Source of the DNA: an uncultured Planctomycetaceae bacterium
Lineage (GTDB): Bacteria > Planctomycetota > Planctomycetia > Pirellulales > Lacipirellulaceae
Length of the DNA: 64,000 bases
Reading direction: 5' to 3'
NCBI GenBank assembly: GCA_964549545.1
Contig: CAZJWY010000001.1
Location: 23,122-87,121, forward strand
In this document: positions 1-64,000 of the stretch, one piece after another
Position numbering within the stretch: position 1 is the first letter of the stretch
How the letters are laid out: every line of letters starts with the position of its first letter
Program-made: the position numbers and the translations under genes
The notes under the pieces: generated by a model
Told to the model about the DNA's origin: nothing
Seen by the model: the letters and a program-made list of their open reading frames with translations, nothing else
The model's database searches: none

Positions 1-250
1 CGGGCTAGTCGCAGGCGGCGTGGCAGTCTGGCATATGTCTTACGGTTTGATCGACCCACAGGTCGCATTATGACAAACTTATGCGGATTTTGCCGATGTT
101 GAAATCTTGACTTACAATCGGTGAATATCCTGAAAGCTGTGCGGTAATTGGACCCGAGAAAGCTATCGGCTGTCGGCTATCGGCCAGAAAAACAATAAGC
201 TCAATCGTTGCGCAGTCTTCAATAGAGGAAGTGCGATCTGCTCCTTTTCA

Positions 251-1381
251 ATGTTGTTCGTGAACTTTTCTTTACGCAACCCGACGTTCTTTTTGCTGAT
301 CGTGTCGCTGCTGGCGGCACGTCCCTGTGAAGCCGCAACGAGCTTTGCGGCCGGCGTGGCGACAGGCACGATTCAGAATGCGGCCATGAACGAGATATCG
401 GGAATCGCGGCGAGTCGTAGAAATGCGAACGTGCTGTGGGCGCACAACGACTCCGGCGATTCAGCGCGTGTGTTCGCGATGACGACGGCTGGCGCCACGC
501 TCGGCACTTACTCCATCACCGGTGCGAGCGCGTTGGATTGGGAGGACATTGCGGTTGGGCCAGGGCCAGTGCTCGGGACGCAGTACTTGTACTTGGGCGA
601 CATCGGCGACAACTTCGCAATCCGAATAGGCGGCATCTCGGTCTACCGAGTCGCTGAGCCCGTGGTGAGCGATACTCAATCGCCTGTGATGACGAGCCTC
701 TCTGGCACAGAGAAGATGACCTTCGTTTACCCAGATGGGCCGCGAGACACCGAGTCGATGTTCGTCGATCCGCAGACACGCGACATCTACTTCATCTCGA
801 AGCGCGAGAACCCGCATCGCGTCTACCGGGCTGCCTATCCGCAGGCGACAAGCGGTACGACCACGCTCGAATATGTGACGCAATTCAATCATCCCAACTG
901 GCTCACGGCCGGCGATATCAACGTGAGTGGCAACGAGATCATCGTGCGCGGCACGGAAAGCAGTTCTGGGCGGCTATTTGTGCGGCCTACCGATGGATCG
1001 ATCGCCGACGCATTCAATTCCACGCCATTCACAATCCCCTTGCGATCGGAAACGCAAGGCGAGGCAATCGGCTTTGATCCACGTGGTTGGGGCTACTACA
1101 CCACGAGCGAAGGCACAAACCAGCCGATCTATTACTTCGATCGTCTGCCGCATGGCGACTTCGATCACAATGGGGTTGTGGACACAAGGGACTACGTCGT
1201 GTGGCGAAAGGGCTTGGGAAGCATCTACCAGACGGCCGACTTCGATGCCTGGCGGTTGAATTTTGGCGCGACGGCGCCGGGGGCCGGAATGTCTTCGGAA
1301 CTTGTGCCCGAACCTGCTTGGCTGGCAACCCTGTTGGCGTTGCTCTTTTTGTCTCGTGTGCGGCGATCCGTTGGCGATTAA
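251..1381 (+). CDS. Secreted protein with dockerin-like repeat and PEP-CTERM-type C-terminal sorting signal
   Basis: Signal-peptide-like N-terminus (FFLLIVSLLAARPCEA). Dockerin/EF-hand-like DFDHNGVVDTRDYVVWRKGLG. C-terminus is VPEP + hydrophobic helix + RVRRS. Confidence 0.75.
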   Translation: MLFVNFSLRNPTFFLLIVSLLAARPCEAATSFAAGVATGTIQNAAMNEISGIAASRRNANVLWAHNDSGDSARVFAMTTAGATLGTYSITGASALDWEDIAVGPGPVLGTQYLYLGDIGDNFAIRIGGISVYRVAEPVVSDTQSPVMTSLSGTEKMTFVYPDGPRDTESMFVDPQTRDIYFISKRENPHRVYRAAYPQATSGTTTLEYVTQFNHPNWLTAGDINVSGNEIIVRGTESSSGRLFVRPTDGSIADAFNSTPFTIPLRSETQGEAIGFDPRGWGYYTTSEGTNQPIYYFDRLPHGDFDHNGVVDTRDYVVWRKGLGSIYQTADFDAWRLNFGATAPGAGMSSELVPEPAWLATLLALLFLSRVRRSVGD

Positions 1382-1387
1382 GCGACA

Positions 1388-1518
1388 GACCAGGGCAAAT
1401 TATCTTTATTCGTTTTTTGCAGGGGGCCGTGTTGCGGGAGATTCGGCCTGGCGGCCGACGCTAAACTGCGTTTGTTCTTTGATCTGCTGCGGAACGCAAT
1501 TTGGTAAGTTGCTCTAGG
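1388..1518. repeat. MITE-like interspersed repeat, copy A (131 bp)
   Basis: About 88% identical by eye to 10211-10342. Terminal inverted ends (CCAGGGCAA ... TTGCTCTAGG). Internal hairpin core TCGGCCTGGCGGCCGACGCTAAA. Confidence 0.7.
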
Positions 1519-1729
1519 AGCCAGAATGCAATCTTCGGTTGCCGCGCCGAGCGATTGCGGATCATCTCCATGCGTATAACAATGAAAGTGATGTAGATCG
1601 GTTGGTGGAAACGCTAACTTCTTTCGCATCGTAGCGTTTTGGCTGGCGGCTATCGGCTATCGGCTGTCGGCCAGAATCATCAGCGGCATTCTTGCCGATA
1701 GCCGAAGCTAATAGCCGAGTGCCCCCTCC

Positions 1730-2221
1730 ATGCCTCATCGTGCTGTTTATACCGGTTCGCTCGACCCGATCACGCTCGGGCACCTCAACGTCATCGAGCG
1801 CGGCAGTCGGCTTGTGGACGAATTGATCGTCGGCATCGGCACGAATATCGAAAAGCAGCCCCTGTTCACCGTCGAGGAACGCGTGGAACAAGTCGCGCGC
1901 GTGACGAAGTCCCTCGGAAACGTGAGCGTGCAGCAGTTTGCTGGCCTGGCCGTGCAGTTTGTGCGCGAGTGCGGGGCCCGGGTCATCGTGCGCGGCGTGC
2001 GCTCGCTCTCGGATATGGACGCCGAGTTCACCATGACGCTGGCCAACCGAAAGCTGGACTCGGGCATCGAGACCGTCTTCCTGATGGCGGACGAAGAGTT
2101 CTCGCACGTTTCCAGCTCGTTGATCAAGCAAATCACGCCGCTGGCAAGTGATGAGGAGCTGGCCCGCTTTGTGCCGTCCGTGATCGTTGCCGACTTGCGG
2201 AGAAAGCTGCAAGGTGCTTAG
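1730..2221 (+). CDS. coaD: Phosphopantetheine adenylyltransferase
   Basis: AVYTGSLDPITLGHLNVIERG, RGVRSLSDMDAEFTMTLANR and SSSLIKQI are colinear with E. coli CoaD; 163 aa. Confidence 0.95.
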   Translation: MPHRAVYTGSLDPITLGHLNVIERGSRLVDELIVGIGTNIEKQPLFTVEERVEQVARVTKSLGNVSVQQFAGLAVQFVRECGARVIVRGVRSLSDMDAEFTMTLANRKLDSGIETVFLMADEEFSHVSSSLIKQITPLASDEELARFVPSVIVADLRRKLQGA

Positions 2222-2285
2222 AGGAAACCGGACGCTAGCGCGTTCCGGCTGATTTTGATCAGCCGCAGGGTGCTCAGTTGGGTGG

Positions 2286-2349
2286 CATGGCCACTGCTTG
2301 GAGTGGCCATGTGCAGACTTCAGCATGCCCACGCAAAGCCGTGGGCATG
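2286..2349. terminator. Twin 9-bp-stem hairpins between convergent coaD and protease genes
   Basis: CATGGCCAC-N8-GTGGCCATG (2286-2311) and CATGCCCAC-N8-GTGGGCATG (2324-2349). No T-tract, so terminator function is inferred only. Confidence 0.35.
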
Positions 2350-2372
2350 GCACCCCTGCTGATTTGTGTCCG

Positions 2373-3497
2373 TCAGCGAATCATCTTCACTAGCCTCAAG
2401 GCAATACTCGTGAGCCCGACGGCTGCCAGCAATGTCTTGAGCGGATCATGCCACCCGTTCTCTGTGAGATTGTGCCAATCGCCTGCTTCCGCATGAGGCG
2501 AGTCGCCCGGCTGGCCCGCGGCAGACAGGGCAACGCCGGCAAGCTCCACTTGTGGCTTAGCGGCTGCCGACTGACCATTCGTTTTTGTAACATTCGCTGC
2601 CTGCGGTGGCGACCAAGGCGAGCTCGGATAGCTCGACAGCATTGCCGAAATGTTTGTGTCGTCTGTCGTGGTCGCGGCAGGCATCGCGCGATTTGCCACG
2701 GCGAGAGTCGCGGTCGTGGACTTCTCAAAATCGGGAACGGCGGTCGCGAGAAAGTGCCGCACTCGCGGTGCAAAACTGCCGAGCGTGCTCCCCTGCCCTG
2801 CCCCGAACAGGACGCCAGCCAGCTCACCCGATTGGTTGAAGATCGGCCCGCCGGAGTCGCCCTGACGGGCTTCGACATCCAACTCGACCATCTCGTGTGG
2901 ATAGTCGATGCGCGGAGAGAAATAGTTCGTGCAGCGACCGGTCGCAATACGGTATTGCCCTTGGCCGTAGCCATGGATGGTCAGGAAGTCTCCTTGCCTG
3001 GGTGGCTGCGTCGCAATCTTCACCGGTTCAACATTGGGCGGCCGCCAAATCACAAGCGCAGCTAGGTCCCAATCGGAGTCAACCTTCAGCGGCTTGGCCT
3101 GAGAGCGGTAGCCATTGGGAAAGACAACTTCGACCAGGCCGGTGCCATCGCGAACCACGTGCCAGTTCGTGATTACTAGCCCACGGTCTTGATTGACGCC
3201 GACAAGTGTTCCGCTGCCGAAAGCAGTCGCGCCCTCTTCGGGCACAATAATGCGGGCCACGGCCGGATGAGGTGTTACGTTGCCCGGAGCCGAATCGTAG
3301 ATCGGTCTTGAGCGTGGCCCAAAGAGCGACCAGGCAATCCGCGGACCACTTTCGACTGGCCCCTTGGCAAGCGTGGCCGGAGCAATCAGCAGCAAGCTAA
3401 CGACAGCAAATAGCGCGCGACGGAACACGCCGACGCAATGGCGGCGCCTACAGCAAACTGCCAAATTACGTGCCGTAGTAGACATCAAACAACACAA
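2373..3497 (-). CDS. Trypsin-like (S1) serine protease, secreted or membrane anchored
   Basis: Catalytic triad context TNWHVV ... DLAAL ... GDSGGPIF. N-terminal signal/TM and C-terminal hydrophobic helix. Start codon uncertain. Confidence 0.85.
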   Translation of the reverse strand: MCCLMSTTARNLAVCCRRRHCVGVFRRALFAVVSLLLIAPATLAKGPVESGPRIAWSLFGPRSRPIYDSAPGNVTPHPAVARIIVPEEGATAFGSGTLVGVNQDRGLVITNWHVVRDGTGLVEVVFPNGYRSQAKPLKVDSDWDLAALVIWRPPNVEPVKIATQPPRQGDFLTIHGYGQGQYRIATGRCTNYFSPRIDYPHEMVELDVEARQGDSGGPIFNQSGELAGVLFGAGQGSTLGSFAPRVRHFLATAVPDFEKSTTATLAVANRAMPAATTTDDTNISAMLSSYPSSPWSPPQAANVTKTNGQSAAAKPQVELAGVALSAAGQPGDSPHAEAGDWHNLTENGWHDPLKTLLAAVGLTSIALRLVKMIR

Positions 3498-3680
3498 GAG
3501 ATTTGAGATTTAGCGTCGGCCGCCAGGCCGAATCTCCAACCAGCACGCATCCCATCTGCGCGAAAAGAGTAACCTACTCTGTTATGGCAGACAGGAAGCT
3601 CTGTCCTATGAGGTTGTGAAAATCCCAAGCCGACGACATTACGCCGGCTTGGGAGCGAGTTTTATTTTTAGCTTCGACAC

Positions 3681-3920
3681 TCAACTCGCGTTCGGTCGCT
3701 GGTCGTGACGACGCGAGCGCTCGTTGTCGAGGATCATCCGCAGCAGGTGGGCGCGAACTTGCGTGCCCTTATCCTGACGCGGTTTTGTTCTGGAAATGGT
3801 TACTTGTCCCACGCGTGGCCGGGGCTTGTCGACACGACCTTTACCGGCCGAGGCAACAACCGGCGCGAGACGCGGGAACAACTTGACGATCGGGTTTGCA
3901 GGTTTCTGTTTGTGGAGCAT
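3681..3920 (-). CDS. Small highly basic hypothetical protein (79 aa)
   Basis: Strong Shine-Dalgarno (AAGGAG) about 8 nt upstream of the ATG. Lies 17 bp downstream of the RHH gene. No recognisable domain. Confidence 0.45.
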   Translation of the reverse strand: MLHKQKPANPIVKLFPRLAPVVASAGKGRVDKPRPRVGQVTISRTKPRQDKGTQVRAHLLRMILDNERSRRHDQRPNAS

Positions 3921-3937
3921 TGCGAGTCTCCTTTTCG

Positions 3938-4186
3938 CTAAGCAGCGATTGGTCGCCCGCCCTTCAAATCTTCGTCCCTTGGCGGAAAATCACAGCCGGC
4001 GTTGTAAGTGTCTTTAAGCCGTTGCAATTCGGCGCGAAAGGCGCGCTCGACCAGCTTTGTGAGCGTAAGTCGCAAGGGGTAGCCGCCCAAATGGACGGTC
4101 GCGTTGCGGGCTTCTTCCAGTAAGTCCTGCGGCAGGTAGAGGGTTGCACGAACCTTCGGCGATGCCGGGGGAAAATGACCGGACAT
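3938..4186 (-). CDS. Ribbon-helix-helix (CopG/Arc-like) DNA-binding protein
   Basis: KVRATLYLPQDLLEEARNA ... LTLTKLVERAFRAEL fits a beta-strand plus two helices (RHH pattern). GGGAG lies upstream of the ATG. Confidence 0.6.
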   Translation of the reverse strand: MSGHFPPASPKVRATLYLPQDLLEEARNATVHLGGYPLRLTLTKLVERAFRAELQRLKDTYNAGCDFPPRDEDLKGGRPIAA

Positions 4187-4586
4187 AATGGGCTCCCAAT
4201 AGCAGCGAGCGGTTTGGGATCGAATGGCAGGCAGGTGGCGGGAACGAACGTCCGTGCCAAAAGGTGGGCCAGGCCATCATGGCCTGGTACGGTTTCGCAC
4301 CGCAGCGGTCGGGCTCGCAGTTCTCGGCCGACTACAGTGCGGGGTAGGTCAGGCTTCAGCCTGACGCTCGCCAGCGTCAACAAGCTGTCAGGCGGAAGCC
4401 TGACCTACAGGAAGAGATCGGACGTTCGGTGATGAATCATCAAACGTCAGACGTTTCGGGTTAAGGTCGCCGCAGTGGGATTAAACGGCGAGTTGAGAGA
4501 AGTTTTTGTGCGCGTTACAGCTTGCCGGGATTGTGCCGCTAGAGTCACATCCACCGCAGGAGCGACCAGGTAGTTCTTTGGCCAAA

Positions 4587-6098
4587 TCAAAATGCCCATT
4601 GGAACTGGGTGTGGAACCCGGCCCCTTCATTATCGGGATTTACGAGGGCCTTATAATCCGTCTCACGCCATGTGAATTCGAATCCGACACGGAACGACTG
4701 GTTGAAGTCCCAGAGCAGGTTGGAATAAATCGTGCTATTGAAGGTTCGCCCCAACGCCGCTGCGGAATCCGCCACATCGCTGTCGAGCGGGTTGTCGACT
4801 GCATAGCCCGTGTGACTGTGCAGGCAAGGCGTCCAATAAAGGAAAGCTTCTAGCCAGCCACCTGTCGTGCGAATTCCCTCCAGAGTATCGGTGTTGACTT
4901 CTTGGAGAATAGCACCGTTGTAGGTGCCGAGGGTCTCGCCGGTATAGACTTCGCCCGCGAGGCCGAAATACCGAGTCATTTTCCAGCGGGCATCGACTGC
5001 AAGGCCCCATACATCTGCAACGACACGATCTGCGGGTGGCGCCGGCGTTGTGCGAACTTGTCCGACAACTCCGGAGAAGCCGACTTCAAGCGGGCGCAGT
5101 GCCGCCGCGCCAGTACCCTGAACTTCTCCCAACCCCAATGCGATCCGCCCTTCGACATTTGGCCAACCGTTGTCCTCACTGATGCCGAGTGTCGGGTCAA
5201 TTGTCGTCGTGATCGGCTCACTCAACGCGCCCTGCAGGGTCCATTGCGCATCGTTCGATACGTGGACAAATCGCTCAAGGCGTAACTGACCGCGGAATGA
5301 GTTGCCAGCGTTGCCGGATGCGGCCAAAGCCGAAAACGGGAGTACCGTCGGCATGCCTGGTGCGAAGACATCGAATTGCAAGCCGGCGGCCATACGCCAG
5401 TCTTCATTCTTCAGCTCACCATATGCCTGGAGCGGCAGAAACCCGTATTTGTCGGCAACCACGTTATCATTGAAGAGCATTCCAACAACCGTTCCACCGG
5501 ACTGAAAGTCGCCAATTTGCGGTCCGACGAGCGCCATGCCCAGCGTCGTTTGTCGAGCATGAATATCAACGGTGTTCTGGTCGAGGCCCGTCAGTGAGTC
5601 TGGCGCAAGGAAAAAGGGGACGCCGGGCGACACGGGACGCGCTTGGTTAAACAGCATGTCGAGCTTCAAAGCACCAAAGAAATAAATGTTGTAGTAGGGA
5701 TTCAGCGTCGTAGCGTGTGGGCACTCCACGCACGGGGCGGGAGTGAGCGGGCATTGGCATGGATAGCACCTGCAGCAAGAGTACGTCGCGCCGCTTCCCT
5801 CGGTGCATCCCTCCAGTCCGATGTTATCGCCGTCTTCTAGTGCGGACTGATCCGCGGTCTCGCCCGTATCGAATGACAGCAGCCGAAAGTGGCTGTCGGA
5901 CATCAGATCGGTTACGGGGCGCTCGACCCAGGCATCTTCAACGCCGCGCTCTTGGAGTAGCGGCTGCGGTGCTTTTGTGAGGGATACCAGAGAATACGGT
6001 GGTTGCGCGATGGCGCCCGTGCTCCCGATCTGCAACAAACCGAAGAATGCTCCGACCAAAAGCAACTGACGCGTCATTAGAGGTAGACGACCGGTCAC
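4587..6098 (-). CDS. Outer-membrane beta-barrel (porin-like) protein with Cys-rich N-terminal module
   Basis: Signal peptide (LLLVGAFFGLLQIGSTGAIAQ). Alternating beta-strand pattern. C-terminal ...HTQFQWAF with terminal Phe, typical of OMPs. Confidence 0.7.
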   Translation of the reverse strand: MTGRLPLMTRQLLLVGAFFGLLQIGSTGAIAQPPYSLVSLTKAPQPLLQERGVEDAWVERPVTDLMSDSHFRLLSFDTGETADQSALEDGDNIGLEGCTEGSGATYSCCRCYPCQCPLTPAPCVECPHATTLNPYYNIYFFGALKLDMLFNQARPVSPGVPFFLAPDSLTGLDQNTVDIHARQTTLGMALVGPQIGDFQSGGTVVGMLFNDNVVADKYGFLPLQAYGELKNEDWRMAAGLQFDVFAPGMPTVLPFSALAASGNAGNSFRGQLRLERFVHVSNDAQWTLQGALSEPITTTIDPTLGISEDNGWPNVEGRIALGLGEVQGTGAAALRPLEVGFSGVVGQVRTTPAPPADRVVADVWGLAVDARWKMTRYFGLAGEVYTGETLGTYNGAILQEVNTDTLEGIRTTGGWLEAFLYWTPCLHSHTGYAVDNPLDSDVADSAAALGRTFNSTIYSNLLWDFNQSFRVGFEFTWRETDYKALVNPDNEGAGFHTQFQWAF

Positions 6099-6580
6099 GA
6101 CTACACCCCTTTAAGACAAGCGGTTCGGGTGGTTCATGTGCATGAATTTGTCGGCATTTGCGGAAATGCCGCTATTCCCCCCACGGCATGTACATCAGGC
6201 ATAATCGGAATAGGCCACCACGCGCAGCATTGTTGTACGGAAAAGTCCGATTATTCCGTTGCGCAATTCCACCCAATCGTTAAATACCTCCAGTTGGTGC
6301 TAGCATCACGTCGAATTAGCGCCGAACTGAGCGCGTTATAGGGCAGAAAAACTGCAAAGTAGCAGGCGCACTCTGTGTGCCTTATTTTATCCAGCTCGTC
6401 GTGGGCTTACGGAAAGGCCTGCATTTGAAAACGCAATGTTGAGCCGCCGCTCAATGAGGCGAAAGTGCATAAATTCCTGAAGGGGAATTTTGCGCAGCAA
6501 GGTGCGAGGCAACGAAAAGAGGGGGCCGAAGTCGATGCGCGTTAAGAAGTGAAGTAATGCCCCTCTCCACTGGACTTGCG

Positions 6581-8095
6581 TTAGGTTGCGACTAACTCGG
6601 CGGCGAGGATGGCGTGGACGAGGCCCTCGGTTGTGTAGGTTTCGGCTACAATTGCCGGCGAGAAACCAAGTTCGGTGAGGGCTGAGGCTGTCAGTGGGCT
6701 AATCACGGCGAGACGGGTTTTTGCCAGATCGTCACCGAAAAGCCGAACGAGGCTGCGAGCAATGGCGGAACTGGTGACGATTGTAATGTCGATACGGCCA
6801 GCGGCTAGTTCGTGGGCAATGTCTTCGCGGGCTGTTTTTACGTCGTTGCTTTCGTAAGCCACAGCCTGTTCGACAGTTGCGCCAGCGGCAATGAGCATTT
6901 CAGCAAGAACCTCGCGGCCGCGGCTTGCACGGACGAGCAGAACTTTTTTGCCTCGCACTTGTGGTTCGAGCGATTCGGCTAATGACTCGGCGCGGTGGGA
7001 GTCTGGCTGCAAGTCGGCATGGATGTGAAATTCTGCTAGAGTAGCGGCGGTCCCAGGGCCAATTGCAGCGAGGCGCAGGTTGGCGAGGCGGCGCATGTCG
7101 TGGCCCAATGACAGGATGCGGCCGAGAAAGAACTCGACGCCGTTGCTGCTGGAGAAGACGAGCCAGTCGAATTCGGGCAGACGTTTAATGGCTGCGTCAA
7201 TCGCGGCCCAATCGGCCGGCGGGCCGATTTCGATGGCTGGCTGGCGCAAAACGTTCGCACCCAGGTTGCGAAGGCGGATGGCTACGTCGTCGGATTGATG
7301 TTTGGGGCGGGTGATAAGCACCGTTCGTCCGAATAGTGGCCGGGTGGTGAACCAGTTGGCGATGTCGCGCGGCTTGGCGACTTCGCCGACAACGACGACT
7401 GCCGGCGGGCGGAGTTTGTTCTTGCTGACAAACTCGCCTAGTTTGCCGAGAGTTGTGAAATAAGTCTGTTGATCGGGCAGCGAGCAGCGACGCACAATTG
7501 CGACCGGCGTGGTCGGTGACTTTCCTTGTTCAATCAGAGAGCGGCTCCATGTGGTGGCCGTGGTGATGCCCATGTAGAACACAAGCGTGCCGGGAAAGCT
7601 GGCGAGCGCGGCGTAGTCGAGTTCATCCGCTGACTTGTCATGCCTTTCCTGACCAGTGACGAAGGCTACACAAGATGCTTCGTCTCGATCGGTGAGAGGG
7701 AGGCTGGCATGGCTGCTGGCGGCCTGGGCGGCCGTGACGCCGGGAACGATTTCGTACGGCACTCCGGCGGCATTGAGCGCGGCGAGCTCCTCGGCAAGAC
7801 GTGCGAAGATGGCCGGGTCGCCCCCCTTGAGCCGGACGACCGTGCGGCCAGCCTTGGCGTGGCGTACCATTATCTCGTTGATTTCGGCCTGGGACATGAG
7901 CCGGCCGTGACCATGGCGACCGAGGCAGATGCGCTGGGCATCTCCGCGACAATGCGAGAGCAACTCCGGACTGGCGAGATAGTCGTAGAGAACAACATCG
8001 GCAGCGCGGAGGCACTCGGCGCCGCGGAGCGTCAACAGGCCGGGATCGCCGGGACCGGCGCCGACGAGATAAACTCGGCCGTGTGGATTAGACAT
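6581..8095 (-). CDS. cobA: Uroporphyrinogen-III C-methyltransferase fused to uroporphyrinogen-III synthase
   Basis: N-terminal VYLVGAGPGDPGLLTLRG SUMT motif; C-terminal ~240 aa are HemD-like; 504 aa. Confidence 0.9.
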   Translation of the reverse strand: MSNPHGRVYLVGAGPGDPGLLTLRGAECLRAADVVLYDYLASPELLSHCRGDAQRICLGRHGHGRLMSQAEINEIMVRHAKAGRTVVRLKGGDPAIFARLAEELAALNAAGVPYEIVPGVTAAQAASSHASLPLTDRDEASCVAFVTGQERHDKSADELDYAALASFPGTLVFYMGITTATTWSRSLIEQGKSPTTPVAIVRRCSLPDQQTYFTTLGKLGEFVSKNKLRPPAVVVVGEVAKPRDIANWFTTRPLFGRTVLITRPKHQSDDVAIRLRNLGANVLRQPAIEIGPPADWAAIDAAIKRLPEFDWLVFSSSNGVEFFLGRILSLGHDMRRLANLRLAAIGPGTAATLAEFHIHADLQPDSHRAESLAESLEPQVRGKKVLLVRASRGREVLAEMLIAAGATVEQAVAYESNDVKTAREDIAHELAAGRIDITIVTSSAIARSLVRLFGDDLAKTRLAVISPLTASALTELGFSPAIVAETYTTEGLVHAILAAELVAT

Positions 8096-8250
8096 GTTAT
8101 ATCGCCCGAACTATTTTGCTCTCCATAACTTACGGTAATAGATAAGATTGTGCGATGTAAGCCGCTTGGTAGAATGAAAGTATCTTGCTCCGTTGGAGCG
8201 AATAGATACAGGCGGCGGTTGGTTCGCTGCCAACTCAGGGCCATCTACAC

Positions 8251-9702
8251 ATGTCTTCACAGTTGCCAAACCGGGGCGGTCGCGCGTTTCTGCCGCCTAT
8301 TACCGCGGCGGTGCGGCAACGACTACAGGCAGTGTTTGAGCATGCGAAGAAGAGTGGCGAGAAGGCCGACTACGACTATGCACATGATCTGTTCTCGCAG
8401 TGTCTGGTGGAAGATCCGAGCAACCTGATTTATCTGCAACATTTTCTCGGCAACCTGGCTCAGAAGTATGGCAACAGCAAGAAGGGTGGGCGTTTTTCGG
8501 GGCTGATGTCGAAGGGATCGCGGATCACGCTCAACAAGGCGGTCAGCAAAGGCCAGTGGAAAGAAGCGTTCACCGCTGCCTGCGAGGCGCTCAAATCGAA
8601 CCCATGGGAGATTTCGACGCTGCTCGACGTGGCCGAGGCATACAAGGCAATCAGCAGCGACGAATGCCAGTTATTCGTGTTGCGATGGGCGCTCGATGCG
8701 GCGCCGAAGGATATCACGGTCAATCGGAAGGCGGCCGAAGCGTTGACGCGACTGGGGCAGTTCGATCAGGCGATAAGTTGCTGGCGGCGTGTCGAGCAGG
8801 CCAAGCCGGGCGACGAAGAATCTTCCAAGGCGATTTCCAAGCTAAGCGTCGAACGAACGATCCAAAAAGGTGGCTACAACGAGGAGCTACTAAAGGGATC
8901 AACGGATTCGACCGAGCTGGAACAGCGAATGGCTCAAGGTCGGCCAGAAGCAGCCGCGGCGGCGAACAAGTCCAAGATCGAAAGTTCGCAAGAGAAAGAA
9001 TTGTTGGCTGCGATTGCGGCGAACCCGGCGGATGTAGAGAAGTACCTCGAACTGGCCGAGGTGTTCAGTGCGCAGAACAGGCTGCGTGAAGCGGTTGATA
9101 TTCTGGGACGAGCGCTGGCTGCCTCGGGCGGCGGCGACCTGAGAGTTCGTGAAAGACTCGAAGACGCGAGTTTGCGGCGCGCGCAGCATCAGGTTTCCGT
9201 AGCTCAACGGCGGGCGGAGCAGGATAAGACGGAAGAGGCGGTTGACTTGGCGCGACGGATGGCGGCGCAGGCTAACCAGGCAGAGCTGGAAGTCTTCGCG
9301 GCGCGCGCTGCTCGCAATCCAGGGAATGCGTTGTTGCAGTATGAACTAGGACTGCGTTGTAAGCGGGCAGGCAAGTTCAAGGAGGCCATTCAGGCATTTC
9401 AGGCGGCCCGCGATGAGTCGCGAAACAAGGCCCAGGTACAGCTTCATTTGGGCGAATCGTTCCAATACATCAAGCAGTTTAAACTCGCCTTGTCGAGCTA
9501 CGAGGCGGCCGTGCAGGCGGCGGATACGTCTCAAATGGACACGAAAAAACTGGCTCTTTATCGAACCGGCGTATTAGCGCTGGAGCTAAACGACCGTGAA
9601 AAGGCCGAAAAATACTTAACCCAACTAGCGGCCATCGATTTTGGCTACCGCGACGTGGCCGAACGGCTGGACAAACTGGCCGCGTTACGCGATAGTGTGT
9701 GA
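8251..9702 (+). CDS. TPR-repeat protein
   Basis: Repeated helical A/L/Y-rich 34-aa-like units along the whole 483 aa; no enzymatic motif. Confidence 0.75.
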   Translation: MSSQLPNRGGRAFLPPITAAVRQRLQAVFEHAKKSGEKADYDYAHDLFSQCLVEDPSNLIYLQHFLGNLAQKYGNSKKGGRFSGLMSKGSRITLNKAVSKGQWKEAFTAACEALKSNPWEISTLLDVAEAYKAISSDECQLFVLRWALDAAPKDITVNRKAAEALTRLGQFDQAISCWRRVEQAKPGDEESSKAISKLSVERTIQKGGYNEELLKGSTDSTELEQRMAQGRPEAAAAANKSKIESSQEKELLAAIAANPADVEKYLELAEVFSAQNRLREAVDILGRALAASGGGDLRVRERLEDASLRRAQHQVSVAQRRAEQDKTEEAVDLARRMAAQANQAELEVFAARAARNPGNALLQYELGLRCKRAGKFKEAIQAFQAARDESRNKAQVQLHLGESFQYIKQFKLALSSYEAAVQAADTSQMDTKKLALYRTGVLALELNDREKAEKYLTQLAAIDFGYRDVAERLDKLAALRDSV

Positions 9703-9842
9703 TTCGTGATTGGTTCGTTGTCAGTGGTCCGTAGTCCGTGGTGCTGTCTTCGTGATGCCGCGCCAGGAGTCCGGATAGTCCCGACAGTCGGCCGTTTATT
9801 CAAACAACTGACAACGAACAACTGACAACGGACAAATAGAAA

Positions 9843-10109
9843 ATGCCCAATACAAGCAGTGCCAAGAAACGGATGCGGCAAGATGTGGTTCGCCGCATGC
9901 GGAATCGTGCGACCAAAGCCAACCTGAGATCGCAATTGCGAAAAGTGCGCAAGGCGATTTCGGAAAAGAACGCTGAAGAGAGCGTGAAGGAATTCAAGAC
10001 GCTGGTGTCGAAGCTCGACCGAGCGGCCACGCGCAAGGTGATTCACGCCAACTCAGCGGCTCGCCTGAAGTCGCGGCTGTCGGCTGCGATCAAGGCGCTA
10101 AAGAACTAG
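9843..10109 (+). CDS. rpsT: 30S ribosomal protein S20
   Basis: MPNTSSAKKRMRQDVVRRMRNRATKANLRS ... 88 aa, a typical S20. Confidence 0.95.
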   Translation: MPNTSSAKKRMRQDVVRRMRNRATKANLRSQLRKVRKAISEKNAEESVKEFKTLVSKLDRAATRKVIHANSAARLKSRLSAAIKALKN

Positions 10110-10146
10110 TTAGTTTTTTCTACGGGCGCGCCTGTGTTGAAACACG

Positions 10147-10195
10147 AGCCGCGCGGCGACGACGTTTGAGGCGTTGTTGCTGCGCGGCTTTTCTT
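10147..10195 (+). terminator. Intrinsic terminator of rpsT
   Basis: About 18-bp stem (AGCCGCGCGGCGACGACG / CGTTGTTGCTGCGCGGCT, with G-U pairs), loop TTTGAGG, followed by TTTTCTT. Confidence 0.75.
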
Positions 10196-10210
10196 GATTC
10201 GGCGCGCATT

Positions 10211-10342
10211 GACCTAGAGCAAATTACCTTTATTCGTTTTCGCAGGAGGCCGTATTGGTGGGAGATTCGGCCTGGCGGCCGACGCTAAATTGCGTTTGTT
10301 CTTTGGCCTTCCGCGGAACGCAATTTGGAAAGTTGCTCTAGG
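10211..10342. repeat. MITE-like interspersed repeat, copy B (132 bp)
   Basis: Same orientation and near-identical to 1388-1518. Terminal inverted repeat CCTAGAGCAA / TTGCTCTAGG. Confidence 0.7.
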
Positions 10343-10365
10343 TGTTGATGGTTAAGTGCTGGTGT

Positions 10366-11310
10366 TCACCATTCGATTTTCGTGGCGTCGAAGATGGGGC
10401 CTTCGACGCAGGTGCGTTTCCAGTCCCAATCGCCATCGGGTTGGCGCACCTTGGTGACGCAACTGAAGCAGATGCCGATGCCGCAGGCCATGGGCGTTTC
10501 GAGCGAGGCGAAGCAGCGTACACCGCGAGCTTGGCAGATTTTGGCCACGGCGTGCATCATGGGCTCGGGACCGCAGCAAGTGACTAGCTGATTTTGGTTC
10601 GGGCTTGCATCGAGTTCGCGAAGTAATAGATCGGTCACGAGTCCGTGATGGCCGACGGTGCCATCGTCGCTGCTGAGATGAACATCGATTCCGGCTCGTT
10701 GAAAGTCCGCAACGCCTGCGGCTAAGTCAGCGGAGCGGACTCCGTAGCATATTGTGACTCGCCGGGCCGGTTGTGTGGTTCGCGGTGGATCGCCATATTG
10801 GCGTCGGCCTAAATACTCCTGACCGAGGGCCATGAAAGGAGTCTGGCCGATGCCGCCTGCGACCATGATGAGGTGGTCGGTTTCAATGAATGGGAAGCCA
10901 TTGCCAAGCGGGCCCCAGATTTCGAGTTCGTCGCCGGCACGATACTCGGCCAGGCGATGGGTCATTTTTCCTAGCCGGAGATAGACCGCATCGATTGCTG
11001 ATGGTCGGCCTGCGGGGTCGATGATCGTATCGTAGAGGGCCAGCGGGCGGCCGAGTAAAGGGTCATTGAGGTCGGCGAGTCGCAGCATCAGAAATTGGCC
11101 GGGGACAATACGGCGGGCGATCTGCGGGCACTCGAAGCGGACGCGAAACGTGTCGCGGGCCAGTTGCACGTTTTCGATCACAGCCACGCGTACTTGCGTT
11201 GCCGAATCGGCGTAGAAATCTGCGTGCAGCGGGTTGCAGTCGGTTGAGACAGGGCTGTTCAAATTATCCTCAGCCGATGATGGTTCGTTCGCCTGGGGGG
11301 CCTTTGCCAC
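10366..11310 (-). CDS. pyrK: Dihydroorotate dehydrogenase electron-transfer subunit (FAD/NAD-binding, 2Fe-2S)
   Basis: Ferredoxin-reductase-like fold and C-terminal Cys cluster MACGIGICFSC...C. No adjacent pyrD. Confidence 0.8.
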   Translation of the reverse strand: MAKAPQANEPSSAEDNLNSPVSTDCNPLHADFYADSATQVRVAVIENVQLARDTFRVRFECPQIARRIVPGQFLMLRLADLNDPLLGRPLALYDTIIDPAGRPSAIDAVYLRLGKMTHRLAEYRAGDELEIWGPLGNGFPFIETDHLIMVAGGIGQTPFMALGQEYLGRRQYGDPPRTTQPARRVTICYGVRSADLAAGVADFQRAGIDVHLSSDDGTVGHHGLVTDLLLRELDASPNQNQLVTCCGPEPMMHAVAKICQARGVRCFASLETPMACGIGICFSCVTKVRQPDGDWDWKRTCVEGPIFDATKIEW

Positions 11311-12226
11311 GGGGCTTGGGCTTGTGGGGAGATTCTTTCGGTTTGTGGCCGCGTTTGCGGTTGTCGTCGCGCTGAGTTGGCTCCGCAGGACCGCGCGCGA
11401 CGGCTTGTTGCAGCGACTCTACTTCTTTCTTCGTCAGCGGACGGACTGCGCCGGTCGGCAAGTCGCCGAGTCTTACGGGCCCGACGGCAACGCGTTTGAG
11501 TTGCTGCACCTTGTGGCCGACGCGGGCCAATAGGCGGCGTACTTCGCGATTGCGGCCTTCGTCGAGCACCATTTCGAGAATGGTGGACTGCTTCTTGCGG
11601 CCTTTGATGCGGACATGTTTGACGCGGGCGAAACCCTCGGCGAGGTGGACTCCGCGTTGCAGCTTTGCGAGAACTTCGTTTTCGACCTGGCCGGCAACTT
11701 GAACGTGATAGATCTTTTCGACGCCGTGTCGAGGATGCGTGAGGCCGTTGGCTAGTTCGCCGTCGTTGGTCACGAGGATCAGGCCCTCGGAGGCCATGTC
11801 GAGACGACCGACGCAGAAGACACGTGGCGTGTTAGGGGGCAGCAGATCGGTCACTCGCGGGCGGCCCGCTGGATCGCGAGCGGTGCAAACATAACCGTCC
11901 GGCTTGTTGACCGCGAAGTAGGCCAAGCGGGGGCGGAGCAAGGCTTCGCCGTCGACACGGATTTCCTGTTGGAGTGGATCGACGCGGGTTCCCAACTCGG
12001 TGATGACTTTGCGATCGACTTCGACGCGGCCTTCGCGAATCAATTCTTCACACTCACGACGGCTGGCAATACCGGCTAGAGCGAGAACCTTTTGCAGGCG
12101 GTCGCCAGCTTGAGTTACTTCTGGCCCGGCACTGGTAGTTGCTCGAACGGGTTTGGCCCTGCGCGGTCGCTTCGGGGGGCCGTTCTTTGCGGGAGGACGG
12201 CGTTGTGGCTGGCGGCGCGGGGGCAT
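11270..12226 (-). CDS. rluB: 23S rRNA pseudouridine synthase (RluB/RsuA family) with S4 domain
   Basis: S4 domain RLQKVLALAGIASRRECEELIREGRVEVD. Catalytic GRLDMASEGLILVTNDGELAN. Basic N- and C-terminal tails. Confidence 0.9.
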   Translation of the reverse strand: MPPRRQPQRRPPAKNGPPKRPRRAKPVRATTSAGPEVTQAGDRLQKVLALAGIASRRECEELIREGRVEVDRKVITELGTRVDPLQQEIRVDGEALLRPRLAYFAVNKPDGYVCTARDPAGRPRVTDLLPPNTPRVFCVGRLDMASEGLILVTNDGELANGLTHPRHGVEKIYHVQVAGQVENEVLAKLQRGVHLAEGFARVKHVRIKGRKKQSTILEMVLDEGRNREVRRLLARVGHKVQQLKRVAVGPVRLGDLPTGAVRPLTKKEVESLQQAVARGPAEPTQRDDNRKRGHKPKESPHKPKPRGKGPPGERTIIG

Positions 12227-12439
12227 GGTGGCACCAAATCTTTTTCGATCGAAAACGAGCTGAAAGGCGGGTCCTCCATGATACGGGCCACGGGAAGGGA
12301 TTCACAGTGGCTGCATGGTTGAGTGGGGGTCGCTAGAAGCGGTTTCGAAAACTGTCAGGAACCGGACGCTAGCGCGTGCCGGCTGATTGGGTCGGGAACT
12401 CGCTAAATGCGGCAGACAGGAATGTCTGCCCCACGGGGG

Positions 12440-12919
12440 CTAATAGGGTGGCCGCTGTTGAGGTGCGAACGAGGGAGGCATCGGAGTGGTCACGATGGGA
12501 GGCGGGGTGGGCGGGAGAGTGGACAGGCCTGGCGCGGGTTGAACTGAGTAGGTGGTAGGTGGGCCGGGAGCAGGCTGAACGGTGTAGGGAGACGGTGCGC
12601 CGGGTGCTGGACCGATAAAGACAGGGGCGGGAGCAGGTGCAGCAGGCCTCAGGCTAAGTGGCGGAATGGTATCTTGTCGGGCGCGTTCGACCTCGTTCAC
12701 AGGAATCATGTATTCGCGTGGGCGGCCGCCGACGACTTCGGGGCCGACATCGTTCAGCACGTACGGATCGTGTTTGATGGCACGTGAGCGCTGGTACGCG
12801 GCGGTGCCGGGATGGGAAAAGTTTTGGCGAAGCTGTGCCATCTCGGGAGCGCAACCGGAGAGACAGATGGCCGCGAGGGCGATCAGAATCGGAGCGCGGT
12901 GGTTTGCGACGGATGGCAT
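12440..12919 (-). CDS. Proline-rich lipoprotein
   Basis: Lipobox LAAICLSGC; Pro-rich C-terminal half. Confidence 0.6.
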   Translation of the reverse strand: MPSVANHRAPILIALAAICLSGCAPEMAQLRQNFSHPGTAAYQRSRAIKHDPYVLNDVGPEVVGGRPREYMIPVNEVERARQDTIPPLSLRPAAPAPAPVFIGPAPGAPSPYTVQPAPGPPTTYSVQPAPGLSTLPPTPPPIVTTPMPPSFAPQQRPPY

Positions 12920-13113
12920 GTGCGTAGCGGGGATTTTCGTTTTCAGTGAGAACTGAGTTTACTGGTGATGGTCGGCGTGGCCGCCGACGCTAAGGTTCCT
13001 ATCCGCCTGGAATGGATGTTTTCCATCGACGAATGTCTCTCTTGCGTGGAGAAATCGCGGCGGAGTATAGCGGATGCTGGCAGAAACGACCAAGCGGGAT
13101 CGAGGCTTGGATT

Positions 13114-14085
13114 TCAGGGCAAATACATGTCGAGGAGGACGGCCCATTCATCGGGCGCGATTTTGACTTCGCTCGTCGAGGCTGGGATGAGGATCGTGCC
13201 GCCGCGTTGCAAGTTCCAAGTTTGGTTGTCGGCGATGAGCGAGGCGCGACCTTCGACCACCGCGAGGATTCGGAAGCGGTTGTCGTTCCGCAGCGTGTGA
13301 AGCGAGCTGAGACGAAGGCGGTCGAGGACGAACTTGTCGCAATGGACGAGGCGCTCGATGTTGGAATCGTTTGTCATCTCGGGGGTGACGGGATTCACTG
13401 GGCCACGGGCGTAATCGATTACGTTCAGCGCTTGTTCGATGTGGAGTTGGCGCGGCTTGCCGTCCTGATCAACGCGGTTCCAGTCGAACAGCCGGTAGGT
13501 CGTATCGCTGGCTTGTTGGATTTCGGCGATCAGCAAACCGGCGCCGAGAGCGTGGACGGTGCCGGCCGTAATCAAAACGCAGTCGCCCGCGCGCGGCTCA
13601 AATTCATGAAGACAGGTCTGGCAGTTGCCAATCAATGTTTCGCGCTCGAATGTTTGCCGATCCATTCCGGGCTTCAGTCCGGCGTAAATCTTGCTGCCCG
13701 GTTCGGCGGCGAGCACGACCCAGGCTTCTGTTTTGCCGAGGTCCGGCGGATCGAGCCTGGCTGCTTGTTCATCGTTGGGGTGGACCTGGACCGAGAGCGT
13801 TTGGTGGCAGTCGAGAAATTTCAGAAGCAGTGGAAATCGATTGCGCGGATGATTGCGGCCGAGGAGCGCGCTGCCGTCGTACGCGACTAGTTCGTGGAGC
13901 GTTTTGCCGGCAAGCGGGCCTTTGGCAACCACGCTCTGGTCGTTGCCGTGATCGACCACTTCCCAACTTTCGGCATAATGCAGACTGCTGCCAATCGGCT
14001 TAGCGAGGTCGGTTCCAAGCCGACGGCCGCCCCAGAGGTATTCTCGCAAAATGGGATGGAATTGTAGTGGTGGAAGTAGTGGCAT
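13114..14085 (-). CDS. manA: Mannose-6-phosphate isomerase, class I
   Basis: Cupin-type motifs ...YAESWEV... and LSVQVHPND ... GTVHALGAGL; 323 aa. Confidence 0.85.
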   Translation of the reverse strand: MPLLPPLQFHPILREYLWGGRRLGTDLAKPIGSSLHYAESWEVVDHGNDQSVVAKGPLAGKTLHELVAYDGSALLGRNHPRNRFPLLLKFLDCHQTLSVQVHPNDEQAARLDPPDLGKTEAWVVLAAEPGSKIYAGLKPGMDRQTFERETLIGNCQTCLHEFEPRAGDCVLITAGTVHALGAGLLIAEIQQASDTTYRLFDWNRVDQDGKPRQLHIEQALNVIDYARGPVNPVTPEMTNDSNIERLVHCDKFVLDRLRLSSLHTLRNDNRFRILAVVEGRASLIADNQTWNLQRGGTILIPASTSEVKIAPDEWAVLLDMYLP

Positions 14086-14252
14086 GAGTGGTTAGGAACT
14101 GGGGGGCGGAGACTGGGGGCTTGGGGCTCAAAAAGGTTGTTTTAGCATATGCCCGGTCCCCAGGTTTATCTGCTTGAGTTATGATCGATTATATCTGATC
14201 GGTTATATCACCCCCCTTCCCTGCTCCTCCAATCCCCATCCCCCAGCACGCC

Positions 14253-15308
14253 GTGCATCGCCAGTACAACGAAGATCTGTTCGAAAGCTCGAAGATGACG
14301 TTTGGGGAGCATCTGGACGAGCTTCGCGCCACGCTCATCAAATCGATCCTGGCGCTGGTGATCGGGTTTCTTGTGGCGTTGCTCTTTGCGCGGAATGTCT
14401 CGCAGTACATGCAGAAGCCGTTGATCGATGCGCTGACTGACTATTACACCACGCTCGCTCACAAGGAATATCTTCAAGAGCTGCGTCGGGAACGTCCTGA
14501 TGCTAAAGCGGAAGAGTTGGACGCGGCGGCGAACCGCCTGTCGCAAGAGCGACTCATACCAGAGGATCGGTACATTAGTCGCCAGGAGTGGCTGGAGATC
14601 TTAAAGGCGATCGAGTCGAAAGACGCAGGAAAGTCTGTGGCGAAGTTGCCGGCTCCCGAGACACTTTTGGCAACCGGGGATCTCGTCAAGATCCGAATGT
14701 ATCATCGGGTGGAAGCAGACCGGCGCGTGCGGGTGATCGCATTGGATGTGGGAGAGGGCTTTTTCATTTATATGAAAACAGCCGTCGTGCTGGGCGCCGT
14801 TTTGGCGAGTCCATTTGTATTCTATTTCATCTGGCAGTTCGTGGCGGCGGGGCTCTATCCGCACGAACAGCGTTACGTTCACATCTTTCTGCCATTTAGC
14901 ATTGGGTTGTTTCTGGCGGGAGCGGCGCTGGCGTTTTTTGGTGTCTTCCAGTTTGTGCTGAAGTTTTTCTTCGGCTTTAGCGGCTGGATGGGGATCGACA
15001 TCGAGCCACGAATCACAGAATGGTTTTCATTCGTGCTGATTTTGCCGCTTGGTTTCGGCATCGCCTTCCAATTGCCGCTCGTGATGTTGTTTTTGGAGCG
15101 GATCGGCATTTTTACGGTTGCGTCTTATTTGTCGAGCTGGCGGATTTCCGTGCTCGCGATTGCGTTCCTGGCGATGCTGTTTACCCCCAGCGATCCATAC
15201 AGCATGCTCTTGATGATGATGCCGCTCATTGGCTTGTACTTTTTTGGCATCATGTTGTGTAAATGGATGCCGCGGCAGACGAGTGAATTTGCCGACGCGG
15301 TGGAGTAA
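14253..15308 (+). CDS. tatC: Twin-arginine translocase subunit TatC (with a long loop insert)
   Basis: MTFGEHLDELRATLIKSILALVIGF; six hydrophobic helices; ...LLMMMPLIGLYFFGI. Confidence 0.9.
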   Translation: MHRQYNEDLFESSKMTFGEHLDELRATLIKSILALVIGFLVALLFARNVSQYMQKPLIDALTDYYTTLAHKEYLQELRRERPDAKAEELDAAANRLSQERLIPEDRYISRQEWLEILKAIESKDAGKSVAKLPAPETLLATGDLVKIRMYHRVEADRRVRVIALDVGEGFFIYMKTAVVLGAVLASPFVFYFIWQFVAAGLYPHEQRYVHIFLPFSIGLFLAGAALAFFGVFQFVLKFFFGFSGWMGIDIEPRITEWFSFVLILPLGFGIAFQLPLVMLFLERIGIFTVASYLSSWRISVLAIAFLAMLFTPSDPYSMLLMMMPLIGLYFFGIMLCKWMPRQTSEFADAVE

Positions 15309-17004
15309 GAATAGAAGACGATAGCGAGACAGGCCCGCGACTCGATGAGGCATCGAACGTTTCGAACGCCTCGTCCGTTTCCGTCGCCCAAGCTGCCAGG
15401 GGCTCTGGCCTGGTTGCCGTCGTTTGCCGGAAGGAAGTGCCCGTGATTGCCAAGATCGCCTGATCACGGAGTCGATGACTGATTCTCTCTGTTTTATCAC
15501 GGCGAAGAAACTTCTCAAGATTGGCCGGGCCAAGCCTCGGCGTGTTCTGTGAGCTGCTGTCGGTAAGCGTGTCGAAGAGTACGAATTGGGGCGATCGGCT
15601 CAGGGACTGTATAGACAGTAGTTCAACGAAATCGCTGCTTATTTGCGCGATCTCGGCCGTTCCCGCAGCAGGCGGCGACGCTCCGAAGTTTCCGCGCCAA
15701 ACACCGTAGTCGGCGTCGTCGATTATGCTGTTTCCGTTGCCATCGGCTCCTGTGTATTGTGGGGTGTTGGCGCCTTTGGTCTTTCGCCACACGACGTAGT
15801 CGCCCGCATCGACGAAGTTGTTCTTGTTGTAATCTCCTAACAAAGCGGGAACAACCACGGTTTGCGCTTCGAAAGCGCCGATGTCATTCGCGCCGCCGAT
15901 GACACGGGAGTAGATGTCACCGCGCTGATCGGTGGCGAGGTTTAGCGGATTAGAGCCGTGGTCGATTGCAGGGCTGTCGATCAAGAGGGCATGCGTGAAT
16001 GTTGGTCCGCCGTTGAGGGCCAGCGGAGCCAGTTGGGGATCGTCGGACGATACTGAGATCGACGGGAACATGTTATGGGATCGAATAATGTTGTTTGATC
16101 CAGTGACGATTATTTGCCCTCCGAGGTCTTCGGTGGCGTTGATGTCAAATGCGCCTACGTTCACGTCGGCTTGGGCTATGATCGAGTTGCGGATATTGGC
16201 GATGGCAACTTGCCCGGGGCCCAGGCCGATGACGTACAGGTGGCGGCCGGAGGTGGCGGAATTGTTGGTGATCGTGCTGTTGTCGATATTCACGATACCG
16301 TTTTTGGAGTAGACGCCGCCGCCGTAGCTGCGAGCGACGAGTGGGCCGAAGCCATTTGCAACTGAGTTTCCGGAAAGAGTCGAATTGAGAATGGAGACAT
16401 TGCCGCCGTCGTTGTAGATGACGCCGCCTTGGGCGGCTCCGGAGTTGCCTCCGCTACCGGCGTTGCCGCCGATCGAGGTATTGTCGTAAAGCGTACTACG
16501 GACGATTTGGAGAGTGCCCTGGTTATAGATTGCGCCGGCAAAAGCGGCGCCGCCGTTTTGACCGGATGCGCCGGCTGCTCCGCGTGTGATTCCATCGGTC
16601 AGGTTCAGCGATTCAAGAGTAAGGTTGCCGGTGGCAGCTACTCGGAAGAAACGCATTTCCGGCGCGGTGACGTCGCGACGGATAGTGATGCCGGCGGCGT
16701 TGCCGCGGATCGTGATCGGTGTCGTGACGAGGAACGCCGACAGGCCGACCGCCGAGTCGGCGGCAATGGATAGCCGCAGGTCCCCCGATAACTCGGGCGC
16801 AAAGTCGATGATGTCTGAATCGCTCGATGCATTGGCATCGTAGATGGCTTGGCGAAGCGTACCGGGGGCTTGGCCCGGACCGCTTACGCTCGCGTCGTTC
16901 AAGTTGGTAACGGTAAAAGTTGCCAGTACGCGGCGGTCTTCAAGCTTTTCGAACTTGAGACGGCGACTCGCGTGAAAGCGCTCGAACCAGGAATGACGCG
17001 TCAC
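15250..17004 (-). CDS. Secreted right-handed beta-helix protein with dockerin-like repeats
   Basis: N-terminal RRLKFEKLEDRRVLA motif. G/N-rich parallel beta-helix repeats. GDYNKNNFVDAGDYVVWRK...DGNGNSIIDDADYGVWRGNFG. Confidence 0.75.
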   Translation of the reverse strand: MTRHSWFERFHASRRLKFEKLEDRRVLATFTVTNLNDASVSGPGQAPGTLRQAIYDANASSDSDIIDFAPELSGDLRLSIAADSAVGLSAFLVTTPITIRGNAAGITIRRDVTAPEMRFFRVAATGNLTLESLNLTDGITRGAAGASGQNGGAAFAGAIYNQGTLQIVRSTLYDNTSIGGNAGSGGNSGAAQGGVIYNDGGNVSILNSTLSGNSVANGFGPLVARSYGGGVYSKNGIVNIDNSTITNNSATSGRHLYVIGLGPGQVAIANIRNSIIAQADVNVGAFDINATEDLGGQIIVTGSNNIIRSHNMFPSISVSSDDPQLAPLALNGGPTFTHALLIDSPAIDHGSNPLNLATDQRGDIYSRVIGGANDIGAFEAQTVVVPALLGDYNKNNFVDAGDYVVWRKTKGANTPQYTGADGNGNSIIDDADYGVWRGNFGASPPAAGTAEIAQISSDFVELLSIQSLSRSPQFVLFDTLTDSSSQNTPRLGPANLEKFLRRDKTERISHRLRDQAILAITGTSFRQTTATRPEPLAAWATETDEAFETFDASSSRGPVSLSSSILTPPRRQIHSSAAASIYTT

Positions 17005-17160
17005 GATGTATTCCCCCCAACCGGATGCAAATCAAGATGGATAAGACAGTGGACTCGATATCTTATCTATTGCGAGAGAAAATGCAATCACTTTATTTTG
17101 GCGAATTTGTCCGTGATATATGCAATTTTTCTCGTTTCCAGGCTCGTGGGGGCAATTTTA

Positions 17161-17799
17161 TTAGCCGGAGCTTGTAGTATCCTCCGAATGGGGAACCGAG
17201 AATTGAATTTCTGTCATGCCGGCGTCGGCACCGGCATCGAGAACGGAAACGAAGGTGCCGTGGGTCGACTCGGGCGAGCATTTGATGAGCATGCTCGTTC
17301 GGTCGTCTTTTCGCTTGGCGGCGCGGAGCTTGGATCGTAAATCTTGTTCGCTGAGAGCTTCCTCATCTTCGACCCAAATTGCATCGTCGGCATCGATCGT
17401 GACCAGGATCGAGCTGTTGTCGTTGGCCAGATCGGGAACAGCATGCAGGCTATCGGCGGCGCTGGAGGGTGCTTGAGGAACCGGCAGGTTGATGACCGCT
17501 TCGATTGACTGCATCGAAGTGACTAAGAAGAAGATGAGCAAGAAAAAGACGATGTCGACCATGGCGGTCATGTCGATCAGGTCTTTGTGCTCGACACGAC
17601 GGGATACGTACAGGAGGGGATGGTCGTTGATAGTTCGCGGCTGGGCTTCGTTGGCGGCCGCCGCACGAGCCGCGGCAGCTTCGGCAGTTGGCACCGTGAA
17701 GCGACCGCGGCAATTGGGGCAAGTCTTTTGTTTGCCGACCGAGGTATCGGCAGCGCCTAGTTTTTTTCCGCAATAGGGACAGGCAAATGCGATGGTCAT
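17161..17799 (-). CDS. exbD: ExbD/TolR-family protein with N-terminal zinc ribbon
   Basis: CPYCGKK...CPNCRG zinc ribbon, then DMTAMVDIVFFLLIFFLV (ExbD TM signature) and a periplasmic domain. Confidence 0.8.
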   Translation of the reverse strand: MTIAFACPYCGKKLGAADTSVGKQKTCPNCRGRFTVPTAEAAAARAAAANEAQPRTINDHPLLYVSRRVEHKDLIDMTAMVDIVFFLLIFFLVTSMQSIEAVINLPVPQAPSSAADSLHAVPDLANDNSSILVTIDADDAIWVEDEEALSEQDLRSKLRAAKRKDDRTSMLIKCSPESTHGTFVSVLDAGADAGMTEIQFSVPHSEDTTSSG

Positions 17800-18282
17800 T
17801 TACTTGTCTTTCTCGATGACGGCGACGTGCAGCTTCATGCCTTCGACGCTGGTTGCCGTGGCGATTCGAAACAGATCTGAAAGGCGGACTTTTTTTTCGG
17901 CTTTCAGCAACACTTCGGTTTTACCAGCGACCTTGCCTTGCTCAACCGCTTCTTGAACTCGCTTCTCTTGCTTGGCGGTATCTGTGATTGTTTCGCCTTT
18001 GTCCCCCTCGCCGAGATGGACATTTACGGATTTTCCATCCAATGTACGCGTAATTGTCATGATTACGGCGGTATCTGCATCGAGCGCCGAGACGTGTTTA
18101 GCGGTTGGCAGACTGATCTCGCTCGCGGCGACGGTGACGAACGTGATGAGGAAATAAATGTTCATCATGAACACCAGATCGACCATGGCCGTGATATCGA
18201 ACTCGGGCGGCTCGGGATCGTGGCGTCTGGCGAAAAGGTCGTCGGAGCCGATTGAACCCAAACTGAAGCTCGACGAACTCAT
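17800..18282 (-). CDS. exbD: ExbD/TolR-family protein
   Basis: DITAMVDLVFMMNIYFLITF TM signature; 160 aa. Confidence 0.85.
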   Translation of the reverse strand: MSSSSFSLGSIGSDDLFARRHDPEPPEFDITAMVDLVFMMNIYFLITFVTVAASEISLPTAKHVSALDADTAVIMTITRTLDGKSVNVHLGEGDKGETITDTAKQEKRVQEAVEQGKVAGKTEVLLKAEKKVRLSDLFRIATATSVEGMKLHVAVIEKDK

Positions 18283-18295
18283 GGCATGGACTCGC

Positions 18296-18955
18296 TCAGG
18301 TTTGCGTCTTGAAGAAGTCGAGCACGCGCATCAGGCCGGCGCCGAGGGCGTCTTGCAGGACGCGAATACGAGTCGTGAGGCTGGCGAGCATGAAATTGAA
18401 CGGAATCGCCGTACCGAGGTCCATTGCGGTGCAGATGAGGGCAATACTGATCTCTTTTGCGATCATGTATTGCTCGACTTTCTCACCCGTGCCGATGCGA
18501 CCGAACGCAGCCATCATGCCAAGGACCGTGCCAAACAGGCCGAGAAGCGGGCCGCATTTGATCGTCGTGGCGATCCAATTTGTTCGATATTCAAGATCCG
18601 CCATTACATCGCGTTGGAGGATTTCCATGACGACCTGACGGAGTTGGTCGTATCCCAGTTGCCGGTTACCGACGGCGAGCTGAATAAGCTGTGGCAAAGC
18701 GCGGGGATCGTCGCCGGTCGTCTCTTCGATCAAGTCGAAGCGGCCGGCTTGCATTTTTTGCATGACATCGTCGACAAACTCGGCCTGTTCATCGTGGTCG
18801 CTGAAGCCGAGTTCCTTCACTCGACGGAAGGCCATGATGACGTTGTAAAGCCCCCAAAGGAAGTTGAGGGCGAGAAAGCCGTAGCAAGCCCATCCAAGTT
18901 GTGCGGCGAGGTCGTTGATTGTCATCGCAGAAAGCCTCCTCCGTTCCCTATCCAC
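18296..18955 (-). CDS. exbB: MotA/TolQ/ExbB proton-channel protein
   Basis: Three TM helices and ...GPLLGLFGTVLGMMAAF... signature. Confidence 0.85.
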   Translation of the reverse strand: MDRERRRLSAMTINDLAAQLGWACYGFLALNFLWGLYNVIMAFRRVKELGFSDHDEQAEFVDDVMQKMQAGRFDLIEETTGDDPRALPQLIQLAVGNRQLGYDQLRQVVMEILQRDVMADLEYRTNWIATTIKCGPLLGLFGTVLGMMAAFGRIGTGEKVEQYMIAKEISIALICTAMDLGTAIPFNFMLASLTTRIRVLQDALGAGLMRVLDFFKTQT

Positions 18956-19093
18956 CGCCGAAAATGCCTCTATTGTTAGGATAGCGGCCGTGAATGGATG
19001 GCCGCAAGTCGGCGGAAAAGGCTGTGGGGGACATCAGGCGGTGTAAATCTCGGCGGGGTTGAATGTTGTCGAGTTTTGAGTAAGGTCTGGGAT

Positions 19094-20104
19094 ATGAAAT
19101 ACCTTTTTCCGGCGATGGTTGGGGCGATTTGGAGTGTTTCCGTGTTTGCGGCTCCGCCGAAGGCCGAGTTGATTTCCGTGAAGAAAATCGGAGATCAGGC
19201 GCCTCACTCGGCTTTTACGGACTTATTGTTCGACCGGGGCCAGTTCTTTTGCGCGTTTCGCGAAGGACGATCGCATGCCTCGACCGATGGGAAAATTCGG
19301 GTTATGTCGTCTGTGGACGGCGAGACTTGGCATTCTGCCGCTTTGTTGTCGCTCGAAGGGCAAGACTTGCGCGATGCAGGGCTGTCGATAACGCCGGACA
19401 ATCGGCTGATGCTTGTCGGCGGGATTGCCTCGCGCAACAAAGATGGCGAACACGCGGCGACCGGATCTTTTGTTTCTTTTTCCGATGACGGCAAAACATG
19501 GACAAAGCCGCAAAGGGTCTCGGAACCCGGGCACTGGTTGTGGCGCGTTACTTGGCACGACCGAAAGGCGTATGGCATTTCTTATTCGAGCTCGCGGGCT
19601 TCGTCGGATCCCTCTCTCGCTGCTACCAGGCTGATGGTAAGCGACGATGGTGTTGCGTTCCGCGAATTGGTTCCGCATTTGTTTAATGAGGGTTGGCCGA
19701 CCGAAGCGACCTTGCGATTCGATGACAAGGGAACAATGTATTGCCTGCAGCGACGAGATGGGCGGCCGACGCCTCCCTCGGCTTTTTTGGGATCGAGTGC
19801 TCCTCCCTACACCGAATGGAAATGGCGCGACTTGGGAAAGTTCGTGGGGGGGCCGAATTTTATCCGTTTGCCATCCGGCCAATGGTTCGCGGCCGGCAGG
19901 TTTTTCGATGACAAGAAACCAAGCACCAAGCTGGCGTCGCTGGATGTCGAGAAAGGCACGGTCGAACCCATTCTGACACTTCCGAGCGGTGGCGATACCA
20001 GCTACCCGGGGCTCGTATGGCACGACGGCGTGCTGTGGATGAGCTACTATTCGAGCCATGAAGGCAAGACGAGCGTATATTTAGCTAAGATCGCCATTGA
20101 ATAG
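19094..20104 (+). CDS. BNR-repeat (sialidase-like) beta-propeller protein, secreted
   Basis: Signal peptide MKYLFPAMVGAIWSVSVFA. BNR motifs SVDGETW, SDDGKTW, SDDGVAF. ORF-track start 18998 is probably too far upstream. Confidence 0.7.
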   Translation: MKYLFPAMVGAIWSVSVFAAPPKAELISVKKIGDQAPHSAFTDLLFDRGQFFCAFREGRSHASTDGKIRVMSSVDGETWHSAALLSLEGQDLRDAGLSITPDNRLMLVGGIASRNKDGEHAATGSFVSFSDDGKTWTKPQRVSEPGHWLWRVTWHDRKAYGISYSSSRASSDPSLAATRLMVSDDGVAFRELVPHLFNEGWPTEATLRFDDKGTMYCLQRRDGRPTPPSAFLGSSAPPYTEWKWRDLGKFVGGPNFIRLPSGQWFAAGRFFDDKKPSTKLASLDVEKGTVEPILTLPSGGDTSYPGLVWHDGVLWMSYYSSHEGKTSVYLAKIAIE

Positions 20105-20202
20105 CCGTTGAGGACAGTGACAGCCACGATTCTTGTATAATATCGCTAAAAGTGAATTCGGTTACGATCAATCCCTGGATGTTGAACTTGCTGAGTTTAT
20201 CC

Positions 20203-21243
20203 ATGAGTAAGGCTTTCTGCCGCTGCTTGTTTTTCCTAGTTGCTTCAATGGTTCAGCAGGCGGGAGTCGCTAAAGAACTGACTCCGCAGCAAATCGCAAC
20301 CTGCAAAAAAGTTGGCGTTGATGCGGGCCAGATCGTCAAGCTAATTGACAAGCCGTTGTATCAATTCAACGAGAGCGAAGTCGACCAATACTTGAAGTTC
20401 TTGAGCGCTTCGGAGCCGGACTTGCGGAAGCGAATCGTGCATTTGGCGCGGAAGAACATCGGCCAACCGTACGAGCTATATTTGCTTGGCGAGCTGCCGT
20501 TCGAGCCGTATGATCCGCAGCCGATCTATTGCCTGGAGAAGAGCGACTGCCTGGTGTTTAGCGAGCATACGTACGCGATGGCGTTGTCGCACGACTGGCC
20601 GGGGTTCATGCGTTTGTTGCAACGCATTCGCTATCGTGACGGGCAATTGGGCGTCGTCACGCGAAATCATTACACGGAAGCGGATTGGAATATTTCGAAC
20701 CGCTGGCTCGTGGACGACATCACGAAGCAACTTGCCGGCGACAAGGCCGTGAAGTTTCACGAGGCGATTGATCGATCGAAGTTTTTCAAGAATCGGTACA
20801 AGCTCGATGTCAAAGTACCGGTCGAGCAGCATGACGATATTTATTTGCCGTATGAAGAGATAGGCCGCGCGAAGGACCAGTTGCGAGATGGTGATTTCGT
20901 GAACATCGTGCGAGCGACATCGAGAAAGGATAGCTCACCGCAGAATGAAATTTTTGGCGGCAGCGCGTTTGTCGGGCACGTCGGGTTGATAGCCCACGGC
21001 GAGGATGGCCAGGTTCACCTGATCCACTCGACGGAGCCGAAAGTCCGGGAAGAAACGCTCGATTCTTACATTGCCCGAGCAACCAAGGACTTGAAAGAAA
21101 AGGATGCGGCTGGAAAGCCACGGTTGGTGGGCTTCAAGTTCTTGCGTTTACAGGAAAAGCCGCTTGAAAAGCTGAAGGTCATTGATGGCGCGGATGCGCC
21201 GCGGGTAACACTGCCTGGCGGGCAACTATTGAAAACACAATAG
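20203..21243 (+). CDS. Secreted hypothetical protein, possibly DUF1460 / NlpC-P60-like amidase fold
   Basis: Signal peptide MSKAFCRCLFFLVASMVQQAGVA. Conserved-looking Cys (EKSDCLVFSE) and His (FVGHVGLIAH). Family assignment tentative. Confidence 0.5.
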   Translation: MSKAFCRCLFFLVASMVQQAGVAKELTPQQIATCKKVGVDAGQIVKLIDKPLYQFNESEVDQYLKFLSASEPDLRKRIVHLARKNIGQPYELYLLGELPFEPYDPQPIYCLEKSDCLVFSEHTYAMALSHDWPGFMRLLQRIRYRDGQLGVVTRNHYTEADWNISNRWLVDDITKQLAGDKAVKFHEAIDRSKFFKNRYKLDVKVPVEQHDDIYLPYEEIGRAKDQLRDGDFVNIVRATSRKDSSPQNEIFGGSAFVGHVGLIAHGEDGQVHLIHSTEPKVREETLDSYIARATKDLKEKDAAGKPRLVGFKFLRLQEKPLEKLKVIDGADAPRVTLPGGQLLKTQ

Positions 21244-21318
21244 GTTTCAATAGTGACTGGGCGTCAGTTTTGTCGAGTTCAGCAACGCACAAAAGGATAC
21301 CATTCGACCGCTGACTCG

Positions 21319-22344
21319 CTAGCGCGGCTTCCGATAGCCTGGCGGTGGAACGACGACCTCGAAGTTTTCGCCTTTGATCTTACGCAGTTCGTCGTGCAGA
21401 TTCGCGATGCGCGGGTCGGGGGCGACCGAGATGGCCCAGTCGATTCCGTTGTCGGCGACGAACATTCCGTACTCCTGGAGAGCGACCAAAATTGTTTCGA
21501 CATCAGGTGAGAAGTTGCTTGTGTCGAGGTCCTTGCGCAGTCGAAGCCGCTCGCCCATGCGTGGGAATGACTCATCCTCATGTTGACTGGCATCATGCGT
21601 GGCGGGATAGACGTGAGCCTTGCGCGTTTTTTCGACAGTGACACGAAGTGGGTGCTCGATCTTGCCGCGTTGGAGTTCGTCGTATCGTACGACCGCCGGC
21701 AAGATTGGGAGGCCAGCGGCGTCGGCCGATGTCCAACCGGCCGGCCGGAGCTTGTTGCTCGACAAATCGAAAATCGAGGCCTGATCTGCCTGCCACTTGC
21801 CGCCTGACTTTCCCATTTTGAAGAACTCGTAGAGCCTATTATTGACGGGATCAAGAATGATGGCGTGGCGATCGCTGTCGACCTCGGTATCGCGTTGTTG
21901 CAATTTTTTCAGTTTCATGTCAGGTTGTTCGCGCTCGAAGTAGGCAGGCCAGCCTTCGATCGGCAGATTATTAGGTACGGGATAGGGGCCTTTGTCCGAC
22001 TCTTCGGCAATCTCCAAAAGCTCGACCGCGACTTTTGGTTGATTCGGCGGCACGATAATGAACGCCATGTCGGGGTTGTAGCGCATCGGCTTGTCCCCGC
22101 CGATCGAATCGATGATTGCCTGTGAGTTCTTATGGAGAGGCCAATCGCTGATCTTGGTGTTCCACGGATTGTCCGGCGGGAACATTTTGACCGTTTCCAT
22201 GATCGCGTCCGCTTCCGGAGTATTGAACTCAACAGGCTGCGTGATCTTGACCTTTTGCGCGAGAGGCTCGGCAGCGGAGATGGGGCGGCTTAGTAATAGC
22301 ACGCACAAGCATGCCAAACTCAGAAAAGTTTTTCTCGACCACAT
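21319..22344 (-). CDS. Secreted hypothetical protein
   Basis: Signal peptide (LSLACLCVLLLSRPISAAEP); globular-looking 341-aa ORF; no motif recognised. Confidence 0.6.
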   Translation of the reverse strand: MWSRKTFLSLACLCVLLLSRPISAAEPLAQKVKITQPVEFNTPEADAIMETVKMFPPDNPWNTKISDWPLHKNSQAIIDSIGGDKPMRYNPDMAFIIVPPNQPKVAVELLEIAEESDKGPYPVPNNLPIEGWPAYFEREQPDMKLKKLQQRDTEVDSDRHAIILDPVNNRLYEFFKMGKSGGKWQADQASIFDLSSNKLRPAGWTSADAAGLPILPAVVRYDELQRGKIEHPLRVTVEKTRKAHVYPATHDASQHEDESFPRMGERLRLRKDLDTSNFSPDVETILVALQEYGMFVADNGIDWAISVAPDPRIANLHDELRKIKGENFEVVVPPPGYRKPR

Positions 22345-22542
22345 TTGCGCTCGCTCCTCTAAGAAGAATTCTTCCGGTGAACCATGGGAGGAGCCTCAAC
22401 TTAATCCGTAAGAGATCAGCGGTCCAGTTTGCGCATTTCTTATGCAAAGAAAAGTTTTTGGGGACAATAAAAATGAAAAGAATTTCGACACCGACAAAGC
22501 ATCGCAGAGCACACAAACTATGCAGTATGTGAGGTGGCCCAA

Positions 22543-23673
22543 CTAGACGTTGGCGACGATGGAACGGAGGCAATCGTGGAAGCGGCGGAGGCCCTGCTCC
22601 ATCGGCATTTGGTAGGGGCCTTGCAGGTTTTCGCCTGCGGCAAGCAGGGCTTGGCGGCCGTTTTGGAGTGTTTGCGCGGCCATGTGGTCTTCGCCAGTGA
22701 CTTCGTCGAGGACCGCAAGGCCGGTTTCGACGTAGTCGCGGCGTGTTTCGGCGATCTTACGGTCGAAGAAATACTCGCTCCGGAGCCGCGTGCGCGTCGG
22801 CGAGAGAGGCGTGTAAGTAGTGGCGACCACTGCGAATGGGTACCACTCGATGAGTTGTCCGGAGAACAGGCACATCCAGATCGCGGCGTACGGCGGACGC
22901 TGGCCGGCGAGGACATCCATCAGCACCTTTTGATACGAGGCGAACTTCGGCGTCGCGGCGGGCGGCAGCGGCCAGCGGACGTGGACTTGCTCGAAGAAGA
23001 AACGATCGCCACCGGTAGCCTGAAAGGCGTTGCGAATGTCGGCTGCGTCGACAAATACGCGGAAGCCTGGGTGAACCGCGCCGATGTGATAGTCCTCCAG
23101 ATAAACTTCGAGGAACACCTTCCAGTTGAGGTCGTGCTCTTCTTCGTCGATGCGTTCCAAAACATAGTCGGAGGTATCAAGTTCGGTCCGGCTGTTGAGT
23201 GGGGCCAGTTCGTGACGAACGTCGCGGGGGCCGGTGAAAAGCATGCCGTTCCACTCGGCGAGCTCCGTGCGTTCGAGGCCGAGGCAAGGGTTTTTGTCGA
23301 AGAACGGAGCCGCCAGTTGGCGGCCGTCGAGGTCATAGGCCCAGTTGTGGATGGGGCAGACGATGTTCTTGGCGTGGCCCGAGCCGGTAAGCATTTCGGC
23401 CTGACGATGGCGACAGACATTGGAGACCAAGTGCGGGCGGCCATTGTTCTTCACGAGCAGCTTGCCGGCTTGCTGTCCGCCCAGGGTGAAGTAGTCGCCA
23501 TCTTTTTTGACCATCGAAACGTGGCCCGAGTACTTGGGGCCTGCGCCGAACAGGGCTTGCCGCTCGATTTCGAGTATCTCTGGATCGAAATACCACGAAA
23601 GGGGCAGACCAACCGAGTCGGTTATTTGCAGTTGTTGGCTTGAGAGAGTCTGAGACATTGCTGCCTCCTTCAA
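22543..23673 (-). CDS. Rieske [2Fe-2S] non-heme-iron oxygenase, alpha-subunit type
   Basis: Rieske motif CRHRQAEM...(17 aa)...CPIHNWAY; C-terminal catalytic domain with His/Asp ligand region (EVYLEDYHIGAVH). Confidence 0.85.
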   Translation of the reverse strand: MKEAAMSQTLSSQQLQITDSVGLPLSWYFDPEILEIERQALFGAGPKYSGHVSMVKKDGDYFTLGGQQAGKLLVKNNGRPHLVSNVCRHRQAEMLTGSGHAKNIVCPIHNWAYDLDGRQLAAPFFDKNPCLGLERTELAEWNGMLFTGPRDVRHELAPLNSRTELDTSDYVLERIDEEEHDLNWKVFLEVYLEDYHIGAVHPGFRVFVDAADIRNAFQATGGDRFFFEQVHVRWPLPPAATPKFASYQKVLMDVLAGQRPPYAAIWMCLFSGQLIEWYPFAVVATTYTPLSPTRTRLRSEYFFDRKIAETRRDYVETGLAVLDEVTGEDHMAAQTLQNGRQALLAAGENLQGPYQMPMEQGLRRFHDCLRSIVANV

Positions 23674-25158
23674 TTACGCCACGACTCGAATCGTTTCGAA
23701 AGTGGGATCGCTTGCGTAAGGGTTCGCGCCTGCTTCCAGCAGTTGCCGGCAAACTTCCAACGTTTCCTTGGAAATTGTCTCTCCGGGCATGAGGAGTGGT
23801 ATGCCGGGAGGATAAAACATAACCATTTCGGCACAGGTTCGACCAGTGGCCTGCGAGAGTGGCACGACAGTCTGTTCAGCAAGGGCAGCATCGCGCGGGG
23901 CCATCGCGAGCGGTGGGATTGGCGGCTGGAGCAGGAAGGTCGAGTGTTGAGAGTTTAGGGTTAAGGGTTCAGAAGGTAGTTCTCGAACGTTGCTGCTGAC
24001 CGCTTGTAATCCAGCGATAAGCCGTTTCTTCGCAGCGGGGTCGTCATGCGGGCTGAGAACGTAGACGACGTTGAACCAATCGGCCATTTCGTCTTCGACT
24101 TGGAACTTTGTGCGAAGGTGTCGCTCGACTTCGTAGCCGCTCCAGCCACTGTCAGACACGTTGACAACGAGGCGTAGCGGATCCTGGCCGTGATCGGCGA
24201 GGCGTAAGTCCCCCGCCGCTCGGAACACTCGCAACCCGGGCATGGTGTCAATGGCGGATTCGAGTTGCCGGGCTTCGTCGACCGCTTGAGCGAACAATGA
24301 TTCGCCTTCACGCCACAGCCAACGACGCATGACGTCGAGCGATGCGAGCAGCAGGTAGCTGCCGCTAGTAGTTTGGAGAAAGTTCAACGCGTGTTGGACC
24401 CGTTCAGTGGACACCAGCGAGTCGCGACCCACGTGAAGCTGCGCCGAGCCGACGAGCGAGCCAAGCGTCTTGTGGCAGCTTTGGATAGTGAGGTCGGCCC
24501 CCGAGGCCATCGCCGACTTCGGCGCACCATCGGGTAAGAACCGCATGTGGCCGCCGTGGGCTTCGTCGACAATCAGCGGCACGCCGCGCGCATGGCAGAC
24601 TTTGACCACTCGCGACAACTCGCGGGCCAAGCCGTAGTAGCTCGGCCGAGTCACGAGAACGGCCGAGGGCTTAGGCGAAGCATCGAGCGCAGCGGCAACG
24701 GACTCTGGCGAGACACCGAGCGCACCACATTCGGGCAGCACGCCGTGCGGCATGAATCGCGGCAGCGCACCAGACAGCACCAACCCGGCAACGACCGAGC
24801 GGTGGACATTGCGCGGCATGGCTACGGTTCCACCGGGCGGAACAGCAGCCAGGAGCGACGTCGCTACGCCGAGAGTTGAGCCGGCCGTGAGGTAAAACGT
24901 GTCCCCTGCCCCGAATAGCTCGGCGGCCAGCGCTTGCGCATCGCGCACGCAGCCGGTGGGGTGGAACGTGTTGTCGGTGGCCGTCATGGCCGGCAAGTCG
25001 AGCGCGAGGCCCGACTTGCCGACTAGCTCGGTTAGCTCTGGTGCTGCGAAGCGCCCGGCTTTGTGGCCAGGCGTGTGGAAGCCGTAAATGCCGGACGCGG
25101 CGTAGTTCGTGAGCGTCTCGTAGATCGGAGCCCGCTCTTGATCAACGCGGCGGGTCAC
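23674..25158 (-). CDS. PLP-dependent Orn/Lys/Arg decarboxylase family protein
   Basis: FHTPGHK..., DEAHGGH, and PLP-lysine context QSCHKTLGSL; 494 aa. Confidence 0.85.
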   Translation of the reverse strand: MTRRVDQERAPIYETLTNYAASGIYGFHTPGHKAGRFAAPELTELVGKSGLALDLPAMTATDNTFHPTGCVRDAQALAAELFGAGDTFYLTAGSTLGVATSLLAAVPPGGTVAMPRNVHRSVVAGLVLSGALPRFMPHGVLPECGALGVSPESVAAALDASPKPSAVLVTRPSYYGLARELSRVVKVCHARGVPLIVDEAHGGHMRFLPDGAPKSAMASGADLTIQSCHKTLGSLVGSAQLHVGRDSLVSTERVQHALNFLQTTSGSYLLLASLDVMRRWLWREGESLFAQAVDEARQLESAIDTMPGLRVFRAAGDLRLADHGQDPLRLVVNVSDSGWSGYEVERHLRTKFQVEDEMADWFNVVYVLSPHDDPAAKKRLIAGLQAVSSNVRELPSEPLTLNSQHSTFLLQPPIPPLAMAPRDAALAEQTVVPLSQATGRTCAEMVMFYPPGIPLLMPGETISKETLEVCRQLLEAGANPYASDPTFETIRVVA

Positions 25159-26636
25159 TTACCGTTTACCTCAACGAGCAGTTCCGAATCGCTGCCATTG
25201 ACGATGACCGGAGCCTTCGTGCGGCGCGTCTTGCCGTTCGTGCCATTGGTGTGGCCATTCGTGTGACCGTTGGTATGACCATTGGTCTTGCCGTTGACCG
25301 CGACCTCGACCTCGGCAGCAATCCGCTCGATGCGGATCGGCTGCATCGGCCGGGCAATGGTCGCCGGGGCGACGCCTGCCTTCATGGCCGATAGGATACC
25401 GGCGGCTTCGTAGTAGTTCGACGCGTAGTGCAGTTGGCCAGCTCGGAACGGCAGCGACTTGAGGTCGTTGCGCATCAGGTTGGTGTTGGCACGGACGGCG
25501 ACAACGGGGATGCCCTGCTCTACGGCGGCCAGTGTCGGTAAACCGACACAGCCGTCGGGGATGACGAGGGCGGAGATGTCTTCGGCGGTCAGGATCGACG
25601 GATCGTAGACGCCGGTGGGGCCTACCATCACTTGCGGGGCTCGGTTAAGGCCTTTGAGGACGCAGAACAGGTAGGTCGTCGAGATGACCTCGGCGGCTTT
25701 GCGCGGCTCGACCACACCCCAACTCTCGGTCCGGAGGGCTTCGCTGCTCATGGTCGGCGCGTGGGCCGCGGGAACATCAAGCACGGACGAAATGAGGTGG
25801 GTGAGAACGGCTTCGACGCCGCCCCACGGATTCGGACCGCCTTCGCCAAAGTACGAGCGGTGAAGCTCGACCGTGTCGATGTGCGGCGTGATCCGGGTGG
25901 CGAGGGCCACGGCATCGTACGAACCCCGCTTGGCGCGGAGAACGTCGAGCAACTGACCCAAGCGCTCGACGCGGCCGGTCACGCGGCCGGAGTCGGAGAC
26001 GCCGGTCTGCATGAACAGTTCCTTTTCGAGGACGAGCACGTCGCTGATGTCCATGCCAAGGGTAGCCCGGGCGCCTTCGGCGCAGTTGATCGTTTGATCA
26101 ACCACGTTCGGAGCATCGCGACGGTCTTCGGTCACGAGCAGCACGCGGTTCTGGCGAACCTTGCGGAGGCCGACCGTGCCCATCAGCAGACGGCAGATGA
26201 TGCTGCCTTCCACGTACAGGCTGTTCTCGGTCTGCTCGTTGACATCCGAGGCGTTGACCACGTTCGGGTGGAGCACGAGGTTGTCGCACACATTGGCCAA
26301 GAGCCGGGCGGCCGGAGTGGCATCGCCGGCGTGTCCACCGATCGCGCAGTCGACGCCGGTCGGGATCAACATCACGGCATTGAACGCGTTGGTCCGAGCC
26401 AAGCGTCGTTGCCGGTAGTCGAACACGTTCGCTTCGGTGTCGTCGGAGCCGTAGACCTTTGGCTCGACCGCTTCGATTTCGCAGAGGTGACCGGCGCGGG
26501 TCTTGCTCGTAACGGCGACACGGATCGGGGTCGCCTCGGAGCCAAACGTCAGGTCTGCGGCATCCTTGAGGGTTGCGATCGGCGAGCGGCCATTGAACAG
26601 CTTGTTAACGGTGATTTGTTGGGAAGAAACCTTCAT
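25155..26636 (-). CDS. Conserved hypothetical protein (possibly DUF3326-like) with C-terminal (NGHT)n tail
   Basis: IPTGVDCAIGGHAGDATPAARLL motif recalls DUF3326 (from memory, unverified). 4-bp start/stop overlap with the decarboxylase gene. Confidence 0.65.
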   Translation of the reverse strand: MKVSSQQITVNKLFNGRSPIATLKDAADLTFGSEATPIRVAVTSKTRAGHLCEIEAVEPKVYGSDDTEANVFDYRQRRLARTNAFNAVMLIPTGVDCAIGGHAGDATPAARLLANVCDNLVLHPNVVNASDVNEQTENSLYVEGSIICRLLMGTVGLRKVRQNRVLLVTEDRRDAPNVVDQTINCAEGARATLGMDISDVLVLEKELFMQTGVSDSGRVTGRVERLGQLLDVLRAKRGSYDAVALATRITPHIDTVELHRSYFGEGGPNPWGGVEAVLTHLISSVLDVPAAHAPTMSSEALRTESWGVVEPRKAAEVISTTYLFCVLKGLNRAPQVMVGPTGVYDPSILTAEDISALVIPDGCVGLPTLAAVEQGIPVVAVRANTNLMRNDLKSLPFRAGQLHYASNYYEAAGILSAMKAGVAPATIARPMQPIRIERIAAEVEVAVNGKTNGHTNGHTNGHTNGTNGKTRRTKAPVIVNGSDSELLVEVNGK

Positions 26637-27347
26637 CCTATTGGGGAGCTCCTATCTAAATTTTTCCTTGATGGTGGACCGGATCGCGGCGCGATCAACG
26701 GTTCTGGAGCGTCTCTGCTGGAAATCGGCTGTTTGGTCGCATGCCTTTCCTAGGCATGCAGTTGTGCGAAGTCAGCGTTGACCAAAGAGCGAACAAGACG
26801 ACCGCCGGGCGGCCACGAGGTCAGATAGAACCGTCACCTACAAAATGACAGGCTCTGTGGAGAGCGACTCAACGGCGGATATGGTCGCGCCAGCCGGAGA
26901 GGCAAGGCGCGACAGGAATGTGGAGCGTTTCCCAGGCCAGCAGCGGACGCCGGCAGGGCCGGCTCGACCGCAAGCGGCGCCGGAGCTTCAACATTCCAAT
27001 CGTGAGAGCGAAATTCACTTCCGTTTGCCTTTGTTGTTCAGGCCCCGAAGGACCCGGCACAATCGCCTGGATGAAACGGCAGGCATCATAACCTGCCACG
27101 TAATTGTTCTCAATCGGCGCGTCGGCCTCGATAACTTCGAGAATACTTCGCGCTGGCAAATTCTACAATGGCTCGCCAGTGAGTAAATACCATTTTTGCT
27201 GTCATCAAGAATTAATCGGAAGAAATTTTTCCGGCTGGTGGAAGCTTGATGTCGGATGAAGGATGCTGGATGCTCTAATTGGCGACGAGTAGCGCCGCTG
27301 GCGCGCAAAAACACCACCCTATGTTGTATGTGTGAGGCTCTGCGACG

Positions 27348-28259
27348 ATGAAACTTCTCCGCTTCGGACCTGCCGGCAATGAGCAACCAGGTTTGCTGGA
27401 CTCGACTGGCCAAATTCGCAGTCTTGCGGGTGTTGTCGACGACATCGCTGGCGAGACGCTATCAGCGGCCTCGCTCGACCGGCTGCGCAAGATCGATCCT
27501 GAGTCGCTGCCCCTAGTAGGTTCGCCGAGCCGAGGCGAACTTGAAGCTGGGAGCGGGGAGCAGGGAGCAGGGAGAAAGACTTCCGCCTCCACGCTTCTTC
27601 GCATTGGGCCATGCGTCGGGCGGGTAGGAAAGGTGATGTGCATCGGCCTGAATTACGCGGAGCATGCGGCCGAGACGGGAGCCAAGCTTCCCGATGAGCC
27701 TGTCCTATTTATGAAGGCGACGAGTGCCATTTCCGGGCCGAACGACGATATTCAAATCCCTCGCGGTTCGACCCAGACGGACTGGGAAGTCGAGTTGGGG
27801 GTCGTCATTGGCGAGCGGGCTAAGTACGTGAGCGAGGCGGATGCCATCGAGTACGTGGCGGGCTACTGCATATCGCACGACGTGTCGGAGCGATCGTTCC
27901 AAAAGGAGCGAGGCGGCCAGTGGACCAAGGGCAAAAGCTGCGACACGTTCGGTCCACTTGGCCCTTGGCTAGTGACGAAGGACGAGGTGCCTAATCCGCA
28001 GAATCTTTCGTTATGGTTGGAAGTGGATGGAAAGCGTCGCCAGGACGGCTCGACTCGGACAATGATCTTCAGCGTCAAAAAGCTCGTGAGTTACCTCAGC
28101 CAATTCATGACGTTACACCCTGGCGATGTTATCTCGACCGGCACGCCATCGGGCGTCGGCGCGGGCTGCAAACCGCCGGAGTTCCTACGTCCTGGGCAGA
28201 CGGTTCGACTGTCGGTGGAAGGGTTGGGCGAGCAGCAGCAGCGGACGGTTCAGGGGTAA
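27348..28259 (+). CDS. Fumarylacetoacetate hydrolase (FAH) family protein
   Basis: MKLLRFGP...PGLLD...; CIGLNYAEHAAE; FMKATSAI; ...GDVISTGTPSGVG. Confidence 0.85.
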   Translation: MKLLRFGPAGNEQPGLLDSTGQIRSLAGVVDDIAGETLSAASLDRLRKIDPESLPLVGSPSRGELEAGSGEQGAGRKTSASTLLRIGPCVGRVGKVMCIGLNYAEHAAETGAKLPDEPVLFMKATSAISGPNDDIQIPRGSTQTDWEVELGVVIGERAKYVSEADAIEYVAGYCISHDVSERSFQKERGGQWTKGKSCDTFGPLGPWLVTKDEVPNPQNLSLWLEVDGKRRQDGSTRTMIFSVKKLVSYLSQFMTLHPGDVISTGTPSGVGAGCKPPEFLRPGQTVRLSVEGLGEQQQRTVQG

Positions 28260-28275
28260 AGTGAAGCCTTGTGGC

Positions 28276-29661
28276 TCAGCGGACTAACCGGTCATTCAGT
28301 GGTGTCACGCGGGCGGCGGTGACGTTCGCCCGTTGGAACTCGGCGATGTAGCCGCGAACTCCGACGACGCCAATGCGGTGGCCAAGATAAGGCTGAAGGT
28401 TCAAGTCGGGCGTCGAGGTGACAAAGGAGATCACTTGGCCACGGTCGTCAACGAGGGCGAACTGAGGGGCTCCGGGACGGCGTGAGACGACGGGGCGGAG
28501 GATGCCCTCGGCATCGTACGGGCCGCCGGGCGGTACTGCCGCTGCACTTGTAGGCGTGCCTGCTGCGGTGCTTGGCAGCCTCGTGGCTTGTGCTATGTTC
28601 GATGTGGCCGGATTGGCTCGACGGCCGATATCGGCGAAACGGCTGATCTTCTCTTGAGTGGCTCGGATTGCGTCCCGTTCGGGCTGCGTTCGAGCCCGAG
28701 ACATTAGCTGAGCTGTGTCTCGCTCGAGCTTCTCGGTATTCCAGAGATTGACCGGCGCGGCGACCATCCGTGAGAGCCGCAACTCGATGGCGGCTAATTC
28801 ATGTGACAGGTCGCCAGATGCTTGAGCAGCCGGTGGGTCGGCAGCCGAGGCCGCCGTGGGCGTAGTTTGCGGGGCGGTTTGTGAAGGGGGCGCGGAAGTT
28901 GCCGCCGATGCCGCAGGCGGCGCGGCTTGTGCAGGTGGAGTAGCGGGGTCGGCAGGCTTCGAAACAGGAAGCAATGGTGGAGGGACGGAGTCTCCGCTTG
29001 AGGAAGCGGGCGTGGCGGGCTCGACTTCGGTATTAGACGCGAGTTGAATCAGGTTGCCGTTTTCAGAGACGGGAGTTGTGGATGGCGATGTACCAGCATC
29101 TTTGATGGGCACTGCCCTTTCGACGACGGCGGCTTGGATCCAGCGGAACTCACCAGCGGGGGGCGATATCTTGTACCACTTTTCGCCGGCGATATTTTCT
29201 TCACCTAAGACTTCAACTGTTTCGCCCTGCTTGAGGCGAACTTGGGCAGCGTTGTGCCGATTGCTCAGTCGACTGCCAATTCGCGATGCTACTTCTTCGT
29301 TGGCAATTTCGGCCAAGTCGCCGTCTTTAAGAACTAAGTCGCGTGCGGGAACCCAACTGAAGCTGCCCATCGGAGGGCGAATCGCCAGCCAGCCGCCAGG
29401 TTTCTCTCGATAGACCTCGACGGTTTCCCCTTGAGAGAGCGTGTCGGTGGGATAGAAGTCATCGCCCGGTCCGCTGTGGACCGGCGCACCGGCTGCGATG
29501 ACTCGGGCCTGATAGGGCATGGAGTCGGCTACGGCTCGCTGGGCGTGCCAGGCTACCAATAACGCGCACAAAAATGCGATCCGAAGAAAATAGGCTGTGG
29601 CAGAGTGGCGATGGTGCATCGGGCTGAATCCGTACGAACCTCTTGGCGCAACTGGGCGCAC
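28276..29661 (-). CDS. Secreted SH3b-domain protein with Pro/Ala-rich linker
   Basis: Two SH3_3-like units (...GETVEVYREKPGGWLAIRPP... and ...GETVEVLGEENIAGEKWYKISPP...), then a low-complexity P/A/S region. Confidence 0.7.
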   Translation of the reverse strand: MRPVAPRGSYGFSPMHHRHSATAYFLRIAFLCALLVAWHAQRAVADSMPYQARVIAAGAPVHSGPGDDFYPTDTLSQGETVEVYREKPGGWLAIRPPMGSFSWVPARDLVLKDGDLAEIANEEVASRIGSRLSNRHNAAQVRLKQGETVEVLGEENIAGEKWYKISPPAGEFRWIQAAVVERAVPIKDAGTSPSTTPVSENGNLIQLASNTEVEPATPASSSGDSVPPPLLPVSKPADPATPPAQAAPPAASAATSAPPSQTAPQTTPTAASAADPPAAQASGDLSHELAAIELRLSRMVAAPVNLWNTEKLERDTAQLMSRARTQPERDAIRATQEKISRFADIGRRANPATSNIAQATRLPSTAAGTPTSAAAVPPGGPYDAEGILRPVVSRRPGAPQFALVDDRGQVISFVTSTPDLNLQPYLGHRIGVVGVRGYIAEFQRANVTAARVTPLNDRLVR

Positions 29662-29850
29662 AGTTATCGAAAATTTGCCAGCTTCTAGAAGATTCCCAAA
29701 GGTCGCTCAAGGCCATTCGACAGATGCAGTGCTTGCTGGTTTGGCTTGCTAGTGGCGGTTAGGATGAATAATCGTGCTAGCGAATTGCTTGGAAGGTATC
29801 AGTTTTAGCCCCCGGCAGTGACCGGGGGCTAAATGTAAGGTTGCACTCAG

Positions 29851-31752
29851 ATGCAATTAACTCGTCTCGGACCCTATGAAATAAACAAGCCACTCGGCCG
29901 AGGCGGCATGGGGTCGGTCTACGCGGCGACCGACACGCAAACCGGTCAGCGGGTGGCTATTAAGGCGCTGGCTCCGCAGCTAGCGATGGCGGAAGGCTTC
30001 CGCGAGCGGTTCGAGTCGGAGATCGAATCGCTCAAAACGTTGAAACATGACGGCATCGTGCGATTGTATGGATACGGCGAGCAGGACGGCGTGCTGTTTT
30101 ACTCGATGGAGCTTGTCGAAGGGATCAGCCTGGAAGATGAGCTGAAGGCGGGGCGGCGGTTCAATTGGCGCGAGGTGACGAGCATTGCGATTCAATTGTC
30201 GCTCGCGCTCAAGCATGCTCATGATCATGGAATCATTCACCGCGATATCAAGCCGGCGAATATCCTGCTGCACGATGATGAGCATGTGAAGCTGGCCGAT
30301 TTCGGAATTGCCCGGCTGTTTGGCACGACGTCGCTGACGACGGCCGGGGGCGTGCTAGGGACGGCAGACTATATGTCTCCCGAGCAGGCAGACGGCCGAC
30401 CTGTGACGGCGCGTTGCGATCAGTACAGCTTGGGTGGCGTGATGTACGCACTGTTGGCGGGGCGACCGCCGTTTCGAGCGAAGAACTTGCCGCAGATGCT
30501 GCAGCTTCAGCGGTTTGCCGAGCCGGAGTCGGTGCGACGCTACGCGCCAGAAACGCCCGAGCAACTTGAACAGGTTGTGATGCAACTGTTGTCCAAGGAT
30601 CCGGCCGCGCGCTTCCCGAATACCCAAGTGCTGGCGCGCCATCTTCAGGCGATGACGAATGCGCTGTCACGGCCCGCGGCCGACGATTTTGCGCTCGCTG
30701 GAGATCATCCGGAGAATGATCTGCTTGCAGATGCTGCACATCACTCGATTACGAACGACGTTACGCAAGCCGAAGTCGATCCCAAGCTGCAAGTGGGCTG
30801 GAAAACTCATGACAATACAGGCAAGAACGTAACCGCGATGGCATCTCAGAGTGCGCCAACCATGGGGGCCGAGGAGGTCGCTGCCGGGCAAGTTTCGCAG
30901 GCTTCTGGTTCAACTGTCGCGGCGAACCTAGCAGCCAGGCAAGCGGCTTTGAGCCGTCCCACACGTTTTACTACCGTCGAGGAAGAAGAGGAACGACGGC
31001 GGCAGCAACAACAGCGGTCGTGGTTGGTATTGGTTGGACAATCGGCAGCTACGATTGCCGTATTGGCAACGATCGGGGCTGTTTACTGGCAACTATCGCG
31101 GCCGCCGTCGGCGGATAAGTTGTTCGCGTCGGTAATGTCGAAGATCGAAGCGGACGAAGGGGGATCGCTGCTTCGCTTCGAGAGCGACATCAACGATTTC
31201 CTCGCACGCTTTCCCGCTGATCCGCGACGAAACCAATTCGATCGCTATAAAGAACGAATCGAGTTGGACAAGCTAGAACGCAAACTGCAACGAAAAACGC
31301 GTGGCAGCGCTGGGACCGATCCGACGCTGTTGCCGTCGGAGCAACTCTACTTGCGGGCGGCGGGTATGGCGGACTCGATGCCCGAGAAGTCGCTCGCGAT
31401 GTTTGAGTCATTGGTGAATTTGTATGGATCAGGTGTTGGTTCACACCGGCAGGATACACAAGGAACACTACAAAAGAAGGATGCACAGCCAGAAGATGCT
31501 GCCCGCACGGCCGACGTAGTGCAACTGGCACGGCGTCGAATCGAAGCACTGCGAGCTGATCTCGGCCGGCAGCATGAGCGAAGTTTGGCTGATTTGGAAG
31601 AGCGGCTGGCGACGGCCGAGAAGCTGGCTGGTTCAGACGTCAAAGAGGCGGCAAACATTTATCAGGCGATTATCGATTTGTACGGCGAGGATGGTTGGGC
31701 CGCGGAAGTCGTCGACAAGGCACGCAGCCGCATTGCAGAATTGAAAAAATGA
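29851..31752 (+). CDS. Ser/Thr protein kinase with TM segment and helical C-terminal domain
   Basis: [34 protein letters not shown]; [24 protein letters not shown]. Confidence 0.9.
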
Positions 31753-33032
31753 AACGCACACGTAGTCACGAATTGTTTGAGCGAGCACGCCAGCTCATGC
31801 CCGGTGGCGTAAACAGCCCGGCGCGGGCGTTTGGCGGAGTGGGGGGCGAGCCGATCGTCGTCGCACGTGGCGAAGGACCGTATCTGTGGGACGTGGATGG
31901 CAATCGATATATCGATTACATCGGTTCGTGGGGGCCGCTTATTCTTGGGCATGCTTTCCCGGCGGTTGTTGCGGCAGTTCGAGAAGCCGCCGGCCGTGGG
32001 ACAAGTTTCGGCGCGCCGACGGAAGCCGAGAATGAATTAGCGGAACTGATCATTGAGGCCGTGCCGAGTATCGAAAAAGTGCGGCTTGTCAGCTCTGGCA
32101 CCGAAGCCACGATGAGCGCGATTCGTTTGGCACGCGGTTTCACCGGGCGCGACGTAATCGTGAAGTTCGCGGGCAACTACCATGGCCATGTGGATAGCTT
32201 GCTCGTCGCGGCGGGTAGTTCGGCGGCAACGCTCGCGGTGCCGAACTCGCCTGGGGTTACCGAGGGGACGTCGAAAGATACGCTGGTGTTGCAATACAAC
32301 GATGTTGCGGGTTTGTGTGCGGCGTTTGTGGAGCATGGCAATCGAATTGCCGGGGTAATCTTCGAGCCGGTGGTCGGAAACATGGGCGTGGTCGTGCCGA
32401 GTCGCGACTTCCTCGTAGCGTTGCGTGAGCAGACACGGCAGCATGGCGCGTTACTGATATGTGATGAAGTGATGACCGGCTTCCGCGTGGCCTATGGCGG
32501 CGCGCAGGAGTTGTTAGGGATCGAACCTGATTTGACGACGCTTGGCAAGATCGTGGGCGGTGGCCTGCCAGTGGGGGCCTATGGTGGTAAGGCAGAGATC
32601 ATGGATCACATTCTGCCGGCCGGCAAAGTGTTTCAGGCTGGTACACTGAGCGGAAATCCGCTGGCGACCGCGGCCGGTTGTGCGATGCTTCGTTCTTTGA
32701 GAGATGATCCGCCCTATGAGCGGTTAGATCAACTGACAGCCAGGTTGGAAGCCGGCTTGTGCGAAGCAGCAACGGCGGCGGGAGTAGCGCATCAAACGAC
32801 TCGTGTGGGGAGCATGTTGACGCTTTTCTTTACGCAAGAGCCGGTTCGCGATTGGCCGACCGCTAGTCGCTGTGATACCGAGAAGTTCGGCCGGTACTTT
32901 TGGGAAATGTTGAATCGAGGCGTTTACCTGCCATGCAGCCAGTTCGAAGCGCTGTTTGTCTCGGCGGCTCATAGGCAGGAAGACATCGATGCGACGATTG
33001 CCGCGGCACGAGAGGCGCTATCCGCAGTTTGA
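31749..33032 (+). CDS. hemL: Glutamate-1-semialdehyde 2,1-aminomutase
   Basis: [23 protein letters not shown]..., class-III aminotransferase; ATG overlaps the kinase TGA (ATGA). Confidence 0.95.
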
Positions 33033-33034
33033 TA

Positions 33035-33769
33035 CTATGCCGTATGCTTCTCTTCAGCGGCACTGAGCCGATAGTAATTGGGTGATAGCTTCCAAACGTC
33101 GTCGCGTTGTCCAGCTTGATAGTTTTGCCATGCTAGTTGGCCGACCTGTGTGGCGGTCGGCTGCCATTGTTCTTCCGGCAACACTTCGAGACCGCTTGGC
33201 AGCCGGGAGGTTAGCTGCTTGAGTGCGGGGCCGGTAACGCGGTCGCCTGGCTGCAGGTTGGAAAGCCAGGCCTCTTGGGGAATGATCGAGGTTTCCTGAA
33301 TCGTGCGGATGTCGAGAAGTTCGCTGACCGTAAACTTTGCCGCGAACAATTCCTGCCGTTGTGCATTGAGAATAGTCCACAGCGGGGCTGCTGATGGCTT
33401 CGCGCCGAGTGCGAGCACTTCCAGCGTATTCACACCGATCACTTCGGCGCCGATGGCGTAAGCAAACGCTTTGGCGGTCGTGACGCCGATCCGCAGGCCG
33501 GTAAACGATCCAGGCCCAACCGTAACGGCAACCAGCTCGACCGACTTGGGTGGCCAGTTGGCCAAAGCGAGGGCTTCCTGAATCGATGGAGCAAGCACTT
33601 GGGCTGTTCGCTCGTCGCTGCGCATGAGAATTTGCTTGACTACGCGCGTGTGCTCAGGCTCACCCCAGAGCGTGGCGACCGAGCCACGACGGCCCGAGGA
33701 TTCGATTGCGAGGATGCGTTTGCTAGTGGTCATGTTTACCAAAGTCGTCGAAGCATTTGCGTACGGCAA
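33035..33769 (-). CDS. tsaB: tRNA t6A biosynthesis protein TsaB
   Basis: ILAIESSGRRGSVA..., GPGSFTGLRIGVTTAKAFA. Confidence 0.85.
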   Translation of the reverse strand: MPYANASTTLVNMTTSKRILAIESSGRRGSVATLWGEPEHTRVVKQILMRSDERTAQVLAPSIQEALALANWPPKSVELVAVTVGPGSFTGLRIGVTTAKAFAYAIGAEVIGVNTLEVLALGAKPSAAPLWTILNAQRQELFAAKFTVSELLDIRTIQETSIIPQEAWLSNLQPGDRVTGPALKQLTSRLPSGLEVLPEEQWQPTATQVGQLAWQNYQAGQRDDVWKLSPNYYRLSAAEEKHTA

Positions 33770-33967
33770 GTGGATAAGGAGCGAGCAGATGCTGGCAAAG
33801 TGTGCTGCCTCTTCCGATTTTACTGGCCGGCTGGCCCTACCTGGGCCGCTTGACCCTCTGAAAACAGCCTTTTAGACTGGTGGATTACCAATTGCGTGGT
33901 GGAAATTGGAGTAATCCAGTTTTGCCCTGTCTATCCGATTACTCGATATGCCGAAGCGAGCCGTGAA

Positions 33968-34720
33968 TTGAAACGGGCCATCATCAGCGACATTCACGGC
34001 AATATGGAAGCGCTGCAAGCGGTGCTTGCCGACGCGCGCAGCCAAGGCGTGGAAGAGATTTTCTGTCTGGGCGACATCATCGGCTATGGGCCGAACCCTT
34101 GCGAATGTCTCGACATGGTCATCGAGAAGACCCGTGTTTGCCTGTTAGGAAACCACGATCAGGGTGCCTTGTTTGATCCAGAAGGTTTTAACACTGGGGC
34201 CGAACGCGCCATTTTTTGGACTCGCGATCAACTGGAAAAATCAAAGGGCGATCGGGTGTCGATCGATCGCCGCTGGGATTTTCTGGGGGCCCTGCCCCGC
34301 ACGCATCGCGACGGCAAATGGTTGTTTGTGCATGGCTCACCACGTAACCCGGTCAATGAATATGTCTTTCCAGAAGACATTTACAACCAGAAGAAGATAG
34401 AGAAGTTGTTCAGCCTGGTGGAGTTCGGGTGTTTTCAGGGACACACACATGTGCCGGGCGTATTCACTGAGAGTCGCAACTTCATGACACCGGACGAGAC
34501 CGGTTATACGTACAAGTACGAGCAACAGAAGTTCATGTGCAATGTGGGGTCGGTCGGGCAACCGCGAGATGGCGATCCACGCTCCTGTTATGTCATCCAG
34601 GAACCGACTCAATTAACGTTTCGCCGTGTGGAGTACGATCCGACCGTCACTGCGGAAAAGATCTACAACATTCCGGAACTCGACGATTTCTTGGGCGACC
34701 GGATTAAACAAGGAAGGTAG
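33968..34720 (+). CDS. Metallophosphoesterase (calcineurin-like)
   Basis: [25 protein letters not shown] motifs. Likely TTG start at 33968; the ORF is open from 33896. Confidence 0.8.
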
Positions 34721-34891
34721 CGGCGCTGGTGCTCTCAGTTGCCGCCATCTTTTTCGGTTCGCCAGGTTGGTGGTCGGGCTAACAAAGTTGGCCCGACAAG
34801 GTTGATCGCGAGCTAGGTAACAAAACGCGATTGCCAACGAATAACGAACTGGCGAAACGGACCAAATTACCGCCAAAAAAGGTTTGCTGCG

Positions 34892-37231
34892 TTGGACCAA
34901 CGACGATTTATAAGTTTTGTGCTGATTTCGCTGGCGGTGTTCTTGCTGGCCGGCCGGCTTTTTCCACCACCGGCGGAAAAAGCAAAGCCGAAAGATGCTG
35001 CCGCGGCAGGCAAGGATGCGAAGGAGGCCCAGGACAACAAGGCTGCACCGGATGCAGCGGCTTCCGATGCCAAGAAGGCTGAGCTGGCCGAGGCGCCTGT
35101 GGCAGCGCCGGTAGCGTTGCCGGCAGTGGCCGCTGCTCCTGTACCGCCCCAATTCGTCACACTAGGCTCGGCCGATCCCGGCAGTGGCTACCGGATGTTG
35201 GTTACGCTGACCAATGCCGGCGCGGCCGTTGTTCGCGCGGAAATGTCGAGCCCTAGGTTTCGCGATCAGGATGATTGGAACGGCTATCCGGGTGGCCTGG
35301 AATTGAAGGATGTGCCGGAGGGGGCGCAGATCCAGGTCATTGGTCCTGGCACACCCGCGGCAAACGCGAAGATGCAAGTCGGCGACGTGATAGTGGGCGT
35401 CGGAAATCCGCAAACCAAAGCGATCAAGAAAGCCGCCGACCTGACGGCCGCGCTCGTCGGCACGAGGCCTGGGCAGGAGATTACCTTGCAGGTTCGCCGT
35501 GGTGATGGCGGCCCGCAACCGGTAACCCTGCGGCTGATGAGGCGTCCGTTCGCGGTCGTGCGTCCGGAGGTGGATAATTATCGAATACGCGATATCGTGC
35601 CGCCTAAGGACTTCGTCGAGCGTCCTTCGTTCTTGCTGACGCTGGCCGAGATCAATGGGAAGCAGTTAAGCGACGACGATGCCGAGCGCCTGGCAGCCGT
35701 GCTCGAGACTGGTAACTGGGAGTTAGTGGCCCACGATGAGAAGTCGGCTACGTTTCGTCGTACGTTGGGTGAATTGAAGTTGGAGGTCGTCAAGAAATAT
35801 ACCCTTCCACAAGTGCCGGCCGATCAACTGGCCGAGGCAGACTACCCCGCGTATCACTTGCAGCTTGATATCGAGCTGCGCAATACCGATGAGAAAGGGC
35901 AGCAGGTTGCTTACCGACTGGATGGCGCGACCGGCATGTCGCTGGAGGGTTGGTGGTACTCGCGCAAGATTAGCAGGCATTGGGGCGGTGGCAGCTTGCG
36001 GGATGTGGTGGTGCGATTCGATGGCAGCCCGACCAATGAGATCGAGAATTCGGACATCATCAAAGGCAAGGCGGAGCCGATGGAAGGGGCCGCACTAGCC
36101 TATGCCGGCGTTGATAGCCAATACTTTTCGGCGGTCCTTGTGCCGCAACTGACGGCGATCAACGACAACTGGTTTCTGAAGACCGAAGCGGTGGTCGTCG
36201 ATGCCGCGGTCGATATTAAGAACGCGCTCTTTGCGAACCCCACCTGTCGGCTTACTCGCAAGTCGATCGACCTGCCACCCGGCCAATCGCATGGCGATTC
36301 TTACCAGGTGTTTATCGGGCCGAAGCGGCCCGGGCTGCTGAGCCAGTATTATCCGCGAAGCGAGAAGTGGCCCGGCGATCCGAATTATTCTCTCAAGGAC
36401 CTGATTTACTTCGGCTGGTTCGGCTCCGTTGCGCGGATCATGCTTGCGATCCTGCACTTCTTGTATGGCATCGTGCGGAACTACGGCATCGCGATTGTTC
36501 TTCTGACGGTGCTCGTGCGCGGGGCCATGTTCCCGATCAGCTACAAGCAAACCAAGAACATGGCGCGGATCCAGGCACTGAAGCCGGAAATGGATCGCAT
36601 CAATGAAAAATACAAGTCCGACATGCAGAAGAAGTCGGCCGCTACTCAGGAGTTGTATCGCAAGCACAACATCAATCCGCTGGGCGGCTGCCTGCCTCTG
36701 TTCTTGCAGATGCCGATTTTCATCGGGTTGTATCGCTCGTTGATGGTCGACGTTGAACTGCGGCAGTCGCCGCTGTTTGGATCAGCAATCCGCTGGTGCT
36801 CAAACCTCGCGGCGCCAGACATGCTTTACAACTGGTCGTCGTTCATGCCGGCGTTTTTAACGCTTGGGCCGCTCGGGCCTTACCTAAACGTCTTTCCAAT
36901 CATCACGGTTGGGATCATGCTTGTGACGCAGAAAATGTCGATGCCGCCGCCGACTAACGAGCAGGCCGCGATGCAGCAGAAGATGATGAAGTACATGATG
37001 ATCTTCTTCGGCTTCATGTTTTACAAAGTCGCGGCCGGGCTCTGCCTATACTTGATTGTCTCAAGCCTATGGGGCATCGCGGAGCGCAAGCTTATGCCGA
37101 AGAACGAGTTGCCAGGCGGCGAGGCGAATGGATCTTCGCCGAGCTTTCCCTCGAACTCACCGCGCGGCGACGGCTCCAATGGAAGTAGCAGTGCGAAGCG
37201 GACGCCAAAAGCCAAGCGTAAGAAAAAGTAG
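34892..37231 (+). CDS. yidC: Membrane protein insertase YidC with PDZ-like insert in the periplasmic domain
   Basis: C-terminal 60-kDa insertase core (LLTVLVRGAMFPISYKQTKNM...PLGGCLPLFLQMPIFIGLY); basic C-tail. Confidence 0.9.
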   Translation: MDQRRFISFVLISLAVFLLAGRLFPPPAEKAKPKDAAAAGKDAKEAQDNKAAPDAAASDAKKAELAEAPVAAPVALPAVAAAPVPPQFVTLGSADPGSGYRMLVTLTNAGAAVVRAEMSSPRFRDQDDWNGYPGGLELKDVPEGAQIQVIGPGTPAANAKMQVGDVIVGVGNPQTKAIKKAADLTAALVGTRPGQEITLQVRRGDGGPQPVTLRLMRRPFAVVRPEVDNYRIRDIVPPKDFVERPSFLLTLAEINGKQLSDDDAERLAAVLETGNWELVAHDEKSATFRRTLGELKLEVVKKYTLPQVPADQLAEADYPAYHLQLDIELRNTDEKGQQVAYRLDGATGMSLEGWWYSRKISRHWGGGSLRDVVVRFDGSPTNEIENSDIIKGKAEPMEGAALAYAGVDSQYFSAVLVPQLTAINDNWFLKTEAVVVDAAVDIKNALFANPTCRLTRKSIDLPPGQSHGDSYQVFIGPKRPGLLSQYYPRSEKWPGDPNYSLKDLIYFGWFGSVARIMLAILHFLYGIVRNYGIAIVLLTVLVRGAMFPISYKQTKNMARIQALKPEMDRINEKYKSDMQKKSAATQELYRKHNINPLGGCLPLFLQMPIFIGLYRSLMVDVELRQSPLFGSAIRWCSNLAAPDMLYNWSSFMPAFLTLGPLGPYLNVFPIITVGIMLVTQKMSMPPPTNEQAAMQQKMMKYMMIFFGFMFYKVAAGLCLYLIVSSLWGIAERKLMPKNELPGGEANGSSPSFPSNSPRGDGSNGSSSAKRTPKAKRKKK

Positions 37232-37271
37232 TTGAGGGCTATCGTCCCACGATTAGACGATTCCGCGTGTC

Positions 37272-38750
37272 ATGGCATTCCACACCGACGACACGATTTG
37301 CGCTATTGCATCCGCGTCTGGTGGCGCGGGCCGCGGCATCGTTCGGATTAGTGGGCCACAAGCTGCTGAGGTTGCGGTTCGCTGCTTTCAGTCGAAAGAC
37401 AACGTACTCATTCGGTCGATTCAACGTGCGACGGCCCTAACCGGCTTGGTGCGCATCACGGTTGACGCCGTCGACCGAGACTTGGCCTGCGATTTATACC
37501 TTTGGCCAACGCATCGTAGCTACACGCGCGAGCCGCTGGTTGAGTTGCATACTATTGGTTCGCCCCCCTTGTTAAATGCGCTGATGAGTACGCTTTGCGA
37601 ATTGGAAGTACGAGCCGCCGAACCGGGCGAGTTTACGTTGCGTGCGTTTCTGGCCGGGCGAATCGACCTCACGCAGGCCGAGGCCGTGCTGGGGGTCATC
37701 GATGCTTGCGGTAGCGAGGATCTAGACGCAGCGCTTGTCCAGTTAGCAGGTGGCCTGGCGCGACCGCTCCATCAATTACGAGAAGAGTTGTTGCAGCTAC
37801 TTGCCGAGGTGGAAGCCGGTCTCGACTTCGTGGAAGAAGATATCGAGTTCATTTCGCCTGATGTGTTGCAACATCGGCTTGAGCGAGTTGGCCAGATACT
37901 AGACGAAGTGTCACGGCAGATGGCCACGCGGCACATCTCGCGTGACGTGCCCCAAATTGCCTTGGTTGGACCTCCGAACGCCGGTAAGAGCAGCCTCTTT
38001 AACGCCCTTTCGGAGCGCTATGGCTGTAGTTCTCAGAACAAGCATGAGCGACAGACGCTTGCTCTGGTTTCTCCACAACGAGGCACTACGCGGGACTATC
38101 TGACGACAGCGATTTCGATCGATGGCAGGGAATGTGAGTTGGTTGATACGGCTGGAGTCGACTTGGGTGACCGCACCAACGTTGATGTTACGCCCAGCTC
38201 TTTGCAGCCACTTGACTCGACCATCGACACGGCCGCGCAAATGATTTCCGTGGAACGGGGAGCGAGCTCGTCTATTCGCATCTGTTGCTTGGACGTTTGC
38301 GGCATTTTAGAGGGCGGCGAAGAGGCAAGCACGCCATTCAATCTCGCGGGAAAAGTGGCCGATGTCGTCGTACTAACCAAAGTAGACCTGTTGCCGGTCG
38401 ATTCTCCTGCTGTGAAAAGCATAAATGGGGTGCCAACGCTCCTCACGAGCAGTCACAATGGCTATGGGCTCGACCAATTATGCGTGACGGTTGGTAAGCT
38501 GCTTCGGTCGGAGGAGCTTGGAGTGCGATGTCATATTGTGGGGGCTACGGCCACTCGTTGCCGCGATAGTATTCACTCGGCATCACGTTCAATCCAAAAC
38601 GCAATCGCATTGGTGCGCCATCGCGAAGGAAACGAGCTGGTTGCCGTTGAGCTGCGAGGAGCGCTGGATCAGATTGGCGCCGTCGTCGGAGCGGTCTATA
38701 CGGATGATTTGCTGGACCGAGTTTTTGGAACATTCTGTATCGGCAAATAG
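37272..38750 (+). CDS. mnmE: tRNA modification GTPase MnmE
   Basis: DTICAIASASGGAGRGIVRISG, GPPNAGKSSLFNAL, DTAG, C-terminal FCIGK. Confidence 0.9.
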   Translation: MAFHTDDTICAIASASGGAGRGIVRISGPQAAEVAVRCFQSKDNVLIRSIQRATALTGLVRITVDAVDRDLACDLYLWPTHRSYTREPLVELHTIGSPPLLNALMSTLCELEVRAAEPGEFTLRAFLAGRIDLTQAEAVLGVIDACGSEDLDAALVQLAGGLARPLHQLREELLQLLAEVEAGLDFVEEDIEFISPDVLQHRLERVGQILDEVSRQMATRHISRDVPQIALVGPPNAGKSSLFNALSERYGCSSQNKHERQTLALVSPQRGTTRDYLTTAISIDGRECELVDTAGVDLGDRTNVDVTPSSLQPLDSTIDTAAQMISVERGASSSIRICCLDVCGILEGGEEASTPFNLAGKVADVVVLTKVDLLPVDSPAVKSINGVPTLLTSSHNGYGLDQLCVTVGKLLRSEELGVRCHIVGATATRCRDSIHSASRSIQNAIALVRHREGNELVAVELRGALDQIGAVVGAVYTDDLLDRVFGTFCIGK

Positions 38751-38820
38751 TCGAACGATGCCGGAAGCCGATGCGGTTTGTCGATGAACAACCAAGGCCT
38801 GTAACGCAAAGGCAAGCTGA

Positions 38821-40143
38821 ATGTCGCGACGCTTCCATCCCTGGTCCATAGTCCTTATGGTCGCTTTGGACGTAACCTCGCGGGGACAATCCGCGATTGC
38901 TGAACACAACGCGAGTTACTCGGCGGCCATCGAATCGATCAAGGCCGATGAGCTTTATGACCACGTCGAGGTTCTTTCTGACGACGTATATGAGGGGCGG
39001 GCGGCGGGAAGCCGTGGAGGGCACGCGGCAGCTCAATGGTTGCTCAAACAGATCGAGTCACTTCAACTGAAACCGGCCGGCTCGGGTGGCAGCTTTGTGC
39101 AGACCTTTAGCGACGATTGCCGCAATATTCTTGCTCTACAGCCCGGAGATGATCCACAACTGCGGGACGAGGTGATCGTAATCGGAGCGCATTACGACCA
39201 CGTAGGATATGGCAACAGCAACAACAGTTTTGGTCCTACCGGCAAAATCCACAACGGCGCCGACGACAACGCCAGCGGCACCTCCGTGCTACTTGAGACG
39301 ATGGAGGCTTTCTCTCGCTCGGGATTGAAAACACGGCGAACGATTCTATTTGCGTTTTGGGATGGCGAGGAACGGGGCATGGTTGGCTCGCGGTATTGGC
39401 TCACGCATTCTACGTTGCCTGTCGATCACGTGAAGCTCAACATCACGCTCGATATGGTGGGACGACTACATGATCAGACCTTGTATGTGCTGGGCAGCCG
39501 CAGTGGCTATGGACTTCGGCGACTATTCGGCGGCTCCCGCGATGAGAACCTCTCGCTTAACTTCTCGTGGGACATCAAAGCCAATAGCGATCACTGGCCG
39601 TTCATCGAGCAACGAATCCCGATCGTTCTACTACACACCGGTTTGCACTCCGACTATCATCGGCCAACAGATGATGTGGAAAAAATCAACCGGCAAGGGA
39701 TGCAGGAAGTAGGTCGCTACCTGCTGGCGACCATTGTGCGAGTTGCCAACGAAGATCGTCTACCCAAGTTTCGGTATGCCGTGCGGCGCGAAACGGAAAG
39801 CCTGCGGCGCGCGATGGAGAAGCCATTGCCGCAGGCATCACTGAAAGATTGGCCAGAGGGTGAACCGCGGCCACGGCTGGGGATGTCATGGCGCGAGGAT
39901 GAAGGCGAACCTGGTTCGGTGTTCCTAGTCCGTGTGGTCGATGGATCGCCGGCGGCCGCCGCCGGACTAGAAATCGGAGATCGAATTTACGAACTCGATG
40001 GCCAACCGTTTACCGATGCAGCCAAGTTTCAAAGCGATGTCAAGCATCTATTGGAGTCGCCCCGGCAGAACTTCGAGATGCTCACCGAACGCCGAGGGCA
40101 TGTCCGAATGGTATCGATCAAAATGCAACCGCCTGCCAATTAA
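38821..40143 (+). CDS. M28-family aminopeptidase with C-terminal PDZ domain
   Basis: VIGAHYDHVGYG...NGADDNASG; C-terminal ...VVDGSPAAAAGLEIGDRIYELDG. Confidence 0.85.
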   Translation: MSRRFHPWSIVLMVALDVTSRGQSAIAEHNASYSAAIESIKADELYDHVEVLSDDVYEGRAAGSRGGHAAAQWLLKQIESLQLKPAGSGGSFVQTFSDDCRNILALQPGDDPQLRDEVIVIGAHYDHVGYGNSNNSFGPTGKIHNGADDNASGTSVLLETMEAFSRSGLKTRRTILFAFWDGEERGMVGSRYWLTHSTLPVDHVKLNITLDMVGRLHDQTLYVLGSRSGYGLRRLFGGSRDENLSLNFSWDIKANSDHWPFIEQRIPIVLLHTGLHSDYHRPTDDVEKINRQGMQEVGRYLLATIVRVANEDRLPKFRYAVRRETESLRRAMEKPLPQASLKDWPEGEPRPRLGMSWREDEGEPGSVFLVRVVDGSPAAAAGLEIGDRIYELDGQPFTDAAKFQSDVKHLLESPRQNFEMLTERRGHVRMVSIKMQPPAN

Positions 40144-40332
40144 TAAATGCGTGAGTCGATTGGCAGCGTTGGGTTTTCTTTCTCAACCTCTGTGCATTTA
40201 GCTTGGTGTATCTAGCAAGCACACGGCAATTTGGGGCAGAAAAAGGGCGGAGATCGGTCATATTGCTGGCCGAATCCGGTCTCTTATTCCACTTATCTGG
40301 CATCTGGCGGACTTCGTAAATCGCAGACACGG

Positions 40333-40361
40333 TTGGCCAAAGTCGCGATTCAGCGTAAATT
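40333..40361 (+). promoter_or_regulatory. Putative sigma-70 promoter now driving only the truncated tRNA-Leu 5' half
   Basis: TTGGCC-17 nt-TAAATT, 15 nt upstream of the tRNA fragment. Confidence 0.4.
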
Positions 40362-40375
40362 GTAAATAAGAGCTT

Positions 40376-40415
40376 TGGGGATGTGGCGGAATTGGCAGAC
40401 GCGCTGGACTTAGGA
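40376..40415 (+). repeat. attL: 40-bp direct repeat = 5' half of tRNA-Leu (acceptor stem to anticodon loop)
   Basis: Identical to 51363-51402 (tGGGGATGTGGCGGAATTGGCAGACGCGCTGGACTTAGGA). Identity stops right after the anticodon loop. Confidence 0.9.
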
Positions 40416-41033
40416 AAAGGCGATTGGTCCACTAATCCACGGGAAACACGAGAATTCCCGTATCTTTTCGCGATACGACACCCGCTAGAACCCGCTGAAT
40501 CGAACTCATTGGGTGTCGTGGTGTCGGCTCGAAAAAACACGACACCCGCCCTGCACTGACAGGACACTTAGTCAGGTAACGAGCCCGACAATCGCCGTGC
40601 ATAGGGGGAAGCGCACAACGACTGCCGGGCTGAGTCTGTCTTCCATGCTAATCACCGGGGGCGAGGTATCCAGCTTGTCTGATTTTTGAATTTTTTTTTC
40701 GGAGTCTCGATTTCCAAGTAGGGCGGCGGTCCGGGCAAACTATCAGGAGTTGCTAGATCGGGTTCGCTGGAAACATGCAGTTGCTAGGTAGGGGTTATAT
40801 CTCACCCCCCTAGCCGCCACGAGGCCCGGGGGTCCGGTAAAATTTTCCAAACTCAAACATAAACCGATACAGAATTATTCGATCGGTTCTAGCTTGGCTA
40901 TCGAACCATGCCAGTAGAGGCGGGGGTCTGCCCCGTGCATGTATCTGCTCTGCCCTGATTCACGCAAGGTACGCAACGCTCTAGCCGCGACTAACGCGCG
41001 GTAGCAGCAGGGAGAGAACGTAGACGATCAGCG

Positions 41034-41219
41034 CTAACTGAACCGGGCTACGATTGCGTCCAGGTCGGTCTGATCGACAGAGAACATAGTGCCGTGCATG
41101 CAATGGCTCTCCGGCTTAAGGCCGTTCTCTTGCGCCCAGATATGGACGTTCTCACCATTGCGAACACCAGTTAAGGCAACAATCTCTCTAATCGTGCGAA
41201 GAGTTTTCATAACCTTCAT
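41034..41219 (-). CDS. Small HTH protein (AlpA/Xis/Cro-like), 61 aa
   Basis: LRTIREIVALTGVRNGENVHIWAQ resembles an AlpA/excisionase-type HTH. Divergent from the 41446 gene. Confidence 0.5.
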   Translation of the reverse strand: MKVMKTLRTIREIVALTGVRNGENVHIWAQENGLKPESHCMHGTMFSVDQTDLDAIVARFS

Positions 41220-41345
41220 TATAAACCATGCCCTTCAAGTAATCTGTCACGCCGGGCGCGTTGTGTAAATCTTGGGTGTCGGCCGATCGGTCGACGTGAA
41301 ACGCGGGAAATACCGTCGGCGATGTTTCAGTTAGCGCGCATATCT

Positions 41346-41390
41346 TAGGCTTTAGCCTACGCTTGACAATCGGGTTTCTCGGATTAGTCT
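41346..41390 (+). promoter_or_regulatory. Palindromic operator candidate plus promoter for the 41446 operon
   Basis: Perfect palindrome TAGGCTttAGCCTA (41346-41359) abuts TTGACA (41363-41368)-16 nt-TAGTCT (41385-41390). Confidence 0.4.
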
Positions 41391-41445
41391 TGAGATAGAC
41401 GCCAACAATCGGCGTTCGATCACAACTAATGAGGGGACAACGAAG

Positions 41446-41835
41446 ATGAAGCGTGTGAGCGACGGCAAGACCTACTATGAAATTGACGATGACGGGAGCG
41501 TATCGGCGTGTGACGCCCAAGGCGAACCGATTCGGGAGTTCAACCCCGATGACGCTTTCCGCTTAGCGGCGTTGCGCGAACAGGAAGTAGCCGATTGGCT
41601 GGTAGCCGAAGATTTGAAATCGACGCCGGAAACCCGTTTACTAGCGGAGAACGCGTTGCGGCTAGGCCGTCTAAACGCGCGGCTAATCCCGATTACGGAA
41701 GCGATTGCAGACGCTTGTATAAATCGCGGGATGACAGTCGTCGAACCGGCTGCCAGAAAAAACCTTGCCGACATCGCGACAGAGGCGTACAGCGTCGTGA
41801 ATGAGCTGAGAAAGCAAACAGGCGGGGAAAGCTAA
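41446..41835 (+). CDS. Hypothetical protein (129 aa)
   Basis: GAGGGG Shine-Dalgarno upstream. The serine recombinase ATG follows 2 nt after its stop. No motif recognised. Confidence 0.6.
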   Translation: MKRVSDGKTYYEIDDDGSVSACDAQGEPIREFNPDDAFRLAALREQEVADWLVAEDLKSTPETRLLAENALRLGRLNARLIPITEAIADACINRGMTVVEPAARKNLADIATEAYSVVNELRKQTGGES

Positions 41836-41837
41836 CC

Positions 41838-42428
41838 ATGAACAAATACGTCGCGGTATATCCGCGTGTTTCGACTAAGCGCCAAGACCTAGCTAGCCAG
41901 ATGCCTGACCTGGAACACTGGGCAGCAGCACAAGGCGAGCCCGTGCAATGGTACAAAGACAAGTTTACCGGCAAGACACTGGAGCGGCCGGGATGGCAGA
42001 AGCTACAGGCCGCGATTGATCGGGGCGAAGTAAGCAAAGTGGTTGTATGGCGACTCGACCGACTAGGGCGAACCGCCAAGGGACTAACGGCGCTATTCGC
42101 AGACCTACAGGAACGCAAGGTAGGGCTAGTGTCGTTGAAGGATGGCATCGACCTATCGACAGCGGCCGGGCGCATGATGGCGAACGTGCTGGCGTCGGTG
42201 GCTCAGTTTGAAACGGAACTGCGCGCGGAGCGTGTGCGCGCTGGTCAGGCTGCTGCAAAATCCAAGGGCAAAGTCATTGGCGGTGGCAAAGCAGGCAGGC
42301 GAGTGCGCTTGACTGAGGAAAAGGAAGACGCCGTTAAGCGTCTGCACAAGTCGGGCGCGTCGATTACAAAGATAGCCAAGACGCTTCAACTGTCACGCCC
42401 TACGGTTTACAAGGTGCTGGACGGCTAG
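41838..42428 (+). CDS. Small serine recombinase (resolvase/invertase family) with C-terminal HTH
   Basis: YPRVSTKRQD (catalytic Ser), VVWRLDRLGR, ...AQFETELRAERV..., C-terminal SITKIAKTLQLSRPTVYKVL. Confidence 0.9.
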   Translation: MNKYVAVYPRVSTKRQDLASQMPDLEHWAAAQGEPVQWYKDKFTGKTLERPGWQKLQAAIDRGEVSKVVVWRLDRLGRTAKGLTALFADLQERKVGLVSLKDGIDLSTAAGRMMANVLASVAQFETELRAERVRAGQAAAKSKGKVIGGGKAGRRVRLTEEKEDAVKRLHKSGASITKIAKTLQLSRPTVYKVLDG

Positions 42429-42484
42429 CGCGCCCAGCAAACATACTTTTCAGTTTCACCTTTTCACCTATTGGAGCCTCATCT

Positions 42485-42709
42485 ATGAATGACACCACAA
42501 GCAAACTCTGTGTTCACACCATCATGGTCGATTCGCCAGAGGGGATGGTCGCCGTGACTATGCGCGACGGGCGAGTCATGTTGGACTACCACGAGATTAG
42601 CGTCTTTGGCGAACCGCACTGGCCGGATGAAACCAGCACTCTAGCCGGGCTCTTAGGCTGCACTGAGCCAGAAGCCCGCGCCCTTGTCGGCATGCTAACA
42701 GATATGTAG
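42485..42709 (+). CDS. Hypothetical protein (74 aa)
   Basis: GGAG 8 nt upstream of the ATG; followed by a canonical intrinsic terminator. Confidence 0.55.
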   Translation: MNDTTSKLCVHTIMVDSPEGMVAVTMRDGRVMLDYHEISVFGEPHWPDETSTLAGLLGCTEPEARALVGMLTDM

Positions 42710-42732
42710 GCTCCATTGCCTACACTTGCTAG

Positions 42733-42768
42733 CCGTCCACTCGATTCGTCGAGTGGACGGTTTTTTTT
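42733..42768 (+). terminator. Intrinsic terminator
   Basis: 12-bp perfect stem CCGTCCACTCGA / TCGAGTGGACGG, TTCG tetraloop, then T8. Confidence 0.85.
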
Positions 42769-42816
42769 GTGCGCCGGGAAGTCTGGCAGGCGGTCGAGAC
42801 GGGCGGGTTATATACA

Positions 42817-42933
42817 CTTGGCAAACCACTCGGCACCACTGGTCACCATGGGTCGCACCTAGGCAAACCACTGGCTACCTTTGGTTCACCACGACGGCAC
42901 CTTGGCAAACCATTGGGATAACTCTGGCATTCC
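42817..42933. repeat. 2.5 tandem 42-bp units = five or six TGG-N(3-4)-CCA sites phased every 21 bp
   Basis: Sites start at 42819, 42840, 42861, 42882 and 42903, plus a degenerate one at 42925. Core is CT(T/A)GGCAAACCA(C/T)T alternating with TGGT(T)CACCA. Confidence 0.75.
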
Positions 42934-43050
42934 GCGAACATGCTACCCGTTCCCTACCGGCCGCGAAGTTTGAAGCGTCCCGACTAATCCGAGCCATCGC
43001 CGATAACGACTGGCGAGTTCCCGAAAATACCACTCTCTGAGGCAGACACG

Positions 43051-46000
43051 ATGGACATTAGCAAATTCGATTTCAGCGCCTTGGACGCGGCTGACGCCGC
43101 GCCAGCAACGAGCATGGACTTCAGCGCACTCGACCTGCCCGAAGATGACGCTTCCGTATATTGGGGCGGCCGTCAAGTTTCCAAGTCGGCGATCTTGAAA
43201 GCAGCCGAACAACGCGGCGTCTCGCCCGATGCGATCATGCGTCTCGATACGTGGCAAGGCAAGACCGAAGATTGGTTAGCTAAGCGACCACTCGGCAACG
43301 TCGCTTTGCGAGTGACCGAAGGTTTCCAAGGTGTTGCTGACACAGTAGTTGGCGGTGTGGCACGGGCGGCTGGCTACCCCGATGTAGCTCGTAACGTCGC
43401 GGCGAACCGTCGCAAGCGCGAAGAATTCTTGTCAATGGTTGAGAAGGGCGGCGACATTGAACGAACGCTCGGTCAACGTGGCGCGCGCATCTTTAACAAC
43501 AGTGTGCAGTCAGCCACCGAAGTTGGGTTGGTCGGCATCAGTAAGGCACCGCTCGCAGTGTATTCCTATGTCGTCGGCTCTGAATTCGAGCGAGCGATGG
43601 ACGATGGCGAACAGCACGGCTTAGAAGGCAGTGACCTTGTTTCTTATGCTGGCCGTCGTGCCGCTATTGAAGGCACCATGTCTCTGCTAATGGGCAAGTT
43701 AGCAAAGAAAGCTGGCGCATATACGCTGGCGGAAAGTGTTAACCCCGCCGCTGGCAACGCCATTCGTAAGTTTCTCGACGCGCCCGACGTTAAGAGCAAA
43801 CTAGTCGCGGCCTCTAAGAGTCTTGGTGGCATGGCTGCCGAAGGTGTCGAGGAACTCCTAACGAACGGCGCTATCCAGGCTAACGACCTGTCTTTCGGCG
43901 TGCGTGACGGTTTCGATTTCAATGAACTGCTCGACGCCGGTTTGTCAGGCGTGACGATGCGCGGCATTAGTCATGTTCGTGATCTGCATGGCGTGCTGAA
44001 TGATTTCGTCAAGAACAAGTTGCCCCACGTAGCCGAGGGCACGAACGCCGCTATGGTTGACTTGGAACGTGGTGTCAACCCGTTCCTTGTGAAAGACCTG
44101 GACGGTGCCGAGTTCGATCGGCAGACGGGCCGCGAGGGCACGACCCCCGAATTCCGTCTGTCTTACCGCGATGCTCTCAATCATTACATGTCGGAAGCCC
44201 GAGCCAACGGCGAGACGGGCTCTCTCGAACGATTAGAGCGGGATGCGCTTGCCATTCACGAGGAAGAACGTCAACGCACTGCGCGCATTCAAGCGAGCAA
44301 GGATAAGGCAGCCGCACAAAAGCAAAACGGCGTGGTAGGCGAGTCGCAAGTAAAAGTAGAGCCGGTGGAAGCGCACGAGCAACCGTCACTTACTGCCGAC
44401 CAACGGGCTACGTTTAACCTGCGTGACTTTGAGGCATTGGTCGTAGAGCCGAAGATTGGTGAGGCTCTGACGCAACCCCAACCCAAGGTAAACCCGTATC
44501 TCCGCGCCCCGTGGGAATCGGAAACACGCGGCCAGCGGCGCGTACGTCGGTTATCCGAGCAAGTCGAGACACACAAGGCGACTATTAAGACATTGCGCTC
44601 CGAAGCGGTCGCCAACAAGCGACTAACGCGCGAGCAACAACAAGCAGCGCTTGAACTGGTGCGGGAAAACATCCCTGCCGAAGATCGTCACAAGTATTTT
44701 CAAGGCGTCATCGAAAGCACTCGCCCGAGCGCCATTAACAAACTGCTGGACCGCGTAGATACCTACATTGGCCAACGTGACCACAGTTTAGCCGTGCAGA
44801 ACCTCAAGGAATCTATCCGCAAGGCTACTAATTTACGCCCTGAATTCGCTCAGCAGGTGCAAAAGTCGCTCAATTCCATCGACCTGAAACGCTTTCGGCA
44901 TCGGGAAGTAGCCGAGACGCTACGGCAATGGCAGCAGGACAACCCGCAAGCCATTATCTCGCCCAAAGAGCAAGGGCTTATCGACCGGCTGGCGCAACAA
45001 AACATCCATAGCATGACGGCAGACGATGTACGGGCGCTGGCGTCACACGTCGAAAGCCTTGCTTACCAAAGCAAGCTGAAAGATACGCTGATCGGTAACG
45101 CGGAAGCGGCAAGCGTGCGCGATACCGCCGACAACATAGTTCGCGAGATTGCGACGGCCCCCCGTAAGGAAATGAAGTCGGACAGTCTGCTAAGTACGTC
45201 GGATGATAACACAACGCGCACGATCGGCAGCTTGGCGCTGCACGAGGTGGCCGAACGCCCCGAGGTAACGCTACGCTCGCTCAGTTCCGAGTTGAGCAAC
45301 CAGATATACGAACCAATCCGCAAGGCGCGCAGCCGGTTCAAGTTGCGCATGGCCAATACGCGCCAATTTATGTCCGACCTGTTTAACAGTGTCGGATTGG
45401 AACATGAGAATTCACTTGCCAAGAGCGTGGCCTATCGAACCGGGCTTCCGAGTACGAAGCTGGAAGGTTGGCGGAGTCACTTGCGAGAGATAAACGGCAC
45501 TCGATTGACACGCGGCGAAGCATTGTGGCTGGCTCTGTCGTCAAAAGACCCTGACGGCATTAAAAACCTGATGGAACATGGCGCGGAGTTGAGCCAAGGC
45601 CGCAAGCTGGCACCCGTCGACCCGCATACACTTGCCCACCTGTTTGATTTCATCGGTCCCGAGGGCGAAACGTGGGTTAATGGCGCGTTCGAGCACCTTA
45701 ATACTTATGTCATTGACGGTGTGAACACGGCTAATGAAAAGATGACCGGCCGACCGCTTACTGAGAAGCGCAATGTTGTTCCGCTTGTGCTGGCCGATGA
45801 CGATTACGCCAAGTTGGTCAGCAAGGGGCGAGCGGGCGAAGTAGAAGCCTTGGCCGATAGTTACGGTCACCTCAAACACCGCGAGGGCGGCGGCCGGGCT
45901 TTGCGTATTCCCGACAACATGGACGCGATTGATATGGTTATGAGCCATGCCGACCGCATGCACCGTTTTGCCGAGTACAGCGTGCCCGCTCGCAATGCTG

Positions 46001-47307
46001 AACTGTTATTGAACGACGCCGATCTCAAGCAGTCGATCAAGGAAAAGAACGGTCACAAAGGTTATGACCAGATTGTCGACGCCGTGCGCTCTGAGGTGGC
46101 GGGCTATCCGCCCGTGGACGGTGCCACGAAGAATATAGCCGCCTTGAATCACGCCGCAGCCGGTGCGTTGATCGTCGCCAAGATACCCGTTATGGCCAAG
46201 CAGCCGCTCGATATGTTGGTCGCTGCCGCAATGGATGAAGGTGGCATAAGCCACTTGGGCAAGGGTCTCGACGAGTTAGCGGCTCGTGGTCCTGCCGCCG
46301 TGCTCACGGAAATGAAGTCGGTACTAGGTCAGCACTCCGGCGAATGGCAGGGTCGTTACGAGGCAGGCAACTACTCGGGCGAGGTGACGAGTGGGTTTAT
46401 CCGCCAGCGTAGCCACTTCCGCCCGTCAACCTTGATCGAGCATGGCGCGGACTCTTTGCAAAAGGCGGAAATGCTAACCGCCGCCATGCCGAACTACTTG
46501 GCAGCCAAGCAAGCTGCCCGTGAACATTTCCGGTTGCAAGCGGGCGACCACAAGGTTTATCTCGACACGCCGGAATGGATAGAGCACGTTGTCGACGGCT
46601 GGGAACGCAAAACAGTGCGCGGTTCTAATTCATCGGATGGCATGGAATTGAGCGGCGCGCTGCGGTTCGCCAAGAAAAACCCGCTCTACAGTCTGGTGGC
46701 TAACTTCTACAACCAAGCCGGTAAAATCTATTCGCTGTTCCCGATGGCTCAGCAGGAGTATCAGAAGGGCAACCACAAGCGGGCCGGTCAGATTGCGGCC
46801 ACCGGCTTAGGTGTCGTGTTGGCCGACGCCATTTTGAGCACGGCACTGGCGACGGGCGACCAGGAAAAGAAACATTCCTTGCCATATCGCACGCTCGCCC
46901 GGTTCGTCGGCGGAATAGCCAGTTTGTTCCCGGCAGGCGGTCAAGAACTTGCCAAGCAAGTTATCGCCCCCGCGTTCGGCATGTCCCGCAGCGGCGGCAA
47001 CCCCATCATGTTGCTTGATCTTGGAATAGGCGCAACGCGCGGCATAACGTCGCTTGCTACGCAGTTGTTGGCCGACGCCGATCGTTCTCTGAAACCGCAA
47101 GACATGTACAAGGCGTGGATTGATATAGGCTACTCCGCTGGCCCACTTCTCGCAATCCCAACGCCCGGTTTCATCGACCTCGGCAAGCGCATTAAAGCAG
47201 GCACGCCCTTCCCCGGTCTCACCGAAGCCGAGCCCAAGCCGGAGCCATTTCGGGAAACGCCGAAACGCCATCGCAAGAGTTTATCAGGTCTGTTTGACAA
47301 CCACTAA
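43051..47307 (+). CDS. Giant ORFan protein (1418 aa)
   Basis: Uninterrupted 4.26-kb ORF with GAGG upstream. N-terminal duplicated DFSALD motif. Long helical middle. Gly/Ala-rich hydrophobic segments in the last ~170 aa. No catalytic motif recognised. Confidence 0.85.
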   Translation: MDISKFDFSALDAADAAPATSMDFSALDLPEDDASVYWGGRQVSKSAILKAAEQRGVSPDAIMRLDTWQGKTEDWLAKRPLGNVALRVTEGFQGVADTVVGGVARAAGYPDVARNVAANRRKREEFLSMVEKGGDIERTLGQRGARIFNNSVQSATEVGLVGISKAPLAVYSYVVGSEFERAMDDGEQHGLEGSDLVSYAGRRAAIEGTMSLLMGKLAKKAGAYTLAESVNPAAGNAIRKFLDAPDVKSKLVAASKSLGGMAAEGVEELLTNGAIQANDLSFGVRDGFDFNELLDAGLSGVTMRGISHVRDLHGVLNDFVKNKLPHVAEGTNAAMVDLERGVNPFLVKDLDGAEFDRQTGREGTTPEFRLSYRDALNHYMSEARANGETGSLERLERDALAIHEEERQRTARIQASKDKAAAQKQNGVVGESQVKVEPVEAHEQPSLTADQRATFNLRDFEALVVEPKIGEALTQPQPKVNPYLRAPWESETRGQRRVRRLSEQVETHKATIKTLRSEAVANKRLTREQQQAALELVRENIPAEDRHKYFQGVIESTRPSAINKLLDRVDTYIGQRDHSLAVQNLKESIRKATNLRPEFAQQVQKSLNSIDLKRFRHREVAETLRQWQQDNPQAIISPKEQGLIDRLAQQNIHSMTADDVRALASHVESLAYQSKLKDTLIGNAEAASVRDTADNIVREIATAPRKEMKSDSLLSTSDDNTTRTIGSLALHEVAERPEVTLRSLSSELSNQIYEPIRKARSRFKLRMANTRQFMSDLFNSVGLEHENSLAKSVAYRTGLPSTKLEGWRSHLREINGTRLTRGEALWLALSSKDPDGIKNLMEHGAELSQGRKLAPVDPHTLAHLFDFIGPEGETWVNGAFEHLNTYVIDGVNTANEKMTGRPLTEKRNVVPLVLADDDYAKLVSKGRAGEVEALADSYGHLKHREGGGRALRIPDNMDAIDMVMSHADRMHRFAEYSVPARNAELLLNDADLKQSIKEKNGHKGYDQIVDAVRSEVAGYPPVDGATKNIAALNHAAAGALIVAKIPVMAKQPLDMLVAAAMDEGGISHLGKGLDELAARGPAAVLTEMKSVLGQHSGEWQGRYEAGNYSGEVTSGFIRQRSHFRPSTLIEHGADSLQKAEMLTAAMPNYLAAKQAAREHFRLQAGDHKVYLDTPEWIEHVVDGWERKTVRGSNSSDGMELSGALRFAKKNPLYSLVANFYNQAGKIYSLFPMAQQEYQKGNHKRAGQIAATGLGVVLADAILSTALATGDQEKKHSLPYRTLARFVGGIASLFPAGGQELAKQVIAPAFGMSRSGGNPIMLLDLGIGATRGITSLATQLLADADRSLKPQDMYKAWIDIGYSAGPLLAIPTPGFIDLGKRIKAGTPFPGLTEAEPKPEPFRETPKRHRKSLSGLFDNH

Positions 47308-47347
47308 GAACCACTAGTCCCCCCTTTTCTTTCGGAGAGTAAACGCA

Positions 47348-48154
47348 ATGAGTACAGAGCCAGAATCACCGCAGCAGAATGACACCCCAGACACTTCGCA
47401 GCAGATATACGGCGGTTCGCTTGCCGGTGGCATAGCGGCATCGCTTGGCGCGAAGAAAGAGCCAAAGCCGTACACCGATCAGGGGCGTGCCTACATTCAC
47501 GCCATGGCTGACGCGACACTTGACCACCGGGAAGCCAAGGCGGCGGTGGAGCGGGATGTTTTCTCCACTGCCATCGAATCCTACAACGCGGCAACAAACG
47601 GCACGAGCAACATCCACGAGGCCTTGCGCGCCGAAGCGGCCGAAGTCGGCGAAGTCAGCAACAAGGATTTCGATGAAGCCCGGTTCGCCAATGAACTCGG
47701 ATTTCAGGCGGACCAATTCAAGCAACTTGGTTTCGAGTCTTACGACGATGCACACTCGTCCGTATCGAAGATGCTTCACAACATGACCGAGAGTGTCGGC
47801 GATGATGGCATTTTGGAAGACTACGCCGCTTTAATGGGCGAGCCCGAGTTGCGGCAGCGGTTGCACACGGAAATAAACTCTTGGCGGTCCCCACGGTTCG
47901 GGCGATCGACTGAGGAGCGCACCGAAGACCAACAATATCACGTCAATCAGATTATCGGCGATATGATTCGCCTGACAAAAGCCCTCGTTCGGCAAGGTCG
48001 ACCGGCCCCGGTCGTTGAGCAAGCATTGCGCCGGGCGCGGTTGGTACGTGATGCCGACTACAAGCCTTCTCACCGCGACCACAAGCCGGAGAAGATCAGC
48101 ACGGCTAATCAGTTCCGAAACATTCACGAACTGTACCAGAACAACCCCTTCTAA
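47348..48154 (+). CDS. Hypothetical protein (268 aa), acidic, with N-terminal glycine-zipper-like segment
   Basis: GGSLAGGIAASLG near the N-terminus. GGAGAG lies about 10 nt upstream of the ATG. Co-directional, 40 bp after the giant ORF. Confidence 0.7.
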   Translation: MSTEPESPQQNDTPDTSQQIYGGSLAGGIAASLGAKKEPKPYTDQGRAYIHAMADATLDHREAKAAVERDVFSTAIESYNAATNGTSNIHEALRAEAAEVGEVSNKDFDEARFANELGFQADQFKQLGFESYDDAHSSVSKMLHNMTESVGDDGILEDYAALMGEPELRQRLHTEINSWRSPRFGRSTEERTEDQQYHVNQIIGDMIRLTKALVRQGRPAPVVEQALRRARLVRDADYKPSHRDHKPEKISTANQFRNIHELYQNNPF

Positions 48155-48209
48155 AACGTCTGTTCCCCGAGGGGCACGGAGGCCCATCTTTTCATAGAGA
48201 GCGAAAACA

Positions 48210-48533
48210 ATGACCCCTGAACATTTTGACGGTTACCTGATTCACGACACGCCACTAGGGCCAGCTATTCGGTTCAAAGGCGGCAAGATTATGCAGTCCG
48301 GCCGCATTGTCGACGGCCGAACTGTGCCATCGGGCCGGTACATGCTCGTCATGCCCAGTCGCCATGACCCTGAATCGCGCCGGTTGCGTTCGTTGCTGGC
48401 CAACATCGGCCGATGGACGGAAGACGATGGCGGCGGCGATTACCGCTTAACCTTCGCTGCCGATGATTTCCACTTAATTGCCGAAATAGTGCAGCCGTTC
48501 AAGGCGGATTACGTCGGCAACTACAACATTTAA
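48210..48533 (+). CDS. Small paralog 1 of 4 (107 aa)
   Basis: Shares the IRFKGGKIMQSGRIVDG...PS ... RW..D ... F ... IAEIV pattern with 48558, 48940 and 49227. Confidence 0.7.
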   Translation: MTPEHFDGYLIHDTPLGPAIRFKGGKIMQSGRIVDGRTVPSGRYMLVMPSRHDPESRRLRSLLANIGRWTEDDGGGDYRLTFAADDFHLIAEIVQPFKADYVGNYNI

Positions 48534-48557
48534 CTTTTCTGAAAGGAACAAACAGCC

Positions 48558-48917
48558 ATGGGCAAGCCCTTCAATTTTGTAGAGACGTACCCTGAGTACG
48601 AATTTGTTGGCGACGTATCGCGTAGCCCGCACATCCCTTTTCGATACGGCAAGATTTATCAACCCGGCCGCATTACTGGCGATCGTTTCGAGCCATCGGA
48701 TAGCAACTTCCTCAACTTGGTATTATCGACGCGCCGGGATAGCCCGGATTGCAATAGCATACGCGCGTTGCTTGAGTCGAATCAGGTCGGGCGGTGGGTT
48801 ACCGATACTGTCGGGCGGCCGGAACAGGTATTCGAGTTCCATCGAAAACATTTTGACCGCGTTGCCGAGATTGTGAAAGCGAACAAGCGCGCCGACGTTG
48901 GCGCGGACAGTATCTAA
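48558..48917 (+). CDS. Small paralog 2 of 4 (119 aa)
   Basis: IPFRYGKIYQPGRITGDRFEPS; closest to paralog 4. Confidence 0.75.
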   Translation: MGKPFNFVETYPEYEFVGDVSRSPHIPFRYGKIYQPGRITGDRFEPSDSNFLNLVLSTRRDSPDCNSIRALLESNQVGRWVTDTVGRPEQVFEFHRKHFDRVAEIVKANKRADVGADSI

Positions 48918-48939
48918 CTTTTCTGAGAGGTGAACAACT

Positions 48940-49224
48940 ATGCCTGATTGGTACGTGCCAAAAGAGTTCTCATTCGTGCAAGGCAATACGATGACTTTCA
49001 AGTATGGGGAGGTTTGGTTTCCCCGCGACTATCCCGGCGAGGCTCGCGTTTACATCCAAGGCCACGATGACGCCGACGCGGAGTTGTCTTTGCTGCGGTC
49101 ACGGCTAATGGGCTACTCCTTCGCGATTGGGAGCTACGGTAGTTTTCAAGAGTTACGGTTTGCCCCGGTTATGGCACCGATGTTGGCGCGGACAATATCT
49201 AACTTTTCTGAAAGGAACAAATAG
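48940..49224 (+). CDS. Small paralog 3 of 4 (94 aa), divergent and possibly frameshifted at the 3' end
   Basis: MTFKYGEVWFPRDYPG. The family-like terminus ...GTDVGADNI* is encoded in another frame (49143-49202). Confidence 0.5.
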   Translation: MPDWYVPKEFSFVQGNTMTFKYGEVWFPRDYPGEARVYIQGHDDADAELSLLRSRLMGYSFAIGSYGSFQELRFAPVMAPMLARTISNFSERNK

Positions 49225-49226
49225 CT

Positions 49227-49565
49227 ATGAGCAAGCCAGCAACATTCGCAGAGAAATACCACGACTACGAAGTCATTGACGACCCCAAAAACGGGCCATA
49301 CATCCCCTTTGAGTTCGGCAAGATTTATCAACCGGGCCGCGTTGTCGACGGTCAATTCGAGCCCTCAAACGGCGGGCAACTCGAACTGACCATATCGAAT
49401 CGCGACGACAACGCCGACTGCAAGGCCATGCGACACGCGCTGGCGTGGGAGGGCCGTCGGATTAGCTGCGATGACGGGTCAATGCGAGCGATGACATTCC
49501 ATCGCAATAACTTCAACCGCATTGCCGGGATTGTGAAACCACAAAAACGATCGGTTGCGGTTTAG
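49227..49565 (+). CDS. Small paralog 4 of 4 (112 aa)
   Basis: IPFEFGKIYQPGRVVDGQFEPS ... FHRNNFNRIAGIVKP. Confidence 0.75.
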   Translation: MSKPATFAEKYHDYEVIDDPKNGPYIPFEFGKIYQPGRVVDGQFEPSNGGQLELTISNRDDNADCKAMRHALAWEGRRISCDDGSMRAMTFHRNNFNRIAGIVKPQKRSVAV

Positions 49566-49591
49566 TCCCACTCATTCCCACAGAGGTAATC

Positions 49592-50212
49592 ATGCGACTG
49601 CGCCACTTAGCCAATCAGCTTAAGACTATCGCCTACGTTCTCGATAGTTTCCGCACGAACGGGGTTTCGTCGCTCTCCGCCCCTGTCGTGCTGGCCGATT
49701 TAACTAAGCTGGCGCAGTTGCTTTTCTCTGTCGACCTACTTCTAGCCGATCGTGGGCCAGCCGATATACGCCATCGGCTAACGCGATGCCGTGACGCTGT
49801 GACTGTGTATGTCGCGGAAGTCACCACCGCCGCCATGCTTGGCGATGTTGAACAGGCGAGCAAGCCGACAAGGCATCGGCTAGCTGCTGCCCTTGGGCAG
49901 ATTGAGGATTGCACTCGAACTCTGCTTAAGTTGCTACGTCCGAAAAGATCGAAGCAGCGCAGCGGTTCAGAGTCGCCCGTTACACTTAGTCCGCCCCAGG
50001 TTGCCAAGGCCCTGAGAGTGAGCCCCGACACTGTGCTCAGTTGGATTCGTACGAAGCAGTTACCCGCTGCGAACGTGGCGACTGGCCCGCGTCCGAGGTG
50101 GGTCGTACAGCGGCCCGACCTGGATACATTCCTACAATCACGACGGCCGCAATCGCAGCCGGCACGTAAGAGAAGTAAGCCAGTCGGGGGCTTTAGAAAA
50201 TATCGAGACTAG
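49592..50212 (+). CDS. Xis/MerR-like HTH protein with ~130-aa N-terminal extension
   Basis: C-terminal LSPPQVAKALRVSPDTVLSWIRTKQLPA...RWVVQRPDLDTFL resembles the excisionase-family HTH. 20-bp convergent overlap with int. Confidence 0.65.
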   Translation: MRLRHLANQLKTIAYVLDSFRTNGVSSLSAPVVLADLTKLAQLLFSVDLLLADRGPADIRHRLTRCRDAVTVYVAEVTTAAMLGDVEQASKPTRHRLAAALGQIEDCTRTLLKLLRPKRSKQRSGSESPVTLSPPQVAKALRVSPDTVLSWIRTKQLPAANVATGPRPRWVVQRPDLDTFLQSRRPQSQPARKRSKPVGGFRKYRD

Positions 50213-51281
50213 GCAGCTTGCCAAGATACCACTGGCGTACGTGGTTCGTGCATTGAAGTAGCTGCTCATCGTAGATCAGTTGGCGGTACGTTGCTGACAT
50301 ATCGTCGCTCGCCGGTACATGGCCCATGACAAGATCAACCACAGCTTGAGTTACGCCGCTTGTGCCTGCGATTGTCTCGAATGTTCGCCGTAACGAATAG
50401 AACTCTGTCACGTCTTTGACATAGAAGTCGTCGACCAGTTTGCGAAAGTGGTAAGCTATGTTGCGCCTGTTCCACTTGCCCGCGAATACCTTGCCGTTGT
50501 TCGTGGCGGTGCGGAGTGCCTTGGCAGTTTCGGGCCAGAGTGGGCTACGCCGTTCGATACCAGTCTTCTCACGGTGGAAGTTATGCCAGCCGTTCTTTAG
50601 GTCTACCCGCTCCGTGGGCAGGTCGCAGCAATCCTTTGGCCCGAACCCGCAGTTGATCCCCAGCAAGATCATACCGCGTATCTCGCCCTTGGAAGTCTTC
50701 ACAATCTCGCGTAGCTGCTTCGACGTGAACAGCCGCACCTTGCTGTTTTTGATTTGCCGTAGGATACGTGCGGCCGGTGCGCGTAGCTCGTCTTCAAAGT
50801 CTAGCGTGACCCGAAACTTACGGGCCATCTTTAGTATCATGCGGGCGACTGTCAGCCGTCGCTTGATCGTGACCGCCCCCAGTTGCTTTGTCTTACCCTG
50901 CCCTAATGCTTCGCGCAGTTGTCCGAAGTCGGCCGGTGTCAACGAGTCTAGTCGGCGGTGCTTGCCCCAAGCGGCCATGACATCGCACACGGTCTCGTAC
51001 TCGTCATAGGTGACCTGAGAGATTTCCCCCAGTCTCAGGGCGCGATCCTTTGGCCCGAGGAAGGTGTCGAGTAGATCGGCAACCTTCGGCTCGTCCGTGG
51101 GGGGACGTAGGCCAGCATAGAGGTAGTCACGCTGCCGGAGGAATGCCGATAAGGCTTCGCCGGAGTCTGCCCACGGGCCGAAGTATTTCAATTTCCCCCG
51201 TATCTTGCAGCACCATTGCCCGTTGTTATGGGCAAACAGGGGGAACTCGTGGTATGGTTTATCTGGCTTCTGCATACTCAA
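50193..51281 (-). CDS. int: Tyrosine recombinase / integrase
   Basis: C-terminal YSLRRTFETIAG ... LVMGHVPASDDMSATY (R..H/Y-x-x-R...H...Y pattern). N-terminal GQWCCKIRGKLKYFGPW motif, as I recall it from planctomycete integrases. Adjacent to attR. Confidence 0.9.
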   Translation of the reverse strand: MSMQKPDKPYHEFPLFAHNNGQWCCKIRGKLKYFGPWADSGEALSAFLRQRDYLYAGLRPPTDEPKVADLLDTFLGPKDRALRLGEISQVTYDEYETVCDVMAAWGKHRRLDSLTPADFGQLREALGQGKTKQLGAVTIKRRLTVARMILKMARKFRVTLDFEDELRAPAARILRQIKNSKVRLFTSKQLREIVKTSKGEIRGMILLGINCGFGPKDCCDLPTERVDLKNGWHNFHREKTGIERRSPLWPETAKALRTATNNGKVFAGKWNRRNIAYHFRKLVDDFYVKDVTEFYSLRRTFETIAGTSGVTQAVVDLVMGHVPASDDMSATYRQLIYDEQLLQCTNHVRQWYLGKLPSLDIF

Positions 51282-51327
51282 TCCTAGCTCCGGGTGTCGG
51301 CGCGGGTGTCGTTAGGATTAAGTATGT

Positions 51328-51356
51328 TTGCCAAAAGTCAAAAAACAACGTAAATT
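51328..51356 (+). promoter_or_regulatory. Element-borne promoter-like sequence upstream of the intact tRNA-Leu
   Basis: TTGCCA-17 nt-TAAATT ending 7 nt before tRNA position 1. Same architecture as 40333-40361. Confidence 0.45.
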
Positions 51357-51363
51357 TAAGCCT

Positions 51364-51448
51364 GGGGATGTGGCGGAATTGGCAGACGCGCTGGACTTAG
51401 GATCCAGTTCCTTCACCGGAGTGCAGGTTCAACTCCTGTCATCCCCAC
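51364..51448 (+). tRNA. tRNA-Leu (anticodon UAG), type II with long variable arm
   Basis: Acceptor GGGGATG/CATCCCC. Anticodon stem CTGGA/TCCAG with loop CTTAGGA. Variable arm TTCCTTCACCGGAGT. T-arm GCAGG-TTCAACT-CCTGT. CCA not fully encoded. Confidence 0.9.
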
Positions 51449-51567
51449 CTGTTTTTAAGGCGTTTTTGGAATCATTGGTTTCACCAGCCGGCGGAGTGTT
51501 ACCCAAAGTGTTACCCACTGCCGCCCACAACGCTTCGGCCGTCGCCTGGGCGTTCCGGCCAACGTAA

Positions 51568-51871
51568 AACTTTTTCGTCGTGCCGATGGACAATCTGAAC
51601 ACGCACGAGATCGCCTCCCTGTACGAGGCGTTCGAGCTGGTCGAAGCGTGGCGGCTCGTCGAGAAATTCAAGACTCATTTTTACACGCCCAATTCCCGAC
51701 GTCCGCTCGCTCTGCTGGGAGATCAAGGCTTGAAAACAATCACCCAATAACGCGAAAGCCAAGATTGTCTGGCAATTCACCACCAACGACGTCCGCATCA
51801 AATGGAAAAACTTTACCCGCGACGGGACGTTGGCGGACAAAGCTTATAGCAAAGCGCAGCACACAGCCTAG
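51568..51871 (+). pseudogene. IS630-family transposase remnant (C-terminal part only; internal deletion, frameshift, in-frame stop)
   Basis: ...VVPMDNLNTHEIASLYEAFE...HFYTP, then in another frame PIPDV..LCWEIKA*...AKAKIVWQFTTNDVRIKW. This matches the DNLNTH ... HYTPKH ... W.FT..DARIKL signature of IS630 DDE transposases. Confidence 0.7.
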
Positions 51872-51947
51872 AACTGCGTTGTGAGCGAAAGTGGCACTTG
51901 CTTCGTAGCGGTCGGCGGCGGTCCTGGTTAAACTGGGCCGAGTCGTT

Positions 51948-53048
51948 TTGAACTTTCTGCGTGTTCGCGTCGCCTTGGCGGCCATTCCGCAGGCCGCTAG
52001 GAGTGCCGCGATTCGTCCCTATCCGCAAGAAACCTTGCTCATTGGCGCCCTTCCTGAGATTACGGGCGAGCGCGTGCTATGCACTTCCCCCGGCGTCGCC
52101 CAGTTTGCGGGGGCGGCGGCGCAGGCTCTGCCCCGTGCCGTGGTTTCGTGTGTCTATCTTGACTTGTACCGGGCGAATTTAGCACAAGAGCATTGGCAAG
52201 AAGCACTGCCCAATCTGCGTATTGTTTGTGGCACCGACCTGCCTGAAGGGGAAGTCGACATCGTTGCCCTGCCCTTGGCTGCTGCAGGAGAAGCCGAGCT
52301 TTCGCGCGAGTTAATCCAGACTGGTCACCAAAGGTTGCGCATAGGCGGCAAGATGTTTGTGTCAACAGACAATCGCAAAGATACGTGGCTGCGAGACCAG
52401 CTAGGTGACGTGTTCCGCAAGTTGGAGCATCGGCCGTCGTCGAAAGGAGTTCTGTATGTTGGAACGAAAACAGAGCCGCTCAAACGGCCCCGGAACTTCT
52501 CCTGCGAATTTGTCTTTCGCGATCAGGAACGTTTGATTCGCGCGTACAGTCGGCCTGGCGTTTTTTCTCATCGAGCCGTCGATGTTGGTGCGCGGCACTT
52601 GATGAACGAGATGCAGGTCGATGCCGGTGCGCGGGTGCTCGATATTGGCTGTGGTTCGGCCACTGTCGCGCTCGCGGCTGCCTGTCGTGCCGAGGGGGTG
52701 ACGGTCCACGCCATCGACTCCAATGCTCGGGCCGTTCAATGTGCTGCGCACGGCGCTGAATTAAACGGCCTTAGTACTGTGACGACCGAGTTGAACGCCA
52801 CCGGCAGCTACCAGGGCTCTAGTTCCTACGACCTGGCATTGGCGAATCCGCCGTACTATGCGAGTTTCCGCATCGCTGAGCATTTTTTGCTCGCGGGCAG
52901 AGAGGCATTGCGACCCGGAGGCACGATTCTCGTCGTGACCAAGCATCCAGTCTGGTACGATGAATATATGCCGCATTGGTACAACCAAGTGACCGCAACC
53001 GAGCGCAAGGGCTACCACATTATTCGTGGCATTCGTCCCGCCAAGTAA
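51948..53048 (+). CDS. Two-domain class I SAM-dependent methyltransferase (RsmC/RlmG-like)
   Basis: VLDIGCGSATVAL (SAM motif I) and LANPPYY (NPPY motif IV). Start codon uncertain. Confidence 0.75.
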   Translation: MNFLRVRVALAAIPQAARSAAIRPYPQETLLIGALPEITGERVLCTSPGVAQFAGAAAQALPRAVVSCVYLDLYRANLAQEHWQEALPNLRIVCGTDLPEGEVDIVALPLAAAGEAELSRELIQTGHQRLRIGGKMFVSTDNRKDTWLRDQLGDVFRKLEHRPSSKGVLYVGTKTEPLKRPRNFSCEFVFRDQERLIRAYSRPGVFSHRAVDVGARHLMNEMQVDAGARVLDIGCGSATVALAAACRAEGVTVHAIDSNARAVQCAAHGAELNGLSTVTTELNATGSYQGSSSYDLALANPPYYASFRIAEHFLLAGREALRPGGTILVVTKHPVWYDEYMPHWYNQVTATERKGYHIIRGIRPAK

Positions 53049-53115
53049 GCCGCCGCCGTTCGCGCCACGCCCTTCGAAGACTCAGGGCGTGCCACCCGGG
53101 AATTCCCGGACGGCT

Positions 53116-54069
53116 TCACTTCTCTTGCAAGTGAAACTTCTTGAGAACTGCGTCGCGGTCGAAGTTCTTCGGCGGCTGCTCATCGTGGTTGGCCTCCATG
53201 TCGGCCATGGTTTTCGGCCGATCGCCAACGCCGCCGGACGGCACGTTGACTTTTGCGGCCCATGCAATTGCGTTAAGCACAAGCTTGCGGAAGTTGGGGT
53301 CAGACCAGTTCCAATGAAAGTGGGCCCCCGTGAAGCCAAAACCGCGGCCGCCATCTGGCCGCTCTGTAGCCCAGGCCATGTGTTGCTCTTCACCGCGCGC
53401 GATTGCGGCGCGAACGGCCGGATTGCCGGCATGCGGGTCATCGGGTCGGGAAAGCGACTCCTTGGGCGGCAGGGCGGTCAGGATCGGTGTAACGCCTTTC
53501 ATGCCGTCGCGGAATCGCATGTGATAGTACCATTCGTCTTCAATCTCGAACGGCTTTACGCCGCGAGTGATTGGGTGCTCAGGCAACTTGGTATAGTTGG
53601 CAACCCAATGTGGATTGACAGACCAATCGGTTTCAAAGTAACCGCCGATCCAATCCAGGAACTTATTGCCGGCCGGTCCCTTAGGCACTTCAACCGCGTA
53701 GTGCAGGCAAACGATGCCCACTCCTTTCTTAGCGAGTGCGTCGAGTTCGTCCAGGTGGGCATTGACCATGTGGCCAGGGCCCCCGTCGCCGTACATGACA
53801 ATGCAATCGACGTCGTCGAAGATTTTGAGATCGGTCGGCCAATCGTAGTGATAAACTTGGCTCTCGATCGACAAGCCGCTCTCGTTTAGCGATTTCGACA
53901 GCAACATGCAGCCGGCCAGGTGATCATGCGCGCCGTAGCCGTGGCTCGGTTTTCCTGTGAGGAACAAGACTTTGTGCTTGCCCGTGGCTTTATCAATGGC
54001 CAATAAGCCTGGAGTTGCGACGCAAAGTAGGAGCAGCGCGCAGACGAACGAAAGGGAGCGTGATCTCAT
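53116..54069 (-). CDS. ThuA-domain protein, secreted
   Basis: Signal peptide MRSRSLSFVCALLLLCVATPGLLA at the internal ATG 54069. The ORF-track N-terminal extension to 54453 overlaps the next gene and is Arg-rich junk. Confidence 0.8.
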   Translation of the reverse strand: MRSRSLSFVCALLLLCVATPGLLAIDKATGKHKVLFLTGKPSHGYGAHDHLAGCMLLSKSLNESGLSIESQVYHYDWPTDLKIFDDVDCIVMYGDGGPGHMVNAHLDELDALAKKGVGIVCLHYAVEVPKGPAGNKFLDWIGGYFETDWSVNPHWVANYTKLPEHPITRGVKPFEIEDEWYYHMRFRDGMKGVTPILTALPPKESLSRPDDPHAGNPAVRAAIARGEEQHMAWATERPDGGRGFGFTGAHFHWNWSDPNFRKLVLNAIAWAAKVNVPSGGVGDRPKTMADMEANHDEQPPKNFDRDAVLKKFHLQEK

Positions 54070-54083
54070 TATGTTTTTCCTGG

Positions 54084-54737
54084 TCACACGACTTCCGCTC
54101 CGCAGTGATCGCAGAAGCGAGCGTCGCGCAGATTGGAGTCGCCGCAATGGGAGCAGCGTTTTGTTTTGGCAAACGGCATGCCACACTGACGGCAGAAATT
54201 GGCAGAGGATTCGTTCTTGGTTCCACATTTCTGACAATGAAGCGATTCCATCGATCGAACATCGCGGAGGCCTTCGCCGATGGCGGAGGCAACTTCGCGG
54301 ATCGAACCTTTCGTTCCGTCGACCATATAGTTGGTAGTGTCTTTGGCAACGGGCGCGGTTTCGCCAGCGATGTAGCGAGCAATGGAACCTAAGTACGCGA
54401 ACTTCGAGATCCCGATGCCGGTTGCGAGGAGTGGTAGCCCGACAAACGCGCACCAGAAATAGCGAGGCGGTTGAAAGGAACCAAATGCGGAAAAGAAGCT
54501 GACCATTCCGACCGCCGTGAAAACCAGGCCTAGCATTGCGAGCGCCGGCCCCAACGTTCGTAAATAATTCCGCACATCGTTGTGGTCAGGACCATGCAAG
54601 TCGTTCATGATCGCCTCTTCTACTCGGGTTGAATCTAAATCCAGAATAACGGCGCGCAACATGAGCGCACAGCCGTCCCTAACCTTGTATTCGTCGGCGA
54701 CGGACCAGTATTGGGGGAGAATTAGTGAGCGTTCCAC
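54084..54737 (-). CDS. Membrane protein with C-terminal double zinc ribbon
   Basis: Two TM helices (LGPALAMLGLVFTAVGMVSFF; FVGLPLLATGIGI), then CQKCG...CRQCG...CSHCG...CDHCG. The start may be the internal MNDLHG. Confidence 0.65.
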   Translation of the reverse strand: MERSLILPQYWSVADEYKVRDGCALMLRAVILDLDSTRVEEAIMNDLHGPDHNDVRNYLRTLGPALAMLGLVFTAVGMVSFFSAFGSFQPPRYFWCAFVGLPLLATGIGISKFAYLGSIARYIAGETAPVAKDTTNYMVDGTKGSIREVASAIGEGLRDVRSMESLHCQKCGTKNESSANFCRQCGMPFAKTKRCSHCGDSNLRDARFCDHCGAEVV

Positions 54738-54772
54738 ATTGCGGGAGTGGCTTATTTGAGGCAGTTTTCGTG

Positions 54773-57022
54773 CTAACTATCCTCCAACCTGTTGGCCAAG
54801 CAAGCGGCAACGATGCGGATACGTTCATAACCAATGCGGCCTTGCAGGGCCTCATAAACAGGCTTCAACCGCTCGCCGCCGGTTTGACGGAGGGCCGCTT
54901 CGATTTCAACTACCTCGTCTGAGGCAATCCAACGACTGGCATCTGTGACGCGTCGCTGGCGAATGTAAGCATCGAGATAGCCATACGTGGTCGAGATCGC
55001 CCGGCCAAGTCGCTCGACCACCTCTTCGATGCCAAGGCCTTCGTCGAATAGCGGAAATGCTTTGAGCGCGCTCGCGGATAAATCGAGCGGCGCTTGGCTA
55101 GCTGCTTTTACTTTAATGGGCTCGGGCTGAACATCCAGCGAGATATCATTTTCCTGACAATAAGTGGTGATACACGCGACAAACTGCTGACCGAAATCAG
55201 CGGCCTTCTTCTCGCCCACGCCGACCACCTCCGGGAATCGTTCGAGAGTGGAAGGGCGGCGGCGGGCCATGTCGCGGAGTGTGGCGTCGCTGAACACGAT
55301 GTAGGAGGGCACGCTTCGTTTATGAGCCTCGTCGCGTCGCAGTTGACGCAGTGTATCGAACAGGCCGCGATCGACGCCGTCCCAGGAGTCGGCTGCTGCC
55401 GTAGCCGATGCCTGGGCTTCCTTCGCAGGACGAAGCAACGTCGGCGTTACCTCGCCGGCAAGCAGTTGCCTTCCCGCATTGGTCAACTTGACCAGATTGT
55501 ACTCGCCTTCTTTCAAAAGAAATCCTTGGCCGACGAGTTGTTCGATCCACTGGCGAACCTGTTGTTTGGGGTACTCCTTCAATAGCCCCCAGGTGCTCAA
55601 TTGATCGTGTTGAGCTGCGACGATTCGTTGCTCGCGCGAGCCGGTAAGCACCAACGCGACGTAGTCGGCACCGTAGTTTTCTCGCACGCGCGCCACACAG
55701 GACAAAATCTTCTGGCCAAGAACGAGCGGATCATCCATCACTTCCAGTTTGCCAAGACAGACATCGCAGGCGTTACAAGGCCCGTAGGTCCAAGGTTGGC
55801 CAAAATGCTCGATAAGGCTGGCGTGTCGGCAACGGACCGATTTGGCATAGAGATCGATTTTTTCGAGCGCGGCCTCGGCCGTGCTGCGTGCTTCGCCGGG
55901 CGTACGTTCGTTGAGTCGCTTCCAGGTCATGGTATCGCGGCCTGAGAAGAGCAACCAGCACTCGGCCTCGACGCCGTCCCGCCCTGCCCGGCCGCTTTCC
56001 TGCTGGTAATTCTCTAGCGACTTGGGCATGCCGCAATGGATAACATAGCGGACATTCGACTTATCGATTCCCATACCGAACGCGATCGTGGCCACGATCG
56101 TATCGACCTGCTCGGTCAGAAAGGCCTCTTGGTTGCGGATGCGTTCTTCGTCGCTCAGCCCAGCATGATACGGCAGTGCGGAGTAACCCATTTCGCCGAG
56201 CGCGGCACTCGTCCGATCGACCTCGGCCCGCGTAATGCAATAAACAATGCCAGATTGGCCCCGAAAACGATCGATAATGCTACAAACCTGACCAAGCCCG
56301 CGCTGACGGGGAGCCACATGGTATTGCAGATTGGGGCGACGAAAATCGCCGACGAGCACGGAAGGCTCGCGTAATCCTAATTGCAGGGCAATATCCTGGC
56401 GAACCTCCTCGGTGGCGGTGGCCGTAAAAGCATGGATCGACGCGTCAGGAAAACTGTCGCGAAGTCGGCGGAGGCCACGATACTCGGGGCGGAAGTCGTG
56501 CCCCCAGGCGCTAATGCAATGGGCTTCGTCGATCGCGAAAAAGGAGATGTGCTGGTTTTGAAGAAACTCGATCGTTCGAGGCGCGACCAGCCGTTCAGGC
56601 GACATATAGAGCAGTCGCAACTGCCCGGTTTCCACTTGCTGGGCAATCTGCCGCTTTTCGTCGAGCGAGAGTGTGCTGTTCACGGCGGCGGCGGCGATGC
56701 CGCATGTCTGGAGCGCGTCCACCTGGTCCTTCATCAGCGCCAAGAGAGGCGAAATGACGACCGCGAGCCCTTCACGACACAAAGCGGGAGCTTGGAAACA
56801 CAGCGACTTGCCGCCACCGGTCGGCATCACGACCAGCGAATCGCGACTTTCCATCACACACTGCATGGCTTCGTGCTGAAGCGGCAGGTAGTCGTCAAAG
56901 CCCCAATAGGTTTTGAGCGCATGCAGCAACGAGTCATGTCGCACCGTTTCGGCTGGCTGTGCGATGCGAGTGCTATGTATCTGGGTTGACGTTGGTGACA
57001 TCGGCATTAGAGAATGCTTCAA
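54773..57022 (-). CDS. recQ: ATP-dependent DNA helicase RecQ
   Basis: PTGGGKSLCFQ, DEAHCISAWGHDFRPEY, Zn-binding CxxC cluster, HRDC-like region and C-terminal extension. Confidence 0.95.
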   Translation of the reverse strand: MKHSLMPMSPTSTQIHSTRIAQPAETVRHDSLLHALKTYWGFDDYLPLQHEAMQCVMESRDSLVVMPTGGGKSLCFQAPALCREGLAVVISPLLALMKDQVDALQTCGIAAAAVNSTLSLDEKRQIAQQVETGQLRLLYMSPERLVAPRTIEFLQNQHISFFAIDEAHCISAWGHDFRPEYRGLRRLRDSFPDASIHAFTATATEEVRQDIALQLGLREPSVLVGDFRRPNLQYHVAPRQRGLGQVCSIIDRFRGQSGIVYCITRAEVDRTSAALGEMGYSALPYHAGLSDEERIRNQEAFLTEQVDTIVATIAFGMGIDKSNVRYVIHCGMPKSLENYQQESGRAGRDGVEAECWLLFSGRDTMTWKRLNERTPGEARSTAEAALEKIDLYAKSVRCRHASLIEHFGQPWTYGPCNACDVCLGKLEVMDDPLVLGQKILSCVARVRENYGADYVALVLTGSREQRIVAAQHDQLSTWGLLKEYPKQQVRQWIEQLVGQGFLLKEGEYNLVKLTNAGRQLLAGEVTPTLLRPAKEAQASATAAADSWDGVDRGLFDTLRQLRRDEAHKRSVPSYIVFSDATLRDMARRRPSTLERFPEVVGVGEKKAADFGQQFVACITTYCQENDISLDVQPEPIKVKAASQAPLDLSASALKAFPLFDEGLGIEEVVERLGRAISTTYGYLDAYIRQRRVTDASRWIASDEVVEIEAALRQTGGERLKPVYEALQGRIGYERIRIVAACLANRLEDS

Positions 57023-57144
57023 AAGGTAGCCTGTGGCGGCGAATGCTCCTTAAGTGTACATGATTCGATAATGATGAAGTAAGCAGCAGGCGTCCACTTT
57101 TCGATTGGCGATTGACTTCGTCTCACGCGTTTCGGTTGTCGCGT

Positions 57145-58647
57145 ATGCCATCTACGAAATATCTGCTTGCTCTGGATCAGGGTACGACCTCGTCGCGAGC
57201 GATCATCTTTGACAGCAGCGGCGAAATTGTCGCATTGGCTCAACGAGAATTCAAGCAACATTATCCTAAGCCCGGCTGGGTAGAACACGACGCCGAGGAG
57301 ATTTGGGCGAGCCAGCGCGAGGTGGCCTGCGAAGCCGTCGCAAGGGCTGGCGTCCAATCATCTGATCTGGCTGCAATCGGGATTACGAATCAGCGCGAGA
57401 CGGTCATCGTATGGGATCGATCGACCGGCAAGCCGATCCAACAGGCGATCGTCTGGCAGGATCGACGCACGGCCGATGTTTGCGATCGACTGCGATCGGA
57501 TGGTCGAGAGGCGATGGTCCACGAGAAGACCGGGCTGTTGCTCGATCCTTATTTCAGTGCGACGAAAGTCGCTTGGATTCTGGAGCATGTGCCGGGCGCT
57601 CGTGTCGCGGCCGAAGCGGGGCAACTCGCGTGTGGTACGGTCGATTCCTGGTTGATCTATCGATTGACCGAAGGCAAGGTTCATGTTACCGACGCATCGA
57701 ATGCGTCACGCACATTGCTAATGAATATCCACACCGGGCAGTGGGACGATGAACTGCTCCAGTGCTTCGGCGTGCCTCGCTCAATGTTGCCGGAGATTCG
57801 GTCGTCGAGCGAAGTGTATGGAGAAATTGCCTCGGTGCCTGAGTTGGCCGGAGTACCTATCGCCGGAGCGGCCGGCGACCAGCAGTCAGCGTTGTTTGGC
57901 CAAGCGTGCTTTCAGCCGGGGCTTGCTAAGAACACGTATGGCACTGGTTGCTTCATGCTCATGAACACAGGCGACAAGCCGGTCGACTCCAGCAATCGGC
58001 TGCTTACGACGGTTGCCTGGAACATCAACGGACGTGCTGAATATGCGTTGGAGGGTGGCGTATTCGTAGGCGGCGCGGTGGTCTCGTGGCTTCGCGACGG
58101 ACTGGGAATCATTAAGTCGTCGGCTCAGGTCGAGGAACTTGCCCGCTCGGTATCGGATAACGGCGGCATTTATGTTGTGCCGGCGTTCGCAGGCCTTGGT
58201 GCGCCGCATTGGGACCCGTACGCTCGCGGGGCGATTGTCGGCATCACTCGCGGAACGACAGCCGGGCACATCGCACGCGCGGCCATCGAAAGCATTGCGC
58301 TCCAAGTTGCGGATCTGGCGGATTCCATGCGGAGCGATGCCGACGATTCACTGGCTGAGTTACGCGTGGACGGCGGAGCGGCCGTGAACGACGGTCTGCT
58401 GCAATATCAGGCCGACATTATGCAACTTCCTGTTGTTCGGCCGAAGGTGACGGAGACAACCGCGCTAGGCGCGGCCTATCTCGCAGGCCTGGCGGCGGGA
58501 GTGTGGAAAGCTCGCGATGAAATCGCCGGGTACTGGCAGGTCGACCGCCGCTTCGAGCCGAAAATGTTACGCGATGAAGCGCAATCGATTCGAGCACGGT
58601 GGCACGATGCAGTTGAGCGATCCAAAGGTTGGGCAAAAGAAGGGTGA
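57145..58647 (+). CDS. glpK: Glycerol kinase
   Basis: [30 protein letters not shown], ...[10 protein letters not shown]... Confidence 0.95.
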
Positions 58648-58654
58648 GTTGTAC

Positions 58655-59422
58655 GTGGATATCAATACCAAGCAGTATCTGGCGGAATTTATCGGCACGG
58701 CAATTCTGGTGCTACTCGGTAACGGCGTCGTCGCGAACGTCGTGCTGCCGAAGACGAAGGGACATGCGTCGGGGTGGATCGTAATTGCGTTCGGTTGGGG
58801 AATGGCGGTGTTCGTGGCCGTATGGTGCGTGAAGGCCGTGAGCGGAGCACATCTCAACCCGGCCGTGACATTCGCGCTCGCTCTGACCGGCCCCTTCTCG
58901 TGGTCCCTCGTACCGGGGTTTGTTATTGCTCAGCTTTGCGGCGCGATCCTTGGCGCCGTATTCGTGTATCTGGTCTACCGAGACCATTACCTTGCGTCCG
59001 ATGATGGAGACGCAAAACTGGCGACATTTGCTACATCGCCCGCGATTCGCAATCTTCCCAGCAACTTATTGAGTGAGGTCGTGGGTACGTTCGTGCTTAT
59101 CTTCGCCGTGTTGTTGGCCGCCGAGCCGATCATTGTCCAAAGTGAGGCGGCTGATCCCGCCCAGCCAGGACTAAAGATCGGTTTGGGTACGCTCGGCGCT
59201 CTTCCCGTCGGCCTGCTGGTGTTGTCAATCGGCTTGTCGCTTGGTGGAACAACAGGCTACGCCATCAATCCGGCCCGCGACCTGGGGCCACGCATTGTCC
59301 ACGCCCTTTTGCCGATCGCCGGCAAACGCGATAGTGACTGGCGTTACGCGCTCGTGCCCGTTTTCGGCCCGGTAATCGGAGCCATGCTTGCCGTTTTACT
59401 ATGGACTGTTTTTGCATCTTAA
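58655..59422 (+). CDS. glpF: Aquaglyceroporin / glycerol uptake facilitator
   Basis: Two NPA boxes (HLNPAVTF, AINPARDLGPR). Start uncertain: GTG 58655 or ATG 58607, the latter overlapping glpK. Confidence 0.85.
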   Translation: MDINTKQYLAEFIGTAILVLLGNGVVANVVLPKTKGHASGWIVIAFGWGMAVFVAVWCVKAVSGAHLNPAVTFALALTGPFSWSLVPGFVIAQLCGAILGAVFVYLVYRDHYLASDDGDAKLATFATSPAIRNLPSNLLSEVVGTFVLIFAVLLAAEPIIVQSEAADPAQPGLKIGLGTLGALPVGLLVLSIGLSLGGTTGYAINPARDLGPRIVHALLPIAGKRDSDWRYALVPVFGPVIGAMLAVLLWTVFAS

Positions 59423-59588
59423 CGGCGCAGCGTCTTCGCACCTAAATTCGCCGCCGCTTGCGGCTTAGCGCGGCTCAAGTGCCGCAGCCGTAGTGCGGCC
59501 AAAACGTGAGATTCTTCGCAACTGCCGAATGGTGCTGATTGCGGGTATAATTCGAGCATCCGCCTACCTGCACATTCCTGCGAGGCAC

Positions 59589-61775
59589 ATGATGCCTGTC
59601 GCCGACGATCGCCTGCAAACTCGTCGAAGCTTCCGCCGAAAAGTTGGCGTCGTTTTTTACGTCTTCTGCCTGTTCGCGATTAATAGCCGCTCCATCGCGG
59701 ATGATGCGCTCGCGGCAAAGCATTTTCACAGTGTCATTGAGCCGATTCTGGAGAAGTACTGCTATTCCTGCCACGGCTATGGTGAGCGTAAGGGCGGACA
59801 CGCGTTTGACGAGTTAAAGTCGGATGCCGCAATCATTACCGACAAAAAGCTTTGGCTGGCTGTGTCGAAAAATGTCCGGGCCGGTTTGATGCCACCCCGG
59901 GATGAAGATCGGCCGACCGCCGACGAGCAAAAACAATTGCTGGATTGGATTAAGTTCGAGGCATTTGGGATCGATATGACTGACCCGGACCCAGGTCGCG
60001 TGACACTGCGGCGTCTCAATCGAGTCGAGTATCGCAACACGATCCGCGACTTGATGGGAATCGACTACGACACGACGGATGAGTTTCCTGCAGACGACTC
60101 GGGGTATGGATTTGATAATATCGGCGACGCTCTAAGTTTGTCGCCGCTGTTGATGGAAAAATACTTCAATGCGGCCGAGGTGATCGTCGCCGAAGCAGTG
60201 CCAGCGGAAGAAGTGAATGCTCGACTCGTCAAGCAATATAAACAATATCGTCGATTCTTTCCGCGTGGTCCGGTACCCATTGAGCCAGAAAAACGAGATG
60301 CGTATGCTCGCGAAGTGTTGAGCGCGTTTGTTCGAAAAGCATACCGGCGGCCGGTGGATGGTAACACCGTCAATCGATTGGTCGCTTTGGCCATGACGGG
60401 TTACACAACTCCTGGTCAAACATTCGAGGCGAGTATCGGCCGGGCGATGGTTGCAGTCTTGTCTTCGCCTCGGTTCCTGTTTCGTGTAGAAGGTGTCGCT
60501 CCGGGAACAGATGGCCAGCGATTTCCACTGATCGACGAGTACGCGTTGGCGTCTCGCCTCTCTTACTTCCTGTGGTCGACGATGCCGGATCAGGAGTTGA
60601 CTCGGTTGGCCGAGCGAGGGGAACTCTGCAGCAATTTGGCAACGCAGGTTGACCGAATGATGAAGGACCCGAAGTCGAAGGCTCTATCAGAAAACTTTGC
60701 AGGGCAATGGTTGCGGGCTCGGGATATTGAAACGACGGAGATCGAGTCGATCAGCGCTTTAGGGCTCGGGCGTGAGCTGGATCGATTGCAACGCGAGCTG
60801 CGCAGGATGCGCGAGAAGCAAGCTTCCGATGGGAAAGATGCGAAAAGCAAGAAAATGCCAAAAACCATGGACGAAAAAGCGAAGGAGGCAAAGCAAGAGC
60901 CGCGTTGGCAAGAACGTGAAAAGATTCGGGCCGAGCATCGGCGGATCTCCGGTCTGGCCGGCATGTTCAACGTTGATCTACGCCGAGTCATGCATGACGA
61001 AACGATCGCCTATTTCGATTACGTTGTACGTGAGGATCGCGATGTGACCGAATTGATTGACAGTAACTATGCCTTTGTGAATCAGGCTCTCGCAAGGCAC
61101 TACGGCATCGATGGTGTGAAAGGCGACACGATTCGCCGTGTTGAATTACCATCGGACAGCCCACGAGGCGGCATTCTTACTCAAGGGGCAGTGTTGGCGG
61201 TGACGTCGAACCCGACTCGTACATCGCCAGTGAAGCGAGGCTTATTCGTTTTGAACAATATTCTGGGTTATCCCGCGCCGCCTCCGCCGCCACCGAATGT
61301 GCCGACTTTGGAGGCATCGCAAGACTCGACCAAGGGCCGCCAGTTGACCATTCGCGAGTCGCAGGAGCTGCATCGACGCGATCCTTTGTGCCAATCCTGC
61401 CATGCTCGAATGGATCCGCTCGGGTTGGCCATGGAAAACTTTAACGCCATGGGGATGTGGCGAGACACGGAGCAAGATGTACCCATCGATGCTTCTGGCG
61501 AGTTGATGACTGGCGAGAAATTTAACGGAATTCGTGAGCTTAAGGCGATTATCAAGAAGCGGCACAAGCTCGATTTCTATCGCTGCCTGACGGAAAAGTT
61601 GCTTACCTACGCTCTAGGCCGGGGTTTAGAGTATTATGATGAACACACGGTCGACCGGATCGTCGAGCAGCTCGACCGGGAGCACGGCAGGTTCTCGGCC
61701 CTGTTGATGGGAATCGTGGAGTCGGCGCCCTTTCAAAAAGAACGTCGTGCCAAGGTGGTGGCTGAAGCTCGATAA
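59589..61775 (+). CDS. Planctomycete cytochrome-c domain protein (DUF1587/DUF1592/DUF1595/DUF1588/DUF1585-type)
   Basis: Heme motif CYSCHG near the N-terminus. Large conserved architecture, typically paired with DUF1552. CQSCHARMDPLG near the C-terminus. Confidence 0.8.
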   Translation: MMPVADDRLQTRRSFRRKVGVVFYVFCLFAINSRSIADDALAAKHFHSVIEPILEKYCYSCHGYGERKGGHAFDELKSDAAIITDKKLWLAVSKNVRAGLMPPRDEDRPTADEQKQLLDWIKFEAFGIDMTDPDPGRVTLRRLNRVEYRNTIRDLMGIDYDTTDEFPADDSGYGFDNIGDALSLSPLLMEKYFNAAEVIVAEAVPAEEVNARLVKQYKQYRRFFPRGPVPIEPEKRDAYAREVLSAFVRKAYRRPVDGNTVNRLVALAMTGYTTPGQTFEASIGRAMVAVLSSPRFLFRVEGVAPGTDGQRFPLIDEYALASRLSYFLWSTMPDQELTRLAERGELCSNLATQVDRMMKDPKSKALSENFAGQWLRARDIETTEIESISALGLGRELDRLQRELRRMREKQASDGKDAKSKKMPKTMDEKAKEAKQEPRWQEREKIRAEHRRISGLAGMFNVDLRRVMHDETIAYFDYVVREDRDVTELIDSNYAFVNQALARHYGIDGVKGDTIRRVELPSDSPRGGILTQGAVLAVTSNPTRTSPVKRGLFVLNNILGYPAPPPPPPNVPTLEASQDSTKGRQLTIRESQELHRRDPLCQSCHARMDPLGLAMENFNAMGMWRDTEQDVPIDASGELMTGEKFNGIRELKAIIKKRHKLDFYRCLTEKLLTYALGRGLEYYDEHTVDRIVEQLDREHGRFSALLMGIVESAPFQKERRAKVVAEAR

Positions 61776-61807
61776 GCGGCTGTCGCGCGGAGTGCCTCGG
61801 GAACGTT

Positions 61808-63199
61808 GTGAGGTTTGTTGTGGATAAGAATCTCAGTCGACGTGGATTTCTGCGTGGGGTTGGGGCTTGTGTGGCCCTACCGGCCCTGCCTTCTCTTTTG
61901 CCGCGCTGGGCCAAGGCGGCTGATGCTATCGCACCAGGCGCTGGAGCTTCATCGGGCGCGGTGTCAGCATCGGGTGCGCCGCTACGAATGGCGTTTGTCG
62001 CGATTCCCAACGGTGTTAATCTTGCCGAGTGGTGGCCCCAGGGCGAAGGGAAGAAATTCCAATTCGCCTCGACGATGAAGCCGCTTCAGCCGATTAAGGA
62101 CCAGATTCAAGTCATCTCGGGTCTAGACCATATCAATGCCACGGCGGGATCGGACGGCGCCGGCGATCATGCTCGCGCCAACGCCACGCTTCTCACGGGC
62201 TGCCGGGCGAAGAAAACCTCTGGCGTTGATGTTCATGTCGGTACCTCAGTAGATCAAATCGCGGCGCAGCATGTAGGGCATTTGACTCGCTTTCGCTCGC
62301 TCGAACTTACTTGTGAACTAGAACGAAAGTCTGGCAGTTGCGACAGCGACTACGCCTGCGCGTATGAATACAACGTTTCCTGGAGGACCGCCACGTCGCC
62401 CATGCCGCCGGAGTCGAATCCTCGCTTGGTGTTTGAACGGCTCTTCGGACGCGGCACGCCGGAGGAACGTCGCAAGAATATGCAACTACGGCTGCAAACA
62501 AGCCGCTCGATTCTGGACTTCGTTCGCGAGGATGCCCGAGCGCTTGGCCAGGACCTGTCCAAGCATGATGCAGCGAAGTTAGACGAGTACCTCGCAAGCG
62601 TCCGTGAGATCGAGCGACGGCTCGCGAAATTTGGCCAATCAGGCAAGCTTCCCGAGGCCGAGTTGGACGTGCCTGCGAAAGCTCCCAAGGAGTTCGATGA
62701 GCGCATGCAGGTCATGTACGACTTGCTCACACTTGCGTTTCAGACCGATTCCACGCGAATTGCCACCATGATGATTGGTCGCGAAGGCAGCAATCGGTCC
62801 TATCCGCAAATCGGCGTTGCACGTGGCCATCACGATTTGTCACACCATGGCGGAAAGAAAGAAAACTTGGAGATGATCGCTCAGATCGACAGGCATCATG
62901 TGACCTATTTCGGGCGGTTCTTGGCAAAGCTGAATGAACTGCGCGATGCTGATGGCACCTCGATCTTGCACAATTCGATGATTGTCTACACCAGCGGCAA
63001 TGCCGATGGGAATGCTCATTCACATACTAATCTTCCGGTCTTGGTTGCCGGCAGCGCCGGCGGCAAATTGCAAACCGGCCGCTTCCACAAGGTCGCTTCG
63101 ATGCCAATGTCGAACATGTACCTGGAAATGCTTGAACATTTTGGTGTGCATGGCGTCGAGCGATTGGGCGATTCCGATAGCCGGCATGTGTCTATTTGA
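61808..63199 (+). CDS. DUF1552-family protein with Tat signal
   Basis: SRRGFLRGVGACVALPAL twin-arginine signal. Immediately follows the DUF1592-type gene, the canonical pair. Confidence 0.8.
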   Translation: MRFVVDKNLSRRGFLRGVGACVALPALPSLLPRWAKAADAIAPGAGASSGAVSASGAPLRMAFVAIPNGVNLAEWWPQGEGKKFQFASTMKPLQPIKDQIQVISGLDHINATAGSDGAGDHARANATLLTGCRAKKTSGVDVHVGTSVDQIAAQHVGHLTRFRSLELTCELERKSGSCDSDYACAYEYNVSWRTATSPMPPESNPRLVFERLFGRGTPEERRKNMQLRLQTSRSILDFVREDARALGQDLSKHDAAKLDEYLASVREIERRLAKFGQSGKLPEAELDVPAKAPKEFDERMQVMYDLLTLAFQTDSTRIATMMIGREGSNRSYPQIGVARGHHDLSHHGGKKENLEMIAQIDRHHVTYFGRFLAKLNELRDADGTSILHNSMIVYTSGNADGNAHSHTNLPVLVAGSAGGKLQTGRFHKVASMPMSNMYLEMLEHFGVHGVERLGDSDSRHVSI

Positions 63200-63226
63200 C
63201 GGTTGCTGCCCGATCATTTGAGCAGA

Positions 63227-63410
63227 TCTCGCGCAGAGGCGCGGAAACGCAAAGATCGGAAAAGTTGGGAACACTAATTTTCGCTAATTAACGCTAACAA
63301 AGAGTCATCTATTTCGATGGCTCTTAGTGATGCTTAGCGTAGATTAGTGTTCTCTCCATCATTTTTTCTTTTTTCAAGAACCCTTTGCGCCTCAGCGCCT
63401 TTGCGTGAGA
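63227..63410. repeat. ~184-bp imperfect palindromic (MITE-like) element upstream of the sulfatase gene
   Basis: Outer arms 63227-63254 / 63383-63410 (~75% complementary). Inner arms GAACACTAAT / ATTAGTGTTC. Central arms AGAGTCATC / GATGGCTCT. Confidence 0.55.
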
Positions 63411-63417
63411 CAAATAA

Positions 63418-64000
63418 ATGCGATTACTCTTCCTGGCCATTTTCGTATTCCTTGCAGGCACCGCGACGTTGGCCGCGCCGCGAAATATTGTATTGATCGT
63501 TACCGATGATCAAGGACTGGTAGCCGGCTGTTATGGCAACCCGGTCATCAAGACGCCAAACATCGACGCTCTCGCGTCCGATGGCACGCGGTTCACCAAT
63601 GCGCATTGCACCACATCAAGCTGCAGCCCCAGCAGGTCGGTTATCCTCACCGGCATGTTCAATCATGCGAACGGCATGTATGGCCTGGAGCACGGGTACA
63701 ACCACTTTCGCAGCTTCGAAAAGCTCAAGAGCCTACCGGTAATTCTTAGCGAGGCCGGATACCGAACGGCCCGCATCGGCAAGTACCACGTCAGCCCAGA
63801 AAGCGTGTATCGATTCGATCAATCACTCGGCGATAAGTCGCGCAATCCGGTCGATATGGCCGAGCAAAGCCGGGAATTGATCGAAGCCAAGTCCGAAAAG
63901 CCGTTCTTCCTGTATTTCGCAACAGGCGATCCACATCGAACTGGCCCGGCCACGTGGGCTCCTCTCACTCCCAACAGCTTCGGCAACACTCCGCCGGGTA
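63418..64000 (+). CDS. Sulfatase (formylglycine-dependent), 5' part; runs off the window
   Basis: Not in the ORF track (no stop). Own translation: MRLLFLAIFVFLAGTATLAAPRNIVLIVTDDQG...CTTSSCSPSRSVILTG (C-x-P-x-R motif). Confidence 0.85.
   Translation, partial: MRLLFLAIFVFLAGTATLAAPRNIVLIVTDDQGLVAGCYGNPVIKTPNIDALASDGTRFTNAHCTTSSCSPSRSVILTGMFNHANGMYGLEHGYNHFRSFEKLKSLPVILSEAGYRTARIGKYHVSPESVYRFDQSLGDKSRNPVDMAEQSRELIEAKSEKPFFLYFATGDPHRTGPATWAPLTPNSFGNTPPG

Follow-up and report, generated by a model that had tools for sequence, protein, structure and literature searches.

The island and its insertion site

The window, that is, the whole 64-kb stretch of DNA analyzed here, contains a single tRNA gene, tRNA-Leu(UAG) (51364–51449, + strand), whose 5' half also occurs upstream as a displaced copy. 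The first-pass annotation had described a perfect 40-bp direct repeat (40376–40415 and 51363–51402) matching this 5' half, and we confirmed both the match and the coordinates. The repeat encloses 10,987 bp. It begins at base −1 of the tRNA and extends as far as the 3' edge of the anticodon loop. The left copy (+ strand) forms the attL core, and the right copy forms the attR core inside the intact tRNA gene (together 51363–51449, + strand). In relatives, the chromosome at the attL position runs straight into a complete tRNA. The empty-site search proposed in the first-pass annotation recovered an uninterrupted arrangement of M28 peptidase and tRNA-Leu(tag) in five relatives. Because the M28 peptidase gene of these relatives directly adjoins tRNA-Leu, the 11-kb block is an insertion.

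Candidate arm-type integrase sites flank both cores. Three copies of CGGGTGTCG lie in the P' arm at 40476–40548 (40476–40484 and 40540–40548 on the − strand, and 40510–40518 on the + strand with one mismatch), and two direct copies lie in the P arm at 51291–51311 (+ strand). Of the five exact copies that the 64-kb window contains, four lie no more than 140 bp from an att core. A promoter-like sequence borne by the element, TTGCCA-17-TAAATT (51328–51356, + strand), ends 7 nt 5' of the tRNA and resembles the TTGGCC-17-TAAATT upstream of attL (40333–40361). The left end of the island comprises ~620 bp of non-coding DNA. The island thus bears signatures of mobility, and its relatives have empty sites. 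Taken with the att repeats, integrase, excisionase and arm-type-like sites, these features support, at the level of sequence, the earlier proposal of a non-autonomous integrative island.

Gene content of the island

All ORFs of the island were found at the coordinates given previously, and the recombination genes named there were borne out by Pfam and PHROG matches. The tyrosine integrase (362 aa, 50193–51281, − strand) matched Phage_integrase (Pfam, 1.7e-9) and PHROG_1 (3.3e-25). Its gene is convergent with, and overlaps by 20 bp, the gene for a 206-aa protein with a C-terminal excisionase-type HTH_17 domain (49592–50212, + strand; Pfam 6.9e-10, PHROG 66 3e-8, TIGR01764 2e-4). The small serine recombinase of the resolvase/invertase type (196 aa, 41838–42428, + strand) matched Resolvase (Pfam, 1.2e-39), HTH_7 (3.7e-10) and PHROG 125 (1.4e-53).

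The recombinase gene belongs to a left operon opened by an orphan 129-aa ORF with no family match (41446–41835, + strand), the stop codon of which is 2 nt ahead of the recombinase start. A 61-aa ORF (41034–41219, − strand) is divergent from the 129-aa ORF. An HTH had been assigned to it, which we could not reproduce, as its sole match was PHROG 925 at E = 0.07; it is possibly a small regulator. An orphan 74-aa ORF (42485–42709, + strand) sits inside a perfect 12-nt inverted repeat (42418–42429 and 42728–42739), and a strong intrinsic terminator with a 14-bp stem and T8 (42731–42770, + strand) closes the operon. Beyond it, upstream of the large gene, are three direct repeats of YTWGGCAAACCAYTSG with an exact 42-bp spacing (42817–42916, + strand). 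The three exact matches are clustered, and the count for the window was reached in none of 100 shuffles. The repeats are candidate regulator, packaging or origin sites. They were not found in the phage loci described below, and no motif common to the island and the phage contigs was found. A 104-aa ORF overlying the repeats is probably not a gene.

The second gene block, with intergenic gaps of 2–55 bp, forms a single operon of a 1418-aa ORF (43051–47307, + strand), a 268-aa ORF (47348–48154, + strand), three or four ~100-aa paralogues (48210–49565, + strand) and the excisionase as its last gene. The four tandem paralogs reported previously were reduced to three, of 107 aa (48210–48533), 119 aa (48558–48917) and 112 aa (49227–49565), which are mutually paralogous (phmmer, 1e-10 to 1e-26). 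The 94-aa ORF between them (48940–49224) did not match an HMM of the other three. Over the final 42 nt it shares 90% identity, in another frame, with the 3' end of the 119-aa gene and the following intergenic region, and it is therefore a decayed, frame-shifted copy. An AF2 model of a ~100-aa paralogue (pLDDT 75, pTM 0.70) had no PDB match, and no homologues of the paralogues were found elsewhere.

The 268-aa protein also had no PDB match. Among 5.8 billion proteins, the only other sequence of its kind was a 279-aa protein of a second island, L003 (27% identity, BLASTP 2e-12). Its best profile scores were marginal and far below curated cut-offs (AEP_C962R 0.014, a spanin family 0.0045). The 268-aa protein and the ~100-aa paralogues remain orphans. 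Neither they nor the 1418-, 129-, 74- and 61-aa ORFs were matched significantly by any family of Pfam, PHROGs, PADLOC or NCBIfam. In agreement with the first-pass annotation, searches of these four databases recognized no capsid, terminase, portal, replication or conjugation gene among the island ORFs, and a motif scan of every ORF found no Walker A motif ([AG]xxxxGK[ST]). Nor did the four databases reveal a packaging signal, small terminase, replication initiator or capsid-remodelling gene in the island; these are hallmarks of characterized satellites.

A homologue of a phage virion-module protein

The 1418-aa ORF accounts for 39% of the island. Its all-alpha product is composed of an N-module (residues ~20–380), a C-module (~490–1190) and a hydrophobic Gly-rich tail with a hydrophobic segment near residue 1248. 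No recognizable effector domain, Pfam LPD family or PDB match was found, and the AF2 model was weak (pLDDT 62, pTM 0.34). About ten close relatives align over the full length at 27–66% identity, and a profile of residues 1–1190 retrieved 425 representative proteins. The N-module was also found alone in other large proteins. The C-module forms the end of giant proteins of 2–5 kaa with RadC, SNF2, Eco57I-type methylase, ddrB-ParB, Zeta toxin, GHKL and GGDEF domains, which by homology are the polyvalent proteins of PMC5512222. Foldseek against BFVD gave 32 matches at E ≤ 1e-3 (best 4e-9), with names including ART-PolyVal, large polyvalent protein-associated domain and MuF-C. Among intermediate homologues, matches to PHROG 22602, a 'virion structural protein' (5e-43), were joined by one from a remote homologue to PHROG 342, an 'internal virion protein with endolysin domain'.

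In uncultured tailed phages, homologues of the large protein are encoded in the virion module, beside terminase, portal-like and tail genes, on at least eight independent contigs. Given this finding and the remote kinship to virion-packaged polyvalent proteins, the cargo does have a relationship to phages. The conserved block (contigs L001/L002, L006, L007/L009/L010, L008/L011, L093/L094, L096 and L099) has the order fam7 (~1000–1250 aa), fam16, fam11 (~230 aa), fam2 (~380 aa), large protein and fam5 (~140 aa). Beyond it are portal-like and terminase genes on the opposite strand, followed by DNA polymerase A. Neighbours of the large gene matched PHROGs for terminase large subunit (3e-15), tail spike or virion structural protein (1e-27) and minor tail or tail tubular protein (1e-14). 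The gene order suggests a podovirus-like lineage, and synteny and remote homology point to a location of the large protein in the virion. Because it represents the 'chassis' that is also C-terminal in virion-packaged polyvalent proteins, its most likely identity is that of an internal virion protein ejected with the DNA.

L003 is the only other contig arranged in this way, with a resolvase (40% identity to that of the window island), the 279-aa protein, a large protein, an excisionase and an integrase. Both islands share the order large protein, small ORF, HTH_17 and convergent integrase, whereas some other genes are ordered differently and the integrases are unrelated. Two islands of this kind are thus known, and the L003 contig ends at its att region. 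The large protein of the window island was 66% identical to that of phage L001 and that of L003 was 56% identical to those of phages L008/L011, compared to 43% between the two islands. Their nearest relatives are therefore different phage lineages, as would be predicted were each island matched to its own helper. Both island proteins kept 184 of the 190 columns (97%) that are invariant in six phage-context proteins, compared to 80–90% in leave-one-out phage controls. By this measure of conservation the island copies are functional, and the gene in the window is a full-length copy under purifying selection.

Possible lifestyles of the island

Our leading, though still tentative, explanation is a minimal phage satellite or hitch-hiker that brings along a version of the helper's internal virion protein, encoded on one transcript with the excisionase. 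That this protein enters virions, that the island depends on a helper, and what the recombinase and the orphan proteins may do are inferences. The segment would be a mobile mini-element of phage origin. Its tyrosine integrase would insert it, approaching from the 5' side, at the anticodon-loop region of tRNA-Leu(UAG), swapping the 5' half and promoter of the tRNA for island-borne copies. Helper infection or induction would turn the operon on, with the three phased upstream repeats as candidate control sites, and excision would be coupled to virion-protein production by the shared operon. Xis and Int would then release the island as a circle. A helper would supply replication, capsid, terminase and tail, and the island's version of the internal virion protein would enter the particles. 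The conserved serine recombinase may split packaged concatemers into monomers; a helper genome length of ~40 kb would have room for ~3.6 units of 11 kb. No helper phage was identified, and none lies within the 64-kb window. The size and content of the island (11 kb without capsid, terminase or replication gene) fit known minimal satellites such as PICMI (PMC10803314).

A prophage relic seems unlikely. In that case a temperate member of the phage group would have lost most of its genome by internal deletions, and att sites, int/xis, recombinase and one intact structural gene would persist by chance or recency without a life cycle of their own. Outside the islands the large gene belongs to phage virion modules, one ~100-aa paralogue is decaying, the left end has ~620 bp of non-coding DNA, and a full-size prophage-like chromosomal block (L100) contains a remote homologue. 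Furthermore, phage genomes are visible for ~24 of ~40 kb (~60%), and a temperate relative with the resolvase and 268-aa genes is possible. However, fam2 and fam5, which always adjoin the large gene in phages with abutting reading frames, have left no trace or pseudogene fragment in the island, nor does any island DNA outside the large gene resemble the phage contigs. The large gene was never beside int/xis in phage contigs. In addition, the island has perfect 40-bp att repeats and intact arm motifs, and 97% of the phage-invariant residues are kept. The first-pass annotation held that a phage-structural match would make the island an ordinary degraded prophage. The large protein is indeed phage-related, but neither island has the genes that border the large gene in phages, or remnants of them, no other phage gene or vestige of one is present in the window island, and the second, divergent island has the same minimal gene set in partly different order with an unrelated integrase. 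Judging from these comparisons, the island is not a simple deletion relic.

Quite unlikely, in our view, is a phage-exclusion island, retained because the large protein, with the 268-aa protein and the small paralogues, would hinder infection by related phages, a behaviour that may coexist with that of a satellite. A dominant-negative or decoy internal virion protein could poison progeny particles, or DNA entry could be blocked at the membrane. The intact copy under purifying selection is close enough to the phage protein (66% identity) for co-assembly with phage partners, yet lacks fam2 and fam5. The C-terminal hydrophobic segment, the tandem amplification of small genes known from arms-race loci and the host protection frequent among characterized satellites (PMC10803314) also favour exclusion. 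On the other hand, no island gene bears a PADLOC, Pfam or NCBIfam defence signature, and co-transcription with the excisionase implies expression at mobilization rather than constitutive protection. Of the modules suggested earlier, 'defence / toxin-immunity' gained nothing, PADLOC being negative, and 'very divergent virion/satellite module' gained support; a phage hitch-hiker is more likely than a new defence system. Very improbable is an integrative mobilizable element whose polyvalent-type protein moves with DNA through a T4SS supplied in trans. About 40% of polyvalent proteins sit on conjugative elements (PMC5512222), and the RadC, ParB, Zeta toxin and SNF2 domains of remote homologues are typical of both contexts. 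Nevertheless, apart from the two islands, all full-length-alignable homologues with informative surroundings were beside terminase, portal-like or tail genes and none beside T4SS or relaxase genes, and Pfam, PHROGs and PADLOC recognized no relaxase or oriT-like feature in the island.

Comparison with known systems

The insertion resembles tDNA islands with a displaced 5' fragment, a minority configuration (159 of 3919 Islander islands; PMC4383910), in its intact tRNA, co-oriented upstream fragment, internal tyrosine integrase and crossover centred on the anticodon loop. An island in this configuration must also bring a tRNA promoter, for which the TTGCCA-17-TAAATT is a candidate.

The polyvalent proteins of phages and conjugative elements (Iyer, Burroughs, Anand, de Souza, Aravind 2017; PMC5512222) have a C-terminal region homologous to the C-module and, like the large-protein family, are encoded among virion genes. 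The window protein differs in lacking a recognizable effector domain, as a 'chassis only' version, and in its additional N-module. The phage gene order recalls the ejection proteins gp14-gp15-gp16 of podovirus T7, in that the large gene comes after a large tail-like gene and two or three smaller ones (~160, 230, 380 aa) and, like gp16, precedes a small gene. The large protein matches no solved internal core protein in sequence or structure and lacks a lytic transglycosylase domain, but similar to gp16-type proteins it is ~1400 aa, almost wholly alpha-helical and has a hydrophobic C-terminal segment.

Minimal satellites (PICMI and, more broadly, PICI, P4-like, PLE and cfPICI) are likewise small and chromosomal, with an integrase and an excisionase/AlpA-type HTH and without capsid, terminase, portal or tail genes. 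PICMI, like the island, lack capsid-remodelling genes (PMC10803314). PICMI core proteins support excision and replication, whereas the island has no recognizable replication protein or primase. PICMI integrate next to fis, in contrast to the 5' half of a tRNA. The island lacks the small terminase or pac/cos element of satellites and resembles them in size, at about one quarter of the putative helper genome. To this plan it adds a serine recombinase and a homologue, 4.3 kb long, of a helper-type virion protein. To our knowledge, no described satellite family has either, and a satellite carrying its own internal virion protein would be the first that we know of.

Insertion site of the island

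The only tRNA gene called in the window by ARAGORN and Rfam is tRNA-Leu(UAG) at 51364–51449 on the forward strand, and the Rfam search of the island returned nothing besides this tRNA. The 40-bp direct repeat claimed in the first-pass annotation was recovered by the repeat finder as a perfect match (40376–40415 and 51363–51402), with a start-to-start distance of 10,987 bp, and it extends from tRNA base −1 to the 3' edge of the anticodon loop. In the terms used by Islander, the 5' tDNA fragment (40376–40415) lies upstream of and is co-oriented with the intact tRNA-Leu gene (51364–51449), and a tyrosine integrase gene (50193–51281, reverse strand) lies inside the interval. The element has a G+C content of 0.56, compared with 0.572 for the window. 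Housekeeping genes flank it on the left (YidC, MnmE, and M28 peptidase) and on the right (small-domain methyltransferase, ThuA, and RecQ).

The GTDB representative genomes, which do not include the window's own genome, were scanned with the M28 peptidase. The scan recovered Pirellulales and Lacipirellulaceae relatives with a top identity of 68%. Consistent with the integrative nature first proposed for the element, the M28 peptidase is directly followed by tRNA-Leu(tag) in five relatives (L013, L015, L016, L054, and L056), and Bythopirellula polymerisocia (L054) and Lacipirellula limnantheis (L056) are thus among the genomes with an unoccupied site. A second copy of the tRNA half was absent from all relatives compared. 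The island was inserted at this site and has a plausible attP.

Exactly five copies of the 9-mer CGGGTGTCG are present in the 64-kb window, four of them no more than 140 bp from the att cores. Two direct copies are found on the integrase-proximal arm, and two inverted copies plus a one-mismatch copy on the other arm, which is the layout expected for arm-type integrase sites and makes the 9-mer a candidate for such a site. The left end of the island (40416–41033) consists of ~620 bp without a convincing ORF or an Rfam match, with an A/T run at 40680–40705 and arm-type-like motifs.

Since it is the tRNA's 5' half that is displaced, the element lies upstream of the tRNA gene and must supply its promoter. 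An element-borne, promoter-like TTGCCA-17-TAAATT was found at 51328–51356, ending 7 nt before the tRNA, and seems to be a copy of a tRNA-Leu promoter taken from a bacterium closely related to this host. On the chromosome, a similar TTGGCC-17-TAAATT is located at 40333–40361, upstream of the displaced half. In the relatives, the upstream regions were unrelated. Islands with a 5' fragment form a minority type that has been described before (159 of 3919 islands in Islander; PMC4383910), and the integration module described here is ordinary, though of this minority type.

In one relative, the same locus is occupied by a dense tRNA array. The Pirellulales MAG LejiaD_60_33 (L013, JBBDWY010000064.1) has 27 tRNA genes within 4.4 kb (11315–15730), 25 of them on the minus strand, directly after the M28 peptidase and tRNA-Leu(tag) site.

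Gene content and operon structure

All ORFs of the island lie where the first-pass annotation had placed them, and three of its gene assignments were reproduced by profile searches. These are the integrase (362 aa; Pfam Phage_integrase, 1.7e-9; PHROG_1, 3e-25), an Xis-like protein of 206 aa with a C-terminal excisionase-type HTH_17 domain (7e-10), and a small serine recombinase of 196 aa (Resolvase, 1e-39, plus HTH_7). When all island ORFs were searched against the curated libraries (Pfam, PHROGs, PADLOC, and NCBIfam), only these three were recognized; the ORFs of 1418, 268, 129, 74, 61, and ~100 aa had no significant match. A Walker A motif is absent from every ORF, as was noted before for the cargo ORFs, and the HTH domain once assigned to the 61-aa ORF was not supported (E = 0.07).

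At its left side, the island has an operon that runs from the 129-aa ORF through the serine recombinase gene to the 74-aa ORF, with the 61-aa ORF diverging from it on the minus strand. This operon ends at a strong terminator (42731–42770) with a 14-bp stem followed by T8. Between the terminator and the large gene, three 16-bp direct repeats of YTWGGCAAACCAYTSG start at 42817, 42859, and 42901 (42817–42916) with an exact spacing of 42 bp. They are unique to that spot in the window, and the phased-repeat motif was not found in the phage loci. The repeats are candidates for a regulator-binding, packaging, or origin element and could serve as any of these. The 74-aa ORF is bracketed by a perfect 12-nt inverted repeat (TGGACGGCTAGC at 42418–42429 and GCTAGCCGTCCA at 42728–42739), whose left arm overlaps the stop codon of the serine recombinase gene and whose right arm lies within the terminator stem. 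It could mark an invertible segment, or it could be a coincidence. A 28-nt inverted repeat (42373–42400 and 42959–42986) was also considered as the boundary of an invertible segment and was rejected as probably due to chance, with 71% complementarity and being one of 43 similar pairs.

The right operon encodes, in order, the large protein (1418 aa, 43051–47307), the 268-aa protein (47348–48154), four ~100-aa genes (48210–49565), and the excisionase-like gene, all on the forward strand. The gaps between genes are 2–55 bp, and the 3' end of the operon overlaps the convergent integrase gene by 20 bp. With the large gene and the excisionase-like gene in one operon, excision is coupled to the synthesis of a virion-type protein. 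Temperate phages usually do not place xis in this way.

The ~100-aa genes had been read as four tandem paralogues. Three of them are demonstrably related to each other (phmmer, 1e-10 to 1e-26), but the 94-aa ORF (48940–49224) misses their HMM. Its 3' part and the adjoining intergenic DNA are 90% identical to those of the 119-aa gene and are read in another frame, so it is a frame-shifted copy, probably undergoing decay. A decent AF2 model of one paralogue (pLDDT 75, pTM 0.70) has five strands, a helix, two strands, and a helix, and gave no usable Foldseek match in the PDB (best E 0.06, TM < 0.4). Neither the 268-aa protein nor the paralogues had a match in PDB sequence and profile searches, and word-based homologue searches with them returned only the window itself and a second island (L003). 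About half of the cargo is orphan. Assignments of the 268-aa protein as AEP_C962R (E 0.014) or spanin (E 0.0045) were rejected, as both were far below the curated cut-offs, and the phage proteins of family fam5 (122–152 aa) were rejected as homologues of the island paralogues.

The large protein and its phage relatives

The 1418-aa protein has five relatives among 5.8 billion clustered proteins, all ~1400 aa long and with identities of 39–66%, and a few further relatives were obtained by scanning metagenomes and searching 1.84 billion representatives. Its gene was found in two classes of context, a phage virion block and an integrase island. The phage block is present on at least eight independent contigs (L001/L002, L006, L007/L009/L010, L008/L011, L093/L094, L096, and L099), some of which are ~40 kb and ~52 kb long. 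With fam numbers denoting gene families clustered across these contigs, its gene order is fam7 (1000–1250 aa), fam16, fam11 (~230 aa), fam2 (~380 aa), the large protein, and fam5 (~140 aa), and the fam2 stop overlaps the start of the large gene. The block is followed on the other strand by a portal-like ~590-aa gene, a gene for a ~645-aa terminase large subunit, small genes, and DNA polymerase A. Neighbouring genes matched PHROGs annotated as terminase (3e-15), tail spike/virion structural protein (1e-27), and minor tail/tail tubular protein (1e-14), and these matches support a tailed phage. The phages are divergent tailed phages, whose gene order, over the ~60% of the genomes that was read, recalls that of podoviruses. 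Neither a tblastn search of the large protein against 50,697 GenBank phage records nor a scan of IMG/VR gave a match. The phages with the large protein also encode a sigma-70-family factor (PHROG 351, 2e-58), DNA polymerase A, and an N6/N4 methyltransferase, with such features at L096:15607–16917 (minus strand), L007:16044–16704, and L099:21022–23028.

Profile searches divided the large protein into two separable modules, an N-module (residues ~20–380) and a C-module (~490–1190). The N-module occurs alone in other large proteins, and the C-module ends giant proteins of 2–5 kaa that carry RadC, SNF2 + Helicase_C, Eco57I/N6 methylase, ddrB-ParB, Zeta toxin, GGDEF, and GHKL domains. This domain set is the signature of polyvalent proteins, which are packaged in virions or delivered by conjugation (Iyer et al. 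2017, PMC5512222). A remote homologue with the C-module only (P0032, L100:10001–14257) is located on a 1.28-Mb contig (ERZ26692762) from a bacterial chromosome, inside a long block of co-directional, virion-like genes. The block is apparently a full-size prophage.

An AlphaFold2 model of residues 1–1190 was nearly all helical and of low confidence (pLDDT 62, pTM 0.34). Foldseek found no usable match to it in the PDB (best E 0.1), and sequence and profile searches of the PDB with the protein gave nothing, the profile search at E ≤ 10. Against BFVD, the model had 32 matches at E ≤ 1e-3 (best 4e-9), with TM-scores of only ~0.2. The matches fall in later segments of huge phage proteins and are named ART-PolyVal, PolyVal ADP-ribosyltransferase, large polyvalent protein-associated domain, and MuF-C. 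Intermediate homologues matched PHROG 22602 'virion structural protein' (5e-43) and PHROG 342 'internal virion protein with endolysin domain'. The 1418-aa ORF is very likely an effector-less member of a phage internal or ejected virion-protein family, its location in the virion being deduced from synteny and remote homology.

A second island with the large gene

Within integrase elements, the large gene was found only in the window island and in L003, which was recovered from three SRA runs (with L004 and L005). Both islands have the order large protein, ~100-aa ORF, HTH_17 excisionase, and convergent integrase. The L003 resolvase is 40% identical to that of the window island, and the L003 279-aa protein is a homologue of the 268-aa protein (27%, E 2e-12), the two being the only members of their family in 5.8 billion proteins. 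The L003 99-aa ORF was the top match of the paralogue HMM among 2020 ORFs, yet with E = 0.03–0.07, and the two integrases are unrelated beyond the family level. The 279-aa gene is located upstream of the large gene and the 268-aa gene downstream of it, indicating that the gene set has been kept through rearrangement.

The phage families fam2 and fam5, or fragments of them, were absent from both islands, and comparisons with 15 phage loci (tblastn and blastn) revealed neither phage-gene remnants nor shared non-coding DNA outside the large gene. Of 190 positions without variation among six phage-context proteins, 184 are kept in the large protein of each island, while 80–90% of invariant positions were kept in leave-one-out phage controls, so the island copies are subject to the same purifying selection as those of the phages. 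Neither island copy has the other as its closest relative in the identity matrix and the tree: the window copy is closest to that of phage L001 (66%) and the L003 copy to that of phages L008/L011 (56%), and the two share 43% identity.

Contigs of two SRA runs stop at the same base (L003:15746–15806 and the end of L005), inside a T-arm-like GGTTCGAGTC ~115 bp beyond the integrase start. No repeat was found and no complete tRNA was called at the L003 end, and the shared end is probably an assembly break at an att/tDNA repeat.

A possible phage satellite and alternative explanations

The first-pass annotation described an element without phage machinery, possibly an undescribed system. The former part has to be revised, as the main cargo is very likely phage virion machinery that the curated libraries do not recognize; even so, the genes are arranged in an unusual way, and half of the cargo is orphan. 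Most economically, the island is explained as a minimal satellite or hitch-hiker, whose operon would be switched on by a signal acting at the repeats and probably sent by a related phage. Xis and Int would then excise a circle. The helper would provide replication, capsid, terminase, and tail, and the island's own lineage-matched internal virion protein would be loaded into the particles. After delivery, the conserved small serine recombinase could resolve head-full concatemers, which would comprise about 3.6 island units per ~40 kb, into monomers. No helper prophage was found elsewhere in the window. Indirect evidence for a putative helper dependence comes from the large proteins of the two islands, each of which is closest to a different phage lineage. 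We tentatively propose, as a possibility, that the two islands, the only ones of this kind known, represent an undescribed family of Planctomycetota satellites that lack capsid, packaging, and replication genes, carry their own lineage-matched version of the helper's giant ejected internal virion protein, express it with the excisionase, and use the serine recombinase to monomerize packaged concatemers. Such a satellite would control how DNA is delivered or which proteins the particle carries, not the capsid size.

The phage origin of the large gene, the decaying paralogue, and the remote homologue inside the full-size prophage-like block of L100 would also fit a prophage relic. We consider a relic unlikely, given that no phage-gene remnants were found in the window island, that a second island has the same compact gene set, that the large gene is under purifying selection, and that the att apparatus is intact. 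The island could alternatively exclude phages by means of a decoy internal virion protein, a role that is compatible with satellite behaviour; the absence of a defence signature and the coupling of the operon to excision make this explanation rather improbable. Mobilization by conjugation is highly improbable, as all close homologues with informative surroundings, except those in the two islands, are found in terminase or portal contexts.

To our knowledge, nearly all described satellites and other hitch-hiking elements come from Proteobacteria and Firmicutes, where a small number of hallmark modules define them, namely replication, small terminase, and capsid remodelling. The only phage-like gene in the window island is a full-length copy of a helper-type internal virion protein under purifying selection. 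If the island is a satellite, it would represent a different way to exploit a phage, through ejected protein cargo or DNA delivery, and would provide an entry point to the function of the 'chassis' conserved in polyvalent proteins, for which we know of no established structure or role. If it is a relic or an exclusion island, an orphan 1400-aa family is still tied to an uncultured Pirellulales phage lineage that is absent from IMG/VR and GenBank phage records.

Comparison with known systems

The window island shares its small size, integrase, and Xis-like HTH_17 protein with phage satellites (PICI, P4-like, PLE, cfPICI, and PICMI). Searches of Pfam, PHROGs, PADLOC, and NCBIfam gave no match to capsid, portal, terminase, tail, or lysis genes. 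Described satellites have their own replication module, whereas the island has no primase, helicase, or Rep match and no Walker A motif, and the three 42-bp-phased repeats are its sole candidate cis element for replication. Described satellites also hijack packaging, whereas no small terminase, cos/pac site, or capsid-size redirection was recognizable in the island, and no motif common to the island and the phage contigs was found. We know of no satellite family described as having its own internal virion protein or a serine recombinase.

A defective prophage is expected to retain collinear remnants of other phage modules, and the window island has none. No island component matched a defence model of PADLOC-DB v2; the weak HTH-level matches (CasR, mad1, and CARF; E ≥ 0.003) came from the HTH domains of the recombinase and the Xis-like protein.

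In the phages, the large gene sits at a genome position matching that of T7 gp16, after the tail and smaller genes, and this synteny is compatible with a gp16-like protein. The large protein has no similarity to solved internal core proteins and no SLT (lytic transglycosylase) domain, unlike gp16 of the T7 type. Polyvalent proteins have at least two effector or conflict domains, whereas the large protein has no Pfam, NCBIfam, or PADLOC domain; it shares with them the non-catalytic C-module and the virion-gene context (PMC5512222). As a relative of polyvalent and internal virion proteins, the large protein is new and lacks effectors.

Follow-up and report, generated by a model that had tools for sequence, protein, structure and literature searches.

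A non-coding, helically phased repeat array upstream of the cargo operon of a planctomycete integrative element: a putative cooperative operator

What is a strictly phased repeat array of about 125 bp doing between a strong terminator and a giant gene of phage type in a planctomycete genome? The array occupies positions 42817–42942 of the window, the whole 64,000-nt stretch of DNA that was analysed (forward strand, as for all features below unless otherwise indicated). An earlier note on this stretch had read it as an iteron-like nucleoprotein array, serving as an origin, a partition or packaging site, or as cooperative operator control of the cargo operon.

An integrative element and its non-coding array

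The array lies in an 11-kb integrative element of a planctomycete whose assembly comprises 5.2 Mb in 295 contigs. The element is delimited by a perfect 40-bp direct repeat (40376–40415 and 51363–51402), which is the 5′ half of tRNA-Leu(TAG), and its flanks are ordinary host genes (a YidC with a PDZ domain, MnmE, and a Ser/Thr kinase). At its left end are a reverse-strand gene for a 61-aa protein (41034–41219) and then an operon encoding a 129-aa protein, a small serine recombinase of 196 aa (Resolvase plus HTH_7; 41838–42428), and a 74-aa orphan protein (42485–42709), the gene of which is directly 5′ of an intrinsic terminator. This terminator (42731–42768), which closes the operon, has a 14-pair stem (42731–42762) with 8 G-C pairs, a 4-nt loop, and a T8 run. 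It is followed by the array, a 108-bp leader (42943–43050) that is presumed to be the promoter region of the cargo operon, the 1418-aa cargo gene (43051–47307), and a 268-aa gene. The 1418-aa gene is the first gene downstream of the array and encodes a protein of phage internal-virion type. The right end carries four genes of about 100 aa (small paralogues), a gene for a 206-aa HTH_17 protein (49592–50212), and a tyrosine integrase gene adjoining the tRNA. Both the terminator and the placing of the array between it and the giant ORF were correctly described before; upstream of the ATG at 43051, the array spans 108–234 bp and its six sites 118–232 bp, and an SD-like GAGG is read from the sequence 9 nt 5′ of this ATG. 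An imperfect 28-nt inverted repeat (42373–42400 and 42959–42986) flanks the 74-aa gene, the terminator, and the array; we judge it to be due to chance, because inversion would wreck the DNA-binding end of the recombinase.

The earlier note had also raised the possibility that the repeat is a coding one, within a 104-aa ORF at 42726–43040. Our data do not bear this out. The GC content at codon positions 1/2/3 of this ORF is flat (0.58/0.58/0.53), as against 0.59–0.66/0.41–0.50/0.58–0.72 in real genes here, and its codon log-odds is −0.11, as against +0.08 to +0.31 in all but one of the real genes tested. The start of the ORF falls inside the terminator hairpin. Its product has no match in Pfam or NCBIfam and no real homologue among 1.84 billion representative proteins searched with HMMER, where the two hits obtained were translations of unrelated tandem DNA repeats. 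Four further small ORFs across the array have a non-coding look too, and tblastn revealed in the array region no pseudogene remnant of the phage gene that precedes the giant gene in its relatives. The array is non-coding. Nor is it a structured RNA: Rfam gave no relevant match, and the folding stability of neither strand is better than that of shuffled sequence (z +1.5 and +0.7).

Anatomy, period, and uniqueness of the array

The array is built of three units of 42 bp; it can equally be counted as six half-units of 21 bp or as about eleven turns of mACCAyTGG, 10.5 bp each. Each unit contains a near-invariant 16-nt A-box, CTTGGCAAACCAYTSG, and, 21 bp further on, a B-box of the form TGGT(T)CACCA. 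The A-boxes are CTTGGCAAACCACTCGG at 42817–42833, CTAGGCAAACCACTGGC at 42859–42875, and CTTGGCAAACCATTGGG at 42901–42917, scoring 27.8, 26.8, and 28.1 bits, respectively, on a position weight matrix (PWM); in the repeat finder they appear as a 17–20-nt box in three copies exactly 42 and 42 bp apart. The B-boxes are TGGTCACCA at 42840–42848, TGGTTCACCA at 42882–42891, and, at the array edge, the degenerate TGGCATTCC at 42925–42933. The sequence confirms all six sites described in the earlier note, namely TGGCAAACCA at 42819, TGGTCACCA at 42840, AGGCAAACCA at 42861, TGGTTCACCA at 42882, TGGCAAACCA at 42903, and TGGCATTCC at 42925, with start-to-start spacings of 21, 21, 21, 21, and 22 bp.

The 21-bp spacing thus stands, but 21 bp is not the basic period. 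Autocorrelation of the array peaks at 10–11, 21–22, 32, 42–43 (identity 0.505, z 5.5), 53, and 63–64 bp, with troughs at the half periods, and the observed maximum was reached by only 0.05% of dinucleotide shuffles. In Rayleigh tests of the top strand, the 13 GG (R 0.84), 10 CC (R 0.95), and 9 ACC words (R 0.96) are phase-locked to 10.5 bp, the GG and CC words being offset from each other by half a turn, and no additional phase concentration was found at 21 or 42 bp. Nine ACC-anchored same-strand units follow one another at 10–12-bp spacing. These results indicate that the basic unit is one helical turn, with the consensus mACCAyTGG; in the patterns at 21 and 42 bp, this unit is grouped at a higher order. 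The array is also asymmetric between strands, with six ACCA against two TGGT and 42 C against 29 G on the top strand. Therefore, although the inverted TGG/CCA pairs noted earlier do form small palindromes (TGG-N3-4-CCA), the most fitting description of the array is a series of about eleven direct repeats.

When the three 42-bp units were aligned, 13 of the 16 columns in the A-box were invariant, compared with 1 of the 26 in the rest (Fisher p = 3e-7, for A-box limits that were set after the alignment had been viewed). The B-box of unit 1 (9 bp) is one base shorter than that of unit 2 (10 bp), and the 21-bp register is held nonetheless, one extra base later in unit 1 making good the difference; the spacing itself therefore appears to be conserved. 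Conserved boxes together with diverged spacers of kept length point to selection on binding sites rather than to a neutral repeat.

The array stands alone in its genome. The 17-nt A-box PWM gives 27–28 bits on the three copies and 19.7 bits on the next best genome site, and sites of the latter kind are scattered singletons; TTGGCAAACCA occurs five times in the 5.2-Mb genome, two of these in the array. As the A-box motif is unique to the element, a host regulon using it is unlikely. A helical-harmonic score, which was devised on this array after it had been seen, places the array at the top of 5.14 million 130-bp genome windows (z 11.8), with no other window reaching 90% or more of its score. 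A dinucleotide wedge model with approximate parameters puts the predicted deflection of the axis at about 118 degrees over 105 bp; no other part of the 64-kb window is predicted to curve more, and genome-wide the value is above the 99.9th percentile.

Could the array be a decaying tandem duplication (minisatellite) at the junction between phage cargo and island backbone, with no specific function and with an effect only via its intrinsic curvature? Two observations speak for this. The array is conserved in no relative (see below), and the sole look-alike whose likeness extends beyond the searched letters, an array of 18 × 22 bp of CTTGGCAAACCATTCGYCACGG (locus L163; 26.3 bits on the A-box matrix), shows that sequences of this kind do grow by simple tandem repetition. 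L163 belongs to an unrelated 3.8-kb contig, where it occupies an ordinary intergenic stretch of chromosome 5′ of a VWA lipoprotein gene. Its likeness to the A-box may be coincidental (rough p ~0.1, allowing for about 300 repeat families), and it was not used as support because many repeat families were screened. Against a minisatellite are the uneven spread of mismatches between core and remaining columns, the register kept across an indel, and a related site 4.4 kb away in the same operon. Overall, we consider this explanation rather unlikely.

A putative cooperative platform and its candidate binders

Of the functions named in the earlier note, cooperative control of the cargo operon appears, from the sequence, to be the best fit, and we tentatively favour the reading that the array is a cooperative operator or upstream-activating platform for this operon, similar to the sites of Apl, Cox, and BldC; we hold this to be quite possible rather than established. 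The about eleven same-strand 10.5-bp units, arranged in 21- and 42-bp super-units, would put every box on one face of a curved segment of about 125 bp. A small DNA-binding protein might then bind the boxes cooperatively, with one subunit or dimer per helical turn, and by bending or wrapping the array DNA it could switch the promoter of the cargo operon (the 1418-aa gene, the 268-aa gene, and the four small paralogues).

The surroundings of the array bear on this reading in both directions. Because the strong terminator blocks read-through from upstream, the cargo promoter must sit in the 108-bp leader. A promoter scan found no consensus sigma-70 promoter in the leader, which would suit an activator-dependent promoter. 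That the cargo operon needs a promoter of its own, and that an activator-dependent one would suit the leader, favours an operator or upstream-activating platform. The missing sigma-70 promoter counts against the operator reading as well. So do the partly palindromic A- and B-boxes, which fit dimers better than head-to-tail monomers of the Xis/BldC class, and the lack of conservation, given that the sister island, the phage relatives, and the L147 locus described below are all without the array. A sigma-54 promoter (GG-N10-GC) was sought by eye in the array and leader and was rejected, the invariant dinucleotides fitting in unit 2 only.

One-per-turn cooperative sites on curved DNA are a well-known design, of which the array is an orphan instance, and it may act as a platform in a similar way. 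Such boxes, on one strand and extending over at least 100 bp of curved DNA, are known targets of small winged-helix proteins with head-to-tail polymerisation. Apl, P2 Cox, Xis, and BldC bind same-strand direct repeats, one per turn (PMC7498355, PMC3936717, PMC5859096). Coliphage 186 Apl recognises sites 10–11 bp apart, seven of them in the pR–pL interval and five at attP; it depends on three sites in a row and introduces a bend of about 87 degrees into a segment of three operators (PMC7498355). P2 Cox has at least six cox-boxes 10–11 bp apart, and wrapping of the DNA round a Cox spiral has been proposed; it represses Pc and activates the late promoter PLL of the P4 satellite from upstream boxes (PMC3936717). 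BldC occupies direct repeats of variable number with one protomer per DNA turn, forming head-to-tail multimers and strongly distorting the DNA (PMC5859096). RdfS1271 has two binding places at rdfG, one about 170 bp upstream of the gene and one over its ribosome-binding site (PMC11963761). The place of the array, behind a terminator and ahead of the first cargo gene, is in keeping with the upstream sites of Cox and RdfS1271. Both Apl and Cox, which are dual-function recombination directionality factors, combine cooperative binding with bending or wrapping of at least 70 bp and with transcription control away from att (PMC7498355, PMC3936717). The array is like their sites in having at least five same-strand boxes one helical turn (10–11 bp) apart, and its element encodes a protein of the same winged-helix class. 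However, Apl and Cox boxes are also present at att, whereas the array motif is absent from both att arms (a 10-mer PWM gave background density outside the array and no cluster near attL or attR), and the array boxes differ in being grouped into 21- and 42-bp super-units and in being partly palindromic.

The protein of this class is the 206-aa protein encoded at 49592–50212, a candidate binder with a C-terminal excisionase/BldC-class winged helix (Pfam HTH_17, E = 7e-10; TIGR01764 'excise', E = 2e-4; HTH_BldC, E = 0.03). Its PDB sequence matches were BldC entries only, both weak (6AMK, E = 0.1; 6AMA, E = 0.5). The likeness of the island HTH_17 domain to BldC of Streptomyces and to BldC-like small MerR-type regulators is accordingly a weak match; BldC boxes are AT-rich (AATTNNNNC), whereas the array boxes are GC-rich (ACCAyTGG), and the island protein, unlike BldC, has a 130-residue N-terminal extension. 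A second candidate is the 61-aa protein encoded on the reverse strand, which was read as a small helix-turn-helix protein; it has no family match, its fold search was not significant, and its model shows a helix-helix-hairpin-helix order at low confidence (single-sequence, pLDDT 58). The 74-aa orphan has no homologue in 5.8 billion proteins and no significant fold match, and its model, also of low confidence (single-sequence, pLDDT 60), has three strands and two helices and is not a ribbon-helix-helix. The array boxes also resemble GntR-type TGGT-Nx-ACCA operators; the element encodes no GntR protein, and the genome shows no enrichment of B-box words. Most likely, the binder would be the element's excisionase/BldC-class winged-helix protein (the 206-aa HTH_17 protein, or the 61-aa HTH protein) or a protein of an infecting phage. 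The motif-free att arms, the partly palindromic boxes, and the lack of any co-occurrence of protein and array suggest that it may be the 61-aa protein, one of the island's orphan proteins, or a phage protein.

The serine recombinase was considered as a binder and is disfavoured. In that case the array would be a res-like accessory or crossover site with three dimer subsites of about 31 bp (A plus B), 42 bp apart, over about 115 bp. Its size, its three-part layout, and its position 390 bp downstream of the recombinase stop would fit, and the res sites of Tn3 and gamma-delta, too, measure about 115–120 bp, have three subsites, and adjoin a small serine recombinase gene. However, the A- and B-boxes do not read clearly as one 12-bp half-site in inverted orientation, unlike Tn3/gamma-delta subsites; TGG...CCA is all that they have in common. 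There is also no second copy for recombination. In addition, the recombinase has many homologues that are 78–84% identical and that share, in the readable neighbourhoods, the recognition helix LSRPTVYK (LSRPTIYK in one), yet no cluster of A- or B-boxes was found at six such loci, of which 0–6 kb were read on each side. That orthologues with an identical recognition helix lack such an array nearby led us to reject the recombinase as the array binder, and a res-like function is very improbable.

The earlier reading of an iteron-like array of putative binding sites aligned on one face holds, since the array is non-coding, phase-locked, and unique, with conserved boxes and diverged spacers; the origin or partition function attached to it is less well borne out. 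In such a function, the excised circular element would have in the 21-bp repeats either an iteron-type origin or a partition centromere like those of plasmids, on which an initiator or a centromere-binding protein would act. Strict phasing of direct repeats at 21–22 bp, together with curvature, is a classic sign of iteron origins and parC-type centromeres; the six sites fall within the range of iterons, tandem repeats of 17–22 bp about two helical turns apart. The related half-site upstream of another gene (at 47300, see below) recalls autoregulatory half-iterons. Iteron origins (RepA/Rep_3 plasmids, lambda ori) and parC/ParR centromeres likewise share with the array repeats of 20–22 or 10–11 bp, helical register, and curved DNA. 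Unlike them, however, the element has neither initiator nor partition genes and no AT-rich unwinding element: searches of Pfam, PHROGs, and NCBIfam found no Rep, primase, helicase, ParA/ParM, or ParB/ParR domain in any element protein. The 268-aa protein, which has a homologue in the sister island, was rejected as a Rep, given its partial and sub-threshold primase-domain match of 70 residues, and looks structural. The array itself is 56% GC; the lowest GC of the element is near attL, and the low-GC 60-bp windows nearest the array have minima of 0.38–0.43 at 42426–42529 and 43016–43076; no DnaA-box cluster was read from the sequence. We therefore regard an origin or centromere as unlikely.

Relatives, a possible helper phage, and a second site

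The earlier note had suggested that the phasing be looked for in homologous elements; the array is absent from all of these. Five homologues of the giant protein are 39–66% identical to it. Four are in phage-like contexts, where the giant homologue comes directly after a 384–418-aa gene (111 aa at a contig end in one), and the stop and start of the two genes overlap or nearly abut, with no intergenic gap and no array. The fifth is in a sister island (L153–L155) that encodes an integrase, a resolvase, an HTH_17 protein, and a homologue of the 268-aa protein; eight small genes stand in the place of the array, and no periodic array is present anywhere. A homologue of the HTH_17 protein (35% identical overall, 60% in the HTH) lies beside an integrase at another locus (L147/L148), also without an array. 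DNA relatives of the array were found in none of 40 related genomes, and 400 genomes of the phylum contained neither a match to the giant protein nor two A-boxes in tandem. Apart from L163, the matches obtained when viral, genome, and metagenome collections were scanned for the DNA pattern were unrelated, comprising hundreds of tandem repeats and coding duplications, and a word search of the literature for the box sequence returned primers only. The general importance of the array is limited, because it has no conserved relatives.

The phage-type cargo raises the question of whether the island is a phage satellite and the array a recognition site of its helper phage, either for pac-type packaging around a small-terminase ring or as a platform for trans-activation. 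The island carries virion-type cargo while lacking capsid, tail, and terminase genes; about eleven one-per-turn boxes on DNA of predicted curvature would suit wrapping round an oligomeric ring; and P2 Cox, through its action on P4, already provides an example of a helper as activator (PMC3936717). On the other hand, the array motif has no copy in 11–13 kb of the partial phage contigs that encode the closest giant homologue (66% identity; runs SRR26786848 and SRR26786851), no prophage with a related gene is present in this genome, the box combination is on no viral contig (the motif was not found in IMG/VR either), and nothing ties the array to a terminase. We consider a helper-phage site improbable. 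The same holds for the more specific idea that the array is a handle for a short-tailed phage, whose ring- or filament-forming protein (a small terminase or a late regulator) would wrap it to package the island or to activate the cargo; improbable as it is, such a handle would, if real, be the first recognisable satellite-helper interface in Planctomycetota. If the array is instead the operator or upstream-activating platform that we favour, it would be the control point of an opaque 11-kb planctomycete island with a giant protein of phage internal-virion type, and identification of its binding protein would show when the cargo is expressed, for what reason, and whether the island belongs to the phage satellites.

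A second site is present in the same operon. The sequence ACCACT-N4-ACCACT has exactly two copies in the 5.2-Mb genome, both strands considered: one at 42825 in the array and the other at 47300. The latter belongs to an isolated site that resembles unit 1, TTTGACAACCACTAAGAACCACTAGTC at 47291–47321, which overlaps the stop of the giant gene and lies 27–57 bp upstream of the 268-aa ATG. It is identical to unit 1 at 19 of 27 positions, or at 22 of 31 when the two sequences are read directly; the test was made after the match had been seen. The last ~25 residues of the giant protein are not conserved among its homologues, which leaves the underlying DNA free to serve as a site. We take the 47300 site to be a real but probably weaker companion of the array, at which the putative cooperative binder could make a second, weaker contact before the 268-aa gene.

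Related islands and recombinase contigs

Examination of the whole locus on the Logan SRR29782965 contig (L153), a sister island of the element, revealed that the two have the tyrosine integrase, the HTH_17 protein and the small serine recombinase in common. The giant protein of L153 is 42% identical to the 1418-aa protein of the element, and a homologue of the 268-aa protein is also encoded there. The gene order differs from that of the element, an HNH gene is present in L153, and the place of the array is occupied by an 816-bp intergenic region with inverted repeats of its own. Recombinases 78-81% identical to that of the element are encoded on contigs L147-L150. Four out of six contigs stop 6-460 bp past the recombinase gene, which suggests that the assemblies break at this point because a conserved recombinase backbone is linked to cargo that varies from strain to strain.

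Sequences resembling the array units

The stop codon of the 1418-aa gene overlaps with a site at 47291-47321 that resembles array unit 1 and contains ACCACT-N4-ACCACT; the 268-aa gene has its ribosome-binding site just 3′ of this site. This motif occurs only twice in the genome, at this site and in the array. A match to the core of the A-box, the near-invariant box of the array units, is found on the minus strand at 51324-51334 (TTGGCAAACAT, 9 of 11 positions), with the integrase start on one side and the tRNA/att core on the other; it occurs once, at roughly the level expected by chance.

Metagenome contig Ga0116158_10032736 (L163) carries approximately 18 tandem 22-bp units of CTTGGCAAACCATTCGYCACGG at 760-1160, in an intergenic region 5′ of a gene for a VWA-domain lipoprotein. 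The 17-nt core of this repeat is nearly the same as the A-box (26.3 bits on the A-box matrix), a likeness that could reflect either a shared binding specificity or coincidence. No array of this kind was found in 400 planctomycete genomes.

Inverted repeat and small genes around the array

The 74-aa gene (42485-42709, directly 5′ of the terminator), the terminator and the array are flanked by the arms of a 28-nt imperfect inverted repeat (42373-42400 and 42959-42986; 71%). This repeat is probably due to chance, because inversion would cut short the DNA-binding end of the recombinase. The coding signal of the 74-aa gene is weak (codon log-odds 0.08), and comparison of its product with 5.8 billion proteins yielded no homologue. 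The 268-aa protein (gene at 47348-48154) gave two weak sub-threshold matches that conflict with each other, one at E = 0.014 to the N-terminal domain of an AEP primase and one at E = 0.0045 to a spanin. Its real homologue in L153 is encoded 5′ of the giant gene (27% identity, E = 3e-8).

Follow-up and report, generated by a model that had tools for sequence, protein, structure and literature searches.

Results

The window analyzed here is a 64,000-nt stretch of DNA from an uncultured Planctomycetaceae bacterium (GCA_964549545.1 CAZJWY010000001.1:23122-87121), and its big gene lies on a discrete element of 10,987 bp that is integrated into the 5' part of a tRNA-Leu gene. The ends of this island are formed by a 40-nt direct repeat of 100% identity with a spacing of 10,987 nt. 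The left copy, corresponding to the 5' part of tRNA-Leu, marks the left att boundary (40376..40415, +), and the right copy (51363-51402) falls within the intact tRNA-Leu (51364-51449), giving a right boundary at 51363..51449 (+). Inside the left end, the island encodes a 129-aa ORF without a family match (41446..41835, +), a 196-aa serine recombinase of the resolvase/invertase type (41838..42428, +; PF00239, E 1.2e-39, with HTH_7), which also matched the phrog_125 DNA invertase (E 1.4e-53), and a 74-aa ORF without a family match (42485..42709, +). This upstream unit is closed by a strong intrinsic-terminator-like hairpin at 42731..42770 (+), a 14-bp stem followed by T8. Three copies of CTTGGCAAACCAYTSGG follow at a spacing of exactly 42 bp (42817..42917, +) within the 280 bp that precede the big ORF. 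These repeats are candidate regulator-binding sites or a candidate regulated promoter; the motif was absent from all phage loci compared. The 104-aa ORF called over the repeat region is probably spurious.

Downstream of the big gene lies a gene for a 268-aa protein (47348..48154, +), whose sole known relative is a 279-aa protein of a second island, L003 (27% identity). Four tandem paralogous small genes (107, 119, 94, and 112 aa; 48210..49565, +) with conserved ribosome-binding-site regions come next; their products share 36-43% mutual identity, and no relatives were found elsewhere, including L003 and all phage loci. The island ends with a 206-aa protein carrying a C-terminal HTH_17 of the excisionase/AlpA-like type (49592..50212, +; PF12728, E 6.9e-10; phrog_66) and an intact tyrosine integrase of 362 aa (50193..51281, -; PF00589, E 1.7e-9). 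No matches to capsid, portal, or terminase genes were obtained among the island ORFs. Replication, primase, packaging, small terminase, packaging-site, or capsid-redirecting functions were likewise not recognizable among them, although the absence of replication and helper-exploiting genes is a weak result because the small island ORFs are unannotatable. PADLOC returned nothing on the island proteins beyond one marginal HTH match.

The big gene itself (43051..47307, +) is one intact, ATG-initiated ORF of 4.26 kb encoding 1418 aa, as a preliminary description had proposed. That description had also pointed out a duplicated DFSALD motif in an acidic leader, and both observations held. The motif occurs exactly twice (residues 7-12 and 23-28; 43069-43086 and 43117-43134), where about 1.3e-4 exact 6-mer repeats would be expected by chance in a 60-residue stretch of the same composition, and the net charge is -8 across 35 residues of the leader, which spans residues 1-54 (43051..43212, +). 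Exact DFSALD is shared by the window protein and one homologue (P0002) only; members with the same N module conserve the duplication itself, each carrying its own protein-specific aromatic/acidic N-terminal motif in two copies. The N module, residues 55-385 (43213..44205, +), is helical and G/A-rich, and also occurs alone at the N-terminus of other proteins of 600-2100 aa. A charged linker, residues 386-489 (44206..44517, +), carries the conserved motifs GESxVKxEP and NPYLxAPWESETR. It is followed by the C module, residues 490-1235 (44518..46755, +), which is all-alpha and also makes up the C-terminal part of phage polyvalent giants. The C-terminal tail, residues 1236-1418 (46756..47307, +), is formed by Gly/Ala-rich, weakly hydrophobic helices in a low-confidence model and is conserved as one unit together with the C module.

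Four hydrophobic C-terminal segments had been named from the sequence. They are present at residues ~1251-1380, but their hydrophobicity is only marginal: the Kyte-Doolittle 19-residue maximum (KD19) of this region is 1.85, only segment 1248-1266 exceeds the usual transmembrane threshold, and one homologue (P0005) has zero C-terminal segments at or above 1.3. The basic tail noted in the same place was overstated, since homologues do not conserve it. Walker A is absent, as had been reported, and no HExxH motif was found in the window protein. Searches of the window protein against Pfam, PHROG, PADLOC, NCBIfam, and PDB sequences yielded zero matches; the Pfam and PHROG searches had been suggested at the outset.

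The earlier label of ORFan did not survive homology searching. Five full-length homologues were found at 39-66% identity, and an exhaustive profile search retrieved 450 cluster representatives (50% identity) at E<=1e-3, 83 of which reached E<=1e-30. The family contains 41 cysteines per 270,247 residues, as compared with 1.15% Cys for the host ORFs of the window. The window protein is thus a member of a large, unnamed, and widespread family of all-helical, virtually cysteine-free phage proteins. The island copy keeps every family-invariant residue along its full length.

The AF2 model of residues 490-1418 (pLDDT 75, pTM 0.72) is all helical, and the AF2 models bear out the helical middle part described previously. 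Profile searching located the C module at the C-terminus of proteins of 2000-5300 aa, with E-values of 1e-50 to 1e-70 for giants of 2000-5000 aa. Some of these giants carry Eco57I/N6 methylase, SNF2 helicase, and HATPase domains, and others carry ART-PolyVal and LPD22. The proposed AlphaFold and Foldseek check was made against BFVD and the PDB. Against BFVD, 57 matches were obtained at E<=1e-3 and probability 1.0 (TMq 0.4-0.56 across ~1000 columns), all of them C-terminal chunks of large phage proteins with names such as MuF-C, ART-PolyVal, LPD, or nuclease. Against the PDB no fold match emerged, the best having E 0.047 and TM ~0.06. The BFVD matches include entries of Tenacibaculum phage Gundel_1 and Flavobacterium phage vB_FspP_elemoC labelled "structural protein" by their depositors. 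Phage Gundel is a podovirus with a tail of 22.7 nm (PMC8776804).

Of nine loci with close homologues, seven (L001/2, L006, L007, L008, L009, L011, and L012) had a usable genomic context, and in every one of these the homologue lies inside a phage late module. The big gene is the last and largest of a conserved block in all seven, with genes in the order ~150 aa, ~200-260 aa, ~340-420 aa, big gene, and ~120-150 aa. Upstream of the block lie a capsid-sized gene (~390-426 aa) and a gene of 870-1219 aa, and the opposite strand carries a portal-like gene, TerL (phrog_2, E 3.4e-15), DNA polymerase A, and a tailspike (phrog_4636, E 3.5e-24). Full-length relatives beside virion genes, which the preliminary description had named as the finding that would favor a mundane prophage remnant, were therefore observed in the homologous loci. 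In the ~200-260-aa upstream partners KD19 peaked at 0.56-1.31, and none of them had a transmembrane segment. No tail chaperone pair, sheath, or tube genes were found in roughly 20 kb of structural module. The carrier phages, which are uncultured, had no match in INPHARED, and their short-tailed morphology is accordingly inferred from gene content only.

The second island, L003, has its own copy of the big gene together with the 268/279-aa gene and a serine recombinase, which is 40% identical to that of the window island. In the big-gene tree the two island copies are not sisters, and each pairs with a different phage copy; the L003 copy is independently derived. Unique changes numbered 102 and 131 in the island copies versus 106 and 175 in their respective phage sisters. 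The island copies thus evolve no faster than their phage sisters, indicating that the gene is maintained under selection.

Discussion

For the polyvalent proteins of phages, packaging and injection have been predicted (Iyer, Burroughs, Anand, de Souza, Aravind 2017, PMC5512222). They possess a helical C-terminal module of ~750-900 residues homologous to that of the window protein, whose residues ~490-1400 agree in sequence and fold with the last ~1000 residues of these giants, and they are Cys-free, as is the rest of the window-protein family. They are encoded with portal-terminase late genes, which is also true of the homologues of the window protein but not of the window copy. Polyvalent proteins combine at least two domains of disparate activities, whereas the window protein has no effector domains (0 Pfam, 0 NCBIfam) and a different N module. 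The shared C module corresponds to none of the named LPD, Pfam, or NCBIfam domains.

The big gene occupies, in the homologous phages, the genomic slot held by gp16 in T7 and by the virion RNA polymerase in N4. Ejection proteins of the gp16 class are large and alpha-helical and stay soluble although they have putative C-terminal transmembrane regions; between phages they are matched chiefly by size and synteny (PMC8954989). The T7 gp16 / P22 gp16 class is similar in size to the window protein (1318 vs 1418 aa), largely alpha-helical like its AF2 models, and is encoded by the last and largest internal-protein gene after the tail genes, as are the homologues in the seven phage loci; the window itself contains no virion genes. 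The putative weak hydrophobic helices near the C-terminus of the gp16 proteins compare with one segment (KD19 1.85) in the window protein and none in P0005. In contrast, the lytic transglycosylase domain of the gp16 proteins is missing from the window protein, and T7 gp14 has 4-5 transmembrane helices whereas the ~210-aa upstream partner in the homologous loci has none. Neither phmmer and profile searches of the PDB nor Foldseek revealed any resemblance to T7 gp16 in sequence or fold; the likeness to T7 gp16 is a positional analogy only.

The annotations of N4 (gp56 to gp50) and of Klebsiella phage LASTA show the same relative gene order, again with a giant gene at its end. The slot of N4 gp50 and LASTA gp01 is that of a giant gene closing a run that leads from the capsid gene via a ~900-aa gene and small virion-protein genes. 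Packaging in the virion and injection are a further parallel, predicted on the side of the window protein. The C-terminal ~1400 aa of the N4 gp50 virion RNA polymerase are needed for encapsidation. The RNAP domain of gp50 is, however, absent from the window protein. An hhalign comparison of the 117-sequence C-module profile with an 8-sequence alignment of vRNAP C-termini (gp50 ~2100-3500) gave no significant similarity (probability 0.35%, E 0.17). One lone weak HMM match to the vRNAP C-terminus (E 0.004 among 7 sequences) was unconfirmed, and the C module was not detectable in LASTA gp01.

We consider it probable that the window protein is of the internal-virion or ejection type, a prediction favored by the fixed position of its close homologues at the end of phage structural modules, and by its all-alpha nature and the match of fold and sequence to the C-terminal part of polyvalent proteins. 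A suggestion made from the sequence alone had joined this type with a tape-measure protein; the same evidence favors the former half, and the lack of TMP matches speaks against the latter. A long, helical, G/A-rich protein with hydrophobic stretches does resemble a tape-measure protein of a long-tailed phage, and the low-confidence model of the N part was paired with TMPs by Foldseek, although non-significantly (E>=0.7). But no TMP was matched in Pfam or PHROG, the structural module of roughly 20 kb lacks the chaperone pair, sheath, and tube genes, and the fold relatives occur in the short-tailed podovirus Gundel. Because the C module ends proteins of 4000-5300 aa, it is impossible as a tail ruler, and we regard the tape-measure reading as effectively refuted. 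An equally improbable proposal was an effector of the polymorphic-toxin-like or abortive-infection kind, with the downstream paralogs as immunity proteins. The succession of a large protein and an array of small paralogous genes recalls such loci, and ART and nuclease-annotated domains occur in fusion with relatives of the C module. However, the C-terminal 180 residues are conserved family-wide as a unit rather than being polymorphic, no toxin, RHS, LXG, PT-HINT, trafficking, or secretion domain and no PADLOC match was found, and the paralogs are missing from L003 and all phage loci, so that we regard this proposal as unsupported.

What the island is poses a separate question. That it is an inert remnant of a deleted temperate phage of this lineage, with the big gene left over without present function, appears unlikely to us. 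The homologues are indeed phage late genes, found beside virion genes, and the island lacks every other structural gene and any recognizable replication or packaging function. Yet the 4.26-kb ORF is intact and not accelerated relative to its phage sisters, L003 carries an independently derived copy with the same 268/279-aa gene and serine recombinase, the 40-nt repeats are perfect and the integrase intact, and the big gene is preceded by a region of its own, set off by a terminator and carrying ordered repeats. The mundane conclusion drawn beforehand accounts for the island only in part, since this is a discrete and recurring type of element in which the gene is maintained. A domesticated anti-phage function, in which the homologue of a helper-type protein would poison the assembly of related phages or block DNA entry (superinfection exclusion), is a rather unlikely alternative as well. 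It is favored by the maintenance of the gene on a non-viral island, by the link of the C module to polyvalent proteins of conflict systems, and by the tandem-amplified small paralogs and the private 268-aa protein beside them, a pattern typical of conflict loci that evolve fast. On the other hand, PADLOC matched nothing on the island bar a marginal HTH, and with all family-invariant residues kept over the full length, an unchanged virion role fits equally well. We know of no precedent for a domesticated ejection-protein homologue acting against phages.

Returning to the internal-virion or ejection type, the protein would be incorporated into the capsid at assembly, with the bivalent acidic/aromatic motif and N module, and/or the C module, serving as the chassis for incorporation and ejection. 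At infection it would be expelled, largely unfolded, through the tail and would aid the DNA in crossing the envelope, its weakly hydrophobic C-terminal helices possibly contacting the inner membrane. Other phages may have fused injected effector domains (ADP-ribosyltransferase, DarB-like methylase-helicase) onto the same C module, of which the window protein would represent the effector-less form.

The island is most simply explained as a satellite-like element that brings along a helper-type virion protein in a copy of its own, or as one that has retained the gene for some other purpose. It shares with phage satellites (P4-like, PICI, PLE) a size of ~11 kb, integration at a tRNA gene, an integrase, and an AlpA/Xis-like HTH, as well as the absence of capsid, portal, and terminase genes and the possession of a homologue of a phage virion gene. 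The replication module, capsid redirection, and packaging hijack of satellites have no recognizable counterparts on the window island. To our knowledge, the cargo of no described satellite family consists mainly of a gene for an internal or ejection protein. Overall, a satellite-like element or a domesticated function accounts for the evidence better than plain decay does, and a scaffold of a novel system, suggested earlier, may also apply to the gene in its island setting. Tentatively, the tRNA-Leu element and L003 could be phage satellites of a new kind, or phage-parasitizing or -excluding islands, that carry as principal cargo a copy of their own of the large internal or ejection protein of the helper lineage. 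If so, the island copy would be built into helper particles and favor delivery of island DNA, or would alternatively sabotage helper ejection or assembly. The gene would have been exchanged repeatedly with phages, since the two island copies have different phage partners in the tree.

The Large Gene and Its Protein Family

The large open reading frame at 43051..47307 (+) is a single ATG-initiated gene encoding 1418 aa, as the preliminary description proposed, and it is largely explained by known biology. The protein is very probably an effector-less member of an unnamed phage virion-module family, kin to the C-terminal chassis of polyvalent proteins, the giant multi-domain phage proteins predicted to be packaged and injected. 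Its island context, its cysteine avoidance, and its apparently bivalent leader are new, testable observations. The ORFan label it had been given no longer holds. A word-indexed search of 5.8 billion proteins returned five full-length homologues (1384–1424 aa, 39–66% identity), and an exhaustive HMMER search of 1.84 billion cluster representatives with a profile of residues 55–1230 returned 450 matches at E ≤ 1e-3, 203 at E ≤ 1e-10, and 83 at E ≤ 1e-30. Close members of the family are rare: pattern scans found no relatives in 185,579 GTDB species genomes (two scans) and none in IMG/VR. A scan of JGI metagenomes found only phage copies resembling family member P0006.

Domain scans of the protein against Pfam, PHROGs, PADLOC, and NCBIfam gave no matches, and neither phmmer nor profile search matched it to a PDB entry. 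The reported absence of catalytic motifs was borne out for Walker A and HExxH, neither of which occurs in the sequence. The four C-terminal Gly/Ala-rich segments described earlier are present, but their hydrophobicity was overstated. It is marginal (Kyte–Doolittle 19-residue maximum 1.85), with one segment above the usual threshold, and the homologue P0005 has no C-terminal segment reaching 1.3 on the same scale. The basic tail is likewise a feature of this protein that is not conserved among homologues.

Sub-profiles placed on the best 150 HMMER matches resolved two separable modules. The N module (residues ~55–385) also occurs alone near the N-terminus of other proteins of 600–2100 aa. The C module (residues ~490–1235), together with a conserved tail (1236 to ~1400), very often stands at the C-terminus of proteins of 2000–5300 aa. 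Among giants ending in the C module, P0038 and P0050 carry Eco57I/N6 methylase, SNF2 helicase, and HATPase_c domains, the DarB-like methylase–helicase dyad, and P0155 and P0156 carry ART-PolyVal and LPD22. Such effector domains are a hallmark of phage-type polyvalent proteins (Iyer et al. 2017, PMC5512222); those authors argue from context that the capsid carries such proteins and that they are injected along with the DNA.

Structure models agree with this link. AlphaFold2 modeled residues 490–1418, from a 12-sequence alignment, as entirely helical (mean pLDDT 75, pTM 0.72). Foldseek with this C-terminal part found nothing in the PDB (best E 0.047) and 57 matches in BFVD at E ≤ 1e-3, each with probability 1.0 and with TMq 0.4–0.56 over ~1000 columns. 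All are C-terminal chunks of large phage proteins, with names including MuF C-terminal domain protein, nuclease, ART-PolyVal, large-polyvalent-protein-associated-domain protein, and type I restriction enzyme. Two, from the cultured phages Tenacibaculum phage Gundel_1 and Flavobacterium phage vB_FspP_elemoC, are labeled "structural protein". Gundel, a podovirus, has a 22.7-nm tail (PMC8776804); we found no proteomic backing for its label in that paper. The low-confidence N-terminal part gave nothing significant against BFVD.

In INPHARED, tblastn with the window protein and two distant representatives found no C module. The one match obtained was mosaic, between the N-terminus of family protein P0106 and gp01 of Klebsiella phage LASTA. 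The LASTA giant (11080–24381, 4433 aa, labeled "DarB-like / PLxRFG") shares an N-terminal segment of ~300 aa with P0106 at 28% identity, and iterated HMMs did not detect the C module in gp01. This sharing shows that modules undergo mosaic exchange among giant virion proteins.

Phage Loci and Comparison with Known Virion Proteins

Genomic context was available for nine homologues, seven of which lie in phage-type loci (L001/L002, L006, L007, L008, L009, L011, and L012). In all seven, the big gene is the last large gene of a co-directional block whose neighbors are homologous between loci by BLAST: genes for ~150, ~200–260, and ~340–420 aa, then the big gene, then one for ~120–150 aa. Farther upstream are a capsid-sized gene (~390–426 aa) and a gene for 870–1219 aa. 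The opposite strand encodes a portal-like protein of ~590 aa (weak phrog_156 match), a large terminase of ~640 aa (phrog_2, E 3.4e-15), a tailspike-like protein (phrog_4636, E 3.5e-24), DNA polymerase A, a DUF2800 nuclease, and a methyltransferase. Sheath, tube, chaperone, and tape-measure genes were not found in roughly 20 kb of late region. The late order of capsid gene, ~900-aa gene, small virion proteins, and giant gene is the same as the annotated gp56-to-gp50 order of coliphage N4 and the late order of LASTA, and T7 resembles it from gp10 to gp16. The phage 872-aa and portal-like proteins had no tblastn matches in INPHARED; since these phages have no relatives there, their likely short-tailed morphology is deduced from gene content only. 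In L011, a sigma-70-family factor of 436 aa with regions 2, 3, and 4 is encoded near the terminase gene at 15607–16917 (-).

The window protein would resemble the ejection proteins of short-tailed phages. Proteins of the T7 gp16 type span 609–1337 aa and are largely helical; they are soluble although they carry putative C-terminal transmembrane regions, and size and synteny are the main basis for matching them between phages (PMC8954989). Size, helicity, and position fit our family, but it has no sequence or fold similarity to any PDB entry and no transglycosylase domain, and its ~210-aa upstream partner has no transmembrane helices, whereas T7 gp14 does. The family may therefore be called gp16-like by analogy only. 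On balance, we favor a role for the window protein as an internal, ejected protein that would act in genome delivery.

Other assignments were weighed against this reading. A tape-measure or ejection protein had been among the initial suggestions, and its two halves fared differently. The tape-measure half was rejected because there are no matches to such families and the neighbors are wrong; in addition, the module ends proteins of 4000–5300 aa and occurs in podoviruses. The internal-virion half is the one we favor. The suggestion of a polymorphic toxin or abortive-infection effector was also rejected: it conflicts with a C-terminal tail that is conserved family-wide and with the lack of any toxin, trafficking, or defense domain, and the downstream paralogs proposed as its partners or immunity proteins have no relatives in any other locus. 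Homology to the C-terminal encapsidation region of the N4 virion RNA polymerase was considered and rejected. An iterated HMM of the C module (Cmod2) gave one weak match in N4 gp50 (residues 2577–2693, E 0.004 among 7 sequences), which was not confirmed when a 117-sequence C-module alignment was compared with an 8-member Schitoviridae alignment (profile–profile probability 0.35%).

Cysteine Avoidance and a Duplicated Leader Motif

Each of 14 full-length relatives checked has 0 or 1 cysteine. Across 158 family proteins, cysteine accounts for 41 of 270,247 residues (0.015%), compared with 1.15% in 15 host ORFs of the same window, and the depletion extends to the giants that carry methylase, helicase, or ART domains. 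We infer that cysteine avoidance marks unfolded passage through a narrow channel, action in the periplasm, or both.

The duplicated DFSALD motif noted earlier lies at residues 7–12 and 23–28 of a leader that is indeed acidic (net charge -8 across the first 35 residues). The repeat is not a chance event, because composition predicts only about 1.3e-4 exact 6-mer repeats per 60-residue stretch. All members with the N module have two copies of a short aromatic/acidic motif within the first ~50 residues, in a version that differs from protein to protein, for example DFSALD, DDPW(A/S), DPFANWN, (S/N)YGFAD, NRFGDP(I/L), or DPWGDP, each twice. The two copies within each protein evolve in concert, which suggests a bivalent short linear motif binding a symmetric partner. 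We hypothesize that it could serve as a targeting signal to the capsid, portal, or core.

If this reading holds, a large uncharacterized family is now named and delimited, with at least 450 representatives that lack a Pfam, PHROG, or NCBIfam model, and the C module appears to be a delivery chassis shared by many of the giant phage proteins that are injected. The chassis would then help to predict which effectors uncultured phages inject, and near-absence of cysteine with a duplicated leader motif would be simple, testable marks of translocated virion proteins.

Integrated Island and Gene History

In the window, the gene lies on an island bounded by a perfect 40-nt direct repeat (40376–40415 and 51363–51402, spacing 10,987 nt) that consists of the 5' 39 nt of tRNA-Leu plus one base. 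The insertion lies in the 5' part of tRNA-Leu (40376–40415, 51363–51449) and not at the usual 3' end. The element therefore supplies the 5' half of the intact tRNA-Leu beside the integrase, and presumably also the promoter of this gene. In order, the island encodes a 129-aa ORF, a serine recombinase (PF00239, E 1e-39), a 74-aa ORF followed by a strong terminator (42731–42770), a 280-bp region with three copies of CTTGGCAAACCAYTSGG (42817–42917), the big ORF, a 268-aa ORF, four tandem paralogous ORFs of 94–119 aa (48210–49565), an HTH_17 (excisionase/AlpA-like) protein, and a tyrosine integrase adjoining the tRNA. Genes for capsid, portal, terminase, tail, or replication are not recognizable on it, and Rfam detects the tRNA only.

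The CTTGGCAAACCAYTSGG copies, between the terminator and the big ORF, are exactly 42 bp apart, a step of four helical turns. The motif occurs once elsewhere in the window, with one mismatch, at 53597, and is absent from all fetched phage loci; the array looks like a set of candidate regulator-binding sites. The four paralogs (107, 119, 94, and 112 aa) are 36–43% identical, and each is preceded by a conserved ~35-nt ribosome-binding region, TAACTTTTCTGAAAGGAACAAA..ATG. They represent a recent amplification of one gene at this site. Homologues were found nowhere else, and hhalign of the island's small proteins against the conserved phage neighbors and against each other gave nothing above 20% probability. 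A search for inverted repeats marking an invertible segment for the serine recombinase yielded one weak pair (42373–42400 / 42959–42986; 28 nt, 71% complementary). The pair brackets 558 bp directly downstream of this invertase-type gene, containing the 74-aa ORF, the terminator, and the 42-bp repeats. The segment could be an invertible control region, the repeat being too weak for a claim.

The island is a real, recurrent element type. A second locus of this type (L003–L005, encoding P0004) shares the core. Its serine recombinase is 40% identical to the window's, and its 279-aa protein is homologous to the 268-aa one (27% identity); it also has the big gene, an HTH_17 protein, and a tyrosine integrase. 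These 268- and 279-aa proteins are the sole members of their family found among 5.8 billion proteins. The L003 contig stops 170 bp beyond the integrase, so neither a tRNA nor att repeats could be found there. In a neighbor-joining tree, the two island copies of the big gene do not group as sisters; the partner of the window copy is the L001 phage copy (66% identity), and that of the L003 copy is the L008 phage copy (56% identity). The gene has therefore moved between phages and this island type at least twice. Relative-rate counts of unique changes (102 vs 106, 105 vs 86, and 131 vs 175) show that the island copies are not accelerated; the big gene is under purifying selection within the islands.

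The island may be satellite-like and provide a helper-type virion protein of its own, a reading that we put forward tentatively. That the island is an inert remnant seems unlikely; purifying selection and repeated movement argue against simple decay of the big gene. A domesticated defense function, such as exclusion, would fit a gene maintained on islands just as the satellite reading does, and we rate it slightly less likely still than a remnant. To our knowledge, few parasites or defenses act at the genome-ejection step. If true, an element keeping only this virion gene would be a novel means by which satellites or hosts exploit or block ejection.

The island's left end (40416–41030) has ~600 bp without a convincing ORF or Rfam match and could hold the element's origin or regulatory region; a 61-aa ORF that follows (41034–41219, -) has no family match. 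The host flanks are yidC-mnmE-M28 peptidase on one side and tRNA-Leu, methyltransferase, ThuA, and recQ on the other. Two PDZ fusions in these flanks are unusual and give a hint of the host's phylogenetic position: the YidC/60KD_IMP insertase (34892–37231) has an N-terminal PDZ domain, and the M28 peptidase (38821–40143) ends in one.

Follow-up and report, generated by a model that had tools for sequence, protein, structure and literature searches.

The small paralogs encoded at positions 48210-49565 of the window, a stretch of 64,000 nucleotides, belong to an 11-kb phage-derived integrative element that occupies a tRNA-Leu gene of a Pirellulales planctomycete. Most likely, though at low confidence (a probability of roughly 0.35), they are small binding subunits that help the element through its own life cycle together with a neighboring protein of 268 aa.

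The element is bounded by two att repeats of 40 nt. The left repeat (40376..40415, + strand) is a 5' fragment of tRNA-Leu and is 100% identical to the right repeat (51363..51402, +), which forms the 5' part of an intact tRNA-Leu gene with anticodon TAG (51364..51449, +). This gene is the integration target and is recognized both by ARAGORN and by Rfam (RF00005, 59.8 bits). Measured from att start to att start, the element is 10,987 bp long and has the array inside it. Housekeeping genes lie outside the repeats, with YidC, MnmE and an M28 peptidase on the left side.

Several genes of the element are typed by their domains. A tyrosine integrase of 362 aa (50193..51281, - strand) matches PF00589 (E 1.7e-9) and phrog_1 (E 3e-25). 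Beside it, a protein of 206 aa (49592..50212, +) has a C-terminal HTH_17 domain (PF12728, E 7e-10) and is excisionase-like; it matches phrog_66, annotated as "excisionase and transcriptional regulator" (E 3e-8), and reaches 21.6 bits with TIGR01764, which is under the cutoff. A serine recombinase of the resolvase/invertase type (196 aa, 41838..42428, +; PF00239, E 1e-39) is 40% identical to the resolvase of a related element, L003. No match to a capsid, portal or terminase protein was found within 40416-51362. The sequence-only reading had named a cassette on a mobile element as its fallback, and this setting is borne out by the tRNA integration, the att repeats, the integrase and the excisionase-like gene. 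The locus presents an 11-kb integrative element that has clear boundaries and perfect att sites and is apparently intact. To our knowledge, hardly anything has been charted of the mobile elements in Planctomycetota, and a literature search on planctomycete integrative elements returned nothing relevant.

Part of the element is laid out like an operon. A strong intrinsic terminator (42731..42762, +), with a 14-bp stem followed by T8, closes the upstream unit. It is followed by a non-coding region that carries three direct repeats of about 17 nt, YTWGGCAAACCAYTSG, at a spacing of 42 nt (42817..42917, +). Downstream of these come the genes for a giant protein of 1418 aa (43051..47307, +), for an acidic protein of 268 aa, here called w268 (47348..48154, +), for the array and for the HTH protein, all tightly packed on one strand, and no strong terminator was found between them. 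The repeats are a candidate operator or promoter region for this operon. A search against Rfam found no RNA element in the array junctions or elsewhere in the element, the sole match being the tRNA.

The array consists of four consecutive open reading frames on the + strand: paralog 1 (48210..48533, 107 aa), paralog 2 (48558..48917, 119 aa), unit 3 (48940..49224, 94 aa) and paralog 4 (49227..49565, 112 aa). The coordinates and lengths given by the sequence-only reading are exact. The spacers measure 2-24 nt, and the start-to-start distances are 348, 382 and 287 bp. All four frames have a coding-like composition (GC1>GC2<GC3), and paralogs 1, 2 and 4 are intact frames of a long form.

Paralogs 2 and 4 had been picked out as the closest pair, and they are, with 43% identity and E 9e-30 by BLASTP. 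Paralog 1 matches paralog 4 with E 4e-15 and paralog 2 with E 1e-11, and Smith-Waterman z-scores among the three range from 17 to 49. An identical copy of paralog 1 can be found on an independent Logan contig (L010). In pairwise comparisons of the three genes, pN (0.35-0.45) is lower than pS (0.61-0.69) and dN/dS is about 0.35-0.40, with dS so near to saturation that the test for selection is limited. These values indicate that paralogs 1, 2 and 4 are under purifying selection, as judged from their codons.

The shared motifs follow the same division. The N-terminal motif proposed earlier is present in paralogs 1, 2 and 4, as is the C-terminal one (F..VA.IVKP.KR), and the proposed motif DC[NK][SA][IM]R occurs in paralogs 2 and 4 and nowhere else in the array. 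The C-terminal helix and the basic tail that contains F..VA.IVKP.KR are the most conserved part of all family members, including remote ones. Family proteins have near-neutral isoelectric points (5.7-7.8) and negative hydropathy, which suits soluble binders more than it suits classic DNA binders or membrane proteins.

Unit 3 had been counted as a fourth paralog, a count that its protein sequence does not bear out. Against every array member it reaches a Smith-Waterman z-score of 2 or less, and with an HMM built without it, it scores no higher than its own shuffles. Alignment to the family with hhalign extends over 67 collinear columns, with P=0.049. In its nucleotide body it shares 49-53% identity with the other copies, where shuffling gives a baseline of 51%. 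The conserved GR.VDG.FEPS hairpin is missing, and the C-terminal motif is destroyed.

The last 26 coding nucleotides of unit 3, together with the next spacer, share 90% identity with the end of paralog 2 on its 3' side. Because of a 16-nt deletion, the paralog 2-like ending (..DVGADNI*) is out of frame, and the frame therefore runs across the spacer to a TAG at 49222-49224. Unit 3 is thus tied to the array by the junction DNA that it shares and by a small number of collinear motifs, and its protein does not demonstrate paralogy. It is probably a degenerate, hybrid or short-form copy and non-functional. On this evidence the array comprises three intact paralogs and one degenerate or hybrid unit; by sequence similarity, paralogs 1, 2 and 4 qualify as a tandem paralog array and the protein of unit 3 does not. 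A frameshift fusion of unit 3 with paralog 4, which would mimic the fused relative described below, was considered and rejected because the frame of paralog 4 has stop codons upstream of its ATG.

The DNA between the genes records how the array arose. Junction 1-2 (48531..48560, +) consists of a stop codon, CTTTTCTGAAAGG with a Shine-Dalgarno-like AAGGA, and an ATG. Junction 2-3 (48915..48942, +) carries the shared junction repeat, and junction 3-4 (49200..49229, +) starts at the ancestral TAA at 49200, now out of frame inside unit 3. Junctions 1-2 and 3-4 are identical at 28 of 30 nt; the coding bodies are 55-62% identical. A leader, CTTTTCTGARAGG, stands upstream of paralog 2, unit 3 and paralog 4, and a looser form of it, CTTTTCATAGAGAG, upstream of paralog 1. 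Each of the three internal junctions has the motif TAACTTTTCTGARAGG..ATG, which the rest of the window lacks. In their aligned DNA the repeat units thus share their boundaries, that is, spacer and gene ends, as tandem-duplication arrays should. The unit that was duplicated in tandem measures about 290-380 bp and consists of a gene and a spacer with a Shine-Dalgarno sequence.

Could the array simply be evolutionary debris, a row of functionless duplicated frames in a decaying prophage remnant? Unit 3 is clearly degenerate and the element has no capsid or terminase genes, which speaks for this reading. However, copies 1, 2 and 4 have stayed intact with pN below pS while their synonymous sites approached saturation, their predicted fold is confident, and their ribosome-binding spacers are conserved. 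The two att repeats match perfectly, and the genes for the integrase, the excisionase-like protein and the giant protein are uninterrupted. The same small-element architecture also recurs in L003, whose giant protein is just 42% identical. Debris is therefore a very unlikely explanation.

The fold of the family was predicted from paralog 2. The AlphaFold2 model (pLDDT 84.4, pTM 0.79) consists of five beta strands, a helix, two strands and a second helix. Foldseek found no significant match to this model in PDB (best E 0.05) or in BFVD (best E 0.018), with TM scores of 0.48 at most. Sequence searches of PDB with profiles of the family and of the giant protein gave nothing meaningful.

The weak fold neighbors, none of them significant, are mostly nucleic-acid binders, among them uL6, LAGLIDADG meganucleases and the C-terminal domain of MotA (1kaf/5jlt, TM 0.45-0.48, normalized to the target). 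The C-terminal domain of T4 MotA and LAGLIDADG half-sites bind through a saddle-shaped beta sheet flanked by helices, and the paralogs could likewise be small nucleic-acid-binding regulators that sit as dimers on repeats, such as those spaced 42 nt apart upstream of the giant gene. Conserved Arg/Lys positions, the basic C-terminal tail and the presence of repeated candidate operator sites agree with this, as does the coexistence of single-domain and fused two-domain forms, which is also known from LAGLIDADG enzymes. It is nonetheless an improbable reading. All these structural matches have E of at least 0.03 and TM below 0.5, the isoelectric points are near neutral, LAGLIDADG and HTH motifs are absent, and four paralogous regulators would be unusual for an 11-kb element.

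Relatives of the family are extremely rare. Among about 15 billion proteins searched, one clear relative was found, P0012, in which two family domains are fused into a protein of 204 aa. Word-indexed profile searches of 5.8 billion clusters returned P0012 and the window's own proteins, and a HMMER scan of 1.84 billion representatives returned P0012 as the one true relative. Three long repetitive surface proteins in that scan (P0011, P0013 and P0014) were rejected as repeat or composition artefacts because each matches through several short segments within Cys/Thr-rich repeats. Neither the family nor P0012 nor w268 turned up when GTDB genomes, IMG/VR and JGI metagenomes were scanned with DNA patterns and by tblastn, and paralog 4 has no match in GenBank phages. 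The array frames, P0012, w268, the giant protein and the small neighboring frames have no above-threshold family match in Pfam, PHROGs, NCBIfam or PADLOC. The family may tentatively be described as lineage-specific, small, soluble, cytoplasmic alpha/beta proteins of the 11-kb element.

The C-terminal half of P0012 finds its best match in paralog 4 (tblastn E 2e-12). The model of P0012 has two domains joined by a disordered linker (pTM 0.51), and a fold search against PDB gave no match with E<0.01 or TM of at least 0.5. Since the packing of the two domains is not confident, the fusion offers oligomerization no structural support.

A very large frame followed by small diverged paralogs on the same strand invites comparison with polymorphic toxin/immunity loci such as CdiA-CT/CdiI, Rhs and LXG, and the sequence-only reading had put first an array of immunity genes for a toxin domain carried by the 1418-aa protein. 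This superficial layout is all that speaks for it. In Pfam, PHROGs, NCBIfam and PADLOC the giant protein matches no domain, and it has no domain for secretion, delivery or toxicity (TPS/FHA, Rhs/YD, LXG, PAAR and similar). Its five full-length homologs, at 39-66% identity, are collinear with it from residue ~25 to residue ~1400 with few gaps in an alignment of six. Mean pairwise identity in this alignment is 0.29-0.56 in each 100-residue block up to residue 1400, and no swap of a C-terminal toxin module was found among the homologs. Without a swappable C-terminal toxin domain, the toxin/immunity reading fails.

The surroundings of the giant gene point the same way. Its product is homologous to a protein of phage virion modules, and the versions on the podophage-like contigs L001 and L002 share 66% identity with it. 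In most other loci, those of phage type, the gene is surrounded by tail-tubular-like, tailspike and terminase genes, and several of the homologs belong to podophage-like structural modules. In GenBank phages, PLSDB plasmids and IMG/VR no match to the giant protein was found. The gene directly downstream of it in the window is the unrelated w268, not a paralog, and the 2-24-nt spacers leave no orphan toxin fragments among the paralogs. Lack of association with the giant gene in other genomes had been named beforehand as what would speak against an immunity array, and nine phage-type loci with the giant gene indeed contain neither a family member nor a w268 homolog. No defining feature of toxin/immunity loci that was looked for is present here, and an immunity array is extremely unlikely. 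A giant frame followed by small paralogs, tempting as the annotation is, need not be a toxin with its immunity genes. The 1418-aa protein is instead the element's only recognizable phage-type gene, shared with uncultured podophage-like contigs.

A candidate partner of the paralogs emerges from related elements. On L008, a w268 homolog with a conserved C-terminal tail stands directly upstream of the fused family member P0012, and the gene order on L008/L009 is w268-like C-terminus, P0012, HTH_17, integrase. On L003/L004, a w268 homolog of 279 aa is followed by an 86-aa gene, then by a remote family member of 99 aa and finally by the giant gene. The 279-aa protein matches w268 with E 9e-14 by BLASTP. 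The 99-aa protein is a probable homolog of the family (hhalign probability 70%, P 4e-5 over 85 collinear columns; HMM E 6e-4). This remote member lies upstream of the giant gene, and the window's array lies downstream of it.

Other small genes at these loci were compared and rejected. The 109-aa gene of L003, the 122-146-aa genes of the phage-type loci and a 74-aa frame upstream of the giant gene are not family members, and the 209-261-aa phage genes upstream of the giant gene are unrelated to w268.

The family and w268 thus seem to travel together in each of the element-type lineages sampled; as these number three, two of them on short metagenomic contigs, the linkage rests on n=3. Because of this co-travel, the family and the 268-aa protein may form one functional module. 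Within it, the paralogs would bind other proteins as subunits or adaptors and might assemble into homo- or hetero-oligomers, a possibility raised by the natural two-copy fusion in P0012. They would serve the life cycle of the element, either in its transfer or in exploiting or blocking a related helper podophage, and would give the cell no protection from the giant protein. By duplicating and diverging, the copies would come to bind a wider set of partner variants. Together, w268 and the small family make up a two-component module without relatives beyond this element lineage.

The main rival to a role in the element's life cycle is moron-type cargo. Here the paralogs would have an anti-defence, counter-defence or superinfection-exclusion role and occupy a variable slot beside the excisionase and integrase genes, each copy inhibiting a different target of the host or of a competitor. 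Such genes are known from anti-CRISPR and other anti-defence operons of prophages and islands, where small acr genes are followed by an HTH gene, "aca". The likeness is one of position: in the window and on L008, small orphan diversifying genes line up and are followed directly by an HTH gene, close to one end of the element. Content and copy number vary between related elements, with about one, two fused and four family copies, and the family is extremely rare. In L003 the slot beside the xis/int genes holds the unrelated 109-aa orphan, which resembles a variable cargo slot and is expected of a site with high turnover.

In other respects the array departs from such operons. It has no match to a known anti-defence family in PHROGs, BFVD, Pfam or PADLOC. 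For the HTH gene an excisionase is the better explanation, owing to its HTH_17 and phrog_66 matches and its place beside the integrase, and no Aca-type regulator is recognized. Pairwise comparisons point to purifying rather than diversifying selection, within the limits that saturation sets to the test. If the homology of the L003 protein is accepted, the family has persisted with the 268-aa gene in three very diverged lineages, which is unusual for cargo. Cargo is therefore possible but unlikely; if it applies, the paralogs are a new family of inhibitors.

By size and by the layout of an alpha/beta sandwich, the family also resembles class I chaperones of type III secretion systems and the YbjN-like fold. 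Structures of this kind (1xkp_C, 4g6t_A, 6vu7) are among the top Foldseek neighbors, with TM 0.33-0.41. Membership, taken to need TM of at least 0.5 and E<1e-3, is not supported, as E is 0.14-0.37, TM is below 0.5 and there is no sequence similarity.

Finally, the element as a whole can be compared with phage satellites. Satellites such as P4, PICIs and PLEs encode small proteins that interfere with a helper phage or redirect its capsids, for instance Sid and Psu of P4 or CpmA/B of SaPI. Unlike these, the planctomycete element has no recognized replication module and no homology to a known satellite protein. It resembles them in being an att-integrating element of 11 kb with an integrase and an excisionase-like gene, without capsid or terminase genes. 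It also resembles them in having one gene 66% identical to a podophage-like virion-module gene, with small element-specific proteins encoded in the same operon. The layout of the genes fits a phage satellite and fits a degraded prophage too.

A bolder form of the life-cycle reading, speculative and itself improbable, would make the element an undescribed planctomycete phage satellite with its own copy of the helper podophage's giant protein, of an internal-virion or ejection type. In such a satellite, w268 and the paralogs would form a module for exploiting or interfering with the helper, with a fold absent from PDB and BFVD, and duplication and recombination at the junctions would track variant helpers. 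The module would then be a candidate for a new way to exploit or block a helper phage.

Four consecutive ORFs lie on the + strand: par1 (48210-48533, 107 aa), par2 (48558-48917, 119 aa), unit 3 (48940-49224, 94 aa) and par4 (49227-49565, 112 aa), with gaps of 24, 22 and 2 nt between them. Coordinates and lengths are exactly those of the sequence-only reading, which regarded all four as paralogs with common N- and C-terminal motifs. Each ORF shows the coding-type pattern GC1>GC2<GC3, as do the neighbouring genes, and the encoded proteins are hydrophilic (pI 5.7-7.8) with few or no cysteines.

Kinship and motifs hold for three of the four. BLASTP relates par2 to par4 (43% identity, E 9e-30), par1 to par4 (E 4e-15) and par1 to par2 (E 1e-11), and their Smith-Waterman z-scores against shuffles are 17-49. 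They share a hairpin motif at the N-terminus, F.[YF]GKI.Q.GR[IV].., and a C-terminal motif, F..[IV]A.IV[KQ]P.K. Because pN (0.35-0.45) is well under pS (0.61-0.69) in these pairs, whose synonymous sites are near saturation, the substitution comparison that had been proposed as a check indicates purifying selection on the three intact copies.

Unit 3 is the exception. Its protein has no significant similarity to any array member (Smith-Waterman z <=2), scores no higher than its own shuffles against an HMM of the other members, and reaches only P=0.049 in hhalign, though over 67 collinear columns. The nucleotide body is 49-53% identical to the other copies, against a shuffle baseline of 51%. At the level of sequence, unit 3 is tied to the array by its boundaries: the final 26 coding nucleotides and the spacer match the par2 3' end at 90% identity. 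A 16-nt deletion with respect to par2 has changed the reading frame. The par2-like ancestral end, "..DVGADNI-stop", lies out of frame, and the ORF reads across the spacer to a TAG two bases short of the par4 start codon. Since unit 3 is frameshifted, lacks the conserved hairpin and has the most conserved helix of the family disrupted, the array may be read as three intact paralogs and one degenerate or hybrid unit. Decay without function fits unit 3, not par1, par2 or par4.

The array genes are separated by similar spacers (48531-48560, 48915-48942 and 49200-49229, + strand). In front of par2, unit 3 and par4 stands one leader, CTTTTCTGARAGG, then 10-12 nt and an ATG; par1 has a looser form of it, CTTTTCATAGAGAG. 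The par1-par2 and unit 3-par4 spacers are identical at 28 of 30 positions, whereas the coding bodies are 55-62% identical. Spacers so much more conserved than the coding bodies imply that the ribosome-binding spacer is under selection, that junctions undergo recombination or gene conversion with one another, or both. The out-of-frame par2-like end of unit 3 points to junction recombination.

The array lies within a small integrative element. Perfect 40-nt direct repeats (att) are found at 40376-40415 and 51363-51402, with 10,987 bp between them. The right copy belongs to tRNA-Leu (51364-51449), the sole tRNA gene of the window, and corresponds to its 5' part, from position -1 through the anticodon region, not to its 3' part. 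It is unusual for integration to take place in the 5' half of a tRNA gene. Because the repeat is the 5' part, element DNA, on the integrase side, forms the upstream flank of the intact right-end tRNA.

On the + strand, the element encodes a 129-aa ORF, a serine recombinase (PF00239, E 1e-39) and a 74-aa ORF, followed by a strong intrinsic terminator (42731-42762, 14-bp stem, then T8) and a non-coding stretch of about 280 nt just upstream of the giant gene. This stretch holds three direct repeats of about 17 nt, YTWGGCAAACCAYTSG, at an exact 42-nt spacing (within 42731-42917, + strand). A 104-aa TTG ORF over the repeats (42726-43040) is probably no gene. Next come the 1418-aa ORF (43051-47307), w268, which encodes a 268-aa acidic protein (47348-48154), the four small ORFs and, directly downstream, a 206-aa excisionase-type HTH_17 protein (49592-50212, + strand). 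The terminator and repeats are likely a regulated promoter or operator of this giant-w268-array-HTH operon. The HTH_17 protein is unusually long, with an N-terminal extension of about 130 aa ahead of the domain; its counterparts have 74 aa in L008 and 101 aa in L003, two contigs carrying related elements. A tyrosine integrase gene follows on the - strand, and the 3' end of the HTH_17 gene overlaps this convergent gene by 20 nt.

Left of the repeats are ordinary chromosomal genes for YidC, MnmE and an M28 peptidase. MnmE is about 51% identical to that of the nearest species representative, which places the host in Pirellulales, Planctomycetota. The YidC homolog (34892-37231, 779 aa) has a PDZ domain (residues ~135-205) ahead of its periplasmic and 60KD_IMP domains, and the adjacent peptidase (38821-40143) also has one at its end. 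Given the att repeats, the integrase, the gene order and the chromosomal genes outside, the array belongs to a long operon of late type in a small integrative element that appears intact. The suggestion of a diversified mobile-element cassette thus stands as to its setting, with att repeats, integrase and HTH_17 gene all present.

The giant protein has no domain match in any library searched and no sequence relatives in the PDB. Five full-length homologs align collinearly at 39-66% identity. Identity per 100-residue block is 0.29-0.56 in every block up to residue 1400, so no replaced C-terminal module is found among them. Homologs of the gene occur in two contexts. The first comprises nine phage-type loci (L001, L002, L006, L007 and L091-L095). 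In the four annotated ones (L001, L002, L006, L007), the giant gene comes after a conserved pair of genes (about 209-261 and 384-418 aa). A conserved 122-146-aa gene comes next after it in the phage-type loci wherever downstream sequence is available. L001, L002 and L007 also have tail-tubular-like, tailspike or virion-structural, large-terminase, DNA polymerase A and methyltransferase genes in the vicinity. From synteny only, the giant protein resembles in position the large internal-virion or ejection proteins of podophages. The second context is small integrative elements in which capsid and terminase genes are absent: that of the window and that of L003/L004/L005, where the giant gene is accompanied by a resolvase, an HNH gene, a 109-aa gene, HTH_17 and an integrase. 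At 66% identity, the window's giant protein stands nearer to the phage-type copy in L001/L002 than to that of the other element (42%). Such a split over podophage-like contigs and elements would fit satellite-helper relationships.

The array had been interpreted mainly as immunity genes of a polymorphic toxin locus. Every defining feature that could be tested failed: the giant protein has no recognizable domain, its C-terminus is conserved, and the small family does not accompany it in any of the nine phage-type loci. Among these failures is the condition that the sequence-only reading had itself named as refuting, a lack of association with the giant ORF in other genomes. The giant neighbour is no toxin. 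The four-ORF array was largely a real observation; its headline interpretation was wrong.

Structure prediction, also proposed earlier, gave a confident fold for par2 from a six-sequence alignment only (AlphaFold2, pLDDT 84.4, pTM 0.79): a five-strand meander, a helix, two strands and a helix. Foldseek found no significant match in the PDB (best E 0.05) or BFVD (best E 0.018), with TM <=0.48 throughout. Weak neighbours, useful as leads only, are kinase N-lobes, T3SS-chaperone/YbjN-like proteins and LAGLIDADG half-domains. A regulatory, nucleic-acid-binding role, for which the basis is the weak fold neighbours of par2 and P0012 and the nearby repeated sites only, is improbable.

In 5.8 billion clusters, two word-indexed searches found nothing except the window's own proteins and P0012. 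P0012 is the one genuine relative that came from a filter-only HMMER scan of 1.84 billion representatives. Every family protein forms a cluster of its own. No match to the family turned up in GTDB genomes, IMG/VR or JGI metagenomes, nor any match to par4 in GenBank phages. P0012 is a single 204-aa ORF (L008 168-782), seen in two independent samples, and both its halves are family domains: an N-terminal short form without the hairpin and a C-terminal long form nearest par4. This short-long fusion mirrors the window's short unit 3 and long par4, 2 nt apart. In the two-domain model the linker is disordered (pTM 0.51) and domain packing is not demonstrated; its weak neighbours, again leads only, are the T4 MotA C-terminal domain and uL6.

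On L008 the order is the C-terminus of a w268 homolog with a conserved tail (..KPGHRTHK..STA..F..NIH.L.Q.N.W), P0012, an HTH_17 gene and a tyrosine integrase. A 99-aa gene immediately 5' of the giant gene in L003, L004 and L005 is a probable remote short-form member (HMM over all ORFs of the fetched loci, E 6e-4; hhalign P 4e-5, with 85 collinear columns that take in the C-terminal helix and the basic tail). The L003 copy (9279-9578) has the shared region GG.EQ..F.....VAEI.K..RR and is the second gene past a 279-aa w268 homolog (BLASTP E 9e-14). With members in element loci and none in phage-type loci, the small family is, as sampled, confined to the integrative-element lineage, and w268 appears to accompany it in all three lineages.

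Copy number per lineage is about one, two (fused) or four. This variation, the orphan status of the array genes and an unrelated 109-aa gene in the same slot in L003 favour the main rival, in which the array is accessory anti-defence or exclusion cargo in a variable slot beside the excisionase-like and integrase genes; this is a somewhat less probable account than the following one. The family may instead be part of a module of w268 and small proteins for the element's own life cycle, to which we give a probability of about one in three. In that module the small proteins would be binding subunits or adaptors. This is suggested by a linkage to w268 that outlasts extreme divergence and a changed position relative to the giant gene, by an operon shared with a giant virion-type gene, by the C-terminal amphipathic helix with its basic tail as the best-conserved feature, and by the natural two-domain fusion. 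A long shot is a new planctomycete phage satellite: the element would carry the giant virion protein of its helper, and the w268 module would be its helper-exploitation machinery. The function of the small family can now be tested with specific partners.

The libraries searched contain no described counterpart of the family, its predicted fold or the type of its host element. The kind of system is familiar: a lineage-specific family of small proteins, tandemly expanded, on an integrative element.
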